Positions 1 to 64,000 of a DNA stretch of 64,000 nucleotides are shown piece after piece. Both the position numbers and the translations under genes were made by a program. The stretch is from an uncultured Actinomycetota bacterium. Its GTDB lineage: Bacteria > Actinomycetota > Thermoleophilia > RBG-16-64-13. How positions within the stretch are numbered: position 1 is the stretch's first letter; each line of letters begins with the position of its first letter. The stretch spans positions 1,121,879 through 1,185,878 of the forward strand of contig CAWCLH010000020.1 in NCBI GenBank assembly GCA_963796315.1, given 5' to 3'. The notes below the pieces were generated by a model that ran no database searches, was not told the DNA's origin, and saw only the letters and a list, made by a program, of their open reading frames with translations.

Positions 1-1582
1 TGACCCGATTGAGGCCGTGCTCCTTGATGGTGTCGGTGATCTCCTTGGCGGAGTTCGTCGCGCAGGAGAAGAGCTGATCGGTGGCGTAGACCACGTCCGG
101 CAGGGAAAGGGCGTACTCCACCGTGGAGGGGACCCCCACGATCCGGCCGATGTTGGCGCCGCAGTGGCACACGAAGACGCCGATCTTGGGACGCTCCAGG
201 GACACGTCCCTCTCCAGCGGATACTCGCGCTCCTCCGAGAGCTTCCCCCGACGGTGGTCCAGGAGCTCGCCGATCTGCGAACCCGCCGCGCTGGCCGTGA
301 TGACCGACTCGGGGATGTCCGTGGGCCCCTGGAAGCCTCCGCTCACGAAGACGCCCGGTCGGCTGGATTCCATGGGGTTCGCGGAGAGGGATCGGTTGAA
401 GCCGTGATCGTTGAGCTCGATGCCGAAGGTGTCCGCCAGGCCTTTCGCGCCGGCCGGGGGATTCAACCCCACGGACAGCACCACCAGGTCGAACTCTTCT
501 TCCTTGACCCCTTCATCCTCCGTGGCATACCGGATGGTGACGTTCTTGGTCTCCGGATCCTCCCGGTCGATGGACACGTAGCTCCGGAGGAACCGCACCC
601 CGGGGAGGCCTTCGGCCCGCTGGTAGTACCGTTCGAAATCCTTGCCGAAGGAGCGGATGTCGTTGTGGAAGACCGTGCACTCGGTCTCCGCATCGTGTTC
701 CTTGGTCAGGATCACCTGCTTCTGCGTGTAGGTGCAGCACACCCCCGAACAGTAGCTGTTCGCCCCGGGAGTCACGGCCCGAGAGCCGACGCACTGGACC
801 CAAGCCACCTTGCGCGGGTGCTGCCGGTCCGAGGTCCGCCGGATCTCACCCTGGTACGGCCCGGTGGCGCACATGATGCGCTCGTAGTCCATGCTGGTGA
901 CGACGTTCTCGAACCGACCGTACTTGTACCGCTCCACGGCCACCGGATCGAACGGCTCGACCCCGGGTGAGAGGATGACGGCGCCCACGTTCACCACCAA
1001 CTCCTCCGGCTCCTGGCGCAGGTCGATGGCGTTGTTCTTGCAGACGCTCTCGCAGATGCCGCACTTCTTTTCCTTCAGGTACAGGCAGCTCTCGTCTATG
1101 TAGGTCACCAGGGGGATGGCCTGGGCGAAGTAGACGTGGACCGCCTTGCTGTCCGAGATGCCCTGGTTGAAGGGGTCCGGGGTGTTGATCGGACAGTAAT
1201 CGACACACACGGTGCAACCCGTGCAGTTCTCCTCGATGATGTAGCGGGGCTTCTTGGTCAGGGTGACGGTGAAGTCACCCTGGGTTCCCTTGACGCTCTC
1301 GACCTCGGTGTACGTCAGGACTTCTATGTTGGGCTGCCGGCCGACCTCGACCAGTTTAGGCGAGAGTATTCACATCGAGCAGTCGTTCGTGGGGAACGTC
1401 TTGTCGAGTTGGGCCATGTGCCCGCCGATGGAAGGTGCCTTCTCGACCAGGTAGACCTTGAAACCGGCGGAGGCGAGATCGAGGGAGGCCTGCACGCCGC
1501 TGATGCCTCCACCGACGATCATCACGTCGCCGAAGGCCTTCTCCGCCAATCCTTGGCGCAACTGCTCGAACTGATCGCTCAT
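1..1582 (-). CDS. hdrA: HdrA-like heterodisulfide reductase flavoprotein; C-terminus lies beyond the window edge; in-frame TGA at 1370-1372 read as selenocysteine
   Basis: Minus frame is open from position 1 to ATG 1582 (alternative ATG 1600). N-terminal FAD fold [20 protein letters not shown]. Motif [23 protein letters not shown] places the TGA where HdrA homologs carry Cys/Sec. Ferredoxin-type clusters [12 protein letters not shown] and CGICESVCK follow, and CHCGANIG lies near the edge. Confidence 0.85.
1337..1354 (-). promoter_or_regulatory. Candidate SECIS-like hairpin downstream of the hdrA UGA
   Basis: mRNA CUGGUC-GAGGUC-GGCCGG: 6-bp stem (two G.U pairs) with a 6-nt loop, starting 15 nt after UGA 1372..1370. 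Confidence 0.4.
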
Positions 1583-1982
1583 TGACCGGTCCTTTCCCAT
1601 GGGCGACTCGGCGATCACTCCATGCTGCATCACGTCTTCGCAGGGGCCGCCTCGCGTGGCTCCCCGTCGCACCGGACGAAGGTGGACGGGTGTCCGCCAC
1701 GGTGCGCGTCCGGATCTTGGTCCTGGTACCCCCCCGGGCAGGCGCCGCGGCTCTGGGCCGCGACGACAAAAGATGGCACCACGCTGGTGGTTCCTTGCTA
1801 GCCACGCACACCATACACCCGCCCCGGCACGGTGTCCACTCTTTTTGGTTGGCCGACCAGTCAGGATACGCCGCCGCCCCAGCGTCGCCGCCGCCACCGC
1901 CGCCGCCAGCGGGGCGAGCGACGCGACGCCTCGCCTCAGCCGGCGGCGGGGAGTACCTAGACCTCGGGCTCGGCGACGGGGT

Positions 1983-3284
1983 TCACCACGTCAAGGCCTC
2001 CACTCGACCCATGATGACGTCCATGTGGCGCAGGTGGTGCGAGGGGTCGAAGAGCGTCTCGACGGCGCTCTCCGAGAGGTGGGCCGTGACTTCCTCGTCG
2101 CTCAGCAGGAGTTCCTTGAACGAGCGCTTCTCCTGCCAGGCGCGCATGGCGTTCCGCTGGACCATGGCGTACGCTTCCTCCCGCAGCAGACCGGCCTTCA
2201 CCAGGGTCAACAAGACCCGCTGGCTGTACACCAAGCCGTAGCTGCGCTCGACGTTGGCCGCCATCGTCTCCGGGTAGACCAGCAGACGGTCGATCAAGGA
2301 GGTCGCCTTCTTCAGCATGTAGTGGAGCAGGATGGTGCTATCCGGCAGGATGATGCGCTCCACGCTCGAGTGGCTGATGTCCCGTTCGTGCCAGAGGGGC
2401 ACGTTCTCGAAGGCGGCCAGCATGTTGCCCCGGATGACGCGGGCCTGGCCGGCCAGGCGCTCCGAGATGATGGGGTTGCGTTTGTGCGGCATGGCCGAGG
2501 AGCCCTTCTGACCGGGGGCGAAGTACTCCTCCGCCTCCAGCACCTCGGTGCGCTGCAGATGGCGCACCTCGATCGCGATCTTCTCGATGGTGCCGGCCAA
2601 CAGGGCCAGCGCGCTCATGAAGGCGGCGTGGCGGTCGCGCTGGACCACCTGCGTGGACACCGGCGCCGCCCCGAGCCCCAGCCGCGCCATCACCTTCTCC
2701 TCCACCCGAGGGTCGACGTTGGCGTAGGTGCCCACCGCGCCGGAGATCTTGCCCACCGCGACCTCGTCGATGGCCCGCTGGAGCCGTTCGAGCCCCCGGC
2801 GCACCTCGAAAGCGTAGAGGCCCAGGACCATGCCGAAGGTGATGGGCTCCGCGTGGACGCCGTGGCTGCGGCCGATCATGACCGTGTCCCGGTGCTCGAG
2901 CGCGCGGCGTTGGAGGGTCTTCCCCAGGTCGCGGGTGGCCTCCACCAGCAGGGCGCCGGCGCGCTTGAGCTGCAGGGCGAGCCCCGTATCCAGCACGTCG
3001 GAGGAGGTCATGCCCAGGTGGATGAAACGGGAGGCGTCCCCCACGTGCTCGTTGACGTTGGTCAGGAAGGCGATGACGTCGTGCTGCGTCACCTCCTCGA
3101 TCTCCTGGACGCGCTGCACCTCGAAGCGTGCCCCGGCCCGGATCTGAGCCAGTGCGTCGGCGGGCACCTCGCCCAGCTCGGCCCAGGCCTCGCAGGCCGC
3201 CAGCTCCACGTCCAGCCACGCCTGCAGCTTGGCCTCCTCGGTCCACAGCGCGGCCATCTCCGGGGTGGAGTAGCGGGCGATCAC
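1983..3284 (-). CDS. purB: Adenylosuccinate lyase
   Basis: 433-aa ORF starting [27 protein letters not shown], with the fumarate-lyase signature [11 protein letters not shown]. Overlaps the purE stop by 4 nt. Confidence 0.95.
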
Positions 3285-3770
3285 GCCCGGGGCCCTTCGG
3301 GTGCCTCGGTGGACAGGGTCGCATCCGGGAACCAGCCGAGCCGCAGGATCTTCGCCGCCAGGATGCCGGCGTTGCGGGCCCCGTTGATGGCCACGCAGGC
3401 GACGGGCACCCCCTTCGGCATCTGCACGATGGAGAGCAGGGAGTCCAGCCCACCCAGGTCCGACGTGCGGATGGGCACGCCGATCACGGGCAACTCGGTG
3501 TAGGAGGCGACCACGCCGGGCAGGGCGGCCGCCTTCCCGGCGCCGGCGATCAGTACCTTGATGCCCCGGGCTTCCGCGCTCATGGCGTACTCGCGCAGCT
3601 GCTCCGGGTTCCGATGCGCCGAGATGACGTTGACCTCGTACGAGATGCCCCGCTCGGCCAGCTCGTCCGCCGCCTCCTGCATCACGTCCATATCGGACTG
3701 CGACCCCATCAGGATCCCCACCAGGGGAGCGTCGAGCTCCAGGTCCTCCAGCAGCGCCCGGACGTCCGGT

Positions 3771-3787
<17 letters not shown>
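3281..3787 (-). CDS. purE: 5-(carboxyamino)imidazole ribonucleotide mutase
   Basis: 168 aa with [17 protein letters not shown] and [13 protein letters not shown] motifs. Confidence 0.93.
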
Positions 3788-8044
<4,257 letters not shown>

Positions 8045-8048
<4 letters not shown>

Positions 8049-8972
8049 GCCTCACCTTCCGCCGCCGGGAGGTCCTCGCTAGCCCGTGGCCCACGGCGAG
8101 CCACATGTCGCGGGAGGCCGCCTCTCGATGCTCCAGGGCCGCGCGCAACTCGCGCGCCAGTCCGGTGGCCGGCCTGAGCGGGACGCCGTCCAGACTGCGG
8201 CAGGCGCAGACACCCAACAGGCTGCCGGTCAACAGCAACGATGCCGTCCGAGCCGCTCGAGCGGGATGCGGCCCTCGATCGTGTCTCTACCCAACTCTTC
8301 GGCAGCGGCGAGCACAGACCGTAGCGTCACGCCGGCCAGAGCGAGCCCCCGGGGCGGGCCCACGAGTCGCCGCCGTCCCACAGGAGCACGTTGGAGAAAG
8401 AGCCTTCCAGGAGCGTCGGCGGCTCCCCGCCCACGAGCAGGCACTCGAAAGCAGCGGCCGCCTCCGCCCGCCCTTTGCCCACGACGTCAGCCAGGTAGCT
8501 CCCCGACTTCAGCCACGGCAGGGGCCGGGTCAGGTCCGCGGCGGTGACCGCGTCCACGCCGTCCCGATAGACCGCATCGGGCAACGGCGCCACCGGCTCC
8601 ACCGTGGCGATCACCCGGGGCCGGCGCCCCTCAGCCGACGCCGTCAATCTTCGCCCTCCGCCCGGTTGGACCCGCCGGTCACCTGGATCCGGAGCGCTCC
8701 CCGGGGCACCGTCCGCGCCTCCAGCAGCCGCCGCAGGCCGGCGGTCAGCGCCGCCGGGTCCAGGGGGATGCCCAGCTCCCGGCACCCGGCAGCGAGACGG
8801 TCCAGGTGTTCGGCCCAGAGGCAGGGCGCCCCGTCGACCACCTTGAGCGTCTCGAACAGGCTCTCCCCGTACAGCAGCCCGCGGTCCAGCGCCGAGACGG
8901 TGGCCTCGGCCGGCGGGACCAGGCACCATCCGGCAGGCGCACATCGGGGAGAGGCGACGCCCGGTCAGTCAT
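8045..8972 (-). pseudogene. pabC: Class IV aminotransferase / aminodeoxychorismate lyase-like gene broken by at least 4 frameshifts
   Basis: Family-like segments lie in three frames. ATG 8972 gives MTDRASPLPDVRLPDGAW. Then SALDRGLLYGESLFETLKVVDG...LRIQVTGG (stop 8644), VIATVEP...LKSGSYLADVV...FSNVLLWDGG (stop 8327), LAGVTLRSVLAAAEELG (stop 8229), and LLLTGSLLGVCACRSLDG. Breaks are near 8920, 8645, 8385 and 8235. Confidence 0.6.
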
Positions 8973-10498
8973 CGGGGCCGGCCATCTGACCCTCCGTCAA
9001 GATCGCCGCCTGGCGCGCCGCCCGCACCGTCGCCTCGGGCCTTGCTCAGCGTCTCCAGGTACTCCCGCTCGGGGTCGGAATCGGCCACGATCCCCCCTCC
9101 CGCCTGCGCGAAGAGGCTATCCCCTTCGCGCACCAGGGTACGGATGACGATGTTCATGTCCATGTCGCCGCGGTAGCCCAGCCAACCGAACGACCCCGTG
9201 TAGGCGCCGCGACGCACCGACTCCAGCTCGTCGATGATCTCCATGCAGCGCACCTTGGGGCATCCCGTGATGGTGCCGCCGGGGAACATGGCCCGCAGCA
9301 GGTCCACCGAGTCCCGGCCCTCGGCCAGCCGCCCGGTGACGTTGCTCACGATGTGGATGACATGCGAGTAGCGCTCGTTCACCATCAGCTCGTCCACGTG
9401 GACCGAGCCGTACTCGGCCACCCTCCCCAGGTCGTTCCGCTCCAGGTCGACCAACATGATGTGCTCGGCGCGCTCCTTCGGGTCCAGGTTGAGGTCGGCC
9501 GCCAGGGCGCCGTCCTCCGAGAAGTCCTTGCCTCGGCGCCGCGTCCCCGCGATCGGGCGCGTGTCGGCGATGCGTCCGCGCAGCCGGACGAGCCGTTCCG
9601 GCGAGCTCGAGAAGAGCTCGTAGCCGGAGAGTCGCAGGTAGCCGGCAAAGGGCGAGGGGTTGACGCCACGGAGCACCCGGTACAGCAGGGACGAGCCCCC
9701 GCGGTAGGGCAGTTCCAGGCGCTGCGAGAGGTTCACTTGGAAGACGTCGCCGGCCCACACGTACTCGCGGGCGCGGGCGACGATCGCCCGGAAGGCGTCG
9801 GGCGTCATGTTCGAGGAGGTGCGCAGGCTCTCGTCCCGGCTGTGCCCCTCCACGGTCAGGTCCACGTCGCCGCGGGGAGCCCGGGCCGCCCGGGAGACCG
9901 CCTCCTCCATCTCCTCCAGGGCGGCCGGCGTCTCCGCCACCGCCACCACGTGGCCGAGGTCGTGCCGGAAACAGAGCCAGCGGGTCGGGAAGATCAGGTC
10001 GAGGTCGGGGATGAGGAGGTCGTCGCTGGTGGTGTCCGGCAACGGCTCGATGGAGCGGCCCGCGTCGTAGGAGACCAGGCCGTAGGCCCCCACCCAGCTC
10101 AGGTCCTCCGCCCAGCTCTCTCCGGGAAGGGCTCCCAAGGGACGCACCAGCTCCGATCGGGCCGCGAGCAGCGCGCGCAGCGCGAGGAACGGGTCGCCCG
10201 AGGACTCCTCCCGCCTCCAGGCCTGCCCGGCGGCCGGCCCCTTCTCGCCCTCGCGCCCCAGGGGGCGGGTGACCACCACGCGCCCGTCCTTCGCCCAAAG
10301 ATGGGCTTCCGGGGCCCAGGCAAGGAGCGACCGCTGCGCCAGGCGAGGGCTACCCCCGGCACTGTCCAGGAGGACGCACTGTCGTTCGGGGTCGGCCGGG
10401 GGGCCGTCCGGGCGCCCGCCGGCCGCCGGGAAGAGCCCCAGGGCCTCCAGCAATTCGGCCGGCCGGTAGGCGTATGGTCCCAGCAGGCGGGCGTACAT
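8969..10498 (-). CDS. pabB: Aminodeoxychorismate/anthranilate synthase component I
   Basis: 509 aa with chorismate-binding motifs FPGGTITGCPKVRCMEIIDELE and GAYTGSFGWLGY. The last ~25 codons (GDGAGGAPGG...) look out of frame. The alternative frame after a CCC run near 9040 reads KAEATVRAARQAAILTEGQ and stops at TGA 8966-8968. Confidence 0.85.
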   Translation of the reverse strand: MYARLLGPYAYRPAELLEALGLFPAAGGRPDGPPADPERQCVLLDSAGGSPRLAQRSLLAWAPEAHLWAKDGRVVVTRPLGREGEKGPAAGQAWRREESSGDPFLALRALLAARSELVRPLGALPGESWAEDLSWVGAYGLVSYDAGRSIEPLPDTTSDDLLIPDLDLIFPTRWLCFRHDLGHVVAVAETPAALEEMEEAVSRAARAPRGDVDLTVEGHSRDESLRTSSNMTPDAFRAIVARAREYVWAGDVFQVNLSQRLELPYRGGSSLLYRVLRGVNPSPFAGYLRLSGYELFSSSPERLVRLRGRIADTRPIAGTRRRGKDFSEDGALAADLNLDPKERAEHIMLVDLERNDLGRVAEYGSVHVDELMVNERYSHVIHIVSNVTGRLAEGRDSVDLLRAMFPGGTITGCPKVRCMEIIDELESVRRGAYTGSFGWLGYRGDMDMNIVIRTLVREGDSLFAQAGGGIVADSDPEREYLETLSKARGDGAGGAPGGDLDGGSDGRPR

Positions 10499-10501
10499 CG
10501 G

Positions 10502-12310
10502 CTAGGGCTTCACTCGGGCGTCCTGAGGCAGGTCGTTGAACCGAGTGTAGTTCTGGATGAACGCCAGCTTGCAGTCGCCGATCGGCCCGTTCCTCTGCTT
10601 GCCCACGATGATCTCGGCGATGCCCTTGTCGGGGCTCTCCTTGTTGTAGACCTCGTCTCGGTAGATGAAGAGCACGCAGTCCGCGTCCTGTTCGATCGCG
10701 CCCGAGTTGTGACTGACGATGCCGTCCCCGGTCAGCCAGTTGGCGGGTCCCGGGACAGTCAGGTCAAAGACCTCCTCCTCGCCGTCAGGGGTGACGGAAA
10801 CCACCCGATCCCAATAGAGGTCGCTTGTCGCTTCCGCCCTCAGGCCGTCGTCATCCCGTAGCGCGACCCGATCGCCAGGGCTCAGTTCCTGCACACGCTT
10901 CCACCCGGAAGCATCCAGCACGCGGTGGCGACCGGTAGCGCGAAGTCGACGCCCGCTGGCGAGTCGCACCTCAAAGACGGGTCGGGTGCCTACGCTCCAC
11001 ACACAGTCGCTCTGTCGCCGAGACGAGCTTATGGTCTTTCTGAGACGGCAAGGACCTCGAGGCCGGCTCCCGACGAGATCGCGGATGGGTGCGCGCTGCC
11101 CGTTCTCCAACTGGACTAGCGTGTCGCCGGTCACGCACTCCCTCAGATCCGACAGCACCGGCCGGTTCCCGGCGCGCTGCTCCACCTGCCGGGAGAGCTG
11201 GGACAGGGCGAGCACGGGCACGTCCAGATCGCGGGCCAGGATCTTCAAGCCGCGGGAGATGCGGGAGATCTCCTGCTGCCGGTTCTCCGCCGAGGAGTCT
11301 CCGACCATCAGCTGCAGGTAGTCGATGACCACCAATCCCAGGTTGTGCTCCTTCGCCTTCAGCCGGCGGCACTTGGAGCGGATCTCCATCAGGTTGATGG
11401 AGGCGGTGTCGTCGATGAAGATGGGCGCGTTGTAGAGCGGGGTGCAGGCGGCGGTCAGCTTGGTCCACTCGGCCGCCTGGAATTGCCCATGCCGCAGCCG
11501 CTGGCTGTCCACCCGGGCCTCCGAGCACATGATGCGCTGGACCAGCTCGAGCTTGGCCATCTCCAGGCTGAACAAGGCCACACCCTGCCCTTGACCGACG
11601 GCGACGTTGCGCGCGACGTTCAGCGCGAACGCGGTCTTCCCCATGGAGGGCCGCGCAGCGAGGATGATCAGGTTGGCGGGCTGGAAGCCGGTGATGATCT
11701 CGTCCAACCGCCGGAAGCCGGACTCCACACCCCGGGAGCGGCGCCCCTCGGCCATGGTCTTCTCCAGCTCGGTGAAGCTCTCGCTGATCACCTCGCCGAT
11801 GGGGACGAACTCGCTGGAGACCTTGTTCTGGGAGATGTCGAAGACCATCTGCTCGGCCCGGTCGATCAGATCCAAGGGCTGGCCTTCGCGCCGGTACCCC
11901 AACTCGGCGATGTCGGTGCCCACGCCGATCAGGGAGCGGAGCAGGTAGTTCTCGCGGACGATCTCCGCGTAGTAGCGGGCGTTCGTCGCGGCCGGCACCG
12001 CCGCCACCAGGCTGTGCACGTAGGCCTTGCCCCCGACCAACTCCAGGGCGGCCCGGTTGCTCAACTCCTCGCTGACGGTGATGGGGTCGACCGGCTCCCC
12101 CCGCGAGTAGAGGTGCTCCACCACCTCGTAGATCAGCTGGTGCGAGCGCCGGTAGAAATGCTGCGGCTGCAGCACCTCGGTGACGCCGGCGATCAGGTTG
12201 GGCGCCACCATGAGCGCTCCGAGCACCGACACCTCGGCGTCGAGATTCTGAGGCGGGACGTGGTCCCCCGGATCACGGCCGCCCGGGCCGTCCTGCGTGG
12301 CAAACACCAT
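10502..12310 (-). CDS. dnaB: Replicative DNA helicase DnaB, interrupted by a mini-intein
   Basis: 602-aa ORF with N-terminal PPQNLDAEVSVLGALM and Walker A ARPSMGKTAFAL. Extein junction is SDLRE|C...HN|SGAIEQDADCVLFIYRD. Confidence 0.93.
   Translation of the reverse strand: MVFATQDGPGGRDPGDHVPPQNLDAEVSVLGALMVAPNLIAGVTEVLQPQHFYRRSHQLIYEVVEHLYSRGEPVDPITVSEELSNRAALELVGGKAYVHSLVAAVPAATNARYYAEIVRENYLLRSLIGVGTDIAELGYRREGQPLDLIDRAEQMVFDISQNKVSSEFVPIGEVISESFTELEKTMAEGRRSRGVESGFRRLDEIITGFQPANLIILAARPSMGKTAFALNVARNVAVGQGQGVALFSLEMAKLELVQRIMCSEARVDSQRLRHGQFQAAEWTKLTAACTPLYNAPIFIDDTASINLMEIRSKCRRLKAKEHNLGLVVIDYLQLMVGDSSAENRQQEISRISRGLKILARDLDVPVLALSQLSRQVEQRAGNRPVLSDLRECVTGDTLVQLENGQRAPIRDLVGSRPRGPCRLRKTISSSRRQSDCVWSVGTRPVFEVRLASGRRLRATGRHRVLDASGWKRVQELSPGDRVALRDDDGLRAEATSDLYWDRVVSVTPDGEEEVFDLTVPGPANWLTGDGIVSHNSGAIEQDADCVLFIYRDEVYNKESPDKGIAEIIVGKQRNGPIGDCKLAFIQNYTRFNDLPQDARVKP
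10706..11137 (-). mobile_element. DnaB mini-intein (144 codons, no homing-endonuclease domain)
   Basis: Begins CVTGDTLV (Cys1 codon 11137..11135). Block B-like ATGRHRVLDASGWKRV. Ends EEVFDLTVPGPANWLTGDGIVSHN|S (Asn codon 10708..10706). Closely resembles the Ssp DnaB mini-intein and sits at the same RESG/SIEQDAD extein site. Confidence 0.85.
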
Positions 12311-12352
12311 GTCGGTCTCCCCCGGCTCGGCTACTCTCCGGGTCGCGCGGTC

Positions 12353-12811
12353 CTACTCCTCGCCTTGGGCGACGACGATGACCTTGACCTCCGCCGGCTC
12401 GACCGTCTCGTGGACGTCGACGTGCACCATGTGGGTGCCCAGGGTCTTGATCGGCTCGTCGAGCATGACCTTCCGCTTGTCCACCCGCAGCTTGCGGGCG
12501 GCGAACAGCGCCGAGGCGATGTCCTGATTGGTCACCGACCCGAAGATCCGGTCTCCGGTCCCGGCCGCCATGGGGATGGTCAGCACCGTCTTGGACAGCA
12601 GGTCGCGGGTCTCCTCAGCCTGCTCGGCCTCGCGATGCTCCCGGGCCTCCTTCTCGGCCACCGCCTTCTGCACCGTGGCGATGCGGGCCGGCGTGGCCAT
12701 CTGCGCCAGCTGGCGCGGGAAGAGGAAGTTACGGGCGTAACCGTCGGAGACGGCGGCCACCTCGCCTTTCTTCCCAAGCTTGTCGACGTCCTGCAGCAGG
12801 ATGACTTCCAT
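12353..12811 (-). CDS. rplI: 50S ribosomal protein L9
   Basis: 152 aa starting [32 protein letters not shown]. Confidence 0.93.
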
Positions 12812-13829
12812 CTACCACTCCTCTGAGTCGCCCCCGTCCTCGTCACCGGCGGGCGGTGCGGAGGGCGCGGGTTCGCGGGGGGCGAAGCGTTTTCTGTAGT
12901 CGAACCACGTATCCAAGAGGCCGACCCAACTCAACATCCACAGCATGAGTTGGCCGACGACGGCCCCTCCGTACAGCAGCGCTCGGCCTCCGCCGCCCAG
13001 GCGACGCGACACCGAGAACGAATGGACCAGCGCCAGACCCTGCAGAAAGTAGAGGGTCTGGAAGATCAAGAGCAGGTTGAGGCCGATCAAGCGGGCCGCC
13101 TCCGCCCCCGAGTCCAGCGAGGGAGACACGACCAGCAGGACCAGGCCCGCGATGAATCCGTACGCCATGCCCCAGTGCAACCGGAAACGGGCGAACGAGA
13201 GGTTGGAGGAGACCGCCTGACCGGCCCGCGGGAAGATGGAGCCGGCCAACGCCAGGCTCGCCGCGACCAGCAGGAGGCCGGCGATGGCGAACACGCTGGG
13301 CAGCAGGTACGGCAGGACGCGCAGGAGCGCCTGGAACTGCTGCGAGATCGAGTCGAGGGTCGCCTGCGTGACGCCCAAGGACGCATAGAGTTGCTTTGGC
13401 GGCCTGGAGCGACTGGTCCATGGACCGCTGGAGCTGCTCGCGGCTGAGGCCGGTCGTCACCCACAGGGCCAGGGCAAGAGCGCCCAGGCTGAGAGCGGCG
13501 GCGCCGGAGCCGGTCAGCAGGGTCACCGAGAAGTTCCAGTCGCGCCGGAGCGCGAGGCCCAACGCGATGCCTACCACGCCGGAGAGGCAGAGGGCCAGGA
13601 GCCCGTTGCCGGGACCGGCGAGGGCCAGGGTCAACGCGGCCGTACAGAAGGAGGCGGCCACGCCCACCGCGACGCCGCGCCGCAGCACGACGAAGGCCAG
13701 GGGCAGGGGCATGAACGCCATGAGCGGCAGCGATACCAGCGGCAGGAACGCGGCGGCCAGCGCGATGACGACGGCCAAGGCCACCGCCTTCCCCGCCTCG
13801 CTCACGGCCGGTGTGCTGAAGGTGCTCAT
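12812..13829 (-). CDS. DUF2232 (YybS-like) polytopic membrane protein, apparent frameshift at an A/T run 13395-13397
   Basis: The N-terminal half (ORF 12843..13829 up to SMDQSLQAAK) and C-terminal half (ORF 12812..13378, QLYASLGVTQATLDSI...) are both hydrophobic. The gene occupies the rpsR-rplI slot typical of this family. Confidence 0.7.
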
Positions 13830-13847
13830 GGACGGATCCGCCGCCTG

Positions 13848-14099
13848 CTACCGGTTACTGTAGGGGAGCAACGCCATCTCCCGAGCGCGCTTGATCGCGA
13901 TCGAGATCTGGTTCTGATGCCGCCGGCAGGCGCCCGTGGTGCGACGCGAACGGATCTTCGCGCGCTCCGACATGAACCGCCGCAGTAGGTTGTAGTCCTT
14001 GTAGTCGACCTGGTCGACCTTCTCTTTGCAGAAGTAACAGTACTTGCGCCGACGGTTCCCGCCCACGGGCCGGGCCCGGCGCCTTTTCTGGAAGGCCAC
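13848..14099 (-). CDS. rpsR: 30S ribosomal protein S18
   Basis: 83 aa with [31 protein letters not shown]. Confidence 0.95.
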
Positions 14100-14165
14100 G
14101 ATGCCTTTCCTCCTCTGTCGCGTCGGCGCGGCGCGGCCCTGAGAGCCGCGCTCCGCCGGTCTTCA

Positions 14166-14612
14166 TCAGAACGGGATATCGTCCTCGTCGCCGAAGTCGA
14201 TGTCTTTGAAGTCCTCGGCCGGAGCCTTGTCGGCGGGCGGCGCGTACGACGACGAGCGGCCGCCTTCGCCGGCGCTGGAGCGCGCCGGGGAACACGACGC
14301 TGTTAGCGACGATCTCGACCTTGCTCCGCTTGGTGCCGTCTTGGGCTTCCCAACTGCGCTGGTCCAGCCGGCCATCGACGGCCACTTGGTTGCCCTTGGT
14401 CAGGTACTTGGCGCAGTTCTCGCCTTGCGCTCCCCAGACCACCACGTCGAAGTAGCTGGTCTTCTCGACCCATTGGCCGCTGCCGAGTCCTTGTACGAGG
14501 ACTCGACGGCGACGCTCAGCTCGCAGACGGACGTCCCGCTCGGCGGTTGCCGGAGCTCCGGGTCTCGAGTCAGATTGCCCACGAGGGTGACGTGGGCGAA
14601 GCCTCTGGCCAT
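14166..14612 (-). CDS. ssb: Single-stranded DNA-binding protein, two apparent frameshifts (~14480 and the G run 14287-14290)
   Basis: N-terminal MARGFAHVTLVGNLTRDPELR (ORF 14400..14612). Middle part QWVEKTSYFDVVVWGAQGENCAKYLTKGNQVAVDGRL is in a second frame. The acidic tail DFGDEDDIPF is in a third frame (ORF 14166..14375). Confidence 0.8.
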
Positions 14613-14615
14613 GAC

Positions 14616-14957
14616 TTACTCCTCGGGTGCGGCTTCTGCCGCCGGACGTTCACTGGTGACTGCGGCAAGCTCCGCCTCGAGCCGGACCGGCATGTACCGG
14701 ATCACGGCGTCGGTGATGCCCAGGACGCGGGTGACCTCGTCAAGGGCTTCGGCGGACGCCTCGAAGTAGATGACGTAGTAGAAGCCTTCGGTCATGTGGT
14801 CGATCTCGTAGGCGAAGCGGCGCTTGCCCCACTCGTCGACCTTGCCAAATACTCCGCCTCGGGACGTCAGGATGTCCTTGATCCGGTCGAGGATACCGGC
14901 GCGCGCGTCATCTTCGGTCTCGGCGCGCAGGATCAGCATCAGCTCATAGCTGTTCAG
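14616..14957 (-). CDS. rpsF: 30S ribosomal protein S6; likely non-ATG (CTG) start
   Basis: The listed ORF starts MLILRAETED at 14939. The upstream in-frame codons (C)TG-AAC-AGC-TAT-GAG-CTG add xNSYEL, matching the S6 N-terminus. GGAGG at 14967-14971 lies 9 nt before CTG 14957. Confidence 0.85.
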   Translation of the reverse strand: MNSYELMLILRAETEDDARAGILDRIKDILTSRGGVFGKVDEWGKRRFAYEIDHMTEGFYYVIYFEASAEALDEVTRVLGITDAVIRYMPVRLEAELAAVTSERPAAEAAPEE

Positions 14958-15192
14958 GGTGATTCACCTCCCTCGGACTCATGCGGCCCCGGCCTCGCTG
15001 CCGGAGCAGGGGTGAGCTATGAAGTTTTCCCGCACCGGAGTGGCGCGGACGAGGCAGTATACACGCGGGGGCACTCGGGCGCCAAGCAGCGGGCGAGGGC
15101 GCGCTCCATCCCCCACAGACCCCCCGAGCGACATCCTGTGCGTCTCCTCAGCTGGCCTTCTGCTCGAGCCGTGGTGATCGCCACGCACCCGC

Positions 15193-15584
15193 TCATCGAG
15201 CCAGGAGAGAGGCAGGCCCGAGCGGGGACGACCGCTCCCCCGCGCACCGTCGGTCGGTGCCCAGAATGTGATCCAACTGTCGCGCCAGGACCGGCAGATC
15301 GATCGTAGAGCGACCACGAAATCACCTCGTAGTCGACGTCGAAGTACCCATGGATCAGTCTGTCCCGGGTCCCTGCAATCTCGGCGCCAGGTATCTACGG
15401 GATACGGCGCATTCGGGCGAACATTCTTCGCGGCCTCCCCTACGACTTCCAGAAGCCTAACCGTGGCCAAGGCAGCGGTCTCATCGCGGAGCACGTCCAC
15501 GTACGACCTGTCGCGCCAAAGACCGAGGCACTTCTCGGCGGCCTCCAACATGTGGCGCATGCGAACTGCGTCAGGCTGCGTCAT
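15193..15584 (-). pseudogene. hepT: HepT (DUF86) toxin gene with at least 2 frameshifts
   Basis: MTQPDAVRMRHMLEAAEKCL...LLEVVGEAAKNV in one frame. EIAGTRDRLIHGYFDVDYEV (RxxxH-type motif) in a second. TIDLPVLARQLDHILG, ending at TGA 15193-15195, in a third. Confidence 0.65.
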
Positions 15585-15884
15585 AGAGAATCACGGCTTG
15601 GGTGGTGACCTCATCACGGAAATGCGGACTGAGAAACCCAGCCGTTTCCAAATCCACCTGTCGTCCTAGGAGTTCAGAAAGCTCGTCTTGGATGCGGAAG
15701 AACCCGAATCCGGGTACGTGGCCGGGCTCAAACTCTACCAGGATGTCGAGATCACTCTGGGGACCAAGTGAGAGCGGAGCGCCGAGCCAAACACTGCAAG
15801 GCGGCGGAGATGGTTGCGGCGGCAGTATTCCGCCAGGCGTTGAAGAATAATGTTCAATGGTAGATCGGGCACGGCTAGTTCCAT
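15571..15884 (-). pseudogene. mntA: MNT-type nucleotidyltransferase antitoxin with one frameshift (~15775)
   Basis: ATG 15884 gives MELAVPDLPLNIILQRLAEYCRRNHLRRLAVFGSALR. After the shift, GPQSDLDILVEFEPGHVPGFGFFRIQDELSELLGRQVDLET. The stop overlaps the hepT start by 14 nt. Confidence 0.65.
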
Positions 15885-16001
15885 TCTATAAGCGGACATC
15901 GACCCAAAAGCGATGCGCTGGTGAGACCTTCACGTCTCGAGGGGGTGCATGTGGGTACGATAGCGAGACGGAGGGACGGCACGCAACCGACCCGTCGCCC
16001 T

Positions 16002-16863
16002 CTAGCCCGCGTTGTGCTTCACGAACGTACCGGCGCGGTACTCGGCGAACGCCGTCTGCAACTCCTCCGCCGTGTTCATGACGATGGGACCGCCCCAGGC
16101 GATGGGCTCCCGCAGCGGCCGGCCGCTGACCAGCAGGAAGCGGGCACCGTCGGGACCCGCCCGGACCGCCACCTGGTCGCCGTCGGTAAAGAGCACGACC
16201 ACGCCCTCGTCGGCGCAGGTCTCGGCCTCGTCCGGACCGAAGCAGGCCTGCCCTTCGAACAGGAAGGCGAAGACCGTGTGCCCGAGGGTAGTCGGGTGCG
16301 TCCAGGCCGCGCCCGGCCGACGGTCACGTCCAGATACTCCGGGTCGATCACGATGCCGGTCACCGGCCCGACGGTCTCGCCGACGGCCCCGCAGATCACG
16401 CGCACAGTCGCCTCGCCGGTCTCCACCGCCGGGATGTCGGCCGCTTCGATCCCGCAGTAGCGCGGATCCATCATCTTGTCGGTCGCCGGCAGGTTCGCCC
16501 AGAGCTGGGACCCGCGTAGGCGTCCCGCCTGTTCCCCTCGGGCATCTCCTGGTGGATGATGCCGCTGCCGGCCGTCATCCACTGCACGTCGCCCGGGCCT
16601 ATGCGCCCCTCGTTGCCCATGGAGTCGCCATGTTCGACCTCACCCTCCAGGACGTAGGTGATGGTCTCGATGCCGCGGTGTGGATGCCAAGGAAAGCCGG
16701 CGAGATAGCGCGTCGGGTCGTCTCCGCCGAAGTCGTCGAGCATCAGGAACGGGTCGAACGCGTGCTCCTGACCGAAGCCGAAGGCTCGGAGGAGATGACA
16801 CCGGCTCCCTCGATCGTCCGGGCGCGACCTATGGACGGCAGCAACGGTGCGGGTCACGGGCAT
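16002..16863 (-). pseudogene. Pirin-family protein with several frameshifts
   Basis: ATG 16863 follows GGAGG. Motifs [20 protein letters not shown] and [18 protein letters not shown]. Frame changes at the C run 16534-16537, giving [17 protein letters not shown]. Another shift near 16310, then the C-terminal ORF 16002..16202. A possible compensated patch near 16750-16800 reads TIEGAGV in the alternative frame. Confidence 0.6.
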
Positions 16864-17004
16864 GGGTGTCCTCCGGAGGGGCGGGCGAGAGCTCGCGCAG
16901 GGGAGCTCTCGCCGGACGGTGTGGTGCACAAAGTGAAGCCGAACACAGAGTATAGCGGCCCCACCGGACACACCCCACGCAGCCCGCGCCGTGACTACCC
17001 GATA

Positions 17005-18063
17005 CTAGATGCTCCTTGCCTCTTCCGCAGGGGGTTGAGGCCGGCGGGGGCGGGTCAGCCGGTAGACGATCCAGGCTCCGGCCCCCAGGACGATCAGGAC
17101 CGGCAGCATCGAGCCCAGTCCAACAATCATGGTGTTGAGGGTGGAGACGAACCCGCGAAGTCCGTCTTCCAGCGCCTGCAGGAGTCCCCATCCCGCCGTC
17201 GCCGGGACGACCGCCGGCGCGCCGGCTTCGAAGAGGCTCAGGGAGAGCGTCGCGTAGGAGGTGTGCTCCTTGAGGTACTGCAGTTGTCCCTTGAGCTGCT
17301 CGATCTCCTGCTGCGTGCTCGAGAGCACCTGACGCACCTGGAGCACCTCGTTGACCGACTTGGCGCGGATCAGGAGGTCTTGCAGCGCCTGCTCCTGGGC
17401 TTCGGCGTTCTTGAGCCTCGCCTGCAGATCGACGTACTGGCCGGTCACGTCCTGGGAGTCCACCTGGCGGGACTTCACGTTACCCAGTGCGCCGGCGTCG
17501 CGCATGGCCTGCGAGAACGACACGACCGGCACACGGACCGTGATGGTGCCGGTGCGCGCGGCCTCCGCCTGGTCGCCGGCGGAAGACTGCGAGGACACCA
17601 CGTAGCCGTCGTAGCGGTCCGCGATCTGCAGTGCCTGATCATAAGCGTTCTGGAACTTGCCCTTGGCCACCTCGATCTGGAGGTTGGCGCTGCTGACGAT
17701 CTTGCGATCGATCCCCGCCAACGCGAGGTCGAGGCCGCCTCCCGTCGCCGTGCTCCCCGCGGTGGATGGCGCGCCCGCTTCGGCCGCCGCGGCGGTCGTC
17801 GCCGTCTGGCCGCTCCTGGATTGCTGCGCGAAACCACCTGCGGTCCCCTTGGGTGCCACGGGCATCAGGCTGTCCTGCCCGCGGGCGGTCGCCCCGACGG
17901 CCGTCGTCGCCGTCGCCGCGGCCGGGGACGTGGTCGTCGTCACCGATTCTTCCTGCATGCCGCCCTTGCCCACGATGTACGAAGCAACGAGAAGCACCGC
18001 CACCAGCGCCAGGCCGGTGACCGTCGCCCTCGTGCTTGCCAGCTGACGCATCCTGCTGATCAT
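17005..18063 (-). CDS. DUF4349 domain protein, membrane anchored
   Basis: ATG 18063 gives MISRMRQLASTRATVTGLALVAVLLV. Coiled-coil core DLQARLKNAEAQEQALQDLL...EIEQLKGQLQYLKEHTSYATLSLSL, with C-terminal TM helices. Confidence 0.7.
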   Translation of the reverse strand: MISRMRQLASTRATVTGLALVAVLLVASYIVGKGGMQEESVTTTTSPAAATATTAVGATARGQDSLMPVAPKGTAGGFAQQSRSGQTATTAAAAEAGAPSTAGSTATGGGLDLALAGIDRKIVSSANLQIEVAKGKFQNAYDQALQIADRYDGYVVSSQSSAGDQAEAARTGTITVRVPVVSFSQAMRDAGALGNVKSRQVDSQDVTGQYVDLQARLKNAEAQEQALQDLLIRAKSVNEVLQVRQVLSSTQQEIEQLKGQLQYLKEHTSYATLSLSLFEAGAPAVVPATAGWGLLQALEDGLRGFVSTLNTMIVGLGSMLPVLIVLGAGAWIVYRLTRPRRPQPPAEEARSI

Positions 18064-18263
18064 GGCGTCCCTCCCAGGTCCGTTGTGCGGCTGCCGCAGC
18101 CGCCCGGGAGCGCCGTCCTGATGGCGGGGCCCCCTCATGCTCCTAGGACGCCCGCTCCGCATCCAGGGTTCCGGGGAACCGCTTTTGCCGGTTCCGGATC
18201 GCCGGGGGCGGACTCACCCCGGCGTGAGCTGAAGGGAAGGGCGAAGGAGAAGAGGGCGGTCTC

Positions 18264-19492
18264 TCAGCCCAGAGGGGCCGGACCCAGCTCGTTGGCGAGC
18301 TCGTCGAGGAAGAGACCCACGTCCGTGACGATGCCGATGGTCTGGATGCTGCCCCGGTCGGTGAGCTTGGTGACCACCGCCGGGTTGATGTCCACGCAGA
18401 CGGTGTGCACCGAGGCGGGAAGCAGATTGCCGGTGGCGATGGAGTGGAGCATGGTGGAGAGCATCAGGCAGAGACCCGCGTCGGCGACCAGCTCGCCGCA
18501 TCTGCTGCTGGGCCACCATGACGTCGGTCACGACCTCGGGAAGGGGTCCGTCGTCGCGGATGGAGCCGGCGAGCAGGAACGGGATACCCGCCCGGACGAC
18601 CTCGTAGAAGATGCCGGAGGTCAGCACGCCCGTCTCGACCGCCTGCCGGATGCCACCGGCCGCCCGGACGCGGTTGATGCGCGCAGATGATGCTCGTGGC
18701 CGCCGTGCACCGGCAGCCCTTGGGCCAGGTCGACCCCCAGCGACGTGCCGAACAGGGCGGACTCGATGTCGTGCGCGGCGATGGCGTTGCCGCCGAACAA
18801 GACGTCGATCCAGCCCTTTCGGACCAGGCGGGCGAGGGCCGGCGCGGCGCCGGTGTGCACCACCGCCGGTCCCACCACCGCGACGATGGTCTTCCCGGCC
18901 GCCCGCGTCTCCTGGGCCAGCCGGGTGACCTCGGCCAGCACCAGCGCCTTGGGTCTCTCCGAGGAGACGGGGGAGCTCATGAACTCGAAGAAGGCCCCGG
19001 TGCGCGGGCGGGCCGGCGGTACCACGCGGATGCCCTCGCGGCCCACCACCACCTGCTCGCCCCGGCGCACCTGGATCAGGGGCACCGTCCGCGCCCGAGG
19101 AGCGGCGGGATCGACCACGACCCGCAGTCCATCTCGGTGCCCGCCACCTCCACCCACCTACCGTCCAGGCGGACGAAGGTCTCCAGGTTGGTGGTGGAAT
19201 AGAAGGCCTCGGGGAACACGCCGTCGGCAGGCGCCGGCTCGTACCGGGCGTCCCCGGGGACGACGGCGGTCGCACCGTGGCGTTGGATGCGCTCGAGCAG
19301 GGCCTCCAGGTGGGGACCGTCCCGCCCCTCCACCCGAAGGATGGCGGTGGACACGTCCTGGCGTTCGTGGCCCACGGTGATATCCAGGATGTGGTACTCG
19401 CCGTCCAGCGCGAGGATATCGTCCAGCACCAGGGGCAGCATCAAGGAGTCGATGATGTGCCCGTCCAGCCGGACGTCCTCGTAGACGCTCAC
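18264..19492 (-). pseudogene. TIGR00300 / LOR-SDH-type protein (ornithine cyclodeaminase-like) split over four frames
   Basis: GTG 19492 gives MSVYEDVRLDGHIIDSLMLPLVLDDI... Then VVGREGIRV...VVGPAVVHTGAAPALARLVRKGWIDVLFGGNA, then INRVRAAGGIRQAVETGVLTSGIFYE..AGSIRDDGPLPEV, then [12 protein letters not shown]...[13 protein letters not shown]. Breaks are near 19110, 18690 and 18475. Confidence 0.55.
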
Positions 19493-19494
19493 CC

Positions 19495-20273
19495 CTACTC
19501 GGTCCCCATCCGGTCGCGCAGCGCGCTCACCACCGTGCGGACCGCCTGCACGTAGTCCTCGGCCCGCTCGAACGGCGGCGCCTCGTCCAGGTCGGCCTGC
19601 CGGACCGCGCGGCTGTAGGGAGGCTGCCGATGATCTCGTACCCCTCGAGCATGCCGGTCACCTGCTCGCGCTCGCTCTCGTCCACCTTGTTCAGCACCAC
19701 GTACACCCGGCGGATGCCGATGTCGTCCGCCAGCTTGCGGATGGAGGCCGCCGTCCGCGCGCTGCGGGCTCCCGGCTCCACCACGACGACCATGGCGTCC
19801 ACGCCCTCGGCCGTACCCCGGCCCAGGTGCTCGATGCCCGCCTCCATGTCCAGGATCACGGCCTCCTTGCGGCGCAGGAGCAGGTGACGGATCAGGGAGC
19901 GGAGCAACACGCTCTCCGGGCAGACGCAGCCGCCTTTGCCCTCCTTCACGGTGCCCATCACCATGAGGCGGATGCCGTCCAGGCGGTAGCTCAGCTCGTC
20001 GGGGATGTCGTCCACGCGCGGGTTGATCTTGAAGAAGCCGCCCATCGTGCCCGGCTGCGCGCCGGTACGCTCCGCGATCAGCTCCTGCATGTCGGCGATG
20101 GGCACGATCGACGCGGCCACGTCGGGAGGCAGGCCGAGCGCGCTGGCGAGGTTGGCGTCAGGGTCGGCGTCGACCGCGAGTACCTGGAAGCCCTCGGCGG
20201 CCAGGATGCGGGCCATCGTGCCCGCCAATGTGGTCTTGCCGACCCCGCCCTTGCCCGTCACCGCGATCTTCAC
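19495..20273 (-). CDS. cooC: CooC/MinD-family P-loop ATPase (metallocentre maturation type), frameshift at the G run 19618-19620
   Basis: MKIAVTGKGGVGKTTLAGTMARILAAEG, VLAVDADPDANL. After EIIGSLP the alternative frame reads YSRAVRQADLDEAPPFERAEDYVQAV and stops at TAG 19495-19497, 2 nt before the next gene. Confidence 0.7.
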
Positions 20274-20394
20274 GCCGCCTCCCTTGCTGAGTCTGCCACA
20301 TCAGGATGGTAGCACCGCCGTCGGCGAGGCCGTCGCCGGCGCCGTCGCCGCCCGGGCGTTGGCGGGCGGAGCAGGGCACCCGCGATGCGACCGG

Positions 20395-20937
20395 TCAGGC
20401 GAGGAGACGGGCCGGCACGCCTCCCACCACGGCCCCCGGAGGGACGTCGCGGTTGACCAGGCTGTGCGCCGACACGGTGGCTCCGTCGCCGATGACCACC
20501 CCGGGAAGGATGGTGCACGACGCGCCGATGACCACGTCGCGCCCGACCACCACCGGGCCGGTGCGCAACTCGTCGCGCAGGAACTCATGGGCCAGGATGA
20601 CGGAGTTGTAGCCCAGGATGGCGTTCTCCCCGATGGTGATCAGCTCGGGGAAGAAGATGTCCAGCGTGGCGCTCAGACCGGCCGACGCGTGCGGACCCAC
20701 GCGCACCCCGATGGATCGGTAGAGCGCGTTCTTCCAGCGCAGCGAGGGCAGATAGCGGCAGAGGTAGATGACGAGGAAGTTGCGCACCACGCGCCACAGG
20801 GGCACGTGCCGGCGCCAGAGCCAGAGCGAGTTGACCGGCCCGGAGGGGTAGCTGGTCAGACGGTCCTGCCGTCGGCCCGGCTGCTCGTCGAGCGCTTCCT
20901 GTCCACCGGGGTCCCGCGGCCCCGGTTCGTGTTCCAC
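20395..20937 (-). CDS. Hexapeptide-repeat (left-handed beta-helix) acyltransferase
   Basis: 180 aa with ITIGENAILGYNSVILAHE and VVVGRDVVIGASCTILPGVVIGDGATVSAHSLV. Confidence 0.65.
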   Translation of the reverse strand: MEHEPGPRDPGGQEALDEQPGRRQDRLTSYPSGPVNSLWLWRRHVPLWRVVRNFLVIYLCRYLPSLRWKNALYRSIGVRVGPHASAGLSATLDIFFPELITIGENAILGYNSVILAHEFLRDELRTGPVVVGRDVVIGASCTILPGVVIGDGATVSAHSLVNRDVPPGAVVGGVPARLLA

Positions 20938-20952
20938 CGTCGCGCGCCCGAG

Positions 20953-21813
20953 CTAGCCGGCCGGGTCGACCAGCTCGGGGAAGGTGAAGGCGGTGAGCCG
21001 GGACCGCCTGACCAGGCCCACCAGCCCCAGCGACAGGCGCTCCGCGTGGTCGATGGCCAACGTGGTGGCGACGCTCTTCGAGACCAGCAACGGGATGGGC
21101 GTCTTCGCCACCTTGCTGACCATCTCGGAGGAGACGCGCCCGGTGACCACCATGAAGAGGTCGCTCAACGGAGTGCCCGCCAGCAGCAGGCGGCCCACCA
21201 CCTTGTCGACGGCGTTGTGGCGGCCGATGTCCTCGCCGATGGCCACCAAGCGGCCGCTCCGATCGAACAGGCCGGCGGCGTGGGTGCCCCTGGTCCGCCG
21301 GTAGAGCGGGCCCTCCGAGTAGGTCACCCGGGCGGCTTCGAAGATCGCGGAGGCCCCGATCCACGGCAGGTCCTGGGGCAGGGCGCGCCAGGGGGCGGCG
21401 AACGCGTCCAGGGCGTTCGAGAAACCCATCCCCCGGCCGCAGCCGGAACTTAGGACGCGACGCTCGAAAAGCCGGCGCCCCAGCTCGACCCCCGGCGCTT
21501 CCACCCGGACGCCGGACGCCTCCTCCTCGACCGAGACCACCTGATCCACGCGATCGACGATGCCCTCGTCGTAGAGGAAGCCGACCGCAAGCTCGACGCG
21601 CTGACCGGGACTGGCCAGGAGCGTCACCAACTCCTGATCGTTCAGGACCAGCGTGATCGGGTCCTCCCGGGGCAGAGAAAGGCTGTCCTCGCGGACTCCA
21701 TCCTCGCCGATAAGCAGCACGGGGCACTGTGCGTCTTCAGCGGCGTCCGCGGACGAGAGCCGCGAGACGGCGGGCCGGCGGGCGAGATCGTCTGGCCGTA
21801 GCTGGGGTTCCAC
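20953..21813 (-). CDS. fdhD: Formate dehydrogenase accessory sulfurtransferase FdhD
   Basis: 286 aa with SSGCGRGMG, HAAGLFD and IGEDIGRHNAVDKVVG..VTGRVSSEMVSKVA. Confidence 0.85.
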   Translation of the reverse strand: MEPQLRPDDLARRPAVSRLSSADAAEDAQCPVLLIGEDGVREDSLSLPREDPITLVLNDQELVTLLASPGQRVELAVGFLYDEGIVDRVDQVVSVEEEASGVRVEAPGVELGRRLFERRVLSSGCGRGMGFSNALDAFAAPWRALPQDLPWIGASAIFEAARVTYSEGPLYRRTRGTHAAGLFDRSGRLVAIGEDIGRHNAVDKVVGRLLLAGTPLSDLFMVVTGRVSSEMVSKVAKTPIPLLVSKSVATTLAIDHAERLSLGLVGLVRRSRLTAFTFPELVDPAG

Positions 21814-21902
21814 GGGCCTCCCGACAACAGAGAAAGGGCGGGACCAGGCCCGCCCAGAATACGACTACACTCCCACGAGGCGAGAACGCCGACCGGAGGC
21901 GG

Positions 21903-22028
21903 TCAGGCCTTGGGCGTCCCGCAGTGGGGCTTGGGCTGATTGACGGGTTCGGTCAAATCCGCGCCGCAATGCGGGCAGATGGTCGCATCGTCGTCGACTT
22001 CTTTGCGGCAGCTTATGCACTTGGCCAT
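21903..22028 (-). CDS. Small zinc-ribbon protein (41 aa)
   Basis: ATG 22028 gives MAKCISCRKEVDDDATICPHCGADLTEPVNQPKPHCGTPKA. Below the ORF-track size cutoff; found by hand translation. Confidence 0.5.
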   Translation of the reverse strand: MAKCISCRKEVDDDATICPHCGADLTEPVNQPKPHCGTPKA

Positions 22029-22098
22029 GGGTGCCCTCCCGTCGTGGTGTGCTCGCACCAGTATACCTCCAGGGCTGCGTCGCAGCGGAAAGCGCCGC

Positions 22099-22824
22099 TC
22101 AGAAGTCGAAGAACCGATAGCGCGCCAGGTGGGAGGAGAGCCAGGTGAACTGACCGGTCACCATCAGGAGACCGTAGAGGATCAGCAGCGCGCCGGAGAC
22201 GATCCGGATGGCGGTGAAATGCCGCTTGACCCAGCCGAAGGCGCCCATCGCCCGGGTGAAGAAGAGGCCGGAGAGCAGGAAGGGCACGCCTAATCCCAGG
22301 GAATAGGTCAGCAGCAGCAACGCACCGGTCCCGGGATTCCGGCCCGACGCGGCCACCGTGAGGATGGACGCAAGGATCGGCCCGACGCAGGGCGTCCAGC
22401 CGATGGCGAAGGCCAGACCGGCCCCGAACGCACCCACCAGACCTCGAGGGGCACGAAAGGGGAGGGCCCGCCGCTCCCGCTCGAGCACGTTCAGGTGGAC
22501 CACCCCGGTGATCGCCACTCCAAAGAGGATCAGCAGGAGGCCGCCGATGACCTGGAGCGTCCGGCGGTTCTGAAGCACGGCGCCGCCCAGGAACGCCGCT
22601 CCCGCCCCCGCGATGGTGAACATCAGTGAGAACCCGGCGACGAAGGCCAGCGTGGCCAGCATCACCCGCCGGTTCCGCTCCTGCAGGTCACCTACCGAGA
22701 CCCCGGAGACGAAGCTGAGATAGCCGGGGAGCAACGGGAGGACGCAGGGGCTGAGGAAGCTGGCCGCCCCCGCGACGAGCGCGAGGGCAAGGGAAGCCAG
22801 CGAGAGCTCCGGAGAGAGGGTCAC
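22099..22824 (-). CDS. ccdA: Cytochrome c biogenesis thiol-reductant transporter CcdA (DsbD family)
   Basis: 241 aa, polytopic, with FLSPCVLPLLPGY and WTPCVGPILASIL motifs. Confidence 0.9.
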   Translation of the reverse strand: MTLSPELSLASLALALVAGAASFLSPCVLPLLPGYLSFVSGVSVGDLQERNRRVMLATLAFVAGFSLMFTIAGAGAAFLGGAVLQNRRTLQVIGGLLLILFGVAITGVVHLNVLERERRALPFRAPRGLVGAFGAGLAFAIGWTPCVGPILASILTVAASGRNPGTGALLLLTYSLGLGVPFLLSGLFFTRAMGAFGWVKRHFTAIRIVSGALLILYGLLMVTGQFTWLSSHLARYRFFDF

Positions 22825-22839
22825 GTTGTGGGGGCTCGG

Positions 22840-23340
22840 CTAGCGGAGGCCGCTGACGGCGGCGGCCAACTCGGCGGCGGTGGTCGCCCCCACCTTGGTC
22901 TGGGCGATCTTGCCGCCCTTGTCGATGATGATGGCCGTCGGCACTCCCGAGACGCTGTAGTTGCCGGCGATGCCACCGTCCGGGTCGATCAGGACCGGCA
23001 GATCGGTTGCGCCGGACTCCTTCAACAAGGCCTCGACGTTGGAGCGTTGATCCTGGAGCGCCACGAGGAGCATGCCGCTGTCTTGCTGGTGTTCTCGGTA
23101 GAACCTACCGAGTTCCGGGGTCTCGTCCCGGCAGGTGGGTCACCAGGAGGCCCAGAAGACCAGCACGAGGGGCTTGCCCTTGTAGGAGTCCAGGGAGACC
23201 TGCTGGCCGCCCATGGTCATGCCGCTGAAGGCGGCAGCGGACCCCCCCGACGACCCGTTCGCGGTGCCACAGCCGGTGACCGCGACCAGGACGAACAGGA
23301 GGACCAGCAGGACCGCGAGAGCCGGGACAACCCGTTTCAT
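22840..23340 (-). CDS. TlpA/ResA-like thioredoxin-fold lipoprotein with in-frame TGA (23140-23142) in the active site: W-U-P-T-C
   Basis: Two listed ORFs (23140..23340 and 22840..23073) share one frame. Hand translation across the TGA gives ...KPLVLVFWASW-TGA-PTCRDETPELGRFYREHQQDSGMLLVAL..GVPTAIIIDKGG. Lipobox LVAVTGC. 15 nt upstream of ccdA. Confidence 0.8.
23115..23131 (-). promoter_or_regulatory. Candidate SECIS-like hairpin downstream of the UGA in the first TlpA-like gene
   Basis: mRNA CCGGG-ACGAGAC-CCCGG: 5-bp stem with a 7-nt loop, starting 8 nt after the UGA. Confidence 0.4.
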
Positions 23341-23432
23341 CAGACCTCTCTTGTCGGAGAACTGCCTCTACGGCCGACGGTCTCCGTGTGGAAGCGACCC
23401 TCGACGGCAGCCATTGTAGCCCATCGGTCCAT

Positions 23433-23448
23433 ATACCGCCAGGGGTAT
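23433..23448. promoter_or_regulatory. CsoR-operator-like box ATACCGCCAGGGGTAT
   Basis: ATACC-N6-GGTAT pseudo-palindrome in the 280-bp divergent intergenic region between the Sec-TlpA/ccdA operon (start 23340) and asp23 (23620). Confidence 0.4.
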
Positions 23449-23619
23449 GCTCTACGTTCTTCGACCACCCATGTGACCTCCTGCCTGCACCGTTCTTGGA
23501 CCAGATCGGAGGTATCGAGGCACGACGAACCGGGTAGGCTCGAATGGACGGATCGTGCTCGATCGAGGACGACGTCCGGATCGGCCACGGCATAGGTCGC
23601 AACGTGGGAGGAGAGACAG

Positions 23620-24060
23620 ATGGCAGATGCGGTTCCCAGTGCTGAGGATCGTCCGGCCCCCAGCGGCATGCAACCAGGTTTCGTTCTCGAGACCGACCGA
23701 GGGATCACCACCGTGGCGGACGAGGTGGTGGCGAAGATGGCCGCGATCGCCGCGCGCGAGGTGGAGGGAGTACACGGGCTCGGCTCTTCGTTCCGCCGCC
23801 TCGTCAGCCGGGTCACACCGGGCAGTTCCCTCACGCAAGGCGTGAACGTCGAGGTCGGCACGAAGGAGGCCGCCATCGACATGGTCATCGTCATGGACTA
23901 CGGCTACCCGATCCCCAGCGTGGCCCAAAAGCTTCGCGACAACGTCATCAAGACGGTGGAGACCGGGACCGGCCTTTCGGTGAAGGAGGTCAACATCGAG
24001 GTCGCGGATCTCTTCCTACCGTCCGAGGAGGCGGCCCCCGCAACCACCCGCGTCGAGTGA
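23620..24060 (+). CDS. Asp23/Gls24-family stress protein
   Basis: 146 aa with ITTVADEVVAKMAAIAAREVEGVHGL and GLSVKEVNIEVADL. Confidence 0.85.
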   Translation: MADAVPSAEDRPAPSGMQPGFVLETDRGITTVADEVVAKMAAIAAREVEGVHGLGSSFRRLVSRVTPGSSLTQGVNVEVGTKEAAIDMVIVMDYGYPIPSVAQKLRDNVIKTVETGTGLSVKEVNIEVADLFLPSEEAAPATTRVE

Positions 24061-24064
24061 CCCG

Positions 24065-24616
24065 ATGATCGACGCGCCCGTCCTCCGCGTGGTGCTCCTG
24101 CGCTGCTTCGGCTTGGCGACGGGCCTTGCGCTTGCGCTGGTGGCCATCGGTCTCGTGGCGTACGGCGTCGACCGACCGCCGGTCTGGTTGACGAACGGGC
24201 TGGCCTCCTTCGCGAGGTGGGTGTCCCTGGGTACGGTCCCCGGGGTGGCCGTGCTCGCCGGCGCCGGTTTGGTGGGATTGGCGGTCGTCACGGGTCTGGT
24301 GATGCTGCCCCACCGACCGGCCGGTCTCCACCGCCTTGAGAGGAGCCAGGCCGGAACGACGTGGGTCGACATCTCGTCGGTGGCCCGCACGCTCGAGCGG
24401 TCATTGCGGGACGAGGTCGACGGAACCATAGGTGTCCGCGCTCGAAAGGACCGCCTCGAGATCGTCAGCCCGGCGCGGCCGGAGGCACCGTTCGCGATCG
24501 CCGACCTGGTCGGCGAGGCGGCCGACCGGGAGCTCGGGGCACTGGGACTCTCCAACGTGGAGTACGGCCTCGCTCTCGGCTCTGAGAGGCAGCGGCAGCA
24601 ACCGAGGGTGCAGTGA
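24065..24616 (+). CDS. Membrane protein of the Asp23 cluster (uncharacterised)
   Basis: 183-aa ORF with two N-terminal TM helices. Contiguous with asp23 and overlaps the next ORF by 4 nt. Confidence 0.55.
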   Translation: MIDAPVLRVVLLRCFGLATGLALALVAIGLVAYGVDRPPVWLTNGLASFARWVSLGTVPGVAVLAGAGLVGLAVVTGLVMLPHRPAGLHRLERSQAGTTWVDISSVARTLERSLRDEVDGTIGVRARKDRLEIVSPARPEAPFAIADLVGEAADRELGALGLSNVEYGLALGSERQRQQPRVQ

Positions 24617-25131
24617 GAGTCATCCAACGCACGTCAGCTTGGATCGGGTGGGCGGCCATGCTCGCCGTCGGGGTACTGCTCATCCTCGAGGCCACAGGGC
24701 TGATCGATGGTGCCTGGCGTGAGAGCCTCGCCCGGGCCGCCCGTTGGGTCGCTCAGCCCTCCCTGGCCGCGTGGGCCGTCGCGCTGATCGGCCTCCTGAT
24801 CGGTCTCCTGGCGTTGGCGGTCCTGGTCGCCCAGTTCGTCCCGGCTCGCATGACCCGGCGGGCAACCGTGGTGGAGACGAGCTCAGCCGGCTCCACCGCA
24901 GTCCGGGCGGTCGTCGTCCGGCGCGCCGTGGGCCAACGCCTTCGAGAGATCGATGGCATCGTCGAGGCGGTGCCGGTAGCCGATGGGAGGCGCCTGTCTA
25001 TGCGCGCCCGTCTCGCCCCAAACACGGATGCGGTCCGCGTCGCCCATCAGGCCCGCGAAGCTCTGAACGAGGCCTTCTGGTCCTCTCTGGGACTGACTCC
25101 TCGTCCGGTCGACCTGATCCTCGTCTACTGA
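24613..25131 (+). CDS. AmaP/DUF6286-like membrane anchor protein
   Basis: 172 aa. N-terminal TM pair (WIGWAAMLAVGVLLILE, LAAWAVALIGLLIGLLALAVLVA) followed by a soluble domain. Typical partner in Asp23 operons. Confidence 0.5.
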   Translation: MRVIQRTSAWIGWAAMLAVGVLLILEATGLIDGAWRESLARAARWVAQPSLAAWAVALIGLLIGLLALAVLVAQFVPARMTRRATVVETSSAGSTAVRAVVVRRAVGQRLREIDGIVEAVPVADGRRLSMRARLAPNTDAVRVAHQAREALNEAFWSSLGLTPRPVDLILVY

Positions 25132-25166
25132 TCCGTCCGCGCGATCCCAAACCACCAGGAGTCGCC

Positions 25167-25343
25167 ATGACCCGCGCTAGCATCGGAGCCCTCATCGGAA
25201 TCGCTATCGCCGTTGTCTGGCAATGGCTGGGATGGCCCGCCGTGCTGTGGTCGGTCCTCTTCGGCCTGATCGGCTTCGGCGTCGGTTGGGTGATCGAGCA
25301 CCCGGAGGGTCTGATCGGCCTGCTCCGAAGACTCGAACGCTGA
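25167..25343 (+). CDS. DUF2273-like small membrane protein (58 aa)
   Basis: ATG 25167 follows AGGAG. MTRASIGALIGIAIAVVWQWLGWPAVLWSVLFGLIGFGVGWVIE. Confidence 0.55.
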   Translation: MTRASIGALIGIAIAVVWQWLGWPAVLWSVLFGLIGFGVGWVIEHPEGLIGLLRRLER

Positions 25344-25829
25344 GGGACGCACCAGGCGCCGGGGGGTTGGGTCGATCTTCCTTGACCATCTCTTTACCTC
25401 AATCCAACACCCGCTTCACGCCGGCCGAGGAAGATGAGCCACGTCAGGAGGCCCGTGAATCGAAAAGGAGGTACGGGTGAAGCGCTTCATGGTACCGCGC
25501 GTGGCCCACTGCAAGGACGGCTGCGTAGTCTGGTCCCGAGCATGACCTGAAACTGCTCGGTTGACGGCACCGGCCAGGCGAGCCCCTCTTTCCCTCGCCT
25601 GGCCGAGCCTCGGCCTCACCAGCGAGCGCAGGAACTCCCGCCCGAAGGCCTCGCTCGTCCTTCCCCACATATGTATTGCTCCGCCGGCCGGCCTCGTGCA
25701 CGGCGTAGGCCACCACCAAGGCTTTGCTGCCCTCCTACTCCCACCGCTCCACCGCGTCGTCGGGATGAATGTGCGTTTTGCCACGAATGGACTCGGGAAC
25801 ATACCAAGTTCAACCGTTGGAGGTGCGCC

Positions 25830-27257
25830 ATGCCTACCACGCACGTTACGGTCGCTCGTCTCGGCGGTGAGCGGAAGCTCTTGGGCTCCGGCTCGTTGGC
25901 CGCCTTGGAGCGGCGCTTAGAAGGCCGGCTTCTTCTCCCCGAGGACCCAGGGTGGTCGGACGCGATCGCCGTCTGGAACGGCATGGTCGCGTCGGCCCCG
26001 GCGCTGGTCGTTCAGCCCGCCACTGCGGCCGACGTGGCCGCGGTCGTCGATCTTGCCCGCCAAGAAGAACTCCTGCTGAGCGTCAAGGGCGGCGGCCATA
26101 ACATCGCCGGCACTTCGGTGGCCGACGGGGCGTTGACCCTGGACATGTCCCGGATGCGGGCCATCTCAGTCGATGCCGGACATCGGGTCGCTCAGGTCGG
26201 GCCCGGATCTCGGCTCGGTGACGTCGACAAAGCTACTCAGGAACACGGTCTGGCGACGGTCTTGGGGTTCGTTTCCGAGACCGGCGTGGCCGGACTGACA
26301 CTGGGCGGCGGCTGGGGCTACTTGACCCGCCGCTTTGGTTGGACGGTGGACAACCTCGAGGAAGTCGAGATCGTGACCGCCGACGGAGAGATCCATACGG
26401 CCAACCGCGAGGAAGACCCCGATCTGCACTGGGCGGTGCGTGGAGGCGGCGGCAACTTCGGCGTGGTGACCCGCTTCCAGTTTCGCCTTCACGAGGTGGG
26501 CCCGATGGTCACCGGCGGACTCATCGCCTGGAGCGCGGAGAGAACGGAGGAGGTTCTCGAGGAATACCGGGAGCTGACCGCGAGCGCTCCCCGGGAGCTG
26601 ACGGCGGCCCTCGTCATCCGCCTCGCGCCGCCGGCGCCCTTCGTGCCAAAGGAGTGGCACGGCAGGCCGATCGTCGGCATGCTGATCTGCTACAGCGGGG
26701 ACGATGCGGATTCGGCGCTCTCTCCGTCTACGAGGTCGGCGACCCCGTGGTGGACGTCGTCGCAACCGCGCCCCTACGCGGTGCAGCAATCGCTACTCGA
26801 CGGCACGGAGCCCGTCGGCCTGCACCGCTACTGGAAGACGGAGTTCCTCCCGGAACTGTCTGATGGTTTCCTCGATGCCTTCCGCGAAGGCGCACTCGAG
26901 GTGAAATCACCGCTGTCTGATTCGGTCATCTTCCACCTGGAAGGAGCCCTCAACGAGCGCCGGAGCGACGACGGGGCGGTCGATAACCGCGACGCCCATT
27001 TCATCGCCGGCTTCTCCGGCACATGGCCGCCGGACGCTCCCGCCGGACCCCACGTCGAATGGGTTCGCCGATCGTGGGAGGGCATCCGCGACTACTCGAC
27101 GGGCGGCAACTACGTGAACTTCCAAGCCGCAGACGACGACGCAGAGCGACTGCGGGCCGGCTACCGGGACAACTTCAGGCGGCTCCAGAAGATAAAGGCC
27201 AAATACGACCCGAAAAACCTGTTTCGGGTGAACCGAAACGTGAGCCCAGCTCGGTAG
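25830..27257 (+). CDS. FAD-linked oxidase (PCMH/BBE type)
   Basis: ATG 25830 follows GGAGGTG. Motifs SVKGGGHNIAG, GLTLGGGWGYLTR, and the BBE-like end KAKYDPKNLFRVNRNV. A short patch at 26715-26770 reads more family-like in another frame (VYEVGDPVVDVV). Confidence 0.8.
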   Translation: MPTTHVTVARLGGERKLLGSGSLAALERRLEGRLLLPEDPGWSDAIAVWNGMVASAPALVVQPATAADVAAVVDLARQEELLLSVKGGGHNIAGTSVADGALTLDMSRMRAISVDAGHRVAQVGPGSRLGDVDKATQEHGLATVLGFVSETGVAGLTLGGGWGYLTRRFGWTVDNLEEVEIVTADGEIHTANREEDPDLHWAVRGGGGNFGVVTRFQFRLHEVGPMVTGGLIAWSAERTEEVLEEYRELTASAPRELTAALVIRLAPPAPFVPKEWHGRPIVGMLICYSGDDADSALSPSTRSATPWWTSSQPRPYAVQQSLLDGTEPVGLHRYWKTEFLPELSDGFLDAFREGALEVKSPLSDSVIFHLEGALNERRSDDGAVDNRDAHFIAGFSGTWPPDAPAGPHVEWVRRSWEGIRDYSTGGNYVNFQAADDDAERLRAGYRDNFRRLQKIKAKYDPKNLFRVNRNVSPAR

Positions 27258-27284
27258 GAGTACTCAGAGGGGGGACGGACCGTC

Positions 27285-27782
27285 GTGAGCCAGTTCCTCG
27301 TCGGCATTTCCGGTGCCATCGTCGGCGTCGTCGGCTGGCTGCTCGTCGGGCTCTACATCCAGAGACGTGCCCATCTCACGAAGGCCCGAGACGCCGGTCG
27401 AGCCGTGTACTTCGAGTTGGCCGCCAATAGGATGACGATCTTCATAGCGGCGGAGTACGCAGTCTTCGGCGACCTTAGCCGCACGACCTACGAGCGTCTC
27501 CTGCCCGAGCTGGCCACTTGGCTGCCGGCCGCGGAACTGCAGGCGCTCGTCCTGGCCTATCTCGGGCATGGTGGCTATCAGCAGGCGTCGAGCGATCCCG
27601 AATTGCCGGCCAACGTGCGGCAGTCGGCCCTCTCGGGCTTACTGGATGCCCACCGCGTCGCCCTGGACCTGTTGCGCCCCCGAGTCTTCTCCGACAAGGA
27701 AGCCGAATCCCTGAATCGCTATGCGGGTGCGGAGTATGTTCGCATGATAGAGGTCGCGGAGGCGGTGGTACCCGAAAAGTGA
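27285..27782 (+). CDS. Hypothetical membrane-anchored protein
   Basis: 165-aa ORF with N-terminal TM LVGISGAIVGVVGWLLVGLYI. No family recognised. Confidence 0.5.
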   Translation: MSQFLVGISGAIVGVVGWLLVGLYIQRRAHLTKARDAGRAVYFELAANRMTIFIAAEYAVFGDLSRTTYERLLPELATWLPAAELQALVLAYLGHGGYQQASSDPELPANVRQSALSGLLDAHRVALDLLRPRVFSDKEAESLNRYAGAEYVRMIEVAEAVVPEK

Positions 27783-27786
27783 GGGG

Positions 27787-28755
27787 GTGGGGGTGAGCGA
27801 TGCCAAGAGCGCAAGCGGCCGGGACGCGGTCCTGCGCTTCTTCGAGATGCTGAATACGGGAGACACCGACCGCCTGGACGAGGTAGCCGACGAAGAGGTA
27901 AGCACCGTGCACCCGCAGACCCGGGAACGCATCTCCGGCCTGGAGGCCAACCTCGAGATGACCCGCGGCTTTCAGCAACTCGGGGGGATCGACATACGCG
28001 AGGAGCGGGAGTTCGTCGGCAGCGGCGGGGAACGCTACCTGCTCACGCCACTCTTCACCATGGTCAAGATCCAAGGCACCGGTGGCCCCTTGGTGGTCAC
28101 CACGAAGATAGGCTATCCGGACGGCTCTGAATGGTACACGACCGGCATCGTGACGTTCCGCCTAGGCAAGATGCTGAAACAGGTGCTCTTCTTTGCGCCG
28201 GAGTTGGAAGCGCCTGACTGGCGCGCCCAATGGGTGGAGACTCTCGAAGCTGAGACCGGTGTCAAGGTGGAGAAGTCCGATGAAGCCGGACCCAGCGGGC
28301 TGAGCCGAGCCGACCGCGACGTGGTAGTGCGCCTGTACGAGCTCATGGATGGGGGCGATTACGAACGTCTCGACGAAGTCTTCCGTACTGACGTCGTGAC
28401 CGAGTACCCACAGTCCGGCGAGCGGGTCAGGGGACTCGAGAACCTCAAGAGCATCATGCGGAACTATCCGGGAGGTCACCCTCGGGTGAGCAAAGCAGAA
28501 CGCGTCCTCGTGGGTGACCGAGGCGAGCATCGGCTGCCCACGACCACCGACTCGACGCTCAAGGTCCACGACGTCGGCGACCGGCTCTTCTCGAGCGTGA
28601 AGACCCGCTACCCCGATGGAAGCGACTGGTACACCGTCTCCCTCTTCGACTTCTCCGAGGGCAAGATCACGAAGCAGGTCGTCTACTTCGCCCCCGTTAT
28701 GCCGGCACCGGAGTGGCGGGCGCGCTGGGTCGTTCCGGAGATCGGCGAGTACTGA
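27787..28755 (+). CDS. Tandem NTF2/SnoaL-like domain protein
   Basis: 322 aa containing two ~150-aa repeats with matching landmarks: RLDEV..ERxxGLEN...YPDGSxWYT...GKxxKQVxxFAPxxxAPxWRAxWV. Confidence 0.5.
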   Translation: MGVSDAKSASGRDAVLRFFEMLNTGDTDRLDEVADEEVSTVHPQTRERISGLEANLEMTRGFQQLGGIDIREEREFVGSGGERYLLTPLFTMVKIQGTGGPLVVTTKIGYPDGSEWYTTGIVTFRLGKMLKQVLFFAPELEAPDWRAQWVETLEAETGVKVEKSDEAGPSGLSRADRDVVVRLYELMDGGDYERLDEVFRTDVVTEYPQSGERVRGLENLKSIMRNYPGGHPRVSKAERVLVGDRGEHRLPTTTDSTLKVHDVGDRLFSSVKTRYPDGSDWYTVSLFDFSEGKITKQVVYFAPVMPAPEWRARWVVPEIGEY

Positions 28756-28866
28756 GATCGCGCCCAGGAGGTAACCGTCCTCGTGGAGCCGTACGGCGAC
28801 CCGGCGGGCATCCTCCGCGTTCGGGGTCCTCGCGCCCCCAATCACAAGTGGCCCTCGCCCAGGCTA

Positions 28867-28883
28867 TACTACTGAACGTAGTA
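28867..28883. promoter_or_regulatory. BlaI-box-like dyad TACTAC-TGAAC-GTAGTA
   Basis: Perfect 6+6 inverted repeat, 112 bp upstream of the response-regulator start (28995). Confidence 0.55.
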
Positions 28884-28994
28884 ACAAGCGCCGGGCGAAG
28901 TACGAGAGGGGTGAGCGCGGGTGACGGACACGGCCACCCAGACGCGGCCCCGCCGTAGCTGAGAGCCCCGACCGCACTCGATCCGGAGCGACCC

Positions 28995-29702
28995 GTGACC
29001 TCCTCTCCCACCTTGCCACCGCACATCCTCGTCGCCGACGACGACGACAACCTTCGCCGGCTCGTGGCCGCGTACCTGCAGCGCGAAGGGTACCGGGTGA
29101 CCGAGGCGGCCGACGGGAACTCGGCCTACCAGCAGGCCGAGTCCGAGCACCCGGACCTGGTGGTCCTGGACGTCATGCTGCCGGGAGCCAGCGGTCTGCA
29201 GATCGCCCGCAAGCTGGGCGGACGCGTCCCTGTGCTCATGCTCACGGCCCTGGGAGAAGAGGGCGACGTGCTGACCGGGTTCGACGCCGGGGCCGACGAC
29301 TACCTGGTCAAGCCCTTCAACCCCAAGGAGCTGGTCGCGCGAGTGCGGGCCATCCTCCGTCGCTCCGGCGCCGATACCGCCGAAGCCGACGAGACCGAAC
29401 GCTCCCTGACCCGGGGCGGTCTGGCCCTCGATCCTCGTTGCCGGGAAGTCACCCTGCGCGGAGCCGTCCTCGAGCTGACCGCCAAGGAGTTCGAGCTTCT
29501 GCGGGCGCTGATGGAGCACCCCGGGTGGGTGTTCAGCCGGGACGAGCTGCTGGAATCGGTTTGGGGCTATCAGATAGCCGGCGAGACGCGGGTGGTGGAC
29601 ACGCACATCGCCAATCTGCGCAAGAAGATCGAGGACGACCCGGCCGAACCTCGCTACATCCGGACGGTCCGAGGCGTCGGGTACAAGTTTCAGGAACCAT
29701 GA
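28995..29702 (+). CDS. OmpR-family response regulator
   Basis: 235 aa with ILVADDDDNLRRL, DLVVLDVMLPG and winged-helix RYIRTVRGVGYKF. Confidence 0.9.
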   Translation: MTSSPTLPPHILVADDDDNLRRLVAAYLQREGYRVTEAADGNSAYQQAESEHPDLVVLDVMLPGASGLQIARKLGGRVPVLMLTALGEEGDVLTGFDAGADDYLVKPFNPKELVARVRAILRRSGADTAEADETERSLTRGGLALDPRCREVTLRGAVLELTAKEFELLRALMEHPGWVFSRDELLESVWGYQIAGETRVVDTHIANLRKKIEDDPAEPRYIRTVRGVGYKFQEP

Positions 29703-30782
29703 GACTTCGCTGGAAACTCTTCCTCACGTACCTCGCGGTGATCGCCGTCATCGTCGGGACCGTCGCGTTGCTGGTCCGAAGCGTGGCCGTAGGCGCGGTC
29801 ACCGGCCACATGGGCGGGTTGGGCGGGATGATGGGGTCCATGCACTCCGATCTGGAGCTCGCCATCGATCGCGGCGTCTCGCAGGCCCTGCTGGTCGCCG
29901 TCGTGGTCGCCGCGGTCGTCGCCGTGGGGGTGAGCTACGTGGTGTCCGGTTGGGTCACCAGGCCCATCCACCGCAGCGCGCAGGCCGCCAGGCGCATCGC
30001 CCGCGGAGAGTACGGGCAGCGGGTGACGGGGGGCTCGGCCGACGAGATCGGCGAGTTCATCGAGGCCTTCAACGAGATGGCCGGAGAGCTCGAGGCGGCG
30101 GAGCAACGGCGGGCGGAGTTGCTCGCCACCATCTCGCACGAGATCCGCACCCCTCTGGCCACCGTCCGCGGCTACATGGACGGTCTGCTCGACGGGGTGG
30201 TGCCGGCCGAGCCCGAGACGTACGTCCTGGTGCGCCGAGAAGCCGACCGCCTCACCCGGCTGGTGGGTGACATCGAGCGCCTCTCGCGCCTGGAGGCCCG
30301 GGCGGAGCCGCTCACCATCACGACCGTCGATATCGCCTCCGTCGCCGAGCAGGTGATCCGCGGGCTGCGGCCGCTGTTCGAGGAGAAAGGGCTGACCCTC
30401 GAGCTCGAGCAGACCTCACCCCGTCCCCTCGTCCAGGCGGATCCGGACAAGGTCATGCAGGTGCTGACCAACCTGCTGACCAACGCCCTGAAGTACACGG
30501 AGAGAGGCGGGGTGGCCATCAAGGTCGAGACGGACGGGCCCGGCTTCGTCCGCGTGACCGCCAGCGACACCGGCGTCGGCATCCCGCCCGACGACCTTCC
30601 CCACGTCTTCGAACGCTTCTACCGGGTGGACAAGTCCCGGTCGAGCGAAGGAGGCGGGGCCGGCATCGGGCTCGCCGTGGTCCGGTCCTTGGTCACCCAG
30701 ATGGGCGGGGAGGTAGCGAATCGACAGTGTGGTCGGCGAGGGGACCACCGCGACGTTCACCCTCCCCCGCAAGCAGGCGTAA
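29699..30782 (+). CDS. HAMP-domain sensor histidine kinase, frameshift near 30719
   Basis: ATG 29699 overlaps the regulator stop. H-box ISHEIRTPLATVRGY. LTNALKYT, DTGVGIPPDDLPHVFERFYRVD, GGAGIGLAVV. After MGGEVA the alternative frame gives IDSVVGEGTTATFTLPRKQA, ending at TAA 30780-30782. Confidence 0.8.
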
Positions 30783-30847
30783 GCCGCAGGCCGTCCACCA
30801 CTCCAGAGGCGACGTCGAACGACCACAGGGACGCGAACAGGAACGGA

Positions 30848-31372
30848 CTAGAGCGTCTGCAGGTACTGCACCAGCGCGCGGACTTCGCTGTCGGTCAGCT
30901 GCCAGAGCGGCATGGGAGCCTTGAGTCTGTCCCCCTCGGGATCGATACCGTCCCTGACCGCGCGAGCGAAGCTCGCTTCATCGAAGGGGGTCTGGGGCTT
31001 GCCCTCGGGGTCCCGAGGCGAGGCCAGAGTGCTCCAACGGATATCGGGCGCGGTGAAACGCCCCATCATCATGTTCACCGTCTGGCCCCGGCCGTCCCGG
31101 CCGTGGCAATCAGCGCAGGCGACGCCTCCGCCCATCATCCCCACCCCGGTGGAGCGTGGGATGGGTCTCCCACTCGCGTCCGTCCCTGTCAGGTAGATGC
31201 GTTCACCGAGTGACCCGTAGGTGCCTTGCCCCGGCGAATGCCAAGGGGAGAAACGGTACAGGGGCCCTCCCGTGGGCAGGGTGAGGGCCAGCAGCACACC
31301 CAAGGCCAGGACGCCGCCGACAATCAGGATGATCCCGGCCGTCAGTGGCCCCCGGCGTCGATAGATGGCCAT
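30848..31372 (-). CDS. Membrane-anchored mono-haem c-type cytochrome
   Basis: 174 aa with an N-terminal TM helix and haem motif CADCHG. Confidence 0.75.
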   Translation of the reverse strand: MAIYRRRGPLTAGIILIVGGVLALGVLLALTLPTGGPLYRFSPWHSPGQGTYGSLGERIYLTGTDASGRPIPRSTGVGMMGGGVACADCHGRDGRGQTVNMMMGRFTAPDIRWSTLASPRDPEGKPQTPFDEASFARAVRDGIDPEGDRLKAPMPLWQLTDSEVRALVQYLQTL

Positions 31373-31381
31373 AGCTCGTTC

Positions 31382-31663
31382 CTATCTCTCCTCCGTCAGG
31401 TCTTGCTTGCGCCGGAGGAACTCTTCCCGATCGATGTCGCCCTTGGCGTAGCGCTCCTCCAGTATCTGCAGCGCACTCGTGGTCGAGGGCGCGGTTGATC
31501 CGGACGATCCAGGGGCCATGGGGTGCGATTCTCCGGCCGATCCGCCACCGCCCCCGATGCCGCGAACCACCAACACCACCCCGACAACGATGGCGGCCAC
31601 GAACAGGAGCGCGAGCACCCAGATGAACACACTGCCCCCGCCACTGTTCCATCCGTCCATCAT
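31382..31663 (-). CDS. SHOCT-domain membrane protein
   Basis: ATG 31663 follows GGAGG. One TM (VFIWVLALLFVAAIVVGVVLVV) and the C-terminal SHOCT-like LQILEERYAKGDIDREEFLRRKQDL. Confidence 0.7.
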   Translation of the reverse strand: MMDGWNSGGGSVFIWVLALLFVAAIVVGVVLVVRGIGGGGGSAGESHPMAPGSSGSTAPSTTSALQILEERYAKGDIDREEFLRRKQDLTEER

Positions 31664-31928
31664 TTCGCCGCCTCCTTGATGGCGTGGCCTCCCGGACGTA
31701 GTGCCTCCCCCGAAAGCAGGTCGGCGCAAACTCGACGTCGAACCGCTCACGTCAGTCGGGTCGACGGCCGACCATCCGACCGAAGCAGTCTCCCAGCCCA
31801 ACGGGCAGCCCTTCACACCACGGACGCCCTGCTTTCTTTGCATGTTCTTCACCTCGCAGAGACACCAACCAGACGAGGACGCCGGAGAATGGTGGTGTCA
31901 GATACGCGACTACCAAGGAGACGACCAC

Positions 31929-32426
31929 GTGAACGACGGACTCAAGCGCGGAGCGGTGATCGCCGCGATAGGCGTTGTCGGCCTACTGGGCATAGCCGCC
32001 GTTACTTCCGGCCCCAACGCGGGCGCAACACCGATCACCAGCGCTGCGGTGGCGCCGTCTCGAGCACAGTCCGCGGAGCTCACCGCGAAGTCGACTGTCG
32101 AGACGACAGCGAGTCCCACGCAACCGGGAGCGACCGATAAGGAGCTGCGCCAGCAGATCGTGGACATGCTCCAAGAGCGCATGGGCCTGTCCGCCAAGGA
32201 GGCCGATCAGCAGGCCGACACGATGGTCCAGCACATGCGCGAGGTCCACGGTAACGAGGCCGGCCAAGTGGCGGCTGCGTGCGGCGATGGTGATGCTCTC
32301 CAGCAAGGCGGGCAGTCTTCGTACGAGGACATGATGGGCGGGGGCACGGGCTCCATGATGGGTTCGTCTACTGGCTCCGTGATGGGCGGCTCCGTCGGCT
32401 CGATGATGGGAAACGATTCGCTGTAG
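31929..32426 (+). CDS. Membrane-anchored protein with a Met/Gly-rich C-terminus
   Basis: In-frame GTG 31929 (the ORF is open from 31701). TM GAVIAAIGVVGLLGIAAV. C-terminus YEDMMGGGTGSMMGSSTGSVMGGSVGSMMGNDSL. Confidence 0.55.
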   Translation: MNDGLKRGAVIAAIGVVGLLGIAAVTSGPNAGATPITSAAVAPSRAQSAELTAKSTVETTASPTQPGATDKELRQQIVDMLQERMGLSAKEADQQADTMVQHMREVHGNEAGQVAAACGDGDALQQGGQSSYEDMMGGGTGSMMGSSTGSVMGGSVGSMMGNDSL

Positions 32427-32436
32427 TCCTCGATAG

Positions 32437-32727
32437 GTGAAGCCTGCCCGGCGAATGAAGAGCCGGGCAGGCTTCCCAGCGCCCCGTCATTGCGCGATCC
32501 GGCCGGGGCGCGGTCGTTTTCTGGGACTCTCGCGGATGTGCACCCACCTGGGCTGCGTCGTCAAGCGGGAGACCAAAGTCGAAGAGTTCCACTGTCCCTG
32601 CCACGCGGGCGTCTTCTCCTCCACCGGGGAGGTGCTGTCTGGTCCGCCGCTTCGCCCCCTACCCCGACTGAAGCTGAGCGTGGAGGGGAACGACATGTGG
32701 GCGGACGGCTGGCAGCCGACGGACTGA
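32437..32727 (+). CDS. Rieske [2Fe-2S] domain ORF (bc/b6f-type motifs), probably N-terminally truncated
   Basis: 96 aa with CTHLGC...CPCHAG. The first ~13 codons are encoded by the terminator-like hairpin, and there is no TM anchor or N-terminal beta strands. Confidence 0.45.
   Translation: MKPARRMKSRAGFPAPRHCAIRPGRGRFLGLSRMCTHLGCVVKRETKVEEFHCPCHAGVFSSTGEVLSGPPLRPLPRLKLSVEGNDMWADGWQPTD
32439..32475. terminator. Perfect 14-bp stem hairpin, no U tract
   Basis: GAAGCCTGCCCGGC-gaatgaaga-GCCGGGCAGGCTTC, starting 13 nt after the stop of the 31929..32426 gene. Confidence 0.5.
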
Positions 32728-32737
32728 CAGGCGTCGG

Positions 32738-33340
32738 CTAACGGGCGGCGGCAGCCAGAGCGACCAGGTCCTCAACGGTAGTGGCCCCGACCTTGGTCGT
32801 GACGATCCTGCCCTGAGCGTCGATCGCCACCGCGGTCGGCACCCCGCTCACGAAGTAGTCGCCGGCGATCGAGCCGGCGGGGTCTTGGAGGATAGGAAGG
32901 TGGTATCCGCCCTCGCGCATGAAGGCTTCCACGTCGGCGCGCGCATCCTGGATATCGATGAGAAGAAGCTGGGCGTCCTGCTTGTGCTCTCGATAGAACC
33001 TATCGAGTGCCGGGGTCTCCCCCCGGCAGGTGGGTCACCAGCTGGCCCAGAAGATCAACAGTAACGGTCTTCCCCGGTACACCTCGAGGGAGACCGGCTT
33101 GCCCTCGAAGGTGATGCCGCTGAAGGTGGGAGCCGCTCGCAGAGCCGAGACGGCCCCGTCACTCGAAGCCGCGCCCTCCTGCGTCCCCGCCGGCCGGCCC
33201 CGGCTCGTCGAGAACCAGAGGCCGAGAACGAGCACCAGCAGCAGGACGGCCGCCGTGATCGCCGCGGTCCCACGAGCGGACGACCGGGGAGCGGCGGTGG
33301 CTCCGTCGGCTTCGCGCTCGTCGCGACCGTCCTCCTGCAT
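32738..33340 (-). CDS. Second TlpA/ResA-like thioredoxin-fold protein with in-frame TGA (33035-33037): W-U-P-T-C
   Basis: ORFs 33035..33388 and 32738..32932 share a frame. Hand translation gives ...RPLLLIFWASW-TGA-PTCRGETPALDRFYREHKQDAQLLLIDIQ..GVPTAVAIDAQG. One TM anchor. ATG 33340 overlaps the ABC ATPase stop (TGATG). Confidence 0.8.
33009..33027 (-). promoter_or_regulatory. Candidate SECIS-like hairpin downstream of the UGA in the second TlpA-like gene
   Basis: mRNA GCCGGGG-GGAGA-CCCCGGC: perfect 7-bp stem with a 5-nt loop, starting 7 nt after the UGA. Confidence 0.5.
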
Positions 33341-34068
33341 CACGGCGCCAGCGCGAACGTCTCCCGACCTTCGCCCGAGAGCTCGCACGCGGCGGGTCGG
33401 TCGTCACAGGTGATGCGGCCGTCGCGGATCTGGATCAAGCGGTCCACGTTGGCGGTGGATTCCGGGTTGTGGGTCACCATGATCACCGCGTGGCCGCGGT
33501 CGGCCAGCTCGCGGAGCAGGATGAGGATCTGCTGCCCGGTCGCCTGGTCCAGGCTGCCCACCGGTTCGTCGGCCAGGATGACGGGCGGGTCGTTCACGAC
33601 CGCGCGGGCGATCGCCACGCGGCCCTGCTCCCCTCCGGAGAGCTCGGAGGGTACGCGCCGGGCCTTCCGCTCGTCCAATCCCACCCGGCAGAGCGTGTCC
33701 AGGGCGCGGTCGGCCTTGCCCGGGTCCTTGAGGATGGCCAACGGCAGCATGACGTTCTCCACCGCGGACAGGTAGGGGATCAGCTCCAGCTGCTGGAACA
33801 CGAACCCGATGTACTCGCGGCGCAGATCCGCCTGACGCTCCTGACTGAGCGCGTAGACGTCGATGCCATCCACCAGCAACCGCCCGGTGGTGGGCGGGTT
33901 CATCGCCCCCAGGATGGAGAGGAGCGTGGTCTTCCCGGACCCGGAGGGACCCATGATGGCGACGTACTCGCCCCGCTCGATATCCAGGCTGACCCGATCC
34001 AAGGCGGTGACCCGGGCTTCGCCTTCCCCGTAGGAGCGGCTCACGTCTTCGATGCGTACCAGGGACAC
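33340..34068 (-). CDS. ABC transporter ATP-binding protein (MacB/LolD type)
   Basis: 242 aa with GPSGSGKTTLLSILG, LSGGEQGRVAIARA and ILADEPVGSLD. Confidence 0.9.
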   Translation of the reverse strand: MSLVRIEDVSRSYGEGEARVTALDRVSLDIERGEYVAIMGPSGSGKTTLLSILGAMNPPTTGRLLVDGIDVYALSQERQADLRREYIGFVFQQLELIPYLSAVENVMLPLAILKDPGKADRALDTLCRVGLDERKARRVPSELSGGEQGRVAIARAVVNDPPVILADEPVGSLDQATGQQILILLRELADRGHAVIMVTHNPESTANVDRLIQIRDGRITCDDRPAACELSGEGRETFALAP

Positions 34069-34081
34069 GTCCTTACCTCCG

Positions 34082-35239
34082 TCAGATGTACTTGAGAGCG
34101 GTCGCCGGGTCCATGTTGGCCGCCCGGCGGGCCGGGTAGAGAGCGGCCAGCATCCCGACCAGGTAGGCCAGCGCGATACCGGCCAGGATCACCAGCGGAT
34201 TGGGCGCCACGGTCAAGGAGAGGCTGGGCACCAGCGACGGCACCACCAGCCCGGCGGCGACGCCGACCAGGATCCCCGTCAGCGCTCCCCCGCCGCTCAG
34301 GAGGGCCGACTCGAGCAGGATGAGCTTTGCGATGTGCCGTTGCTTGTACCCGACGGCGCGGAAGACGCCGATCTCCTTCTGACGTTCCTTCACCGAGGTC
34401 AGCATGGTGATCATCACCACCAACCCTGAGATCAGCACGATCAGTAGGGTGATCGCCAGCCCAAAGCCGGCCAGTGAGGAGTTCGCCCGATTGGTGAACT
34501 CGATGCTCTTCTTCACCGAGACGACGGAGGACCCGGGGATGCTGCGCTCGATCTCTTTGCTCAGGCGGTCGACGGCGGTGGTGCTGGCAGCCGTGACCTC
34601 GATCAGGTTGACCTCGCCCCGGTGTCCGGTGAGCTCGGCGAGCGCGGGCAGGGGCAGGATGACCAGGTTGTCTTCCTCGCCGCCGATCTCCTGCAGCACG
34701 CCGGCGACGGTGAAGCGCCGACCGTCCAGCTCGATCGACTTCCCCGCATCCAGGCCGAGGGTGTTCCGGACGTTGAGGCCCAGCAGCACCTCGTCGGCTG
34801 CCTGGGGCAGCCGGCCTTCCACCCGCCACCAGAGCTTGACCTTGAGGCTCTCCGCCAGGTCGGTGCCCATGGCCAGGAAAGAGCGCTCTCCCACCTTCAC
34901 CGGTTGCAGCAGCACCGGGATGGCGGCGGCGACGTCGGCCTTGGACGGCACCGCCCGGATCCGATCCACGTCGGCCAGCTTCAGGTACCGCACCTCCCCG
35001 GTCCCCGCGCCGCCGACGTCCACCCCGCCGTAGCTCAGGCTGAGCTCGGTCGTCGCCGGGGTGACCACCAGGTTGGAGCCGAACTTGCTCAGCTTGTCGT
35101 CCATGGTGGCCCGAAGGGAGAAGACCAGGGAGAGGACCAGCACGAAAGCGGCCACCGCCACCGAGAGTCCGAGCACGACCAGGACGGCCTTGCCCTTGCG
35201 GCGGCGCAGATTACCGAGGGCGATGGTGCGAAGGTCCAT
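34082..35239 (-). CDS. FtsX-like ABC permease
   Basis: 385 aa with N-terminal IALGNLRRRKGKA, a large periplasmic loop, and a C-terminal 3-TM FtsX domain. Confidence 0.85.
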   Translation of the reverse strand: MDLRTIALGNLRRRKGKAVLVVLGLSVAVAAFVLVLSLVFSLRATMDDKLSKFGSNLVVTPATTELSLSYGGVDVGGAGTGEVRYLKLADVDRIRAVPSKADVAAAIPVLLQPVKVGERSFLAMGTDLAESLKVKLWWRVEGRLPQAADEVLLGLNVRNTLGLDAGKSIELDGRRFTVAGVLQEIGGEEDNLVILPLPALAELTGHRGEVNLIEVTAASTTAVDRLSKEIERSIPGSSVVSVKKSIEFTNRANSSLAGFGLAITLLIVLISGLVVMITMLTSVKERQKEIGVFRAVGYKQRHIAKLILLESALLSGGGALTGILVGVAAGLVVPSLVPSLSLTVAPNPLVILAGIALAYLVGMLAALYPARRAANMDPATALKYI

Positions 35240-35242
35240 CGG

Positions 35243-36400
35243 CTACACCGGCCTCATGGCGAGGGTAGGGCTGAGACGCGCCGCCTGCCAGGCAGGATAG
35301 AGACTGGCCAGCAGGACCACTCCCAGCGAGGCACCCAGCGCGACGCCCAGGCCGGCAGGGCTGGGGGCCAGCGTCTCGCTCACCCCCGCCACCACGCGGG
35401 CCAACGGCCCCGCACCCAGGGTCGCGAGCAGGAGCCCCCCGATCCCCCCCGCGAAGGCCAGCGCCAAATTCTCCACCAGGATGATGGAAAAGATGTGCTT
35501 GCGCCGGTAGCCGATCGCCCGGAAGATGCCGATCTCGCCGCGTCGGTCACGCACCCCTGCCAGCGTCGAGGAGAGCACGATCAGGCAGCCCACCAGGATC
35601 ATCAGCCCGGACAGGACGGCGCTGAACAGACGGAACTGATCGATCAAAAGCCGTCGTGACTCCACGGCTTTCAGCAGGGCTGAGACGCGGGCGGTGGGTA
35701 GAGCGGTCGAGATCTGAGCGTTGATCAGCTCGATGGGGCAGGTGCTGCAGAAGGCGGATACCTCGATCAGGCTGAGCTCGTCACCTCGCTGCCAGAGCCG
35801 CTGGGTGGTGGCCAGATCCAGGTAGAGCAGATCGTCCTCTTGGGTACCGGTCTGCTCCAGCAGACCGGCCACCGTGAAGCGTTCCCCCTTCAGGGTGACC
35901 GTGTCGCCGCTCTTCAACCCGAGCAGAGCCGCGGCTCGACTCCCGACCAGGACGTCGTGGTCCTTCTGGGGGCGTGCTCCATCGATGTGCCACCATTTCT
36001 TCAAGCCCAGCTCTTCTCTCCAGTCGACGCCGGCCGCCAGCACCCGCCGGCCGCCGACCTCGGCAGCCACGATCAACTCCGGGGCGACCCGGTTGATGTT
36101 CTGCTTGTTCTTGATCCCCCGGATCTTGGCGACGTCGGCCAGGTGGAGAGGCGTGACGTCGTAGGTCAGTCCGCCCAGGCTCACGCCCCCGTAGGTCAGG
36201 GGAAGGTCCTTGCTCCGCGGTACCACCACGATGTTCGCGCCGTAGTCGTCCACCTTGTTCGCCAGATCGCGCTCGGCGCTGCGGGTGACCAGGTAGAGCA
36301 CGCTCACGATGCCCACGGTGGCGACGATGACCAGCAGCAGGAGAGCGCTGCGGGACAGGTGCTGGCGCATGTTCCGAAGAGCGATATGCGAGAGACGCAT
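35243..36400 (-). CDS. FtsX-like ABC permease (second copy)
   Basis: ATG 36400 gives MRLSHIALRNMRQHLSRS. Same architecture as the neighbouring permease. Confidence 0.85.
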   Translation of the reverse strand: MRLSHIALRNMRQHLSRSALLLLVIVATVGIVSVLYLVTRSAERDLANKVDDYGANIVVVPRSKDLPLTYGGVSLGGLTYDVTPLHLADVAKIRGIKNKQNINRVAPELIVAAEVGGRRVLAAGVDWREELGLKKWWHIDGARPQKDHDVLVGSRAAALLGLKSGDTVTLKGERFTVAGLLEQTGTQEDDLLYLDLATTQRLWQRGDELSLIEVSAFCSTCPIELINAQISTALPTARVSALLKAVESRRLLIDQFRLFSAVLSGLMILVGCLIVLSSTLAGVRDRRGEIGIFRAIGYRRKHIFSIILVENLALAFAGGIGGLLLATLGAGPLARVVAGVSETLAPSPAGLGVALGASLGVVLLASLYPAWQAARLSPTLAMRPV

Positions 36401-36521
36401 GGAGCGGGCTGTCCTTCCGGGAGCGGGTCCGCCCGGGACGGCCGGCCGACCGGGCACTGCGTGGTGACCCCCGCCTGCGGCCCGCCCAGTGCGGGCCGCA
36501 GGCGTTCAAAGGGTCAGAACG

Positions 36522-37214
36522 CTACTGCCGGGGGGTCCAAGCCTCCAGGTCGGCGGTGGCCACCACGATCTTGCCGTTCTGGTTCTGCGCCTTGATCGGG
36601 TCCGGCGGGAAGTCGGTGCAGCCGCCGGAGATGCCCTGGAGCGTGTTCAGGTCCCACTTGGTGAAACAGGTGTCGCAGACCAGGGTGTTGCCCTCGATGT
36701 GGAAGCTGTTGCTGCGGCAGGGCTCGCAGAACGATGACGCCACCACCAGGTTCCCGCTGGGCGCGACGTACGAGATCAGGGGCAGCTTGCCGCCGGTCAG
36801 ACTCTGCCATTCGCCCGGGAACGGATTGGTCCGCTGGTACTTCATCATGACCAGCTTGCTCTGCTGCACGTCGGCAGCGGAGAAGCTGGCCGAGGTGCCG
36901 CTGACGGCCAGGTCGATCGGCGTCTGGGTGATCGTGCCGCCCGCAGAGCCGCCGGTCGATGAGGCGGTGGTCACGTCGCTGACCTGCACGCCGCTCGAAA
37001 CCTGCTTGCCCGACTGCACCTTCTGGTAGCCCGCCATCCCCAGGAAGGCGACGACCGCGATGGCGGTGACGACGATGATGACCCGCTGCAGGGGGAACTT
37101 GCCCGCCTCCTCGAAGCGTTGCCGCTTGCTATCGAGGTTGTCCAGATGCGCGGGCTGGCTAGTGCGCGGACGGGCGGCCGGAGGCTTCTTCTGCTGACCT
37201 TTGGATCGACTCAC
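36522..37214 (-). CDS. DUF2318-like Cys-rich membrane-anchored protein
   Basis: GTG 37214 follows AAGGGGAGAG. One TM (VIIVVTAIAVVAFLGMAGY). C-terminal domain SSFCEPCRSNSFHIEGNTLVCDTCFTKWDL..GGCTDFPP. Confidence 0.65.
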   Translation of the reverse strand: MSRSKGQQKKPPAARPRTSQPAHLDNLDSKRQRFEEAGKFPLQRVIIVVTAIAVVAFLGMAGYQKVQSGKQVSSGVQVSDVTTASSTGGSAGGTITQTPIDLAVSGTSASFSAADVQQSKLVMMKYQRTNPFPGEWQSLTGGKLPLISYVAPSGNLVVASSFCEPCRSNSFHIEGNTLVCDTCFTKWDLNTLQGISGGCTDFPPDPIKAQNQNGKIVVATADLEAWTPRQ

Positions 37215-37299
37215 GACTCTCCCCTTACTGAGAAGTGACGACTGCTCGCTCAGCCTTCGGGGATTCCTTGTGAAGCTGCCCACGAAGACTGACGGCATT

Positions 37300-37318
37300 C
37301 TACTACGCCACATAGTAG
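37300..37318. promoter_or_regulatory. BlaI-box-like dyad CTACTAC-GCCAC-ATAGTAG
   Basis: 6 of 7 positions pair. Lies 86-104 bp upstream of the DUF2318 start. Confidence 0.5.
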
Positions 37319-37331
37319 AAGGGCAATGCTC

Positions 37332-37350
37332 CTACGACGATTTGTAGTAG
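37332..37350. promoter_or_regulatory. BlaI-box-like dyad CTACGAC-GATTT-GTAGTAG
   Basis: 6 of 7 positions pair. It is the second box of a tandem pair, 32 bp centre to centre from the first. Confidence 0.5.
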
Positions 37351-37369
37351 AGAGAGGGGAGGCGAGGGA

Positions 37370-38396
37370 TCAGTGGGTGTCGCCGGCGGGGAGACGCGTG
37401 ACCGAGTGGGTGCCGTCGTGGCAGGTGTGGGTCGGTGCCTCGCCGGGGAGCGTCACGTCGGTGAAAGCGAGGGCGCTGCCCGTGAAGGCGAACAGGAGGA
37501 CGGTCACCACCAAGACGGTCCCCGACGAGGTACCGCCGTGAGGTGACCGCCACTTGGCCGAACACGAGTCCCCGGATCCGCTCCACGACGTCGCCCTCGT
37601 CGGCGAAAGCCAGGCCGGGCGAGGTGGTGCCGGGAAGCAGGGCGCGGGCGAACTTCTGCAGGCTGGAGGCGACCACGAGCGGGTCTCCGGTCCGCCGCCT
37701 GGCGAAGTCGTCGGCGGCCAGTTCCTGTGCCCGGCGCAACCGGACGACGGCCGGACGGACGCCGGGCAGCAGCGCGAAGGTCGCGACAAAGGTCCGCGCG
37801 ACCAACAGGATCAGGTTGTCCCGAGCGATAAGATGTCCCTCCTCGTGGGCGAAGACCGCCTGCACCTCCTGCTCATCCAAGCCGGACAGCAGACCGGACG
37901 AGATCACGACCCGGGGCCGCAGGGTGCCCATCGTGTACGAACGCGGGACCTCGTCGTCCACCACATAGGTCCGCCCGCGGAGACCGGGAGGCAGCGGACC
38001 TCCGTACAGGACCCCCTCTTCGAGGGCACGGGCCACGTAGCGGGAAGAGGAGTGGACTTGGCTGAGCGCTGCATAGACCGCGACGGCGATCAGCCCGAGA
38101 AGGATCCCCCCCATGAAGAAGGAGAAGGTGGCGTTGGCCCACCCGGGAAGGGCTCGCTGGCAGGCGACGGCGACCTTGCAGACCAGTCCGGTCCGATCGA
38201 GGACGGCATGGGGCAGGTAGCGCAGGAACACCGCGACCAGCAGCAGCAACGTGGCCAGAGCGGCGCCGGAGATGGACGCGAGGTAGGTCAGGACAAGCGC
38301 GCGGGGAGCCAGCCGAGACTCCAGGAACCGGCGGACCAGCCAGGGCCCGGCCAGCAGGAGGGCGTAGGTCAGCGCGAGGGTCAGGCCGACGATGAC
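37370..38396 (-). CDS. M56-family (BlaR1-like) membrane metalloprotease without a penicillin-binding sensor domain; frameshift at the C run 37520-37523; start unresolved
   Basis: HEEGH zinc motif in QAVFAHEEGHLIARDN. After SRRYLVG the alternative frame gives TM TVLVVTVLLFAFTGSALAF and the tail TDVTLPGEAPTHTCHDGTHSVTRLPAGDTH (stop 37370-37372). TM1-like coding (VIVGLTLALTYALLLAGPWLV) extends to ~38396 with no in-frame ATG/GTG/TTG. Confidence 0.7.
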
Positions 38397-38812
38397 TCCC
38401 GCTCCTGGCGCATCTGCTGGATGATGTCGGCGAGGACGTCGAGTTGGCCCGCATCCTCGTTGGTGAGACTCTCCACGAAGTGAGTGAGGACCGGCCGGTT
38501 GACCGAACCGAACAGCCCGCTGACGACGGTCTTGACCACTCCGGTACAGAAGGCGTCTCGAGTCTGCACCGGCTCGTAGATGTAGGCCCGGCCTTCCTGA
38601 CGGCGGCGCAGCAGCGCTTTCTCCGCCAAGCGACTCATCACGGTCATCACCGTGGTGTAGGCGATCTCACGCCGTTCCAGCAGGCACTCGTGCACCTCCC
38701 GGACCGACGCCGATCCGAGATCCCACATGCACTCCATGATCTCGGCCTCCAGGTCGCCGAGGACCTGCCTCAGCCCCTGGCTCCCGATATTCAGGCTCAA
38801 CGGTTCGTCCAT
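38381..38812 (-). CDS. blaI: BlaI/MecI/CopY-family winged-helix repressor
   Basis: ATG 38812 follows AGGAGG. LGDLEAEIMECMWDLGSASVREVHECLLERREIAYTTVMTVMSRLAEKALLRRRQEGRAYIYEP. No C-terminal CxC copper motif. Confidence 0.85.
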   Translation of the reverse strand: MDEPLSLNIGSQGLRQVLGDLEAEIMECMWDLGSASVREVHECLLERREIAYTTVMTVMSRLAEKALLRRRQEGRAYIYEPVQTRDAFCTGVVKTVVSGLFGSVNRPVLTHFVESLTNEDAGQLDVLADIIQQMRQERESSSA

Positions 38813-38841
38813 GCAGGTCCCTCCTGGTGCGACGGCACGCA

Positions 38842-38858
38842 TACTACCAAACGTAGTA
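38842..38858. promoter_or_regulatory. BlaI-box-like dyad TACTAC-CAAAC-GTAGTA (probable autoregulatory site)
   Basis: Perfect 6+6 inverted repeat, 30-46 bp upstream of the blaI-like start codon. Confidence 0.6.
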
Positions 38859-38930
38859 GCAACGGGGCAAGCAGCCCGACCGGTGGTGGCGGCGGGGGCG
38901 CCGTTGGCGGTGCAGGCGCGGCCGCAGACC

Positions 38931-39074
38931 CTACTGCGGCAGCTGCATCTCCCGTTCCAGCCGCTCGATCTCCTTGCGAAGGCCCGTCTGGCGCCGGGCG
39001 ATAGAGATCATGTAGGCCCCGAGGATCACCCAGATGACCGCGTAGCCGGCGAACAGAAAACCCAAGTCGTTCAC
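38931..39074 (-). CDS. ccmD: CcmD-like small membrane protein (47 aa)
   Basis: GTG 39074 gives VNDLGFLFAGYAVIWVILGAYMISIARRQTGLRKEIERLEREMQLPQ. Lies 10 nt after ccmC. Found by hand translation. Confidence 0.6.
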   Translation of the reverse strand: MNDLGFLFAGYAVIWVILGAYMISIARRQTGLRKEIERLEREMQLPQ

Positions 39075-39084
39075 AACGACGCTC

Positions 39085-39831
39085 CTATCGCATCAGGTGT
39101 TGATGACGAAGACGCTCGATCCTTGAGGTCAGATCCATCTGGCGGTAGCGCACGATCAAGAGGTACGCGTAGACGAGCGTGATGGCGAACAGCGAGAACA
39201 TCAGCACGAGCGTCATCCGCGAATCCAGGTTGATGGCGTTCTCGGTGATGACGGTGGGGTGGATGGTCCGCCACCAACGCACCGACATGAAGACGATGGG
39301 TACGTCCACCCACCCCACGATGCCGAAGACCGCCGCCACCCGGGCCGTCTTGTGCCCGGGCTGCGACGCGGACCGCAGCATGAGGTAGGCCACGTAGATG
39401 AACCACAGCACCAGGGTGGTGGTCAGACGCGGGTCCCACGTCCAGTAGGCGCCCCAGATGGGCCGGGCCCACAGGGGACCGGTGATCAGGGTGACGGTGG
39501 TGAAGACGACGCCGATCTCGGCCGACGCGGCCGCGATCCGGTCGTAGCGCAGGTCCTTCTTGATCAGGTAGAGGATGCTCGCGATGAACACCACCGTGAA
39601 GGAGGGCCCCAGGGCGACCCAGGCGCTGGGGACGTGGAAGTAGAAGATGCGCTGCACGTCGCCCATCTGGGCCTCGGTCGGCGCGTAGAGCAGCGCCCCG
39701 TAGAGGGCGATGACGACGGACACCAGGGCCGCGACGCCCAGAGCGTCCAGCCAGAGTGAGCCGCCGGTGAGGCCGCGGGTCCCGGTCGAGGGCAGGCCGC
39801 GGTCGAGGGTCTGGTCGTGTGCCATGCTCAT
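39085..39831 (-). CDS. ccmC: Haem exporter protein CcmC
   Basis: 248 aa with the WWD motif WGAYWTWDPRLTTTLVLW. Confidence 0.9.
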   Translation of the reverse strand: MSMAHDQTLDRGLPSTGTRGLTGGSLWLDALGVAALVSVVIALYGALLYAPTEAQMGDVQRIFYFHVPSAWVALGPSFTVVFIASILYLIKKDLRYDRIAAASAEIGVVFTTVTLITGPLWARPIWGAYWTWDPRLTTTLVLWFIYVAYLMLRSASQPGHKTARVAAVFGIVGWVDVPIVFMSVRWWRTIHPTVITENAINLDSRMTLVLMFSLFAITLVYAYLLIVRYRQMDLTSRIERLRHQHLMR

Positions 39832-40505
39832 TCCTCGAGGACGAAGTCGAAGGTCATGATCGAGAGTGCCAGGAAGATCACGTCATAGACTACCAGCAGT
39901 AGGAGCCAGGAGGAGCCCTCGCCCAGCGAGCGCCCGTCCAGCACGTGCCCCGACGACTTGGCGGCCGCCAGGATCACCGGCACCATCACCGGGAACAGCA
40001 GGATGGACAAGATGACGTCACGGGCCTTGAGCCCCACCGACACTGCGGAGAACAGGGTGCCCACGCTGCTGAACCCGATGGTGGCCAGCACCAGGATCAA
40101 GCCCAGCGGGGCCACGGTGCGGGCCAGGTCGACGTTGTAGAGCACCGCGAAGAAGAAGAACACCACGACGCCCATCAGCAGCAGGAAGACGAAGTTGCCC
40201 AGGAACTTGCCCAGGTAGATCACGCTGCGGTCCACCGGGCAGAGCAGCAGCCCCTGCAGGCAGTCGTTCTCCTTCTCCGAGGCGAAGGAACGGTTGAGGC
40301 CCAGGATGCCGGCGAAGGTGAACGCGGCCCAGAGCACCCCCGGCTTGACCAGGTTCTCCTCCCGCAGGCCCGGCTCGATCCCGAAGTTGAAGATCAGGAT
40401 GACCAGGAAGCCGAAGAGAAGCATGGAGAAGACCATCTCGCGGGTGCGCAACTCCCCCACGATGTCCTTCCAGGCGATGGCCCACGCCCGGTTCAGGAAT
40501 CCCAT
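39828..40505 (-). CDS. ccmB: Haem exporter permease CcmB
   Basis: ATG 40505 gives MGFLNRAWAIAWKDIVGELRTREMV. Six TM helices. Overlaps ccmA and ccmC. Confidence 0.85.
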   Translation of the reverse strand: MGFLNRAWAIAWKDIVGELRTREMVFSMLLFGFLVILIFNFGIEPGLREENLVKPGVLWAAFTFAGILGLNRSFASEKENDCLQGLLLCPVDRSVIYLGKFLGNFVFLLLMGVVVFFFFAVLYNVDLARTVAPLGLILVLATIGFSSVGTLFSAVSVGLKARDVILSILLFPVMVPVILAAAKSSGHVLDGRSLGEGSSWLLLLVVYDVIFLALSIMTFDFVLEE

Positions 40506-41264
40506 CGGTAGTCCTTCCCCACGTACTCGAAGTACGTCTGCTCGAAGGCCGCCCGGTCGATCTGGCCGATAGGCCGACGGAACACGGTCTTCCCCAGCAC
40601 CTGAATGGACACCTCGTCGCACATCTCGAGCCCCTGCTCCAGGTTATGCGTGGTCAGGACGATGCTCCGTTCCCCCGTGTGCAGGGTCTCGAGGACGCTG
40701 CGCAGCATGCGGGAGGCATGCTGGTCCAGGCCGGTGTAGGGCTCGTCCAGGAACATGATGTCCGGTTCGTGCAGCAGGGCGCGCGCGATGGACAGGCGTT
40801 GCTGCATGCCCCGAGAGTACGTGGCCACCCGGTCCTCCATGCGGCCGTAGAGCCCGACCTCCTCCAGCAGCTTCGTCGCCCGGTCTTCCAGGTCGGCGAC
40901 GCCGTACATCGTGCCGTAGAAGGTCAGGTTCTCGAAGGCGGAGAGGCTCGGGATAGAGGTAGGTATTGTGCGAGATGACCCCGATGCGACGGCGGAGGAT
41001 GTCCGCTCCCTGCACCACGTCGGTCCCCGCCAGCAGCACCTGACCTTCGGTGGGCTTGATCTGGGTCGAGAGGACCTTGATCAGCGTGGTCTTGCCGGCA
41101 CCGTTCGGTCCGAAGATGGTGAGGAACTTACCCTGCTCCAGCTGAAGGTCCAGACCGCGAAGCGCCGCGAAATGGCCAAAGTACTTCCATAGGCCCCGGA
41201 CCTCGATGGCGAGGTCCGGGGTGGGTGGGCCGGGCTCCAGATTGTCAGGGGCAGCGACGGCCAA
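40493..41264 (-). CDS. ccmA: Haem exporter ATPase CcmA, frameshift near 40949-40952
   Basis: TTG 41264 lies 2 nt after the upstream stop. FGPNGAGKTTLIKVL. After ISHNTYLYP the alternative frame gives SLSAFENLTFYGTMYGVADLE...YSRGMQQRLSIARALL..MFLDEPYTGLD. Confidence 0.8.
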
Positions 41265-41266
41265 GG

Positions 41267-41879
41267 TCAGGCGGTCACCTCGGCGCCGCAGCCTCCGCAG
41301 AAGCGCGCCCCCGCCTTCAAGGGGGCGCCGCACTCGTCGCACGCGGCCCCCGCGTGCCCGTTGGGAGAGGTCTCCATCACGGCGACGGCCGACTGCTCCA
41401 GCAGGTGGTCGCCGCAGCCTGCGCAGAAGCGGGCCCCCGCCGGGTTGAGGTGGTCGCAGGCCAGGCAGACCAGCTGCCCGTCGTCCGCCGGGGCAGCTCG
41501 CCGCGGACGCTTCGGAGACGCGGCCGCTTGCTTCTGCGCGACAGCCGGCCGAGGCTGCCGCGCCGCGGTCTGCGTGGCCCGGGGCCGGCTCTTCGCCTTG
41601 GGCGCGGGCCGCTCGGCTTCGGCGATCGCTTCCAGGATCTCCACGGCGTTGGCCCGGTACTTGAGCGTCGAGCTCCCGGAAGTCGGACTCGGACAGTTTG
41701 CCCGTCCGGAAGTCGAACTCGAGCTCCTTGAGCGCCGAGTAGGTCGACTCCTTCCGCCGGTGCAGCTCCTCGACCTCCTCGGGAAGCTCCATCTCTTCTT
41801 CGTCGGTCCACTGGCGCAGCAGCGGATAGCCTACGAAGGCCACTGCCGCCAGCGCCATGAGGATCTTGATCAGCATCAC
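41267..41879 (-). CDS. CcmI-like N-terminal module fused to a double zinc ribbon, frameshift near 41668-41671
   Basis: MMLIKILMALAAVAFVGYPLL...YSALKELEFDFRTGKLSESDFREL. After the shift, TLKYRANAVEILEAI...LVCLACDHLNPAGARFCAGCG...ACDECGAPLKAGARFCGGCG. Confidence 0.6.
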
Positions 41880-41922
41880 GGTCGTTCGTCTCCTCGGTCT
41901 CGCCGTCGCGGACGCCTGGGTC

Positions 41923-42419
41923 TCAGTCGAAGTCCTTCAGCTCGTCCTCCATCTTGTGGACGAGCTCATCGCGCACCGGGGACTGCAGCTCCACCTGTCC
42001 CTCGGGGGTCGCGGCCACGAGCGCCGCGCGGCGCTTGGCCCAGCCGCCGATCAGAAAGTAGATGGCGATACCGCCGCCGATCAGGACGGCGAAGGGGATC
42101 AGCCAGGCGGCCAGGTTGAAGCCGCTCTTGGTGGGCGCGGCCAGGACACGGTCGCCGTATTTCGTGACGTACGAGTCGATCACCTGCTGAGGCGTCTCGC
42201 CCGCCGCCAGCTGGGCGTGGACGTCCTGCTTCGCAGGGATGCCCCACTCGCAGTTCTGGTGCGGGCACTCCTTGAGCACCGCGTTGCAGCCGCACAGGCA
42301 CATGATCTTCGAGGTCACCGACGAATCCGCAGGCGCCGCCTGTCGCCGGCGCGGTCCCCAGAAGGCCGGCGCCGAGCGCTAGGAGGAGCACCGCCGGGCC
42401 GAGCCACAGGCGCCGAAAA

Positions 42420-42430
<11 letters not shown>
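41923..42430 (-). CDS. ccmH: CcmH/NrfF-like protein, frameshift near 42333
   Basis: ATG 42430 overlaps the ccmF stop by 11 nt. The signal peptide [29 protein letters not shown] is in one frame. The mature part VTSKIMCLCGCNAVLKECPHQNC...AAWLIPFAVLIGGGIAIYFL is in another (ORF 41923..42318). Confidence 0.7.
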
Positions 42431-44423
<1,993 letters not shown>

Positions 44424-44526
44424 GTGGTTGGTTCCTCCGTGTCACCTGGGTCTGGGATCCGCCAGTGCCGACGTCCTCGCCGTCCGCCGACGAAACGACG
44501 AGACGAACGGCGCGACGGCACCTCTT

Positions 44527-44973
44527 CTACTTGCCGGTCGACGTGCCCGTCGGCGCCTCGGACTTCGCCTTCGCCTCGTACTTGGACGGGCACTTGGCGA
44601 GCAGATCGACCGAGCTGAACTGCTTGCTCTGCAGGTAGTCACCGGTCACGACCACCTCGGGGGCGGGCTCGTCGGCACGCGGCTCCCGGAAGGTGTCGGG
44701 CACCGGGCCGGTGTGCGACACGAGCAGGACCTTATTCGGGGAAGCCTTGTCGTGGATCTGGAAGGTGATGGGCTGGCCCACGCCGCCCTTCTTGATACTG
44801 CCGACGACCAGGTCCCCAGAGACCTTGACGTTCTGGGACGGGCCCTTGGCCTGAAGCTCGGTGACGGTGTAGTAGTAGACCATGTTCCCCCGCACCGCGT
44901 AGAACGCGAGGGAGGCGATGGCGGCCACGATCACCAGGCCGCCGATCACGAACTTCAGCTTCTTGTTGCCCAT
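44527..44973 (-). CDS. ccmE: Haem chaperone CcmE, Cys-type (CxxxY) variant
   Basis: ATG 44973 follows GGAGGAAGG. TM anchor, and VDLLAKCPSKYEAK where canonical CcmE has HxxxY. Confidence 0.85.
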   Translation of the reverse strand: MGNKKLKFVIGGLVIVAAIASLAFYAVRGNMVYYYTVTELQAKGPSQNVKVSGDLVVGSIKKGGVGQPITFQIHDKASPNKVLLVSHTGPVPDTFREPRADEPAPEVVVTGDYLQSKQFSSVDLLAKCPSKYEAKAKSEAPTGTSTGK

Positions 44974-45025
44974 ATGCGCCTGTCCTTCCTCCATGGATCC
45001 TCCGACCCGCATCGACCGTACAGGA

Positions 45026-45502
45026 TCAGTACAGCAGTCGCTCGAGGCCCGTCCCACTCATCACCCGGTTGGTCACTTTCTCCGGGAACAGTTTTTCCGG
45101 GCATTTTACCAAAATCTGCGTAGCCTCGAAGACGCCGCCCTTGCCCGTGGAGCCCGTCACCACCACCTCTTGGAAGGGAGCGAGGCGTTCGGGGTAGGGC
45201 CCGGTGTAGACGACGTCCATGCGGCCGCCCTTCGATCCCTCGAGGACGAAGCGGACCTCCTGCGTCGACGGGTCCTGGTTCAGGCTGCTCTCGGCCACCC
45301 GGCCGCCGACCCGGACATTGGACAGCGTACCGGCCGCCTTGGCCTCGTCGACGGTCTGGTAGAAGTCTCCACCGACGGTCAGGAAGAGCACCAGCCAGAG
45401 CAGGGCCAGCACGATGACCACGATACCGACGATCAGCTTCCACCTGCGCCACCAGGGGGTCGAGACGGGGGGCTGCAGGTCCTGGGTCTCGGTCACCGTC
45501 AC
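45026..45502 (-). CDS. Second CcmE-like paralog (C-P-E-K-L, no Tyr at +4)
   Basis: GTG 45502 follows AGGAG. TM WKLIVGIVVIVLALLWLVLFL. FYQTVDEA, and TQILVKCPEKLFPEK at the haem-binding position. Confidence 0.7.
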   Translation of the reverse strand: MTVTETQDLQPPVSTPWWRRWKLIVGIVVIVLALLWLVLFLTVGGDFYQTVDEAKAAGTLSNVRVGGRVAESSLNQDPSTQEVRFVLEGSKGGRMDVVYTGPYPERLAPFQEVVVTGSTGKGGVFEATQILVKCPEKLFPEKVTNRVMSGTGLERLLY

Positions 45503-45507
45503 TCCTG

Positions 45508-46182
45508 TCAGTCGGCTTTCGCGGCTTGGAGACCGCTCTCGACCAGCTCTCGCAGGCCGGCATCTCCTAGGCCCGGCTCGATGGCGAGCCAGTACAGGTC
45601 CCTGCCGACGCGGAAGTAGTAGTGCTTCTGCCCCATGCCGTCCAAAGCCTGGACCTCGACGCCCTGCGCCGTCATCGTCTGCGGGTGTGTGAAGGGCGAC
45701 GTGCCGGCGGCGATCTTGGTCTTCATGCGCTCCATAAGGGCTTCGGCATCCTGGAGCCTCACCGATCGGCTGACCCACAGGGTCGCAGCCCCGCCGGTGC
45801 CGTAGGTGGCCAGCCAGGCCTCGTCCAGCCCGGCGCCCAACCCCTTGCCGTGGAGTTGCTCCACCTGGATGATGGCCTGCTCGCCGTCCAGGTACTCGCT
45901 CAAGGACAGTCCCGCGATGGTTCTGGGCACCGTCGCCGCCACCCCCGCCACCGGCGGCTGGATGGTACTCGGGCTGCCCGCCGGGTCGCCGAGCGTGGAG
46001 GTCGTCCCGGAGGCAGCGGTCTGCACAGCCGCCGGGGGAGCGTCCGCCGTCTGACCGCACCCCAACAGCACCAGGGCCAGGACCAGGAGGAGCACGGACG
46101 CCCCGACCCGCACCGGCGCCGCGAAGACCGAGGCGGCGATCCGCCCTCTCCACTGTCCGCCTCCTGCCCGCATGTGGGTCAC
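45508..46182 (-). CDS. Uncharacterised lipoprotein, first gene of the ccm operon
   Basis: 224 aa with lipobox LVLLGCGQ. No family recognised. 5 nt upstream of the second ccmE. Confidence 0.65.
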   Translation of the reverse strand: MTHMRAGGGQWRGRIAASVFAAPVRVGASVLLLVLALVLLGCGQTADAPPAAVQTAASGTTSTLGDPAGSPSTIQPPVAGVAATVPRTIAGLSLSEYLDGEQAIIQVEQLHGKGLGAGLDEAWLATYGTGGAATLWVSRSVRLQDAEALMERMKTKIAAGTSPFTHPQTMTAQGVEVQALDGMGQKHYYFRVGRDLYWLAIEPGLGDAGLRELVESGLQAAKAD

Positions 46183-46263
46183 CTCGACCTCGTCATCGAC
46201 TCCAGCCGGACCGGCTGGAGAAGCTCCGCTTGTGAAAGCCGTCGCGTAGTGGCGAGCGGATTT

Positions 46264-46280
46264 TACTACTCCGCGTAGTA
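46264..46280. promoter_or_regulatory. BlaI-box-like dyad TACTAC-TCCGC-GTAGTA
   Basis: Perfect 6+6 inverted repeat in the 165-bp gap, 82 bp upstream of the lipoprotein/ccm operon start (46182). Confidence 0.6.
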
Positions 46281-46347
46281 GGCGTCAACGTCGAGCGGGC
46301 GGAACGTCGAGCGGCGCCGTCCTGGCCGCCGCTCGACCGGGACCCGC

Positions 46348-47439
46348 CTACTCGCGCTCCTGTCCGCACTGGGGGCAGAACCGGTCGTTCTTCGTCAGCT
46401 TCGCCCCGCAATTCGTGCAGAAGCGCTGCGGCCCGGTGGCCGGCGCGGCGGCTTTGCCTTTCCTCGCCGTCGACGCGGCCTTGCTCGACCCCGTCCGGGA
46501 CCCTCCACCGGTGGCACGGCCTCCGCCGGCCACGGCCGGTGTCCGGCGATTGCTGATCATACGATAGGCGACGAAACCCGCGACACCCACGACCATGGCG
46601 ATGAGCAACCAGACCAGGTAGTTCTGGCTCGCCTGAGTCTGGGGGCTGTCGGTCGCGCTGGACTTGGTGGGGTTCGCGTCGGGCTTGTTGTAGGCGACCT
46701 GCACCCGGGCATGTTCGCCCGGTGTGACCTTGGCGGCGGTGGTCGTGAAGACCGTGAGGCCTTCCGCATCCGGTGAGGACTGCCCGAACGGAGGGGTCAG
46801 CACGAAGTCGGTGGCACGCGCAGGCTGCTGGACGGCCACCGTCAGCGTGTCGAGCGCGGCGGGCGCCTCGTAGTCGGCGACGAAGGAGCGGGCCCCCGTC
46901 GGGTCGAGGCCGCTCGGCTTGTAGTAGTACTCGATGTGCACCGGTTGATCTCGGGGCACCTGCGCCGACACCAGGTCCCACTCGGTCCCTGGAGTGACCT
47001 GCGGCGTCGGGCGGTTGTAGTCGAAGTTGCCCTGGGAGTCCAGGAGGGCGTAGCCGGTCAGCCGGGCATTGTGAGGGATGCGGAACTGGTAGTTCAGCGG
47101 GAGCTTCACGCCCTGTGGCAGCTGGTAGTTGATGATGACCAGCACTTCGCCGTCCGGAGTGTCGTACTCGGGCAGGAACTGGACGCTCGCATCGGGGAAG
47201 GTCAGGCCGGGATTGAGCTCCTTGAAGTCCGCGGACTTGGGCGAGATCAGCGAGCCGGCCGCCGCCACCGTGGTAGGGGTCGTACCGGTGGCCTCGGTGG
47301 TGCTGGATGGCGTCAGGGGCACGCCGAGCTGCGTGGTCGGCGTCGTCTGCGCCAAGGCCGCAGGCGCCATCATCAGCATCAGAAGGCCGACGAGGACTGC
47401 CAACAGTGGCCATCGCAACGAGGTCATGGCGCTTGTCAT
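46348..47439 (-). CDS. Secreted-domain / single-TM / cytoplasmic zinc-ribbon protein (uncharacterised)
   Basis: ATG 47439. Signal peptide LLAVLVGLLMLMMAPAALAQ. TM YLVWLLIAMVVGVAGFVAY. C-terminal FCTNCGAKLTKNDRFCPQCG. Confidence 0.65.
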   Translation of the reverse strand: MTSAMTSLRWPLLAVLVGLLMLMMAPAALAQTTPTTQLGVPLTPSSTTEATGTTPTTVAAAGSLISPKSADFKELNPGLTFPDASVQFLPEYDTPDGEVLVIINYQLPQGVKLPLNYQFRIPHNARLTGYALLDSQGNFDYNRPTPQVTPGTEWDLVSAQVPRDQPVHIEYYYKPSGLDPTGARSFVADYEAPAALDTLTVAVQQPARATDFVLTPPFGQSSPDAEGLTVFTTTAAKVTPGEHARVQVAYNKPDANPTKSSATDSPQTQASQNYLVWLLIAMVVGVAGFVAYRMISNRRTPAVAGGGRATGGGSRTGSSKAASTARKGKAAAPATGPQRFCTNCGAKLTKNDRFCPQCGQERE

Positions 47440-47455
47440 CGGGTCGTACGCTCCC

Positions 47456-48328
47456 TTATCGAGATGTCTTCTTGCCACGGCGAACAGGGGAGGCTGGGCT
47501 CTTGACCGCGCCTCCGCTCTTGGTGCTGCTTCGCTGCCTTCTTCTGTCGGTGGGGGCCTGCTTCCCCGGCCTCCGTGCCGGCGAGGAGGCAAGAGCCACG
47601 GGCGAGCGTTCCAGCCGCCAGATGAGGATGCCTCCGACGATGATCAATCCGATGCTGATCCATTGCTGCTGGGTCATCCCCAGCAGCACGGGGACGTTCG
47701 TCCGTACGAACTCCACGAGGAAGCGCTCGATCCCGGCCAGGACCAGGTAGACCGCGAAGAGCGAACCGCGACCCCGAAGCCGGGGCGCGAACACGTAGAT
47801 CAGCAGGAAGAAGATGCCGAGCGAGAGGATGACCTCGTACAGTTGCGTGGGGTGGACCACCACGGTGGTCGGCGGCTCCCCCTGGGGGAAGGACATCCCC
47901 CAGGGCAGGTTCGTCGGCTTGCCGTAGTCGTCGCCGTTGAGGAAGCAGCCGATCCGGCCCACGGCATAGCCCATCGCCAGAGCGGGCGCGACCACGTCGG
48001 CGGTCGTGGCTATGCGGAGTCTGGACAGCCGCGCCGCGATGATCACTCCCAGCGTGCCGCCGAAGAGCCCGCCGTACCACACCAGCCCGCTCCCGTTGAA
48101 GGCGGCGACGCGGAACTGATCCGGGTGGAGGATCAGGTAGTGGAGCTTCGCCCCGACCACCCCGCCCACGATGGCGCCGATCAACAGGTTGTAGACCAGT
48201 TCCGGGTTCTCGCCCAGCCGTCGCAGACGCCACCACGCGACGATGCCGGCCGCGACGAAGGCAAGGGCCATCATGACCCCGAATGAACGGACCGTCACCG
48301 GCCCAAAGTGGAAGAGCACCGGATGCAT
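47456..48328 (-). CDS. lgt: Prolipoprotein diacylglyceryl transferase
   Basis: 290 aa with GPVTVRSFGVMMALAF, WYGGLFGG and GRIGCFLNGDDYGKPT. Confidence 0.9.
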   Translation of the reverse strand: MHPVLFHFGPVTVRSFGVMMALAFVAAGIVAWWRLRRLGENPELVYNLLIGAIVGGVVGAKLHYLILHPDQFRVAAFNGSGLVWYGGLFGGTLGVIIAARLSRLRIATTADVVAPALAMGYAVGRIGCFLNGDDYGKPTNLPWGMSFPQGEPPTTVVVHPTQLYEVILSLGIFFLLIYVFAPRLRGRGSLFAVYLVLAGIERFLVEFVRTNVPVLLGMTQQQWISIGLIIVGGILIWRLERSPVALASSPARRPGKQAPTDRRRQRSSTKSGGAVKSPASPVRRGKKTSR

Positions 48329-48382
48329 GGGGATGAGGAGGTCCCGGCCCGCTTCAGCGGGCCGGGACCTCCGATCGTTCCT

Positions 48383-49069
48383 TTACTGAGTGGTCGTCGG
48401 GGTGGTGGCGCCGTGCGGGTTCGATCCGGTGGAACCACCGGAACTCGGGTTGTCCATCAGGCTGATGAACTGCGCCGCCAGCGAGCCCAGCTCGCTCTTG
48501 GGATCGATAGCCGCGACCTTCTCCCACGTCGCCTTCGCCTTGTCGCGCTCGTTCGTGGAGAAGTACACGATGGCCAGGCTGTACAGAGCGGCCTGGTTCT
48601 TGGGATCCTGCTGGCTCAGCGCCAGCAGTTGCTTCTCGGCTTCAGCGCTCTTGCCCGCGTTGAAGTCGAGCATCGCCAGCCCCACCTTGGCATCGACGTT
48701 CTTCGCGTCGACCGCCAGAGCTTCATTGAACTTCTTCGAGGCGTCGGCCGTCCGGTTGGCTTCCACGTAGGCTTGGCCGAGACTCAAGAGGGTGGCGACG
48801 TCCTTGGGGTTCTTCTTGTAGGCGGCCTCGAGGGTCTTCAGCGCCTCGGTGTTCGCCGGTGCCGCAGTCGCCGTGGTCTCTCCGCTGATGGGGACATGAC
48901 CGGGCGGGACGGTCGCATCGGGCGAGATGGGAGGAGCGGATGCCGACGAATTGGTACCCGCGGCGACGTCAGTGCTATTGCCGTTGTTGTTGTTGCTGCT
49001 CAACACCACGATGAGCACGACGACCACCACCGCGGCGACGCCGATAGCGATCAGGTTCTTCCTATTCAT
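48383..49069 (-). CDS. Membrane-anchored TPR-repeat protein (NrfG/CcmI C-terminal-like)
   Basis: ATG 49069 follows GGAGGAAAGG. One TM, then TPR-like LSLGQAYVEANRTADASKKFNEALAVDAKN and LYSLAIVYFSTNERDKAKATWEK. Confidence 0.65.
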   Translation of the reverse strand: MNRKNLIAIGVAAVVVVVLIVVLSSNNNNGNSTDVAAGTNSSASAPPISPDATVPPGHVPISGETTATAAPANTEALKTLEAAYKKNPKDVATLLSLGQAYVEANRTADASKKFNEALAVDAKNVDAKVGLAMLDFNAGKSAEAEKQLLALSQQDPKNQAALYSLAIVYFSTNERDKAKATWEKVAAIDPKSELGSLAAQFISLMDNPSSGGSTGSNPHGATTPTTTQ

Positions 49070-49270
49070 GCGGGCTTGTTCCTTTCCTCCACGACGAGGC
49101 TTGTGAAGCGGGGTACGAGACGCCGGGAATGCTACCTGATGCGACGTCTGCTGCCAAGAGAACCCCATGCCCCGGCACGCGTGCCGCGCCGCTTCCCTGC
49201 GGCCTTCGTTCGGACGCGGGAAAGGCGGGACGAGTTCCCGACGTCGGGACGTCTCACACCGCGTATACTC

Positions 49271-49286
49271 CTACCCCCCGGGGTAT
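49271..49286. promoter_or_regulatory. CsoR-operator-like box CTACCCCCCGGGGTAT
   Basis: C/G-tract dyad 66 bp upstream of the ferredoxin start and ~200 bp upstream of the TPR gene start. Confidence 0.4.
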
Positions 49287-49314
49287 GCAATGGGCTTCAC
49301 GGCCGGAGTGGAGC

Positions 49315-49344
49315 CCACCCGATGAGGGGCGCCACCCGATGAGG
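49315..49344 (+). repeat. 17-bp tandem duplication (CCACCCGATGAGG twice)
   Basis: Copies at 49315-49327 and 49332-49344, immediately upstream of the ferredoxin GTG (49352). Each copy carries ATGAGG. Confidence 0.7.
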
Positions 49345-49351
49345 AGGGTCC

Positions 49352-49546
49352 GTGAAGGTCGCGCAGGTCGATTTCGAGAAGTGTCAGGCGTGTAGGGAAT
49401 GTCCGCCCAAGAAGGCCTGCCGCACCAAGGCACTCATCAAGATGGGGCCTGACGAGGAAGCCATCGTCAAACCGTCGGACTGCATGGGCTGCGGCGACTG
49501 CGTCGAACCTTGCCCCTACGGCGCCGTCAGCATCAAGGAGAGCTAG
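49352..49546 (+). CDS. Small 4Fe-4S ferredoxin
   Basis: 64 aa with CQACRECPPKKAC and CMGCGDCVEPCP. Confidence 0.8.
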   Translation: MKVAQVDFEKCQACRECPPKKACRTKALIKMGPDEEAIVKPSDCMGCGDCVEPCPYGAVSIKES

Positions 49547-51236
49547 ACCCTCCCTTCGCCGGCGATCGTCGGGACACGCCGTCGCGCCGTCGGGAAGTGT
49601 CGCGGCCCGCGGCGGACGCGAGGATCAACTCCAGCAGTCTGGATTCGTCCACGCGGCCCGGTTCCGCCGGGACTCCATCCACCACCACCAGCGGCACCTG
49701 GCCGACCTGATAGCGCTGCACCAGCTCCGGGAAATCAGACGCCGCCACCATGTCGACGGTGATCTTCGGCGAGGCCAAAGAGAACTGGTGAGCCAAGCGC
49801 ACCACCCCGGGGCAGACCGGGCAGGTGGACGTGGTCAGCACTTCCAGGCGCACCGGCACCCGAAGCCGCGACAACGCGCTGCGAGTCTCGTCGGACACCT
49901 CGCCGGGCGCCTCGGCAGACAGATCGACCAAAGCGTCGACCAGGGGGCCGAACTCATAGCCTTCCGGCACTCCGAAGAAGCGGAGGCGAGCAGCCTCACC
50001 CGGACGCGCCGCCAACGTGGCCGGGATGCGCTCGACCCCGAGCTCCTCCGCGAGCTCCTTCTCCGTCAGCATGTCGTGCACGTCCAGCTCCAGCTTGGCC
50101 GACAACGAGGCGAGGTCCTCGACCAGCTGCCGAGCCTCCCGGCACGCTTCCGTCGGGAGCGAGCGTCCGGTGCCGGCCAGCTGGGTCAGATGGACGAGGC
50201 GCACCGGTCCCGCCAGCTTCTCCTCGAAGAGCGCGCTGAGCTCCTTCTTGTCCTCATCGGCCAACGCCTGCGGTGCGGCCCGACCGCCGGACGCAGCCGT
50301 TCGCTCGGCAGTACCGGAAGAAGCCGTCCCCCGGACGGCCGGCCTCAACAGCTGGAGCGCCTGGAACGCGGCGATCTGGCCCTGCCCCACCGCCTTGGCG
50401 ATCTGGTAGGGCTCGCCCGTGGCATCGCCGGCGGCCAGCACGCCGGGCACCGAGGTCTGCAGGGAGGCGTCGACGACGATATGTCCGCCCTCCACCTCCA
50501 AGCCCTCCAGCAGGTCGTGAGGGGCGACGCTGCGCCGGTAGACGAAGACTCCGTCGACGACCACCTCTTCGTCGGGATGGAGCACGTGGACCTTCCCGGA
50601 CTCGTCCCGGAAGAGCCGGCCGGGACGCTTCCGCGCCAGCACCCGCACGCCGGCCGGCAGGTGGTAGGGGCCGCCGTAGAGGGGAAGGTAGACCAGGGAT
50701 GAGGCGAAGTCCTGGGCCAACACCGTGGCCTCCTCCTCCCCTTCCTCCAAGTAGCTGATGAAGGCCAGGTCCTTTCCGGCGAACAGACGGCCGTCGCAGC
50801 TGACACAGTAGGCCACGCCCCGGCCGACCAGCTCGTCCTCACCCTCCAGGTCCGGCTCCCGATAGAGCCCGTTCGCCAGGATGACCACTTTGGCTTCGTA
50901 CATGTCCTTGTCGGTGAAGAGGACCAGTCGGTCGTCCTCCCGGTAGATCTTCGAGACCTTCTCCCGCAGCAGGGGCACGTTGAACCGCTCGAGATGCTCG
51001 ATGAAGGCGGACGCGAGCCCCTCCCCGCTCGTGAAAGTGAACCCGGGATAGTTGGGGACCTTGGGCGCCTTCCGCGTGTACGAGAACGGGCGCTGCCCGT
51101 CCATCACCACCACGCTCTTCTTCCGGTTGGCCAGATTGATGGCGGCGGAGATGCCGGCCGGCCCCGCACCGACCACCACCACCTCGTAGTGGGAGGACTT
51201 CTCGGCGGGATCGGCGCCGGTATTGGGATCGCTCAC
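49533..51236 (-). CDS. Thioredoxin-reductase-like flavoprotein fused to a PDO/glutaredoxin-like double thioredoxin-fold domain
   Basis: GTG 51236 follows GGGAGG. VVVVGAGPAGISAA, redox CVSC, AAGDATGEP. The second dinucleotide motif reads LAFISYLEEGEEEA instead of GGGxSAxEEA. C-terminal TSTCPVCPGVVRLAH...GQVPLVVVDG. Confidence 0.75.
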   Translation of the reverse strand: MSDPNTGADPAEKSSHYEVVVVGAGPAGISAAINLANRKKSVVVMDGQRPFSYTRKAPKVPNYPGFTFTSGEGLASAFIEHLERFNVPLLREKVSKIYREDDRLVLFTDKDMYEAKVVILANGLYREPDLEGEDELVGRGVAYCVSCDGRLFAGKDLAFISYLEEGEEEATVLAQDFASSLVYLPLYGGPYHLPAGVRVLARKRPGRLFRDESGKVHVLHPDEEVVVDGVFVYRRSVAPHDLLEGLEVEGGHIVVDASLQTSVPGVLAAGDATGEPYQIAKAVGQGQIAAFQALQLLRPAVRGTASSGTAERTAASGGRAAPQALADEDKKELSALFEEKLAGPVRLVHLTQLAGTGRSLPTEACREARQLVEDLASLSAKLELDVHDMLTEKELAEELGVERIPATLAARPGEAARLRFFGVPEGYEFGPLVDALVDLSAEAPGEVSDETRSALSRLRVPVRLEVLTTSTCPVCPGVVRLAHQFSLASPKITVDMVAASDFPELVQRYQVGQVPLVVVDGVPAEPGRVDESRLLELILASAAGRDTSRRRDGVSRRSPAKGGSSSP

Positions 51237-51416
51237 GACGACCTCCCATGGAGCGACACGGACCGGGTGACCTCGGCACAGACCTCGCGCACACGGCAGC
51301 ACCGGTCCTGAACAGACGATGGGGCGTCGCCCCTTCGAGCGACGCCCCATGACTGTACCCACTTTCGAGCCAACTAACGGCCGACCCTCCGCTGCCCTCA
51401 GACGGCTCGTCCGGCG

Positions 51417-51965
51417 TCAGGCATCGAACGAGTCGAGTTCCTCCTGCACGCGGCGACGGTACTCCGAGTCCGGCGCGTCGGGCCCGGACGAAGGAGTGGC
51501 AACCGGCACCGGCGTGGACGAGGCGGGGCCGCGCCAGCGCCTGATGGCCACCAGCACCACGCCTCCCGCCAGCGCTACGCCCACCGGGGGAAGCACGTAG
51601 GCCAGCCAGTTGAATCCGCTGGCCCGGGGCTTGGTCAGGATCTTCTGCCCGTACTGGGCGATGAAGACGTCCAGCACCTGCTGCTCCGTGTTGCCCTGAG
51701 CAAGCAGGCTACGGACCTGTGCCTTGGCCAGGACGACCTCCTCGCTGAGGTGAGCGTCGGACAGCGGCTGCGTCCAACAGCAGGGGCCCATCAGCTTGGT
51801 CTCGAGCCTCTTCGCTGTCGCTTCTTGCTCCGGCGACAGGGCTACGTCCACCGCCTCCTGCGCGGCGGCCGGAGCCGCCGCCACCAGGCTCGCGAACAGG
51901 ATCAAGCACAGGACGAAGATGCCCCGAGGTCTCACGGCGCCCAACGGGCGCCCTAGTGCGCTCAA
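51417..51965 (-). CDS. CcmH/NrfF-like protein with a vicinal Cys pair
   Basis: 182 aa with signal peptide and LMGPCCWTQPLSDAHLSEEV where CcmH has LRCxxCQxQSxxDS. C-terminal TM WLAYVLPPVGVALAGGVVLVAI. Confidence 0.65.
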   Translation of the reverse strand: MSALGRPLGAVRPRGIFVLCLILFASLVAAAPAAAQEAVDVALSPEQEATAKRLETKLMGPCCWTQPLSDAHLSEEVVLAKAQVRSLLAQGNTEQQVLDVFIAQYGQKILTKPRASGFNWLAYVLPPVGVALAGGVVLVAIRRWRGPASSTPVPVATPSSGPDAPDSEYRRRVQEELDSFDA

Positions 51966-52168
51966 CCGAAGCTCCCGGTATGGCCGCAGCCCGCCGGAGC
52001 GGACGAGCCGCCCCCGGCCGTGGAGCCACAGAGAAACCCGGTGTACCGCTGCTCGACGTCACGGCTACCGCACTCGGGGCAGACCTTCTGGTCGTCTTTC
52101 AGGAAACCCTGGACGAAGAGCTCGAAGTCCTGCCCGCATGCATCGCAACGCAGATCGTAGGAGGCCAT
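51962..52168 (-). CDS. FmdB-family zinc-ribbon protein
   Basis: 68 aa starting MASYDLRCDACGQDFELFV...VCPECGS. Confidence 0.75.
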   Translation of the reverse strand: MASYDLRCDACGQDFELFVQGFLKDDQKVCPECGSRDVEQRYTGFLCGSTAGGGSSAPAGCGHTGSFG

Positions 52169-52497
52169 CAGTCAACCACTCCCAGCTGTCGCAGTTCGTT
52201 GACGATCCAGGCGAACGAGAGCACGGGCGGGTGCTTCAGCGTGTCGCCGGAGAGCACCATGGGCACGGGGCTGCCCGCCTCGATCGCCTCACGGAGCACA
52301 GGATAGTCCGCCAACTCGGGGCTGGCCACGTCGAGATAGGTGACGCCGACACCCTCGCCGTAGTCCTGCTCCAGGTAGCGGTTGATGTAGCCGACCGTCT
52401 CCTCCAGAGACAGAGGGGGCGCTCAACCACCGCCGCGGCAGGCGTCGAACACGCGCGACCCGACCACGATCAGCTCTTTCGTCGTGACATTCTCCAT
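52168..52497 (-). CDS. Small (109 aa) thioredoxin-fold-like ORF with in-frame TGA (52423-52425): candidate selenoprotein, C20-x4-U25
   Basis: ATG 52497 lies 9 nt after GGAGG. MENVTTKELIVVGSRVFDACRGGG-TGA-APPLSLEETVGYINRYLEQDYGEGVGVTYLDVASPELADYPVLREAIEAGSPVPMVLSGDTL... in one frame. The stop overlaps the fmdB start (TGATG). No plausible start codon follows the TGA. Overall layout resembles YuzD/DUF1462 proteins. Confidence 0.6.
52395..52413 (-). promoter_or_regulatory. Candidate SECIS-like hairpin downstream of the UGA in the small ORF
   Basis: mRNA CUGUCUC-UGGAG-GAGACGG: 7-bp stem (one G.U) with a 5-nt loop, starting 9 nt after the UGA. Confidence 0.45.
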
Positions 52498-52514
52498 GCT
52501 GAACCCTCCTCGGC

Positions 52515-52841
52515 CTAGGCTAGGCCGAACTCTTTCTCGTAGTCCTTCTGGCTGCGCGCCCCGACGATCTGACTCTTGACCTTGCCGGCCTCGAACAGGA
52601 TGACCGTGGGAATGCTCATGATGCCGTAGCGAGCGGCGATCTCCTGATTCTCGTCGACGTTGAGCTTGGCGACCGTCACCTTCTCGTTGTGCTCTACGGC
52701 GAGCTTCTCGAGGACCGGACCTACCATTTTGCACGGGCCGCACCACGGCGCCCAGAAGTCGACCACCACAGGGCCCTCCGCCTGGATGACCTCTTTGTCG
52801 AATGACTGGCTGTCCAGATCCTGCACCATGCCACTACCCAT
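52515..52841 (-). CDS. trxA: Thioredoxin
   Basis: ATG 52841 follows [30 protein letters not shown]. Confidence 0.93.
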
Positions 52842-52974
52842 GACATCCTCTCCTTCTGCTGACGACTCCCTACGGTTTACCCAGCGGAACAGGCGGCTCC
52901 GCGCTCCACAGCCCACGCCCTCTGTATCGACCCTCGGGTCGCTCGGGCTCGGTTCCCGGACGATCGCATCGTTT

Positions 52975-52990
52975 ATACCTGCGGGGGTAT
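52975..52990. promoter_or_regulatory. CsoR-operator-like box ATACCTGCGGGGGTAT
   Basis: Lies in the divergent gap between the trxA operon (start 52841) and the DUF1405 gene (53078). Confidence 0.45.
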
Positions 52991-53077
52991 TCTAGCAAGC
53001 CGACGACCGACGCGACAAGGCTCGCCGACCAGTTGGTCCAAACCGCCCTCCGACCGCGTCGGCTATACTGGCCGGCC

Positions 53078-53752
53078 ATGTCCACCCGCACGACGCCCAT
53101 CCCGGTCCCTCCCCCGCTCTGGGGAACGTGGGGGCGCTTCTCCCATTGGCTCGCGCGGACCCCCTTGATCGTCTGGACGCTGGTCACCATCAACCTGGTC
53201 AGCTCGCTGGCCGGGTACCTCTACTGGTACGGCGACGAGATCCGGGCCGCGCCGCTCCACCTCTGGCCGTTCATTCCCGACAGTCCCCTCTCCGCGACGT
53301 TGTGGGCGTTCGCCTTGATCGTGTTGCACCGCCGCGGCCGGACCGACCTGCTCGGCCTACTGGCCTGCATGGGGGCCATCAAGTACGGCTTGTGGACCGA
53401 CTGGGTCTGGTTCGTCGCGCGGCTCAGTGGTGAGCCCTATACCCTGGAGCGGGTCGTCTTGAGTCTCAACCACTTCGGCATGGTGTTGGAGGGATTGGCA
53501 CTGCTGCCCCTGCTGGCCCCCCGATTCCCGCAAACACTGGCCGTGATCGCGTGGTACGCCATGAACGACTACGTCGACTACGGACTGGGCTACCACCCCC
53601 GCGGGCCGACTCCGCAAGAGCTACCCGCCATCCGTGCCTTCGCCGTGGCCACGACCGGCGCACTGGCGATCGTCTGGCTCGTACTGACGGCTCTGCGCTG
53701 GTTCAGGACGACGCCTTCGAACCACCGGCGGGGCGAGAGGCGCGCACGATAG
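53078..53752 (+). CDS. DUF1405 polytopic membrane protein
   Basis: ATG 53078 inside ORF 53033..53752. LVTINLVSSLAGYLYWYG, WPFIPDSPLSATLWAF, IKYGLWT. Confidence 0.6.
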   Translation: MSTRTTPIPVPPPLWGTWGRFSHWLARTPLIVWTLVTINLVSSLAGYLYWYGDEIRAAPLHLWPFIPDSPLSATLWAFALIVLHRRGRTDLLGLLACMGAIKYGLWTDWVWFVARLSGEPYTLERVVLSLNHFGMVLEGLALLPLLAPRFPQTLAVIAWYAMNDYVDYGLGYHPRGPTPQELPAIRAFAVATTGALAIVWLVLTALRWFRTTPSNHRRGERRAR

Positions 53753-54984
53753 AGACCAGCCGCCGTGGCCTGAAGACACGCGCCGAGGACATCGGGGCGC
53801 AGGAGCCAGGTGGCCGGCACGCTGTTGGAGAGCACTCCCATGCCTCCCCGGGCCAGGCCGTCGTCGCGCTGGAGAAGGCGGACGACCAGGCCGTTCCCGG
53901 CCGGCCGGACCAGTACTTGGCGGACCAGGTAGGCGCCCAGGAACTCCATCGAGAGCCCTCGCCAGATCTTGGCGTCGTACCGGGCAAGGTCGCTCAGCCG
54001 GCCGCTCTGCAAGGCCGTTCCGACCGCGTCTGCCACCGCTCCGGCACTCTCCAGCGCGTAGGCCATGCCCTCGCCGGAGAGTGGGTCGATCAGGTTACCC
54101 GCATCTCCCGCGAAGAGGGTCGTGCCCAGTCGCCGGCGGCCCCGGGGGAAGTCGAGCAGGAGCGGAAACGGCGCCGCGGGTCCGACCGGGCGCGCATCCG
54201 CCAGATAGGGCCAGGCCATGGAGTCTGGTCCGAGGAACCGGTCGAAGATCTGCGCCAAGCGTTCCGGCCGGCGTCGAAGCGCCCTCGCCTGTATGCCCAG
54301 GCCCACGTTCGCCGGCTGCCCCGGCCGACCGCCGGGGAAGATCCAGCCGTAGCCGGGCAGAAGGTCCGGGTCCACGAAGAAATGAAGGGCGTCGTCGAGA
54401 CCGCTGACTCCCTCCATATAGACGCGCATCGCCACGGCGTAGGGGGACAGGCGCTCGGACGGCATGACCGTTCGGGAGAACGAGCCCCGAGACCCGTCCG
54501 CCGCCACGACCACCCGTCCGCGGAGCCGCACCTGCTCGCCCTCGTCCGTGCGGGCGGACAGGACGTTCGAACCAGCCCCGTCGACGGGACGGAGGACGCG
54601 TACGCCCTCCTCGACCCGGGCGCCGGCCTCGCGCGCCCGGTCCACCAGGAGCTGGTCCAGCTCGAACCGGGGCACGACGTACAGGTAGTCGGGGCCCTTG
54701 CCCCAGGTCGGCAACTCGGCGATGACGGAGTCGCCCCAGCTGCTGAAGATACGGTAGCGGCGAAGCGGCCGGTAGCCACGCTCCTGTAGCCGCTCCTCGA
54801 GGCCCAACCGGCGCAGCATGGCCACGCTGCGCGGGGCAAGTCCGTCACCGCACACCTTCTCGCGAGGGAATCGCGCCCGGTCCACGGCGAGCACCTCGTG
54901 CCCGGACTCCGCGAGCAGGGTGGCGACCGCCGACCCCGCCGGGCCCGCTCCGACGACGACCACGTCCGCCGCTAGCTCCCGCAT
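53590..54984 (-). CDS. Geranylgeranyl-reductase-family FAD oxidoreductase
   Basis: ATG 54984 follows GGAGGG. DVVVVGAGPAGSAVATLLAESGHEVLAVD, KVCGDGL, AGDAGNLIDPLSGEGM. The last ~55 codons overlap the convergent DUF1405 gene. Confidence 0.75.
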   Translation of the reverse strand: MRELAADVVVVGAGPAGSAVATLLAESGHEVLAVDRARFPREKVCGDGLAPRSVAMLRRLGLEERLQERGYRPLRRYRIFSSWGDSVIAELPTWGKGPDYLYVVPRFELDQLLVDRAREAGARVEEGVRVLRPVDGAGSNVLSARTDEGEQVRLRGRVVVAADGSRGSFSRTVMPSERLSPYAVAMRVYMEGVSGLDDALHFFVDPDLLPGYGWIFPGGRPGQPANVGLGIQARALRRRPERLAQIFDRFLGPDSMAWPYLADARPVGPAAPFPLLLDFPRGRRRLGTTLFAGDAGNLIDPLSGEGMAYALESAGAVADAVGTALQSGRLSDLARYDAKIWRGLSMEFLGAYLVRQVLVRPAGNGLVVRLLQRDDGLARGGMGVLSNSVPATWLLRPDVLGACLQATAAGLYRARLSPRRWFEGVVLNQRRAVSTSQTIASAPVVATAKARMAGSSCGVGPRGW

Positions 54985-55051
54985 CGTCCCTCCGTCGTCT
55001 CGACCGGGGCCGGACGCGGTGCCCGCCCGGTCGACACGTCGTCTCAGGCCT

Positions 55052-55261
55052 CTAGGCAGCCGCGGGATACCCCTCTTCCGCCAGCGTGGCGAGGATAGCA
55101 CTCTCGGTCACGGCGGCTTCGTCGAAGGCGATATCCACCGTCTTGGCCTCCACGTCCACGTCGACGCTCTTGACGCCGGCCATCGCGCCGACCGCGGACT
55201 CGACGGCCTTCTTGCAGTGGCCGCACGACACGTCCGGCACCTTGTACGTCTTCTCGGTCAT
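55052..55261 (-). CDS. copZ: Heavy-metal-associated copper chaperone
   Basis: 69 aa starting MTEKTYKVPDVSCGHCKKAVESAV. Confidence 0.8.
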   Translation of the reverse strand: MTEKTYKVPDVSCGHCKKAVESAVGAMAGVKSVDVDVEAKTVDIAFDEAAVTESAILATLAEEGYPAAA

Positions 55262-55318
55262 CTGCTTCCTCCGCTCCGCCGCCCGGCCCAGGAGGGCCCG
55301 GCCGGCTGGTCGCTCACC

Positions 55319-55356
55319 GTACCAGGCTATGGTACCATATACCCCCACCCCCTATA
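55319..55356. promoter_or_regulatory. copZ/csoR divergent control region: GTACCA-N5-TGGTAC dyad, TATGGTACCATA palindrome, and ATACCCCC-A-CCCCCTAT tract
   Basis: Lies 29-66 bp upstream of csoR and 58-95 bp upstream of copZ. The left half (CCATATACC) is identical to the box at 23433. The right half is C5TAT, not G5TAT. Confidence 0.4.
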
Positions 55357-55384
55357 CGTGGACATCGCGACGAAAGGAGCGGGG

Positions 55385-55678
55385 ATGGCCTCCTACGTTC
55401 AGGACAAGCCCGTGCTCCTGACCCGGCTGCGCCGGATCGAGGGACAGGTGCGCGGCCTCCAGCGCATGATCGACGAAGAGCAGTACTGCGTGGACGTGCT
55501 GACCCAGGTCTCGTCGGTGATGGCCGCGCTGCAGAAGGTGGGCGTGATCATCCTGGAAGACCACATCCGGGGCTGCGTACGCGGCGCGATCGAAGACGGG
55601 ACAGGCGGCGACCACGCGGTGGAGGAGCTGATCGAGGTGGTGGAGCGTTTCGTCAAAGCCGGCCCGGTCGCGCGTTGA
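55385..55678 (+). CDS. csoR: CsoR-family copper-sensing repressor
   Basis: 97 aa starting LLTRLRRIEGQVRGLQRMI. The Cys-x25-His-x3-Cys ligand spacing is present (YCVDV...EDHIRGC). Confidence 0.85.
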   Translation: MASYVQDKPVLLTRLRRIEGQVRGLQRMIDEEQYCVDVLTQVSSVMAALQKVGVIILEDHIRGCVRGAIEDGTGGDHAVEELIEVVERFVKAGPVAR

Positions 55679-55697
55679 AGGGCCGGACGGGCCCGGA

Positions 55698-56355
55698 CTA
55701 CTCGGCGCGGACCTTGATCAACAGGCGTTCGGCCGCTGTCAGTCCCACGAACACCCGGGCGCCCGGACCGAGGGACACGCATACCGGACCCCGAAGCGGC
55801 GCGTAACCCACCACCTCCACCTTCACCCCCGGCACAAGGCCGAGCTCTTCCACGTACCGGAGCAACTCCTCGTCCTCCGCCACGACGCAGCGCAACACGC
55901 CGCGAGCCCCCACCGGTAGCTCGCTCAACCGGGCCAGGATCTCCGGCTCCCCACTGGACCCGGGGATGGGATTGCCGTGCGGACAGGTGGTGGGGTAGTC
56001 GAGGACCTTCGCCAAGCGCTCCTCGACCTCCGGCGAGATCACGTGCTCGAACTTGCAGGCCTCGTCGTGGGCCACCGACCACGGCATCCCCAGGATATCG
56101 GTCAGCAGGCGCTCGGACAGCCGGTGGCGGCGCACCGAGGACCTCCGCGGCCTCGAGTCCCTTGGGCGTCAGCACGACCTCCTTGCCGTCGCCGGACTCG
56201 ACAAAGCCTTCGTGGCGAAGCCGGCGAAGCATCTCGGTGACCGTGGGCGCGGCGACGTTCAGGTCCTCGGCCAGCCGTGCGCCGATGACCTTGACGCCCC
56301 GGTGCTGGAGCTTGTAGATGGACTCGAGGTACTCCTCGATGGCCTGCGTAGGCAT
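55698..56355 (-). CDS. DtxR/MntR-family metal-dependent repressor, frameshift at 56135-56136
   Basis: ATG 56355 follows [29 protein letters not shown]...[17 protein letters not shown]. After EAAEVL the alternative frame continues [18 protein letters not shown]...CPHGNPIP and an SH3-like C-terminus. Confidence 0.8.
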
Positions 56356-56454
56356 CGTCGCCCACCTCCACACCGCATGACTTCGGCCGTCGGTCCCCTG
56401 CGCGTGCCCTGCTCGGAGTATACCAACGCCCCCTCCAGACGATAGACTGGCACC

Positions 56455-59400
56455 ATGAGCGAACCCGCCCACGCCAGAAACCCGGAGGTCATCGACGGTC
56501 CCCAGGACGCGTCGGAGCACGCGGCTCGAAGCGAACGGGCGACCCTCCCCCGGAGGACCCGGACCCCCGGTCTCCCCCGGTTGCTGCAGTATCTTATCGA
56601 ACGCATGACCGCCCGCTCCCAAGGCGAACCGGAAGGTAACGTGGTCCGTCCTCGGTTCGGGGGCGGCAAACGAGGGGGTCGAAGGGGAGGGCGGCGCATC
56701 GGTCTTCTCTGGCTGCTTGCCGCGATACCCGTCCTGGTCGTCCTCCTCAGTATCCTGGCACGCGTCTGGACCGACGTGCTCTGGTTCCAGGAGGTGGGGT
56801 TCACCCAGGTGTACTGGACCCGCATCGTCGCGCAGGTCCTGACCGGCCTGGCGGGCGGGGTGCTGTTCTTCGCGGTGTTTGCGGTCAACCTGCTGCTGGC
56901 GTGGCACTTCTCGCCCAAGACGCTCCTGAGGGGAGACCTGGACAGCGAGAACCCCGTGCTGGAGGTGGTGGAGCGCATCGAGGGCCGGTCGGTACGCTGG
57001 ATCCTTCTGGGCATCTCCGTCTTCCTGGCCTTCTTCTTCGCCCTGAACGCCGGCGGGGCCTGGCAGGACGTCCTCCTCTTCCTCAACCGGGTGGACTTCG
57101 GCTTCAAGGACCCCATCTTCGGCCGGGACGCCTCGTTCTTCGTGTTCGTCCTTCCGCTCGCGCAGCGCCTGCTGTCCTTCCTGTTGGTCACCCTGATCCT
57201 CACGTTGATCGCCGTCGTCGTGCTCTACCTCGTGGACGAGGCGATCACCTTCCGGGAGAACCGGATAGCTCTGGCCGCCCACGTGAAGGGCCACCTCTCG
57301 GTGCTGGCCGCCTTCGCCCTGGTCCTGAAGGCGGGCGACTACCTGCTGTCCACGTGGCAGCTCAACTACTCCGCGCGGGGCACCGTGTTCGGAGCCAGCT
57401 ACACCGACGTCCACGCGGAGCTCCCCGTGCTGCGCATCTTGGCGATCGTGGCCCTGGTGTCCGCACTCCTGTTCCTGGTCAACATCCGCTACAAAGGTTG
57501 GCGGCTGCCCCTGATCGCCATCGGGCTCATGGCCGTGTTCTGGCTGACGGCCGGCAACATCTATCCGGCGATCGTCCAGCAGTACCGGGTCTCCCCCAAC
57601 GAGATCGCGGTGGAGTCGCCGTACATCGCCGACAACATCAAGGCCACCCGCTGGGCATTCGGGCTGGAAGGCGTCACGCAGGACCCCTTCCCGGTGGCTC
57701 AGGACCTGACCCTCGCCGAGGTGCAGGCGAACCAGGGCACCGTCAAGAACATCCGCCTCTGGGATCCGACTCCCCTCCTGGATACCTACACCCAGATCCA
57801 GGAGCTGCGTCCCTACTACGTCATCAAGGACGTGGACGTCGACCGCTACTCGGTCAACGGCGACTATCGTCAGGTGATGCTGGCTGCCCGGGAGATGGAC
57901 ACCGCCGGCCTCCAGCCCCAGGCGCGCACCTGGGTCAACCAGCACCTCACCTACACGCACGGATACGGCGCGGTGGTGGCAGCCGTCAACGAGGTGACCG
58001 GGGAGGGTCTGCCCTTCTTCTTCGTCAAGGACATCCCGCCGGTGACCTCCACCAACCTCAAGATCACCCGACCGGGTATCTACTACGGGGAGGTGGGCGG
58101 CGACTTCGTCATGGCGCGGACCACGGCGAAGGAGCTCGACTATCCCAAGGGCAGCGAGAACGTCTACACGACCTACACAGGCAAGGGCGGCATCCCCATC
58201 GCCTCCTTCGCGCGTCGCGCGGCCTTCTCCTGGCGATTCGGCACGCTGAAGCTGTTGCTCTCCGACTACCTGACACCCGACTCGCGCTTGATGTTCCGGC
58301 GGTCTTTGAGCGAGCGAGTCCACGCCATCGCCCCGTTCTTAGGACTGGACCGCGATCCCTACATGGTCATCAAGGAAGACGGCGGCCTGGTCTGGGTCTG
58401 GGACGCGTACACGCTGTCCAGCCGCTTCCCCTACTCGCAGCCACGCGCCAACGGCACGAACTACATCCGCAACTCCGTCAAGATCGCGATCGATGCCTAC
58501 GACGGCACGGTCACCTTCTACCAGATCGATCCCAACGACGCGGTGGCGAACGCCTGGGGCAAGGTCTTCCCCGGGCTTGATGACGCCGGGCGACCAGATG
58601 CCGCAGCAATTGCGCGACCACCTGCGCTATCCGGAGGACCTCTTCCCCTGCAGTCCGAGGTGCTCTCCACCTACCACATGACCGACCCGCAGGTCTTCTA
58701 CAACAAGGAGGACGTCTGGGTCATCCCGCGCGAGCAGTACGCCGGCGAAGAGGTGCCGGTCGTCCCCTACTACGTGATCATGGCGCTGCCCGGGCAGCAG
58801 AAGGAAGAGTTCCTGCTGCTCCAACCGTTCGCCCCGCTGCGCAAGGACAACATGATCTCCTGGATGGCCGCGCGCATGGACGGCGACGCGTACGGCCAGC
58901 TGAAGCTGTACGAGTTCCCCAAGGACACCCTGATCTACGGGCCGGCGCAGATCGAGTCACGCATCTCGAACGACCCGACCATCTCCGCTCAAGTCACCCT
59001 GTGGGACCAGGCGGGGAGCCGGGTGATCCGCGGCAACCTGCTGGTCATCCCCATCGAAGGGAACCTGGTCTACGTCGAGCCGCTCTACCTTCAGGCCTCG
59101 CAAAGCCCCATCCCCGAGCTCAAGCGGGTGATCGTGGTCTACGGGCAGAAGGTGGTGATGGAGCCCACCCTCGGCGAGTCGCTCGACCGCCTCTTCCGGC
59201 CCACCGGCGGCACGACCACCACCACCCTGGAGCGGCCGGGTACCACGACCACCACGACCACCCCCTCCGGGGGTACGACCACCACGACCACCCCGCCGAC
59301 GACGGTTACCACGACCACGCCCCCGACCACCCTGGGTCCCGGCAGCACCGGGACCACCATCGCCCCCGGGGCTCCCCTCCCCACCGACCGCGCGGCGCTG

Positions 59401-59526
59401 ACCGCCCTCGCCCAGCAGACCTATGAGCGGGCACTTGCGGCTCAGCGGAGCGGGGATTGGGCGGAGTACGGGGCCCAGATCCAGCTGTTGGGCCGGATCA
59501 TCACCGCACTCGAGGCGGCACGGTAG
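56455..59526 (+). CDS. UPF0182-family large membrane protein
   Basis: 1023 aa, intact. WTDVLWFQEVGFTQVYWTRI, multiple N-terminal TM helices, and a Thr/Pro-rich tract near the C-terminus. Start codon choice is uncertain. Confidence 0.8.
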   Translation: MSEPAHARNPEVIDGPQDASEHAARSERATLPRRTRTPGLPRLLQYLIERMTARSQGEPEGNVVRPRFGGGKRGGRRGGRRIGLLWLLAAIPVLVVLLSILARVWTDVLWFQEVGFTQVYWTRIVAQVLTGLAGGVLFFAVFAVNLLLAWHFSPKTLLRGDLDSENPVLEVVERIEGRSVRWILLGISVFLAFFFALNAGGAWQDVLLFLNRVDFGFKDPIFGRDASFFVFVLPLAQRLLSFLLVTLILTLIAVVVLYLVDEAITFRENRIALAAHVKGHLSVLAAFALVLKAGDYLLSTWQLNYSARGTVFGASYTDVHAELPVLRILAIVALVSALLFLVNIRYKGWRLPLIAIGLMAVFWLTAGNIYPAIVQQYRVSPNEIAVESPYIADNIKATRWAFGLEGVTQDPFPVAQDLTLAEVQANQGTVKNIRLWDPTPLLDTYTQIQELRPYYVIKDVDVDRYSVNGDYRQVMLAAREMDTAGLQPQARTWVNQHLTYTHGYGAVVAAVNEVTGEGLPFFFVKDIPPVTSTNLKITRPGIYYGEVGGDFVMARTTAKELDYPKGSENVYTTYTGKGGIPIASFARRAAFSWRFGTLKLLLSDYLTPDSRLMFRRSLSERVHAIAPFLGLDRDPYMVIKEDGGLVWVWDAYTLSSRFPYSQPRANGTNYIRNSVKIAIDAYDGTVTFYQIDPNDAVANAWGKVFPGLDDAGRPDAAAIARPPALSGGPLPLQSEVLSTYHMTDPQVFYNKEDVWVIPREQYAGEEVPVVPYYVIMALPGQQKEEFLLLQPFAPLRKDNMISWMAARMDGDAYGQLKLYEFPKDTLIYGPAQIESRISNDPTISAQVTLWDQAGSRVIRGNLLVIPIEGNLVYVEPLYLQASQSPIPELKRVIVVYGQKVVMEPTLGESLDRLFRPTGGTTTTTLERPGTTTTTTTPSGGTTTTTTPPTTVTTTTPPTTLGPGSTGTTIAPGAPLPTDRAALTALAQQTYERALAAQRSGDWAEYGAQIQLLGRIITALEAAR

Positions 59527-59576
59527 CCGTACCGTAGCGCCCGGGGCGGCAGGGTGAACTGGTTCGTCCGAAGGGA

Positions 59577-60350
59577 GTGCAGACGATGTCGGAGCGGTTG
59601 GAGGGCACGGCGGCGCTGATCACGGGCGCGAGCAGCGGTATCGGCGAGGCGACGGCGCGGGCGCTCGCCGCGGAGGGAGCGGCCGTCGCCCTGGTGGCGC
59701 GGCGCAGGGAACGGCTCGAGACCCTGGCTCAGGAGCTCGAGTCCCGGGGTGGACGGGCCCTCGCCATCCAAGCGGACGTCACCGACCGAGACCAGGCGGT
59801 GGCCGCCGTCGACCGCGCGGCCCACGAGCTGGGCCGCCTGGACATCGTCATCAACAACGCGGGCGTGATGCTCCTGGGCCCCGTCGAGGGGGCGCCGCTC
59901 GAGGAGTGGGAGCGGATGGTCCAGCTCAATGTCCTCGGGCTGCTCTACGTCGCTCATGCCTCCCTGCCCCGCCTGCTCCACGCGGCGGAGGGCCCGCCCC
60001 GGCAGGTCGCGGACATCGTCAACATCAGCTCCGTGGCCGGCAGGGTCGCGCGCGCCGGCTCGGGCGTCTACAACCTGACCAAGTTCGGCGTCGTGGGCTT
60101 CACGGAATCGCTGCGGAAGGAAGTGACCGGCCGTCACGTACGGGTCGCCGTGGTGGAGCCCGGGGCCGTGAAGACCGAGCTGATCGAGCACGTGCGCCCG
60201 GAGATCCGGGCGGCGTCGTCCGCCCGCTTCGCGAACATGGAGCGATTGGAGGCCGAGGACATCGCCGACGCGATCACGTACGTCGTCACCCGCCCCCGGC
60301 GGATGGCGGTCAACGAACTCCTGGTACGCCCCACCGAGCAGGAGGGGTGA
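59577..60350 (+). CDS. Short-chain dehydrogenase/reductase
   Basis: 257 aa with TGASSGIGEATA, NNAG, and YNLTKFGVVGF (YxxxK). Confidence 0.88.
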   Translation: MQTMSERLEGTAALITGASSGIGEATARALAAEGAAVALVARRRERLETLAQELESRGGRALAIQADVTDRDQAVAAVDRAAHELGRLDIVINNAGVMLLGPVEGAPLEEWERMVQLNVLGLLYVAHASLPRLLHAAEGPPRQVADIVNISSVAGRVARAGSGVYNLTKFGVVGFTESLRKEVTGRHVRVAVVEPGAVKTELIEHVRPEIRAASSARFANMERLEAEDIADAITYVVTRPRRMAVNELLVRPTEQEG

Positions 60351-60452
60351 GGGGTCGACGGCCCGCGGTCCGGTCGACCCGACCCTTCGCCCGCGGGCCC
60401 GAGAGAGGGTGGGCGGCCCGTCCGGGCCGCCCACCGGAGGACATCGACAGGG

Positions 60453-61587
60453 CTACTGGTCGGTGAGGGTCTTCAGGAACGCCACGATTGCGGCTTCCTG
60501 TACCGGCGGCAGGTGCAGGTTGCCCACACTCGTGTCGAGGTTGGCGGAGACCTCCGGAGCCGGCCAGCCCGGCGCCGGGGACGTCGCGGGTGTTGTAGAA
60601 GTGGACGATCTCCTCGAGGCTCTTGAAGTAGCCGTTGTGCCCGTAGGCCTTGACGAACTTCTTGTTCGGCCGCATGTCCACGTTGCGCAGGGTGGGCACC
60701 TTCATGCTTGCCGATCTCGGATCTAGACCGTCCTCCGGATAGCCGGCACCCTTCAGGAAGGCGCCCAAGCCCTTGTCGACCCAGTCCGCTCCAGCGGGGT
60801 TCCAAGCAGTCGTAGAAGGGGTTCACGGGGTTGGGCGGCACCCCGAGGTTGGCGTAGGTGAAGTCCGTGAAGAGCGGCGGGACGTGGCAGGTGGCGCACT
60901 TGGCCTTGTGGGTGAAGAGCTCGAGGCCCATACGCTCCTGGCCGGTCAGCTTGGCCTGGCCCTTAAGCCAGGAGTCGTACTTCGAGGTGTACTGAGCTGA
61001 CCTCACTCGAACGCTCGTAGGCGGCGATGGCCCGCCCGATGACGCTCGTACTGCTGTTCGGTGGTGGTCGCATCGGCGGCAGTGCAGGCCTGCATGAAAG
61101 GTCGTTGTAGCTGGACGCGAGCACCTTGTCGATCACGGCCTGCGCACTCGCATTGTTCTGTTCCAGCGGGTTCAGGAACGGGCCCTGGGCCTGCTCGGCC
61201 AGAGGATCGCCGAGGACCCCCCGGTGGCCCGGCCGTCCCAGAACATGCCCCCGACCCACTCCGTGCCGTAGTGCAGGACCGGGCTGTCGCCCGCGTATGC
61301 CGCCGCCGGCGGCTTGCGGTTGCCGTATCGGCCCGCGACGGCGCCCTCGTAGACCGCTCCGCCGATGTTGATGGCCTCATCCGGCCCGGTGTAGCCGACG
61401 TCAGGTCCGTGGCAGGCCGCACAGGCCTGGCCGGGTGGGTCGGACAGGTTCGTGTCGAAGAACAGGTCCTTGCCCAGTTGCTCCTGGTGTCGGTCAGCGG
61501 CGCCGCCGCGGCCGCTCCCGCGACGGTGCCGAACAGGACCACCGTCGCGACCAGCAGCAGGATCAGCCTCGTTCGTGATGACTCCAT
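60453..61587 (-). pseudogene. Di-haem cytochrome c peroxidase (CcpA/MauG family) broken by about 6-7 frameshifts
   Basis: ATG 61587 follows AAGGAGGG, with a signal peptide. LFFDTNLSDPPGQACAACHGP, FWDGRATG, LGDPLAEQAQGPFLNPLE, KCATCHVPPLFTD, MKVPTLRNV, YGHNGYFKSLEEIVHFYN and LPPVQEAAIVAFLKTLTDQ (TAG 60453-60455) are spread over all three frames. Confidence 0.65.
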
Positions 61588-61786
61588 CGGTCCCTCCTTC
61601 TCTCGCGCCCGTGTCGGGATGCGGCGACCGCCCACCCCTCGTAAGGCTATCGTAAACCCATAGCGCCGCGAACCATAGCTTCATGACGCACTGGGGCCGC
61701 TGGCGAGGGGAACGGGAGCGGCGATCGAGAAGTGGGCGCCAGAGCAGACTGTCGACTAACAGCAGCGGAGAGCGGCGTAGTACCGG

Positions 61787-64000
61787 CTACAGACCCTGGG
61801 GCACCAGCCGGGCGTCGGAACCCTCGAGCCGAGCGAGGCGGCGGTGCCCCGAGGCCTTCTCCACCGATACTCGCGTGGCTCCCCAAGCCAGCTCCCCGGT
61901 CCCGGCCACCTCCACCAGTTCCAGCAGGTCCAGCGGGTTGACCCCACGACCTTCCGCGTAACGGCCGTAAAACCGATGGCCCTGCCCCAGGGGGATGGCG
62001 ACCGTGTCGGGACGCGCCGCGGGGTAGACGTAGGCCGGCACCTCGACTGAACCCGCGGGAGAGCTCACCTTGATCAGGTCGCCCGTCGTCACGCCTAGCT
62101 TGTCGGCTACGGTCGGGTGGATCTCCGCCCAGCTCCACCAGCCGATGGAGGTAAGGGTGGCCGGTACCTCTTGGAGCCAGGAGCGATTCGCGCCCCGACC
62201 GCCGCCGATCAGCGGGTGCGGGTAGATCTCCAAGACGTAGGGTCGCGCGGCGGCGTCGCCGCCCAGAGGCGGCGTCGTGCGAGGATCGGCGTGAGCCGGG
62301 ACACGGACGCCGGTCAGCCCTACCGGCATGCCCAGGCTCGACTCAGCCGTGGGTACGGACGTCTGCCCCGGCATCTGCCACCAGCCACCGAACTCCTGGA
62401 AGGTGCGGACGAACGCATCGGCATCGGTCGTCTGGATCGAGCCTCCCGGTGCGGTGCGCAGGGTGGCTATCCTCGCCTTGACGAACTCCACCTCGTTCTT
62501 CCAGGGTAGGGCGGCCGCGGCCTGTCCGCCCAGGGCCTTCGCCACGAAGAGCAGGATGTCGGCGGAGGAGCGGGTGTCGTAGAGTTGGGTGACCACCGGC
62601 TGCTGAGCACTGACCGTCGCCACCGGAGCCCCCGCCTGTGGCAGGGAGTAACCCCAGGTCTCCAGCGGTGTGGGACGGGGCAGGACCAGGTCGGCCAAAG
62701 CCATCTGGGTGTCGGTAGGGAACGGCGAGCAGTCGACGATCAGCGGGACCTTAGCCGCTGCCTGCTCGAATCCCAGTGCTTGCGGAAGATCGTGCGCGGG
62801 GTCGCCGTCCAGCACCAGCAGCACCTTGACCGCGCCGCTCTGCATTGCCTTGATCAGGTCCCGCACGTCCGCGAACGAGGAGACCGAACCGGCCTGCAGC
62901 ACGTCCTGCGCCGCAGCCGGCGGCGACGTCACGACCGGCGCCCTGCCCAGAGTGGTGCGTTGGGCACCCAGCAGCAGGTCGAGGGCCATGACGGCCCCCA
63001 GGCTGTCTCGGCCGTTGGCGTAGCCGGTCAGTCCTCCCCCGGGGAGCGCGAGTGGGGCCCGGGCCGCGCCGAGAAGCCGGGCCACCTGCACAAGCTCCTC
63101 GAAGGAGAGCCCCATCGAATCGGCCAACTCGCGCGGCTTGACTCCGGCGAACACGGCGTCGACGCCCGGGACGCCAGGCTTGGCGGCCAGACCCTCGTCC
63201 AGGATCACCCGACCGAGCACCAGGGCGACCTCACCCTCACGCCCGGGGGGTGTCGCGATCCATCGGTCCGCCACCGCAGCGGTGGCCGAGAAGCGGGACG
63301 AGACGTGGATCACGCGGCCGCGCCCCTGGATGTTCCGGCGGAGCTGGGCATACTCGCGACCGAAGGAGACCGGCGAGAGCCAGTGGTCAAGGAAGTCGGC
63401 GGCGAAGGAGACCACCAGGTCCGACGAGCCCACGGCGAAGGAGGGCATGCCGGCTTCCCCCGTGGTCGCGCCCATGAGGTCCTGGAGCAGGGTCTCGCCC
63501 TGGGTGGCACGGGCCACGTCCCATACCACCGGCCGGGTGTTCCACGTTCCTCCCCCGCTCCCGTTCACGGCGGTCAGGAATAGCCCGACCAGCTGAGAGA
63601 GGTGGTCGGACAGGTGCCCTCCGCCCCAGACGGCCACTCCGCCCTTTCCGCCCGCGCCCCGCACGGCATCGGTCAGCTTGGCCAACCCCTTGTTCCAGTC
63701 GGTGCTGCCGAACGCGGCCTCACGGCCGGAGCGCTCGCGGGGGCCGGGGACCCGGTCCGGGTTGTAGAGCCCCTGCAAGGCCGCCTGCCCCATCGCGCAG
63801 AGCCGCCCTTGGTTGACCGGATGACGCGGGTTCCCCTCGATCTTGTGGGCCCGTCCGCCCATGAGCTTCACCAGGATGCCGCAGCCGGCCGAGCACTCCT
63901 GACACGCGCTGGCGAAGTACGTGAAGACGCCCGCGACCTGGTCCTCGGGTGAGTCGAGGAAGGGCACCAGGCGTTCCTCGGCCCGGTCGCCGCCACAGCC
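61787..64000 (-). CDS. Molybdopterin-dependent oxidoreductase catalytic subunit (DMSO-reductase superfamily); N-terminus beyond the window
   Basis: The frame is open to the window edge. FeS motif CQECSAGCG...C. 726+ aa, intact. Subfamily not resolved. Confidence 0.75.
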   Translation of the reverse strand, partial: GCGGDRAEERLVPFLDSPEDQVAGVFTYFASACQECSAGCGILVKLMGGRAHKIEGNPRHPVNQGRLCAMGQAALQGLYNPDRVPGPRERSGREAAFGSTDWNKGLAKLTDAVRGAGGKGGVAVWGGGHLSDHLSQLVGLFLTAVNGSGGGTWNTRPVVWDVARATQGETLLQDLMGATTGEAGMPSFAVGSSDLVVSFAADFLDHWLSPVSFGREYAQLRRNIQGRGRVIHVSSRFSATAAVADRWIATPPGREGEVALVLGRVILDEGLAAKPGVPGVDAVFAGVKPRELADSMGLSFEELVQVARLLGAARAPLALPGGGLTGYANGRDSLGAVMALDLLLGAQRTTLGRAPVVTSPPAAAQDVLQAGSVSSFADVRDLIKAMQSGAVKVLLVLDGDPAHDLPQALGFEQAAAKVPLIVDCSPFPTDTQMALADLVLPRPTPLETWGYSLPQAGAPVATVSAQQPVVTQLYDTRSSADILLFVAKALGGQAAAALPWKNEVEFVKARIATLRTAPGGSIQTTDADAFVRTFQEFGGWWQMPGQTSVPTAESSLGMPVGLTGVRVPAHADPRTTPPLGGDAAARPYVLEIYPHPLIGGGRGANRSWLQEVPATLTSIGWWSWAEIHPTVADKLGVTTGDLIKVSSPAGSVEVPAYVYPAARPDTVAIPLGQGHRFYGRYAEGRGVNPLDLLELVEVAGTGELAWGATRVSVEKASGHRRLARLEGSDARLVPQGL

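Follow-up and report, generated by a model that had tools for sequence, protein, structure and literature searches.

The window analysed here, a stretch of 64,000 nucleotides from an uncultured Actinomycetota genome, carries between positions 38931 and 46182 ten minus-strand genes, identified with Pfam and NCBIfam models and listed in Table 1. They constitute a real and complete System I (Ccm) gene set that uses a CcmE with Cys at the haem-binding position. The initial annotation had described the same ten co-directional genes as a complete operon with gaps or overlaps of −13 to +103 nt. Both the gene identities and the spacing were recovered, the extremes being the ccmA-ccmB overlap (−13 nt) and the ccmE2-ccmF gap (+103 nt), and the stop codon of the lipoprotein gene lies 5 nt from the start of ccmE1; what had been overlooked were the frameshifts that break ccmH, the zinc-ribbon gene and ccmA. 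The Gram-positive-style (actinobacterial) setting of the cluster had been recognized correctly, as had its flanks, which contain a UPF0182 gene and the rpsF-ssb-rpsR order, here within a rpsF-ssb-rpsR-rplI-dnaB run. The GC content of the operon equals that of the flanks. A sigma-70-like site precedes the lipoprotein gene and might serve as promoter for the operon; it is a consensus match only, of a kind found twice against 0.8 expected in shuffled sequences.

Table 1. Features of the Ccm cluster and of related genes in the window (positions counted from the first nucleotide of the window).
Feature	Position	Strand	Match	Remarks
sigma-70-like promoter match	46260..46288	-	TTGACG-17-TAAAAT	upstream of lipoprotein gene
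lipoprotein gene	45508..46182	-	no Pfam family	lipobox LLGC; first in cluster
ccmE paralogue 1 (CcmE1)	45026..45502	-	PF03100, 68.6 bits	
ccmE paralogue 2 (CcmE2)	44527..44973	-	PF03100, 67.4 bits	Cys-type
ccmF	42420..44423	-	PF16327, 202.8 bits; PF01578, 126.9 bits	haem lyase subunit
ccmH variant 1	41923..42430	-	PF03918, 62.3 bits	frameshift ~42343
CcmI-N-like/double-zinc-ribbon gene	41267..41879	-	PF12773, 39.6 bits	frameshift ~41665
ccmA	40493..41264	-	PF00005, 121.8 bits	ABC ATPase; frameshift ~40945
ccmB	39828..40505	-	PF03379, 111.2 bits	ABC permease
ccmC	39085..39831	-	PF01578; TIGR01191	haem supply to CcmE
ccmD	38931..39074	-	TIGR04391, 50.3 bits (cut-off 24)	alternative family, 47 aa
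membrane-anchored TPR protein	48383..49168	-	TPR_19, 65 bits	2 kb upstream of cluster
ccmH variant 2 ("GPCCW" protein)	51417..51965	-	PF03918, 79.2 bits	motif LMGPCCWTQPLSD
membrane-anchored monohaem cytochrome c	30848-31372			candidate CxxCH substrate
di-haem CCP/MauG-like protein	~60.3-61.8 kb			candidate CxxCH substrate

The feature that defines the type of system is found in CcmE2. Its motif LLAKCPSKY, which contains the LAKCPSKY (CxxxY) reported earlier, aligns so that Cys128 and Tyr132 correspond to His130 and Tyr134 of E. coli CcmE (chain 8ce8_E), and the Cys of the D. vulgaris protein (2kct) falls at the same position as Cys128. The claim that a Cys takes the place of the haem-binding His is thus borne out, and CcmE2 combines the two residues characteristic of System I*, namely Cys for His130 and Tyr at +4. 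CcmE1, which is 30% identical to CcmE2, keeps the aligned Cys within a VKCPEKLF motif, in which the Tyr at +4 is replaced by Leu, and the CP[DES]KL pattern is retained in five relatives. Both paralogues are membrane-anchored OB-fold proteins scoring well above the PF03100 cut-off of 24.6 bits. The way in which a Cys-type CcmE binds haem is disputed, as binding was described as covalent in D. desulfuricans and as non-covalent in D. vulgaris (PMC3884852).

The remaining core components retain the residues expected from System I, even though the curated NCBIfam or Pfam cut-offs are not reached by CcmA, CcmC, CcmF or the CcmI-like parts. CcmF aligns with the T. thermophilus protein (6zmq_A, E = 2e-109) with conservation of the WWD motif and of four His (at IHPV, FLHS, SVHSF and TVHVG), and it has the CcmF_C domain. 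CcmC aligns with E. coli CcmC (7f02_C, E = 1.5e-31) over its WWD motif, WGAYWTWDPRLT, and the flanking His (FHVP and TIHP), with 156.8 bits in TIGR01191 (cut-off 186). CcmA falls marginally below the TIGR01189 cut-off (129.6 versus 131.6 bits), and its gene adjoins ccmB, the CcmA/CcmB ABC module being accompanied by CcmD. As for CcmI, the zinc-ribbon gene encodes a small membrane protein with a region resembling the CcmI N-terminus and a C-terminal double zinc ribbon; its match to the CcmI model TIGR03142 is weak (18.7 bits, cut-off 29.3), homologues occur in 70 of 84 loci, and an intact orthologue is present in a related long-read Thermoleophilia MAG (L001). The TPR gene, which is syntenic in the same MAG, reaches 40.3 bits in PF23914 (TPR_CcmH_CycH; cut-off 42), and its product may be the half of CcmI that binds apocytochromes. 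Both genes stay just under the model cut-offs, with conserved synteny.

The two CcmH-like proteins announced by the initial annotation both belong to PF03918 (cut-off 25 bits) and agree with the domain plan of canonical CcmH, which has a signal peptide and, at the C-terminus, a transmembrane helix, although the gene for the GPCCW protein lies outside the operon interval to which it had been assigned. In variant 1, the signal peptide becomes visible after correction of the frameshift and in the intact orthologue P0142, and it precedes the motif CLCGC-x6-C-x4-C and a single transmembrane helix. Variant 2 has a PCC[WY] motif that is kept in its homologues P0146-P0152, and its neighbourhood is syntenic in L085. 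Neither protein contains a CxxC motif, the LRCxxC redox motif of canonical CcmH being replaced by CLCGC-x6-C-x4-C in the former and by PCCW in the latter. This is the usual situation among CcmH sequences from Cys-CcmE loci, only 3 of 59 of which have the canonical RCPVC, and the replacement of LRCxxC by a five-Cys CxCGC...C...C in such proteins is mildly new. For the periplasmic domain of variant 1, which in canonical CcmH is a three-helix bundle, the best PDB match found by Foldseek is CcmH of P. aeruginosa (2HL7), a weak one (E = 1.2, TM-score 0.50 on the target), as is the sequence match to the same entry (E = 0.68).

With respect to partners, no CcmG/TlpA-like or CcdA/DsbD-like reductant pathway of the kind that serves System I was found in the 23-64 kb part of the window, where the only thioredoxin-type genes encode a cytoplasmic-type TrxA and a Pyr_redox_2-Thioredoxin_3 fusion; for this interval, the earlier remark that CcmG is lacking holds. 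Candidate substrates of the c type are present in the window (Table 1).

Judged from these sequences, this uncultured Actinomycetota genome, which is Thermoleophilia-like, very probably carries a functional System I operon belonging to the Cys-CcmE type ("System I*"). In the proposed pathway, whose order of steps is derived by homology to the E. coli, Desulfovibrio and Methanosarcina systems, CcmABCD would load haem onto the membrane-anchored CcmE, with CcmC contributing its WWD domain and His ligands, CcmE would hold it by Cys128 and not by a histidine, and holo-CcmE would hand it to the lyase CcmF. CcmF would be assisted by the CcmH variant, anchored in the membrane, and by a CcmI divided between two genes, with an N-terminal-like module supplied by the operon gene and a TPR module encoded 2 kb upstream, and the haem would end on CxxCH apocytochromes, for which the window offers the two candidates mentioned. 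CcmH would contribute thiol chemistry by way of closely placed Cys, presumably the CGC pair in variant 1 and the vicinal CC pair in variant 2.

Several other explanations have to be weighed against this model. Single-base frameshifts in three of the ten genes, all within 1.5 kb, together with the fact that the CcmH call of the public record is itself a truncated 126-aa protein (P0121), might suggest that the operon is decaying, as a pseudogenized System I remnant in a lineage now using System II. This is hardly credible, since purA, pirin, ssb and many further genes of the window are broken in the same way (the pieces of purA, two in number and read in different frames, match consecutive positions of PF00709), and a near-identical short-read assembly encodes an intact 169-aa CcmH (P0142) of the same 90% cluster. 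These observations identify the frameshifts in ccmH, the zinc-ribbon gene and ccmA as assembly errors, not gene decay. In addition, high GC3 persists in the shifted frame past each break, and L001 is broken at other genes, ccmE1 and ccmF. The ccmA break is a one-base insertion (gagCctctcc), and the L001 orthologue of this gene is intact. It was also considered that the cluster might encode an NrfEFG-like lyase specialized for an unusual haem-binding motif, and not a general maturation system. The best NCBIfam match of CcmF is indeed TIGR03145 (NrfE), CcmH weakly matches NrfF (TIGR03147), and both CcmH and CcmE come as two paralogues; however, with 455 bits CcmF falls far short of the 927 required by the NrfE model (the cut-offs of the NCBIfam CcmF/NrfE models are not reached), the cluster includes a full CcmABCDE haem-delivery module, the window has a single CcmF-like gene, and NrfA was not found among the genes scanned in 23-64 kb, all of which makes this reading very unlikely. 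Less easily dismissed, albeit still doubtful, is the idea that CcmH does not reduce apocytochrome thiols, its four or five Cys being tied up in fixed disulfides or in the binding of a structural metal, with CcmH acting only as a docking subunit for CcmF. This would fit the invariance of four Cys in 56 of 56 variant sequences (spacing C-x(1-4)-C-x(6-8)-C-x(1-4)-C), the absence of the first Cys at loci L044 and L048, which show CxxC-x7-CxC instead, and the failure to find a CcmG/CcdA partner nearby (23-64 kb). On the other hand, the signal peptide and the positive-inside transmembrane helix place the domain in the extracytoplasmic compartment, where Zn-Cys4 sites are unusual, the canonical CxxC pair has its aligned counterparts in the first and third Cys, and the AlphaFold model (mean pLDDT 76.5) has only moderate confidence over the motif (63-71).

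The last explanation is that of the initial annotation, which saw an exceptional hybrid, that is, a System I* unexpectedly endowed with CcmH in a lineage not expected to have System I. Cultured Actinomycetes are users of System II, and the closest matches listed include just four species representatives from the Actinomycetota. Moreover, papers from 2006 and 2022 emphasize the missing CcmH in Cys-CcmE systems, and the two PF03918 proteins do not agree with the original 2006 definition of System I*, in which CcmH is absent. Nevertheless, all of the best 120 CcmE homologues have Cys at the haem position, in most cases within [LM]AKCPSKY, and at least 579 species-representative genomes carry the motif [LM]AKCPSKY[ESQ]. 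Of 72 informative Cys-CcmE loci, 57 have a PF03918-like CcmH inside the cluster, most of them arranged as E-F-H-I-A-B-C-D, the majority order among Acidobacteriota, Latescibacterota, Gemmatimonadota and further phyla. Stevens et al. had reported as early as 2011 that CcmH is present in about a third of Cys-CcmE bacteria and that its absence does not define these systems (PMC3601427). Given the spread of the motif, these loci and the 2011 report, the hybrid reading, which is highly improbable, is refuted in the sense that such clusters are found elsewhere and have been described before, and the premise that Cys-CcmE systems should be free of CcmH is outdated. Relatives point in the same direction: the whole cluster is common to four of five actinobacterial relatives, being syntenic from the lipoprotein gene to ccmD, flanking genes included, in L001, and found as well in the Actinomycetota L005-L007. 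The initial annotation had itself named a clade in which the arrangement is standard as grounds for rejecting its view, and such a clade is what the comparison shows. CcmH together with a Cys-type CcmE is, accordingly, normal for the lineage and for many other phyla.

Returning to the functional System I* operon as the preferred reading, its components are homologous to those of canonical System I (CcmABCDEFGH(I) of E. coli and Rhodobacter), and CcmC and CcmF still carry their WWD motifs and His ligands. It differs in the Cys that replaces the His of CcmE, in the CxCGC...C...C or PCCW that stands for LRCxxC in CcmH, in the CcmG not found in 23-64 kb, in a CcmD from the alternative family TIGR04391, and in a CcmI that appears to be split over two candidate genes. 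With System I* of Desulfovibrio and archaea (Allen et al. 2006; Goddard et al. 2010; Methanosarcina acetivorans, PMC9084895) it shares the CxxxY of CcmE, with Cys at the position of His130 (here CPSKY), the presence of CcmABC(D), CcmE and CcmF, and a cluster devoid of CcmG; to these it adds a CcmH (PF03918), the CcmI-N-like gene, a CcmE paralogue lacking the Tyr and the lipoprotein, so that its order is E-F-H-I-A-B-C-D, compared with E-F-A-B-C-D in the Deferribacteres loci L040 and L056.

The greatest likeness is to the CcmH-containing Cys-CcmE systems (Stevens et al. 2011, PMC3601427) and to the operons of Acidobacteriota, Latescibacterota and Gemmatimonadota found here (L003, L009-L084), which have an identical gene order, a LAKCPSKY CcmE, the five-Cys class of CcmH motif, the small CcmI-N-like gene and the 47-aa alternative-family CcmD. 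Compared with them, the actinobacterial clade has an additional upstream lipoprotein and CcmE1, a CcmI-N-like protein fused to a double zinc ribbon, the spacing C-x6-C-x4-C in CcmH and a PCCW CcmH paralogue encoded elsewhere. Homologues of the lipoprotein, whose family comprises 661 clusters at 50% identity, occupy the equivalent position only in L001 and L005-L008. The conserved lipoprotein, the CPxKL paralogue of CcmE and the PCCW paralogue of CcmH are mildly new additions at the level of the clade.

The ten co-directional genes recognized in the initial annotation were all found on the minus strand, within positions 38931-46182, and their identities were assigned through Pfam and NCBIfam (table below). 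Their tight spacing was likewise borne out, ranging from the 103 nt that separate ccmE2, the downstream of two ccmE paralogs, from ccmF, to a 13-nt overlap of ccmA with ccmB. Directly upstream of the lipoprotein gene there is a sigma-70-like site, a consensus match only. The actinobacterial setting proved correct as well, given the presence of UPF0182 and of an rpsF-ssb-rpsR-rplI-dnaB run, in which the DnaB replicative helicase carries an intein (PF14890, Intein_splicing) inserted within its DnaB_C domain. The G+C content is about 67% throughout the window and the operon has the composition of its flanks, so that base composition gives no sign of recent horizontal transfer.

Coordinates of the ccm operon and of other features in the window
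Feature	Position	Strand	Family matches and remarks
purA	5417-6590	+	PF00709; frameshifted
DnaB replicative helicase	10505-12352	-	intein
Frameshifted region	13858-14649	-	
Frameshifted region	16005-16629	-	
Frameshifted region	18285-19495	-	
c-type cytochrome 1	30848-31372	-	PF00034; membrane-anchored, monohaem
Small Rieske-domain ORF	32437-32727	+	
BlaI-like, BlaR1/M48-like and FtrD-like genes	36522-38842	-	directly downstream of ccmD
CcmD	38931-39074	-	47 aa; alternative family TIGR04391, 50.3 bits (cut-off 24)
CcmC	39085-39831	-	PF01578, TIGR01191
CcmB	39828-40505	-	PF03379, 111 bits
CcmA	40493-41264	-	TIGR01189, 129.6 bits (cut-off 131.6)
Double-zinc-ribbon membrane protein	41267-41879	-	PF12773; weak CcmI N-terminal TIGR03142, 18.7 bits (cut-off 29.3)
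CcmH variant 1	41923-42430	-	PF03918, 62.3 bits
CcmF	42420-44423	-	PF16327, 202.8 bits; PF01578
CcmE2 (CcmE)	44527-44973	-	PF03100, 67.4 bits
CcmE1 (CcmE paralog)	45026-45502	-	PF03100, 68.6 bits
Lipoprotein	45508-46182	-	lipobox LLGC; without Pfam family
Zinc-ribbon membrane protein	46348-47592	-	single-pass
Putative TPR module of a split CcmI	48383-49168		
Pyr_redox_2-Thioredoxin_3 fusion	49536-51416	-	
CcmH variant 2	51417-51965	-	PF03918, 79.2 bits
Thioredoxin	52518-52991	-	
c-type cytochrome 2	60313-61786	-	di-haem, CCP/MauG-like; frameshifted

Three of the ten operon genes are broken in the window sequence. In ccmH, which starts with an ATG at 42430, there is one extra base near 42343, and the signal peptide and the remainder occupy different frames; the zinc-ribbon gene switches frame near 41665, and ccmA does so near 40945, at gagCctctcc. 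Pseudogenization of the operon, the reading that such breaks might invite, was rejected on the basis that the frameshifts span the whole window: a GC3 frame analysis revealed similar breaks all over it. Single-base frameshifts are common in its housekeeping genes: purA is split at about 6354, its two fragments lying in different frames and matching PF00709 one after the other (19-330, then 333-408), pirin occupies three frames, and ssb is also split, as are an LOR/SDH-like gene and the di-haem cytochrome gene. In addition, an intact CcmH of 169 residues with a signal peptide (P0142) shares a 90% cluster with the truncated, 126-residue version from the window (P0121), and in L001, the locus of a related Thermoleophilia MAG, the frameshifts fall in different genes, ccmE1 and ccmF. 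Considering these observations, the operon frameshifts are assembly indel errors. The sequence looks like an unpolished long-read assembly and, therefore, any gene-level claim on the window requires frame correction.

The substitution of Cys for His in CcmE, a key point of the initial annotation, was confirmed by sequence alignment. When CcmE2 was aligned with its E. coli counterpart (chain 8ce8_E), LLAKCPSKY matched VLAKHDENY, so that Cys128 stands where the E. coli protein has its haem-binding His130, and Tyr132 corresponds to Tyr134; in the Cys-type CcmE of D. vulgaris (2kct), the Cys likewise aligned with Cys128. Thus, the residue sits at the haem-binding position, and the objection foreseen in the initial annotation, an alignment that places the Cys elsewhere, falls. 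Similarly, CcmC aligned with its E. coli counterpart shows an intact WWD motif with the histidine on either side, and CcmF matches T. thermophilus CcmF (E = 2e-109) at the WWD motif and at each of the four His positions. By homology, CcmABCD would load haem, via CcmC, onto Cys128 of CcmE, which would deliver it to CcmF; CcmF, together with the membrane-anchored CcmH and a split CcmI, would then attach it to CxxCH apocytochromes. The N-terminal-like module of this split CcmI would reside within the operon, and its TPR module outside it. An Nrf-type specialized lyase was rejected on scores and gene content.

As to the supply of reductant, neither ResB, CcsA, CcdA/DsbD nor a membrane-anchored thioredoxin was detected in the 23-64 kb portion of the window, where CcmC and CcmF are the only WWD proteins; the absence of a Cys-type CcmG announced by the initial annotation thus held for this portion. 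Two c-type cytochromes are encoded in the window, a monohaem and a di-haem protein. The former lies near a small Rieske-domain ORF, and it is possible that both are respiratory-chain components dependent on the Ccm system of the operon.

The coexistence of CcmH with a Cys-type CcmE had been presented as the main surprise of the locus, but it was already known. According to Stevens et al. 2011 (PMC3601427), CcmH is found in about one third of the bacteria with a Cys-CcmE; its absence is still stressed in later papers, but for archaea (PMC9084895). The combination is also widespread in databases and gene contexts. The Cys was present in all 120 of the best CcmE homologs, nearly all of them with LAKCPSKY, which came from Thermoleophilia and Actinobacteria MAGs, Acidobacteriota, Chloroflexi, NC10, Eisenbacteria and others. 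A scan of species-representative genomes for the pattern [LM]AKCPSKY[ESQ] gave 600 or more matching stretches, of which at least 579 were confirmed. Gene context was surveyed in the best 80 of these 579 or more loci, plus the earlier loci L001-L004, by searching with the proteins of the window and with profiles built from the resulting matches. A CcmH homolog was found in the cluster at 57 of the 80 loci, that is, 57 of the 72 informative ones (eight end too early to tell). The commonest order was E-F-H-I-A-B-C-D, which was also obtained independently from Pfam gene tables for L001 and L003/L004. Other clusters truly lack CcmH: in the Acidobacteriota loci L011, L013, L015, L017, L027, L032 and L033, ccmF abuts a CcmI-N-like gene (E-F-I-A-B-C-D), and in the Deferribacteres loci L040 and L056 it abuts ccmA (E-F-A-B-C-D). 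Hence, the Cys-type system exists in three or more sub-architectures. In sum, the initial observation holds, its interpretation holds in part, and what had seemed surprising is accounted for by published work and by how widely the arrangement occurs.

Nor is the arrangement exceptional among its closest relatives, MAGs labelled Actinomycetota, Actinomycetes or Thermoleophilia, with CcmE identities of 55-63%. Since the entire cluster, with the lipoprotein and the CcmE1-CcmE2 tandem, recurs in L001 and L005-L007, the arrangement is standard in the clade, which is the very situation that the initial annotation had named as refuting its view; in L008, CcmH is missing from the cluster. In L001 the flanks also match those of the window, with BlaI-like, BlaR1-like and FtrD-like genes on one side (in the window, a repressor, a peptidase and a membrane protein, respectively) and a zinc-ribbon membrane protein, Lgt, a TPR protein and the Pyr_redox_2-Thioredoxin_3 fusion on the other. 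Because only four Actinomycetota species representatives were among the closest loci, System I is probably rare in this phylum. A literature search on Thermoleophilia returned nothing about their cytochrome c maturation, and a broader one on the phylum yielded unrelated soil ecology only. System II is the established system of cultured Actinomycetes, and a complete Cys-CcmE System I is now placed in a deep, uncultured lineage of Actinomycetota.

The clade has accessory components of its own. CcmE1 retains the Cys and has Leu at the Tyr position, and its CP[DES]KL motif is kept in five of five relatives. No Pfam model covers the lipoprotein, whose family comprises 661 clusters at 50% identity and whose linkage to ccm genes was restricted, among the loci examined, to the actinobacterial clade. 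CcmE1 (CPEKL in the window) and the lipoprotein are kept together in five actinobacterial relatives only, and the C-terminal domain of the latter contains conserved LHGK, SPF and GMGQxHYYF motifs. A separate, single-CcmE group (P0058, P0076, P0094, P0096, P0097, P0102 and P0113), distinct from CcmE1, carries VLAKCPS[RKH]LEN, with Cys and no Tyr. The zinc-ribbon protein of the operon and the one encoded next to the lipoprotein gene are single-pass membrane proteins ending in cytoplasmic FCxxCG-type zinc ribbons; the 414-residue one has a large extracytoplasmic domain without a family match and is duplicated in L001.

A different aspect emerged from the cysteines of CcmH itself. Among 59 CcmH sequences from Cys-CcmE loci, 54 display a five-Cys cluster, C-x-C-x(1,2,4)-C-x(6-8)-C-x(1,3,4)-C, usually with CxCGC. 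Variant 1, the CcmH of the operon, has CLCGC-x6-C-x4-C and no LRCxxC, and in L087 a five-Cys CcmH occurs together with LAKCPSKY. Two sequences have CxxC-x7-CxC, and the canonical RCPVC is present in only three, all from Gemmatimonadota with a different gene order. In L086 (1-6447), a related operon from another organism, a CcmH that retains CxxC (CPVC plus two extra Cys) is followed, in this order, by a CcmG-like redoxin, a zinc-ribbon protein, a 555-residue cytochrome c, CcmA and CcmB. For the AlphaFold model of variant 1 (mean pLDDT 76.5, with moderate confidence over the Cys motif), the best-ranked PDB structure was the CcmH of P. aeruginosa (2HL7), though the match is weak (E = 1.2); the predicted fold is consistent with CcmH, short of proof. 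The GPCCW protein of the initial annotation, variant 2, is a real CcmH-like protein encoded outside the coordinates stated there, between the thioredoxin gene and the Pyr_redox_2-Thioredoxin_3 fusion. Its vicinal PCC[WY] pair is kept in homologs, with a syntenic neighborhood; in L085, motif and neighborhood are maintained with a NiFe hydrogenase inserted.

A doubtful generalization would be that Cys-CcmE operons in at least eight phyla pair with a distinct and apparently undescribed CcmH subclass, in which a conserved C-x-C-G-(x0-3)-C-x6-8-C-x1-4-C replaces LRCxxC, a PCC[WY] paralog being added in the actinobacterial clade. No description of a five-Cys subclass was found in the literature searched, a set outside of which fall the primary papers on System I*, the Cys-CcmE variant. 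The close-set cysteines could act in redox chemistry, as a CGC or CC pair, or else form a structural site, of bound metal or of disulfides, two readings that the AlphaFold model does not tell apart.

As initially presented, the operon is one further example of a known, widespread System I variant and adds little. Its value is modest and twofold: it places a complete Cys-CcmE System I in an uncultured, deep actinomycetotal lineage and, as a lead, it draws notice to a CcmH subclass without CxxC that accompanies Cys-CcmE in most sampled operons. If this association were general, it would provide a natural experiment on the function of CcmH and on the resolution of the CcmE Cys-haem adduct, both open questions for System I. 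Were the subclass real, the Tyr-less CcmE1 and the conserved lipoprotein would represent further unstudied accessory parts specific to the clade, and the thiol or metal chemistry used for apocytochrome handling or Cys-haem release would differ from that of the E. coli model.

Follow-up and report, generated by a model that had tools for sequence, protein, structure and literature searches.

A conserved long-tail CcmE paralogue accompanies ordinary Cys-type CcmE in an extended ccm operon as a probable second haem-handling component of cytochrome c assembly

The analysis of a stretch of 64,000 nucleotides (referred to as the window throughout the paper) identified two adjacent CcmE-type genes, the upstream one of which belongs to a separate, old CcmE subfamily with a conserved C-terminal tail. 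This long-tail CcmE (LT-CcmE) represents a second CcmE type that is conserved, positionally fixed, under selection and equipped with a signature tail of its own. Judged from sequence comparison, this protein is probably a second haem-handling component of the machinery that assembles cytochrome c. The more specific reading, that long-tail CcmE is a second haem-handling subunit working with the ordinary CcmE, was given a chance of about one half (0.5). In descriptions of System I cytochrome c maturation CcmE is the sole haem chaperone, and the work on Cys-type CcmE in Desulfovibrio and Methanosarcina treats single CcmEs. A single CcmE is also present in E. coli. The literature searched on CcmE paralogues and on CcmE in Actinobacteria and Thermoleophilia contained no paper describing the long-tail subfamily or CcmE paralogues.

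The window has a GC content of ~69% and is part of contig C20 of a 3.1-Mb MAG (G000, 78% complete), the close relatives of which carry the labels Thermoleophilia, Gaiellales or Actinomycetota in the genome collection. Both CcmE-type genes are co-directional on the minus strand, lie between the gene of a lipobox-anchored protein (45508-46182) and ccmF (42420-44423), and are encoded together with ccmABC and ccmF. They are the only CcmE genes of this genome. The ccm operon around them is of an extended Gram-positive kind and also encodes anchored and zinc-ribbon proteins that are uncharacterised; it is composed as follows:

46348..47592, minus strand: membrane protein; extracytoplasmic domain, single TM helix, zinc ribbon at the C-terminus (Zn_Ribbon_1, E 7.8e-8); start codon uncertain
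45508..46182, minus strand: 'QLHGK protein', a membrane- or lipid-anchored accessory protein encoded directly upstream of the long-tail ccmE
45026..45496, minus strand: long-tail CcmE paralogue (LT-CcmE), the upstream copy; 156 aa with an N-terminal TM anchor and an OB barrel
44527..44973, minus strand: ordinary Cys-type CcmE (CPSKY), the downstream copy; 148 aa, tail unconserved past the motif
42420..44423, minus strand: ccmF, haem lyase core (PF01578 and PF16327)
41923..42318, minus strand: ccmH-like gene (PF03918, E 3.8e-17)
41267..41879, minus strand: protein with a CcmI-N-like TM helix and a double zinc ribbon, split over two frames in the assembly
39085..41200, minus strand: ccmA, ccmB (39828-40622) and ccmC (39085-39831), matching PF00005, PF03379 and PF01578, in conserved order; ccmA is frameshifted near 40905-40930 in the assembly and the upstream limit of 41200 is approximate

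The likely start of the upstream copy is the GTG at 45496, found 5 nt past an AGGAG. The preliminary description of this DNA had used 45502, an in-frame GTG as well, located two codons ahead. The 156-aa reading agrees with the database entry P0003 and with the MTDTQ start of P0004. The downstream copy starts with an ATG preceded by GGAGGA. The C-terminus of the upstream protein is ...VKCPEKLFPEKVTNRVMSGTGLERLLY, that of the downstream protein ...LAKCPSKYEAKAKSEAPTGTSTGK, and the motifs are KCPEKL and KCPSKY, respectively. The upstream copy thus combines the invariant Cys134-Pro135 with a Leu at position +4, and its conserved tail of 25 residues has a Tyr as the last residue. Both proteins matched the CcmE family PF03100 over essentially the whole profile (upstream E 6.3e-19, 68.6 bits; downstream E 1.5e-18, 67.4 bits; cut-off 24.6 bits). 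Using the NCBIfam CcmE equivalogs (NF009727 and others) both stayed below the cut-off of 126, with best scores of 49.1 bits upstream and 60.9 bits downstream, because they are too divergent from the proteobacterial models. The two copies are 30% identical over 142 residues (E 4e-16), and the resemblance assumed beforehand consequently extends far beyond the short motif.

The AF2 model of the upstream copy (pLDDT 84) consists of a TM helix (residues 17-43), an OB barrel (49-132) with pLDDT above 90 and a tail of low confidence (pLDDT about 56). The top five PDB fold matches obtained for this model with Foldseek were all CcmE (8CE8 chain E, 1LM0, 1J6Q, 2KCT, 1SR3). As modelled, the upstream copy has the full CcmE architecture of an N-in TM anchor, an extracytoplasmic OB barrel and a C-terminal tail, and the proposal of two real CcmE-fold genes was borne out by this model, its fold matches and the PF03100 matches of both genes. 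A strong amphipathic helix in the tail was considered, but is unsupported for the copy in the window, the long tail of which is not clearly amphipathic (hydrophobic moment 0.15). Using phmmer versus the PDB sequences, LVKCPEKLFPEKV of the upstream copy was found aligned over LAKHDENYTPPEV of E. coli CcmE. Therefore, Cys134 takes the position of His130 and Leu138 the position of Tyr134. The axial-ligand Tyr at +4 is absent from the upstream copy and present in the downstream copy, so that the missing Tyr and the different C-terminus were both described correctly before.

With the CcmE of E. coli and Shewanella (HDENY; PDB 1SR3, 1J6Q/1LM0, 8CE8 chain E) the upstream copy shares fold, topology and the attachment position. 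Its C-P-E-K-L-F-P-E-K-V aligns with H-D-E-N-Y-T-P-P-E-V of E. coli, the Pro at +6 and the Val at +9 being common to both. The differences are a Cys instead of the His, the missing Tyr at +4 and a loop changed from P-D-L-F-R-E to P-E-R-L-A-P. Comparable, too, is the Cys-type (CXXXY) CcmE of Desulfovibrio desulfuricans and D. vulgaris (PDB 2KCT) and of archaea such as Methanosarcina acetivorans (PMC9084895), a TM-anchored OB-fold protein in which Cys takes the place of the His that binds haem. This Cys is required for haem attachment (PMC9084895). The downstream copy (CPSKY) is a plain member of the CXXXY type. The upstream copy has the invariant Cys-Pro and the fold in common with it, and 2KCT was among its top fold and sequence matches; however, it deviates by the Leu at +4, the conserved 25-residue tail and the presence of an ordinary CcmE alongside. 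In the variant System I ('System I*'), as Allen 2006 and Goddard 2010 are cited in PMC9084895, a CXXXY CcmE occurs with CcmH absent. In contrast, CcmH is present in the window operon (PF03918 at 41923-42318) and the upstream CPEKL copy is also without CXXXY.

A search of 5.8 billion proteins yielded 36 homologues of the upstream copy at 50-84% identity. C134, P135 and the C-terminal Tyr (Y158) were invariant in all 36 of these close homologues, the tails of which read C-P-[DES]-[KA]-[LFM]-[FL]-P-E-[KR]-V-T-N-x-V-L-x-G-x-G-L-E-R-L-L-Y. Scanning 1.84 billion cluster representatives with HMMER, one cluster was found below 1e-30, followed by a drop to 1e-15. Among the weaker matches were CcmEs with the same tail length and pattern and a Tyr at +4, for instance CPENYLPEKAVGSLFKALRIEGQLYQ, and the tails of these Tyr-keeping members align with the tail of the window gap-free. 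By profile search the long-tail subfamily was found to comprise about 96 clusters at 90% identity, with the defining signature of a 25-26-residue tail C-P-x-x-[Y/L/F]-[LF]-P-E-[KR]-…-L-E-x-x-L-Y. The tail was 25 or 26 residues long in 95 of the 96 members. Its Glu at +7 was invariant in the 95 full-length aligned members and its Glu at +20 near-invariant, while the residue at +24 was aromatic in 96/96. Cys-Pro was invariant in the long-tail (95/95), partner (15/15) and single-copy (16/16) sequences. In contrast to this tail of fixed, conserved length, the tails of ordinary partner and single-copy CcmEs are unconserved past the motif, and nothing is conserved after CPSKY in the partners. Across the aligned sequences the conserved 25-26-residue tail is the defining trait of the subfamily. 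The exchange of Tyr for Leu was ruled out in this role. Position +4 was occupied by Leu in 53, Tyr in 35, Phe in 6, Met in 1 and Val in 1 of the 96 members, i.e., 35/96 keep CPxxY, and Phe at +4 was also found in 13 of the top 150 ordinary Cys-type CcmE representatives (about 9%). The few named long-tail members carry the labels Actinomycetota, Actinomycetia or Thermoleophilia except for one labelled Acidobacteria (RBG_16_64_8), and all of them are annotated simply as CcmE. Among 401 sampled Actinomycetota genomes only 5, from three families, gave a full-length long-tail match.

For the phylogenetic analysis the tail was cut off and the tree calculated from the anchor and the barrel. The long-tail proteins of the Thermoleophilia formed a clade with 100/100 support on a long stem, while the downstream copy clustered (99/88) with the CcmE that sister genera of the same family possess as their only copy; by its position in the tree it is the orthologue of this CcmE. 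The adjacent genes had been described as tandem paralogues. A recent, local tandem duplication was ruled out by the separate clades and by the identity of only 30%; the upstream copy sits in a separate, old subfamily. A Tyr(+4)-keeping lineage (L006, P0238; CP[SG]KYLPER...GLGRALY) was found nested in the Thermoleophilia clade beside Phe-type members, and therefore Tyr was lost inside this clade. On this tree the change from Tyr(+4) to Leu is derived, and the loss of this Tyr would be confined to the Thermoleophilia branch. The main clade of Tyr(+4)-keeping long-tail proteins obtained 100/98 support. The deep branches of the tree were poorly resolved, and the barrel by itself did not establish monophyly of the long-tail proteins as a whole; uniting all of them in one clade was not rejected (p-AU 0.28), and the tail they share speaks for a common origin.

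The long-tail gene is under purifying selection. Using gene pairs with unsaturated dS, dN/dS values of 0.12-0.25 were found for the long-tail copy and of 0.07-0.23 for the downstream partner. In the same eight genomes the mean pairwise identity was 51% for the long-tail proteins versus 58.5% for the partners. These values bear on the idea that the long-tail copy regulates or buffers the haem relay or acts as a decoy in it, or that it is a decaying duplicate. The loss of Tyr at +4 in the Thermoleophilia branch and an altered CcmC-docking loop would agree with such a fate. However, the low dN/dS, tail residues that are invariant across lineages with loci from 42% to about 69% GC, a conserved operon position and the many members keeping Tyr at +4 speak against it, and nothing specific favoured a decoy, regulator or buffer. 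We therefore regard this explanation as very improbable, the least probable of those considered. A pseudogene or decaying copy in particular was effectively excluded by the dN/dS of 0.12-0.25 together with the invariant Cys-Pro and tail residues.

The long-tail gene has a standard ccmE with CPSKY as its immediate downstream neighbour at 21 of the 21 sites with visible downstream sequence (window, L003-L011, G100, L057, L058, L060-L064, L066-L068; L059 was left out as the contig ends too early). The ordinary ccmE follows within 20-280 bp, and then ccmF. Thus, in all 21 sites the long-tail gene accompanies the ordinary CcmE and never replaces it. Every long-tail operon seen in full contained ccmH and zinc-ribbon proteins. 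Full operons of Tyr(+4)-keeping lineages came from marine-sediment and other metagenomes with 42-59% GC. They show the order FtrD-like, zinc-ribbon membrane protein, LT-ccmE, ccmE, ccmF, ccmH, zinc-ribbon protein, ccmA, ccmB, ccmC and a gene of 57-58 aa, which is the order of the window. The protein encoded at 46348..47592 has homologues upstream of long-tail ccmE in L003-L006, L008-L011 and L056 (tblastn); in L059-L063 a secreted-TM-zinc-ribbon protein was assigned to the same position by architecture and weak Zn_Ribbon Pfam matches. Homologues of the protein at 41267..41879 were found between ccmH and ccmA in L003-L006, L010, L011 and L056 (tblastn), and L061 and L063 carry a zinc-ribbon gene in this position. 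The CcmF of the window is 70-78% identical across the long-tail-bearing Thermoleophilia loci versus 38-50% to the CcmF of minimal operons.

Such minimal operons of the order ccmE-F-A-B-C with a single CcmE were found in six genomes from other genera of the same family. None of the six contained ccmH, the QLHGK protein or the CcmI-like zinc-ribbon gene. In the sample of this family (f1) CcmH was present in exactly the 4 long-tail genomes and in 0 of the 8 single-CcmE genomes. A dependence of CcmH on the long-tail gene was nevertheless ruled out, because other families of the class pair CcmH with one CcmE. The ccmH-like gene of the window apparently has its signal peptide in another frame (ORF 41966..42430), probably due to an assembly indel; a second PF03918 gene is located at 51417-51965, and the genome contains three PF03918 matches in total.

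The occurrence of the long-tail gene solely in operons with CcmH and zinc-ribbon/CcmI-like proteins would fit a function in thiol redox chemistry or apocytochrome handling, in which Cys134 forms mixed disulfides with cysteines of CcmH or of the apocytochrome and the tail acts as docking peptide. The single exposed Cys on a tail modelled with low confidence also agrees with this. However, the sequence around Cys-Pro, including the adjoining [LV]-[VI]-[KR]-C-P, represents the pattern of haem-binding Cys-type CcmE, CcmH occurs with a single CcmE in the other families of the class, and the long-tail protein has no thioredoxin-like feature. A thiol-redox function is accordingly held to be improbable.

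The strict adjacency of both genes (21/21) raises another explanation, namely an obligate heterodimer or two-barrel carrier, in which barrels and TM helices pair and one haem is held between the two barrels. In its favour, the long-tail copy shows unusual conservation where its TM helix ends (W36, L37, F40, G44 and G45 invariant). Moreover, the nearest relatives include CcmE proteins of other Actinomycetota with about 228 aa and two fused OB barrels (P0059, P0069, P0070, P0090, P0116, P0125, P0159, P0175); here, as with long-tail CcmE, a Cys-type CcmE is joined by another barrel of the CcmE type. The two adjacent genes might then be the separate-gene equivalent of the fused protein, an equivalence we consider rather doubtful. 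In the fused type the second barrel, attached after the Cys motif, lacks such a motif itself, unlike the separate and anchored long-tail CcmE with its own Cys-Pro and special tail. The heterodimer is on balance unlikely, even though it is rated above the other alternatives. The same low probability is attached to its generalization, according to which Cys-type CcmE is generally a two-barrel device, with long-tail CcmE as obligate heterodimer partner of the ordinary CcmE, the tail and the C-terminal Tyr capping the haem iron, and the fused two-barrel CcmEs as alternative solution to the same need. If true, a new required component would be added to the textbook System I relay.

In order to relate the long-tail gene to the haem load of the cell, CXXCH-coding motifs were compared between genomes. 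The genome of the window encodes 33-, 14- and 12-haem proteins, and the CXXCH-coding excess was large in all seven long-tail genomes tested (132-236). Within family f1 the excess amounted to +150 to +236 in long-tail genomes versus -28 to +32 in 7 of the 8 single-CcmE genomes; the eighth (G052) reached +116. Many Actinomycetota genomes without the long-tail gene, however, showed an excess of +133 to +305 with one CcmE. A need for the paralogue at high multihaem load hence fits f1 and fails across the phylum, and haem load alone does not explain the long-tail gene because many genomes without it are equally haem-rich. These data also concern a parallel, largely redundant second chaperone, where both CcmEs are loaded by CcmC and deliver to CcmF, raising haem flux. 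Cys-Pro, TM anchor and barrel are all retained in the long-tail copy, and its seven tested genomes are rich in CXXCH as such a chaperone would suggest. On the other hand, an equal or higher excess is reached elsewhere with one CcmE, the copies are only 30% identical and form separate old clades, and the long-tail copy stands apart by its specialised, conserved tail and by changes in the CcmC-docking loop. Furthermore, an equivalent chaperone would be expected to occur alone at times, whereas the long-tail gene was never found alone. We consider redundancy to be quite unlikely, somewhat more so than the heterodimer. The specialised chaperone proposed in the preliminary description is still the best general reading; its restriction to a subset of cytochromes was not upheld, as no distinctive haem-motif class was found, with no CXXCK among the top multihaem proteins of the genome.

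Both copies also differ in the barrel loop that corresponds to the CcmC-docking loop of E. coli CcmE. In E. coli CcmE the loop P100-D101-x-F103-R104-E105 and R73 form salt bridges to CcmC (R73, D101, E105; PMC6204919), and in released holo-CcmE the iron is ligated by Tyr134 (PMC3884852). The docking loop is kept as P-D-T-F-K/R-D/E in partner and single copies, and the downstream copy of the window retains P-D-T-F-R-E as in E. coli. In the long-tail copies without Tyr at +4 the loop reads P-E/D-R-L-G-P-Y, where we are aware of the fact that the key residues were defined in E. coli only, which is distant from the Gram-positive host. These copies carry Leu at the position of F103 (61/61), Gln at the position of R73 (56/61) and Pro, Ala or Ser at the position of E105. 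At +24 all 61 long-tail sequences without Tyr at +4 have a Tyr, while those keeping Tyr at +4 have Tyr in 28 and Phe in 7 cases. This gives a hint that the Tyr at +24 might compensate for the lost Tyr at +4. It does not go beyond a hint, since the pattern rests on few independent events in evolution, probably one or two.

Taking up again the preferred reading of a second haem-handling subunit, long-tail CcmE would bind haem via Cys134 like other Cys-type CcmEs, and the conserved 25-residue tail with its Glu at +7, Glu at +20 and aromatic residue at +24, and not the Tyr at +4, would cover or ligate this haem. With the E. coli-type P-D-x-F-R-E loop replaced by P-E-R-L-G-P-Y, it would probably be neither loaded nor released like the ordinary copy. 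More likely, long-tail CcmE would act together with CcmE as its partner or belong to the lyase side (CcmF/CcmH) of the relay, and would hold or hand on haem during cytochrome c maturation. If haem is bound, multihaem-rich Actinomycetota would possess an extra relay step or a two-part carrier, and the Tyr(+4)-less branch would offer a natural experiment on haem iron ligation on CcmE. Duplicated Ccm components side by side for specialised maturation are found in NrfE/F/G beside CcmF/H of E. coli, which serves as an analogy only; no CcmE paralogue was described as part of an NrfE/F/G-like set in the literature searched. Annotators gain a way to separate two proteins which are both currently labelled 'CcmE'.

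Finally, the QLHGK protein was inspected. It matched no Pfam or NCBIfam family, and its AF2 model, an alpha/beta sandwich, gave weak PDB matches only (TM1622, PknH ectodomain, DcrB, PsbP-like). Its gene lies between those of the zinc-ribbon membrane protein and LT-ccmE in the Thermoleophilia loci and in 3 of the 4 short metagenomic contigs (L057-L059). Orthologues upstream of the long-tail ccmE were found in L003-L005, L007-L011, L056 and L059, and C-terminal remnants in L057 and L058. Two histidines of the protein, H111 and H187, were invariant.

At position +4, counted from the haem-binding Cys, single-copy Cys-type CcmEs carry Phe (CPSKF/CPSRF) or Met at the loci L036, L042 and L046 (genomes G029, G149 and G131), and among the 150 cluster representatives nearest in sequence, 13 likewise have Phe in place of Tyr. 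Even a sole CcmE, therefore, does not always have the axial Tyr. In lineages whose long-tail CcmE keeps Tyr at +4 (L060, L061 and L063), an FtrD-like (PF10080) gene was found 5' of the module of zinc-ribbon gene and long-tail ccmE, upstream of the ccm operon. Two OB barrels per chain were observed in eight database CcmEs of about 228 aa (P0059, P0069, P0070, P0090, P0116, P0125, P0159 and P0175), with CPSKY, CPEKQ or CPEKK on the first barrel and no motif on the second. P0181 is likewise a two-barrel protein, and its second barrel carries HDEKY.

The following features of the window and its genome were considered.

40905-40930, ccmA, coding continues in another reading frame
about 41650, CcmI-like zinc-ribbon gene, same kind of break
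about 42320, signal-peptide part of ccmH, same kind of break
41923-42318 and 51417-51965, two CcmH-like genes with the unusual cysteine motifs MCLCGC and GPCCWTQ
45508-46182, anchored protein, no family assigned, orthologues at L003-L005, L007-L011, L056 and L059
contig C19, 19977-22706 (outside the window), 33-haem protein with C-terminal TM helix
contig C3, 154239-156968 (outside the window), 14-haem protein with SLH-like repeats

The anchored protein is encoded at a conserved position, with long-tail ccmE directly 3'. His111 (in QLHGK) and His187 (in GMGQxHY) are invariant, the fold is an alpha/beta sandwich with only weak PDB matches, and the protein may serve as an accessory that binds haem or a metal.

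The three frame shifts probably reflect assembly errors, namely homopolymer indels, and not pseudogenes. Comparable breaks were seen in long-tail ccmE of L004 and L009. Classic CcmH carries LRCxxC at the site of the two unusual motifs; a third, weak CcmH match lies on contig C4. The two multihaem proteins suggest that a Gram-positive organism resembling Thermoleophilia carries out extracellular electron transfer.

Follow-up and report, generated by a model that had tools for sequence, protein, structure and literature searches.

A Probable, So Far Uncatalogued Selenoprotein Family of Predicted Thioredoxin Fold in Uncultured Actinomycetota

Does an in-frame TGA at codon 25 of a short gene, here termed X, end a 24-residue peptide, or is it read as selenocysteine (Sec) within a longer protein, and what could such a protein do in its setting, flanked by genes for a thioredoxin and a zinc ribbon? 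We address these questions for a 64-kb stretch of DNA (hereafter the window) from an uncultured Actinomycetota bacterium. Our reading is that X very probably represents a so far uncatalogued selenoprotein family with a small thioredoxin fold, present in a group of uncultured Actinomycetota.

The Reading Frame of X and Its Conserved TGA

On the evidence of sequence and translation, the putative selenoprotein gene X spans 52168..52497 of the minus strand and comprises 109 codons, from an ATG at 52497 to a TGA stop at 52170-52168. A Shine-Dalgarno sequence (AGGAGGG, 52504..52510, minus strand) lies 6 nt 5' of the start codon (52497-52495), and orthologs carry GGAGG-type sequences at the corresponding place. 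The frame reads MENVTTKELIVVGSRVFDACRGGG up to the in-frame TGA (52423..52425, minus strand), which corresponds to residue 25 in the motif D-A-C-R-G-G-G-U-A-P-P, and then continues for 84 sense codons; its stop overlaps the ATG (52168) of a 68-residue FmdB-type zinc-ribbon open reading frame in the form TGATG. The residues around Sec are VFDAC-R-GGG-U-APPLSLEETVGYINR, and the product, predicted to be cytoplasmic and 109 residues long, contains one Cys and one Sec. All these elements of the original prediction, from the ribosome-binding site to the overlap, were recovered on the minus strand. The same holds for its statement that there is no credible restart after the TGA: the nearest in-frame start, GTG 52329, is located 32 codons downstream, and these 32 codons encode the best-conserved part of the protein.

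Relatives were sought in a representative protein library with the 84 residues that follow the TGA as query. The TGA is kept at the Sec column in 15 of 15 distinct close orthologs, all from Thermoleophilia/Gaiellales-type MAGs and metagenomes, and more distant relatives (L021/L022, L023, L026 and L027) share this position; in L024 and L028, both of Firmicutes type, an in-frame TGA is found in the same loop, some 11 residues upstream. Every relative whose DNA was read has the codon (the 15 close orthologs and five more distant forms), and it recurs in over 20 independent assemblies that stem from separate projects and lineages. Constraint is equal on its two sides, with a pN/pS of 0.34 for the 18 upstream codons versus 0.34 for the 83 downstream codons (all pairs, 15 sequences). 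Every relative examined shows the TGA, the coding sequence on either side of it and the hairpin described below.

The original prediction had called for a search for homologs with TGA and with Cys, and both kinds were found, the latter among distant relatives. L030 reads SSG-C-GPSSSQEE where the window protein reads GGG-U-APPLSLEE, which places Cys at the Sec column. In the Firmicutes-type clade, P0029 (GG-C-SGCASA) and L028 (GG-U-SGCASA) form a Sec/Cys pair. P0018 has CC-ASP opposite GU-APP of the window protein and thus Cys at the Sec position, in a loop whose alignment is uncertain by one residue. A metagenome scan returned one Cys form usable as a Sec/Cys pair; its search pattern contained a Cys codon, so that only Cys forms were detectable. 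Two features set the family apart: its main, actinobacterial clade yielded no Cys form of X, and in a sister subfamily Sec is the sole chalcogen residue.

This sister subfamily (L026 and L027) carries a lone Sec and no cysteine at all. The C-x4-U site noted at the outset is indeed present in X of the window, but it did not hold up as a conserved functional unit, as relatives display CxxU, Cx3U or Cys-free variants (DAFRGGG-U, DMWRGGG-U). We therefore dropped C-x4-U as a defining redox motif comparable to CxxC. The conserved motif is R-G-G-G-U, and the C-x4-U spacing belongs to one subfamily. The existence of a Cys-free subfamily shows that an intramolecular redox pair of Cys and Sec is not required.

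Two simpler explanations of the TGA need to be weighed against recoding. The codon could be an ordinary stop that separates a 24-residue peptide from a downstream protein with its own internal start, for instance at GTG 52329. Public gene calls of relatives (P0001-P0007 and others) would agree with this, as they all start downstream of the TGA and yield proteins of 53-81 residues, and TGA is a common stop in the window, where it ends 17 of 37 genes. However, the starts chosen by the gene callers vary between loci and fall within the most conserved peptide, LSLEETVGYINRYL, and in the window the frame offers no start for 32 codons. The 18 codons before the TGA are as constrained as those after it and supply strand 1 of the fold, and homologs that have Cys where X has the TGA are read through without a break; we consider an ordinary stop very improbable. 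Alternatively, the TGA could reflect an assembly or sequencing error for TGC or TGG, a pseudogene lesion or a reassigned code, for which the Trp at the Sec position of two database proteins from Firmicutes-type relatives (P0033 and P0034) might be taken to speak. Yet the DNA of P0033 has a TGA, so its Trp is a gene-calling artefact; the codon recurs across so many independent assemblies, and it serves as the stop of ordinary genes in the window, both of which count against this explanation. The probability that we assign to this explanation is practically negligible. The public relatives of X, every one of them truncated at or after the TGA or given a spurious Trp, are an instance of the systematic mis-annotation of selenoprotein genes, and a curated HMM could be built that would allow annotation pipelines to call X-type genes correctly.

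The Downstream Hairpin and Sec Decoding

A bSECIS-like hairpin is located at 52395..52413 of the minus strand. Its 7-bp stem (CUGUCUC/GAGACGG) pairs 52413-52407 with 52401-52395 and encloses the loop UGGAG (52406-52402); the stem begins after a 9-nt spacer and the apical loop starts 16 nt after the UGA. The published bSECIS consensus comprises a loop of 3-9 nt, a stem of 4-16 bp and a G in the first two loop positions, together with a UGA-to-loop distance of 16-37 nt and a minimum free energy (MFE) of -7.5 kcal/mol or lower (PMC13188914). The hairpin of X falls within this consensus in stem, loop and spacing, and the MFE of -14.8 kcal/mol for the 45-nt stretch that contains it lies below the cut-off. 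A 7-bp hairpin at this distance had been predicted, and its presence is now corroborated by comparison among relatives: across 16 sequences in one register, paired cells make up 98.2%, whereas slid controls reach 30-61%. Covariation is seen at one pair, 14-30 (UG, UA, AU and GC), and four of the seven pairs never vary. The more distant relative L023 keeps the hairpin despite a different encoded peptide (SQVET versus SLEET).

The stem doubles as coding sequence for the conserved peptide LSLEET, so that constraints on RNA and protein are partly confounded. The evidential weight of the hairpin comes from its conservation in relatives and not from single-sequence folding, in which it is not statistically exceptional for a GC-rich sequence (z = -0.96). 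An Rfam scan of the window at gathering thresholds found nothing.

Two further genes in the window have an in-frame TGA at a known Sec position, namely the HdrA gene (DCSM-U-ILSPK) and a gene for a ResA/TlpA-type UxxC lipoprotein (FWASW-U-PTC); the TGA of the latter is conserved in L018 and L027. From these Sec genes we infer that the organism decodes Sec and possesses the corresponding machinery. None of selA, selB, selC and selD was found in the window or in the other loci retrieved, and ARAGORN scans of the window and of 18 loci gave no tRNA-Sec. The conserved TGA with equal selection on both sides, the covarying hairpin, the distant Cys homologs and the two other Sec genes in the window all bear out the earlier proposal of a selenoprotein, and we hold with high confidence that X is a true one.

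The original prediction had also stated that X does not belong to a described selenoprotein family. This was judged from NCBIfam release 20 (June 2026; NCBI models for naming bacterial proteins) and from the table of a 2026 review, which catalogues 119 prokaryotic selenoprotein families (PMC13188914, Table 1). The statement stands: the window protein has no Pfam or NCBIfam match, and none of the 119 families corresponds to X or to a DUF1462 selenoprotein (PMC13188914, Table 1). No literature link of DUF1462, YuzD or ArsD with selenoproteins was found. If confirmed, X would add one more family to the prokaryotic selenoproteome as counted in that review and would extend the use of Sec into the uncharacterised YuzD/DUF1462 fold.

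Predicted Fold and Relation to Known Families

In order to place X structurally, we modelled the Cys homolog P0018, which is 38% identical to the window protein, with AF2 and searched with the model in Foldseek. The model (pLDDT 82.8) has the order beta-alpha-beta-alpha-beta-beta-alpha of a thioredoxin fold, with low confidence in the motif loop (pLDDT 65-68). Its top PDB match is 1xg8 (S. aureus SA0789, DUF1462), with TM scores of 0.72/0.70 at 24% identity, followed by thioredoxins and ArsD. On the basis of this model, X is predicted to adopt a thioredoxin fold of the YuzD/DUF1462-ArsD branch. The YuzD/DUF1462-type fold that had been suggested for X is thereby upheld, and some distant members of the family reach Pfam DUF1462 itself. 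These members are recovered by a profile of the window's family at E values of about 1e-11 to 1e-29; P0033 alone passes the gathering cut-off of PF07315 (26.1 bits against 25 bits), and P0018 reaches E = 5e-4. The window protein itself, with U written as C, gave no match in Pfam and NCBIfam scans even at E <= 1-10, and neither it (at E <= 10) nor its close orthologs matched DUF1462 (PF07315). A profile search of PDB sequences returned only noise (E > 1), and phmmer with P0033 did not reach 1xg8.

Several known families resemble X without accommodating it. With YuzD/DUF1462 (PF07315, 1xg8), X would share, as judged from the model, a short thioredoxin-fold topology and reactive residues in the loop after strand 1, but it has Sec in place of Cys (R-G-G-G-U-x-P) and a fixed trxA/zinc-ribbon neighbourhood. 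ArsD (PF06953/NF033727) is a thioredoxin fold of similar size with functional Cys on a flexible loop after strand 1, and the structures 3kgk and 3mwh match the P0018 model with TM scores of 0.59-0.68; in contrast to ArsD, X lacks the Cys12-Cys13-Cys18 triad, an ars operon and an ArsA partner. ArsD HMMs did not match the window protein, and distant members gave E values of 0.01-0.19, far below threshold.

Other small, single-domain thioredoxin-like (seleno)proteins, such as the HUIPC-motif family (NF047660), SaoT (NF040730) and the Sec.1/Sec.2 forms of PF13192, carry UxxC, CxU or UxC at the helix cap, whereas in X the motif is RGGGU and lies on a loop, and a distal Cys may be present or absent. 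The window protein matches none of these models and lacks the HUIPC motif; P0018 scores 24.3 bits against NF047660 (E = 2.6e-5), for which the cut-off is 105 bits. PF00085 gave no match and PF13192 matched a single family member (E = 0.091), and helix 1 carries no U/C-x-x-C/U motif at its N-cap. The FmdB zinc-ribbon family (TIGR02605), to which the obligatory neighbour of X belongs, is catalogued with Sec-containing (UxxU) members (PMC13188914). The ribbon protein of the window, however, has Cys at all four positions and is a partner, not a selenoprotein.

Neighbouring Genes and Possible Role

X lies in a string of genes on the minus strand. The trxA gene (52515..52841, 108 residues, WCGPC; TIGR01068 1.5e-36) has its stop 17 nt before the ATG of X, and the FmdB-family zinc-ribbon gene (51962..52168; PF09723 5.7e-12, TIGR02605 7e-11) encodes a protein with CxxC...CxxC and a conserved C-terminal tail, C-[SG]-H-x-G-F-G. 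A CcmH-like membrane protein (51417..51965, start codon uncertain; PF03918 1.5e-22) follows, in which PCCW replaces the canonical CxxC; PCCW is conserved in the window protein and seven orthologs. The next gene (49533..51362, start codon uncertain) encodes a fusion of a TrxR-like flavoprotein and a protein-disulfide-oxidoreductase (PDO) with CPVC, matched by Pyr_redox_2 (7e-23), TIGR02187 (1.2e-49) and TIGR01292 (8.6e-46). Genes for a TPR protein of CcmH/CycH type (48383-49168) and for Lgt (47456-48328) end the string.

All four neighbours named by the original prediction (trxA, the FmdB ribbon, a CC-type CcmH-like protein and the TrxR-PDO fusion) proved to be present, although not all of them are invariant. 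The order trxA-X-zinc ribbon, with trxA immediately 5' and the ribbon gene directly 3', is found in every actinobacterial locus examined. The CcmH-like gene after the ribbon gene and TrxR-PDO downstream are found in most orthologous loci but not in all; both are absent from the immediate neighbourhood in L016, L018 and L027. Other lineages have Lgt directly 3' of the ribbon gene, followed by ResA(Sec)-CcdA. Judged by gene order, the tightest partners of X are trxA and the zinc-ribbon gene. The wider neighbourhood is devoted to thiol reduction and cytochrome c maturation (CcmH, a CcmI-like TPR protein, Lgt, Sec-ResA, CcdA and CcmABCEF), a placement which suggests that cytochrome c maturation depends on selenium in Thermoleophilia-like bacteria.

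We propose that X is a thioredoxin-coupled selenol protein that works with the adjacent zinc-ribbon protein, and that X and its neighbours may constitute a thiol/selenol relay. UGA codon 25 would be recoded to Sec with the aid of the bSECIS stem-loop, and Sec would reside on a loop rich in glycine (R-G-G-G-U-x-P) that joins strand 1 to helix 1 and whose counterpart in the model of the Cys homolog, predicted with low confidence, bears Cys. The selenolate, a reactive nucleophile, could then form a transient selenosulfide with the thiol of a partner or substrate. In the subfamily of the window this bond may be resolved by Cys20; where Cys is lacking, as in the sister subfamily, this step would fall directly to thioredoxin, made from the same transcript, and/or to the tail of the zinc-ribbon protein, which bears a Cys and whose translation is coupled to that of X. 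The TrxR-PDO flavoprotein would then restore reduced thioredoxin. Because the surrounding genes serve thiol reduction outside the cytoplasm and the maturation of cytochrome c, X likely acts on the cytoplasmic, electron-donating side of this pathway. We lean slightly towards the whole of this explanation, a recoded Sec protein with a thioredoxin-coupled selenol redox role beside a thiol-reduction pathway; the gene structure, the TGA conservation, the SECIS-like hairpin, the fold class and the gene order are shown, and from them the redox chemistry, the partners and the pathway are inferred. The redox role as such is a tenable possibility that we rate a little short of even.

The chief competitor leaves the selenoprotein intact and changes its task: X could act as an ArsD-like chaperone or binder of soft metals or metalloids instead of in thiol-disulfide redox, with a flexible loop whose Sec (and Cys) ligates As(III), Cu(I), Hg(II) or selenium/sulfur species and passes them to a partner. 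ArsD is a clear structural neighbour of the P0018 model, and distant members match ArsD and ArsD-related models weakly, with scores far below threshold. Like ArsD, X has its reactive residues on a flexible loop that follows strand 1, and not at a rigid CxxC helix cap, but the Cys triad of ArsD is missing. A lone Sec without Cys, as in L026 and L027, would suit a ligand or carrier. With regard to genomic context, P0018, the closest full-length Cys homolog, is preceded by genes for an ArsR-family regulator and an MTH895/ArsE-type thioredoxin-like protein, and a CsoR-CopZ pair lies 2.5 kb from X in the window and in orthologous loci. This pair, however, forms a separate, divergently arranged unit, no arsA, arsB or metal-efflux gene is co-oriented with X, and X is invariably flanked by thioredoxin and zinc-ribbon genes, in surroundings of thiol reduction and cytochrome c maturation. 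A role in metal or metalloid handling appears unlikely to us, if worth serious attention.

Returning to the thioredoxin-coupled selenol role, we speculate that X and the ribbon protein could provide a strictly selenium-dependent cytoplasmic entry (TrxR-PDO -> TrxA -> X-Se/ribbon) into the route CcdA -> ResA(Sec) -> CcmH(PCCW) for cytochrome c maturation in Sec-using Actinomycetota. This extension is doubtful and we would give it rather long odds; if true, it would imply a relay that uses selenols on either side of the membrane and would for the first time assign a function to the YuzD/DUF1462 fold and to FmdB-type ribbons. The fixed pairing of X with a thioredoxin and an FmdB zinc ribbon supplies testable partners for two functionally uncharacterised families, and a natural fusion of a zinc ribbon with an X-like domain exists in P0050.

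A conserved in-frame TGA and its hairpin

The candidate selenoprotein gene (52168-52497, minus strand) is preceded by the Shine-Dalgarno sequence AGGAGGG at 52510-52504, starts with ATG at 52497 and reads MENVTTKELIVVGSRVFDACRGGG up to an internal TGA (52425-52423). From there, 84 sense codons follow in the same frame, until a stop TGA at 52170-52168 whose final A is also the first base of the start codon ATG of the following ORF. The original prediction had described these elements exactly as they stand on the minus strand, and its remark that no credible restart follows the internal TGA agrees with the earliest in-frame start codon being a GTG 32 codons downstream. A word-indexed search among 5.8 billion proteins retrieved as relatives only truncated products of 75-81 aa; the contig DNA behind them carries the same in-frame TGA after a conserved strand-like peptide, in the pattern GELVVVGSHAYDACRGGG-TGA-APPLSLEETVGYINRYL. 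In a GTDB scan with one genome per species, TGA occupied the selenocysteine (Sec) column in all 12 loci found, each of them from a MAG labelled Thermoleophilia, Gaiellales, Actinomycetes or Actinomycetota. Across all pairs, pN/pS is 0.34 for the 18 codons before the TGA and equally 0.34 for the 83 codons after it; translation of the upstream piece therefore runs in the same frame, under an equal constraint. There is no reassignment of TGA, since 17 of the 37 Pfam-supported ORFs in the window end in this codon.

The predicted 7-bp hairpin 9 nt 3' of the TGA was located at 52413-52395 (CUGUCUC, loop UGGAG, GAGACGG). The bacterial SECIS (bSECIS) consensus comprises a loop of 3-9 nt with a G in loop positions 1-2, a loop pattern N1-G-[G|U]-N-N2 and an MFE <= -7.5 kcal/mol (PMC13188914). 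The hairpin fits this consensus, with a loop U-GGA-G and a UGA-to-loop spacing of 16 nt; folded singly, its sequence is unexceptional (z = -0.96). When the 45 nt from the TGA were compared in a gap-free alignment of 16 sequences, 98.2% of cells in the stem were paired, versus 30-61% with the partner slid by 1-3 columns. Four of the seven stem pairs show no variation, one is G-C or G-U, and another occurs as U-G (8 sequences), U-A (6), A-U (1) or G-C (1). The related locus L023 keeps the hairpin under a different peptide (SQVET versus SLEET), a sign that the RNA itself is under selection.

Sec and Cys forms of a probable new family

Distant relatives, collected by a profile search and by an exhaustive HMMER search for which the 84 residues following the TGA served as query, also carry an in-frame TGA, at varying distance from the nearest cysteine: ESCSSG-U in loci L021/22, FRCTG-U in L023, and DAFRGGG-U (L026) and DMWRGGG-U (L027) in a second actinobacterial subfamily that has no cysteine in the whole protein. 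The C-x4-U site emphasized in the original prediction is thus present in the window protein but not invariant, and judged from the sequences the invariant element is R-G-G-G-U-x-P. Cys-containing homologs have ORFs uninterrupted at the Sec column, namely the proteins P0018 (DCRSCC-ASP) and P0029 (GG-C-SGCASA) and locus L030, in which SSG-C-GPSSSQEE aligns residue for residue with GGG-U-APPLSLEE. The distinct close orthologs number 15 in all, and each has TGA at this column.

A Firmicutes-type (Syntrophomonas-like), DUF1462-like clade has in-frame TGAs in SGG-U-SCSGC or GG-U-SGCASA (L024/L025, 4001-4201 and upstream; L028, 627-971) as well as true Cys forms (GG-C-SGCASA); the Cys forms are at L029, 1589-1939, and L030, about 3890-4246. 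Its genes are annotated as 66-aa fragments, and three loci have a MiaB-like radical SAM gene downstream. In this clade (GG-U-SGC) there is thus a second set of Sec proteins, related to the first and likewise unlisted. The W of its member P0033 at the Sec column is a gene-calling artefact, as the P0033/L028 DNA reads TGA and a code-4 model was presumably picked for the short contig; P0034 has W at the same column, the TGA being shown in DNA for P0033 alone. Since a Sec TGA has been called W in at least one public gene call, a metagenomic 'Trp' at a Sec/Cys column can hide a selenoprotein.

The window protein matches no Pfam or NCBIfam model. Distant members weakly match the DUF1462 (YuzD) model (P0033, 26.1 bits, just over the cut-off; P0018, E = 5e-4), and they also give sub-threshold matches to the ArsD, ArsD-related VcpD and HUIPC selenoprotein models. 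The full-length Cys homolog P0018, modelled from a 34-row alignment (mean pLDDT 82.8, pTM 0.74), adopts a beta-alpha-beta-alpha-beta-beta-alpha topology, for which Foldseek ranked Staphylococcus aureus SA0789 (1xg8, DUF1462; TM 0.72) highest in the PDB, followed by thioredoxins and then ArsD (TM about 0.6). On this model, the YuzD/DUF1462-type thioredoxin fold anticipated earlier is borne out. The Cys/Sec motif occupies the loop that joins strand 1 to helix 1, a low-confidence part of the model, and would there lie closer to the ArsD arrangement than to that of thioredoxin, whose CxxC forms a rigid helix cap.

A 2026 review tabulates 119 prokaryotic selenoprotein families and subfamilies, each with a Pfam, NCBIfam or CDD identifier; none of the entries is DUF1462, YuzD or ArsD-like, and neither RGGGU nor Cx4U is among the motifs given (PMC13188914). 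BSepDB limits its annotation to previously reported families. In full-text searches, neither DUF1462 nor YuzD came up together with selenoprotein or selenocysteine, the papers naming both ArsD and selenoprotein had no bearing on bacterial selenoproteins, and nothing relevant connected Thermoleophilia with selenoproteins. NCBIfam release 20, which is later than Haft & Tolstoy 2025, has no model matching the protein. Because of this absence from the table, the literature searched and NCBIfam, we classify the protein as a new family, as originally suspected, within the well-known kind of thioredoxin-fold selenoproteins decoded through bSECIS. We consider the finding real and its first interpretation essentially right; new bacterial selenoprotein families still turn up regularly.

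Genetic context and possible role

Each of the neighbours named in the original prediction was recognized by a domain model: the adjacent classical thioredoxin gene trxA (TIGR01068, 1.5e-36), the FmdB-type zinc ribbon (51962-52168, minus strand; TIGR02605, 7e-11), whose start is overlapped by the selenoprotein stop, the CcmH-family protein (51417-51965, minus strand; PF03918, 1.5e-22) and the fusion of a TrxR-like flavoprotein with a PDO domain (49533-51362, minus strand; TIGR02187, 1.2e-49). Every actinobacterial locus, whichever of the two subfamilies it belongs to, has the order trxA, selenoprotein, ribbon. The adjacent ribbons (window, L001, L008-L017, L027) have in common a Gly/Ser-rich tail that terminates in C-[SG]-H-x-G-F-G, and the 180-aa metagenomic protein P0050 has a ribbon fused N-terminally to the selenoprotein-like domain, a domain order opposite to the gene order and hence not a read-through artefact. 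Two arrangements occur downstream. In one, CcmH(PCCW) is followed, in some cases after a [NiFe] hydrogenase insert, by TrxR-PDO, a TPR protein and Lgt; the other consists of Lgt, ResA(Sec) and CcdA. Within the window itself, the genes CcmC, CcmB, CcmF and CcmE for System I cytochrome c maturation (39085-45057, minus strand; actinobacterial-type genome) lie 7-13 kb beyond, and ResA(Sec)-CcdA 29 kb off. The theme of this context is therefore the provision of reducing power, both for thiol-disulfide proteins outside the cytoplasm and for the maturation of cytochrome c.

The selenoprotein itself is predicted to be cytoplasmic, as direct inspection reveals no signal peptide. In the most economical reading, its selenolate would act as the nucleophile and form a selenosulfide with a partner, which Cys20 would resolve where present and TrxA or the ribbon tail where it is missing; recycling of TrxA would in turn fall to the TrxR-PDO flavoprotein. 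The chief alternative is a carrier or ligand role like that of ArsD. It draws support from the structural resemblance to ArsD, from the flexible motif loop, from the Cys-free subfamily and from the ArsR/ArsE context of P0018; against it, no ars or efflux partner is present. The clean, conserved genetic context makes the function testable.

The Ccm, CcmH and TPR genes form one long minus-strand region. In the CcmH-family protein and seven orthologs (loci L008-L019), P-C-C-W-T-Q replaces the canonical CxxC heme-lyase/thiol motif; we know of no described vicinal-Cys variant of CcmH. The fusion protein is a single polypeptide in which the flavoprotein part (CVSC) is combined with a two-domain PDO/AhpF-N-like module (CPVC); it is conserved in orthologous loci, and in L001 and L014 a [NiFe] hydrogenase operon is inserted upstream.

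Probable selenocysteine use by the organism

Neither the window nor any retrieved locus has a selA, selB, selC or selD gene. A window scan for TGAs flanked by coding signal on both sides yielded exactly two further cases, both on the minus strand. One is an HdrA (heterodisulfide-reductase subunit) homolog at 2-1582 (NCBIfam HdrA2, 3.8e-153) that is incomplete at the window start and whose TGA (1372-1370) lies within the canonical Sec motif. The second is a ResA/TlpA/DsbE-type lipoprotein at 22840-23340 (TGA 23142-23140), a UxxC selenoprotein with lipobox VTGC and the motif FWASW-U-PTC, directly upstream of CcdA (22099-22839, minus strand; DsbD_TM). The families of both are tabulated as selenoproteins, with Sec in precisely these places (PMC13188914). 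L018 (FWASW-U-PSC) and L027 (MTHT-U-PSC) keep the ResA TGA, and in public gene calls this gene is broken up into a pair of ORFs, about 68-94 aa long. The molybdopterin oxidoreductase at 61787-64000 (minus strand; Fe4S4, Molybdopterin and Molydop_binding domains) has no in-frame stop, so it is no formate dehydrogenase of the Sec type; FdhD is encoded at 20953-21864.

Genes for a Se_S_carrier (PF11823) and a DsrE-like protein stand between UPF0182 and a DtxR-type repressor in L001 (1089-1725, minus strand) and are absent from the equivalent place in the window (56135-56455). The DnaB replicative helicase at 10502-12352 (minus strand) contains an intein (Intein_splicing, 8.8e-16; ORF residues 415-549).
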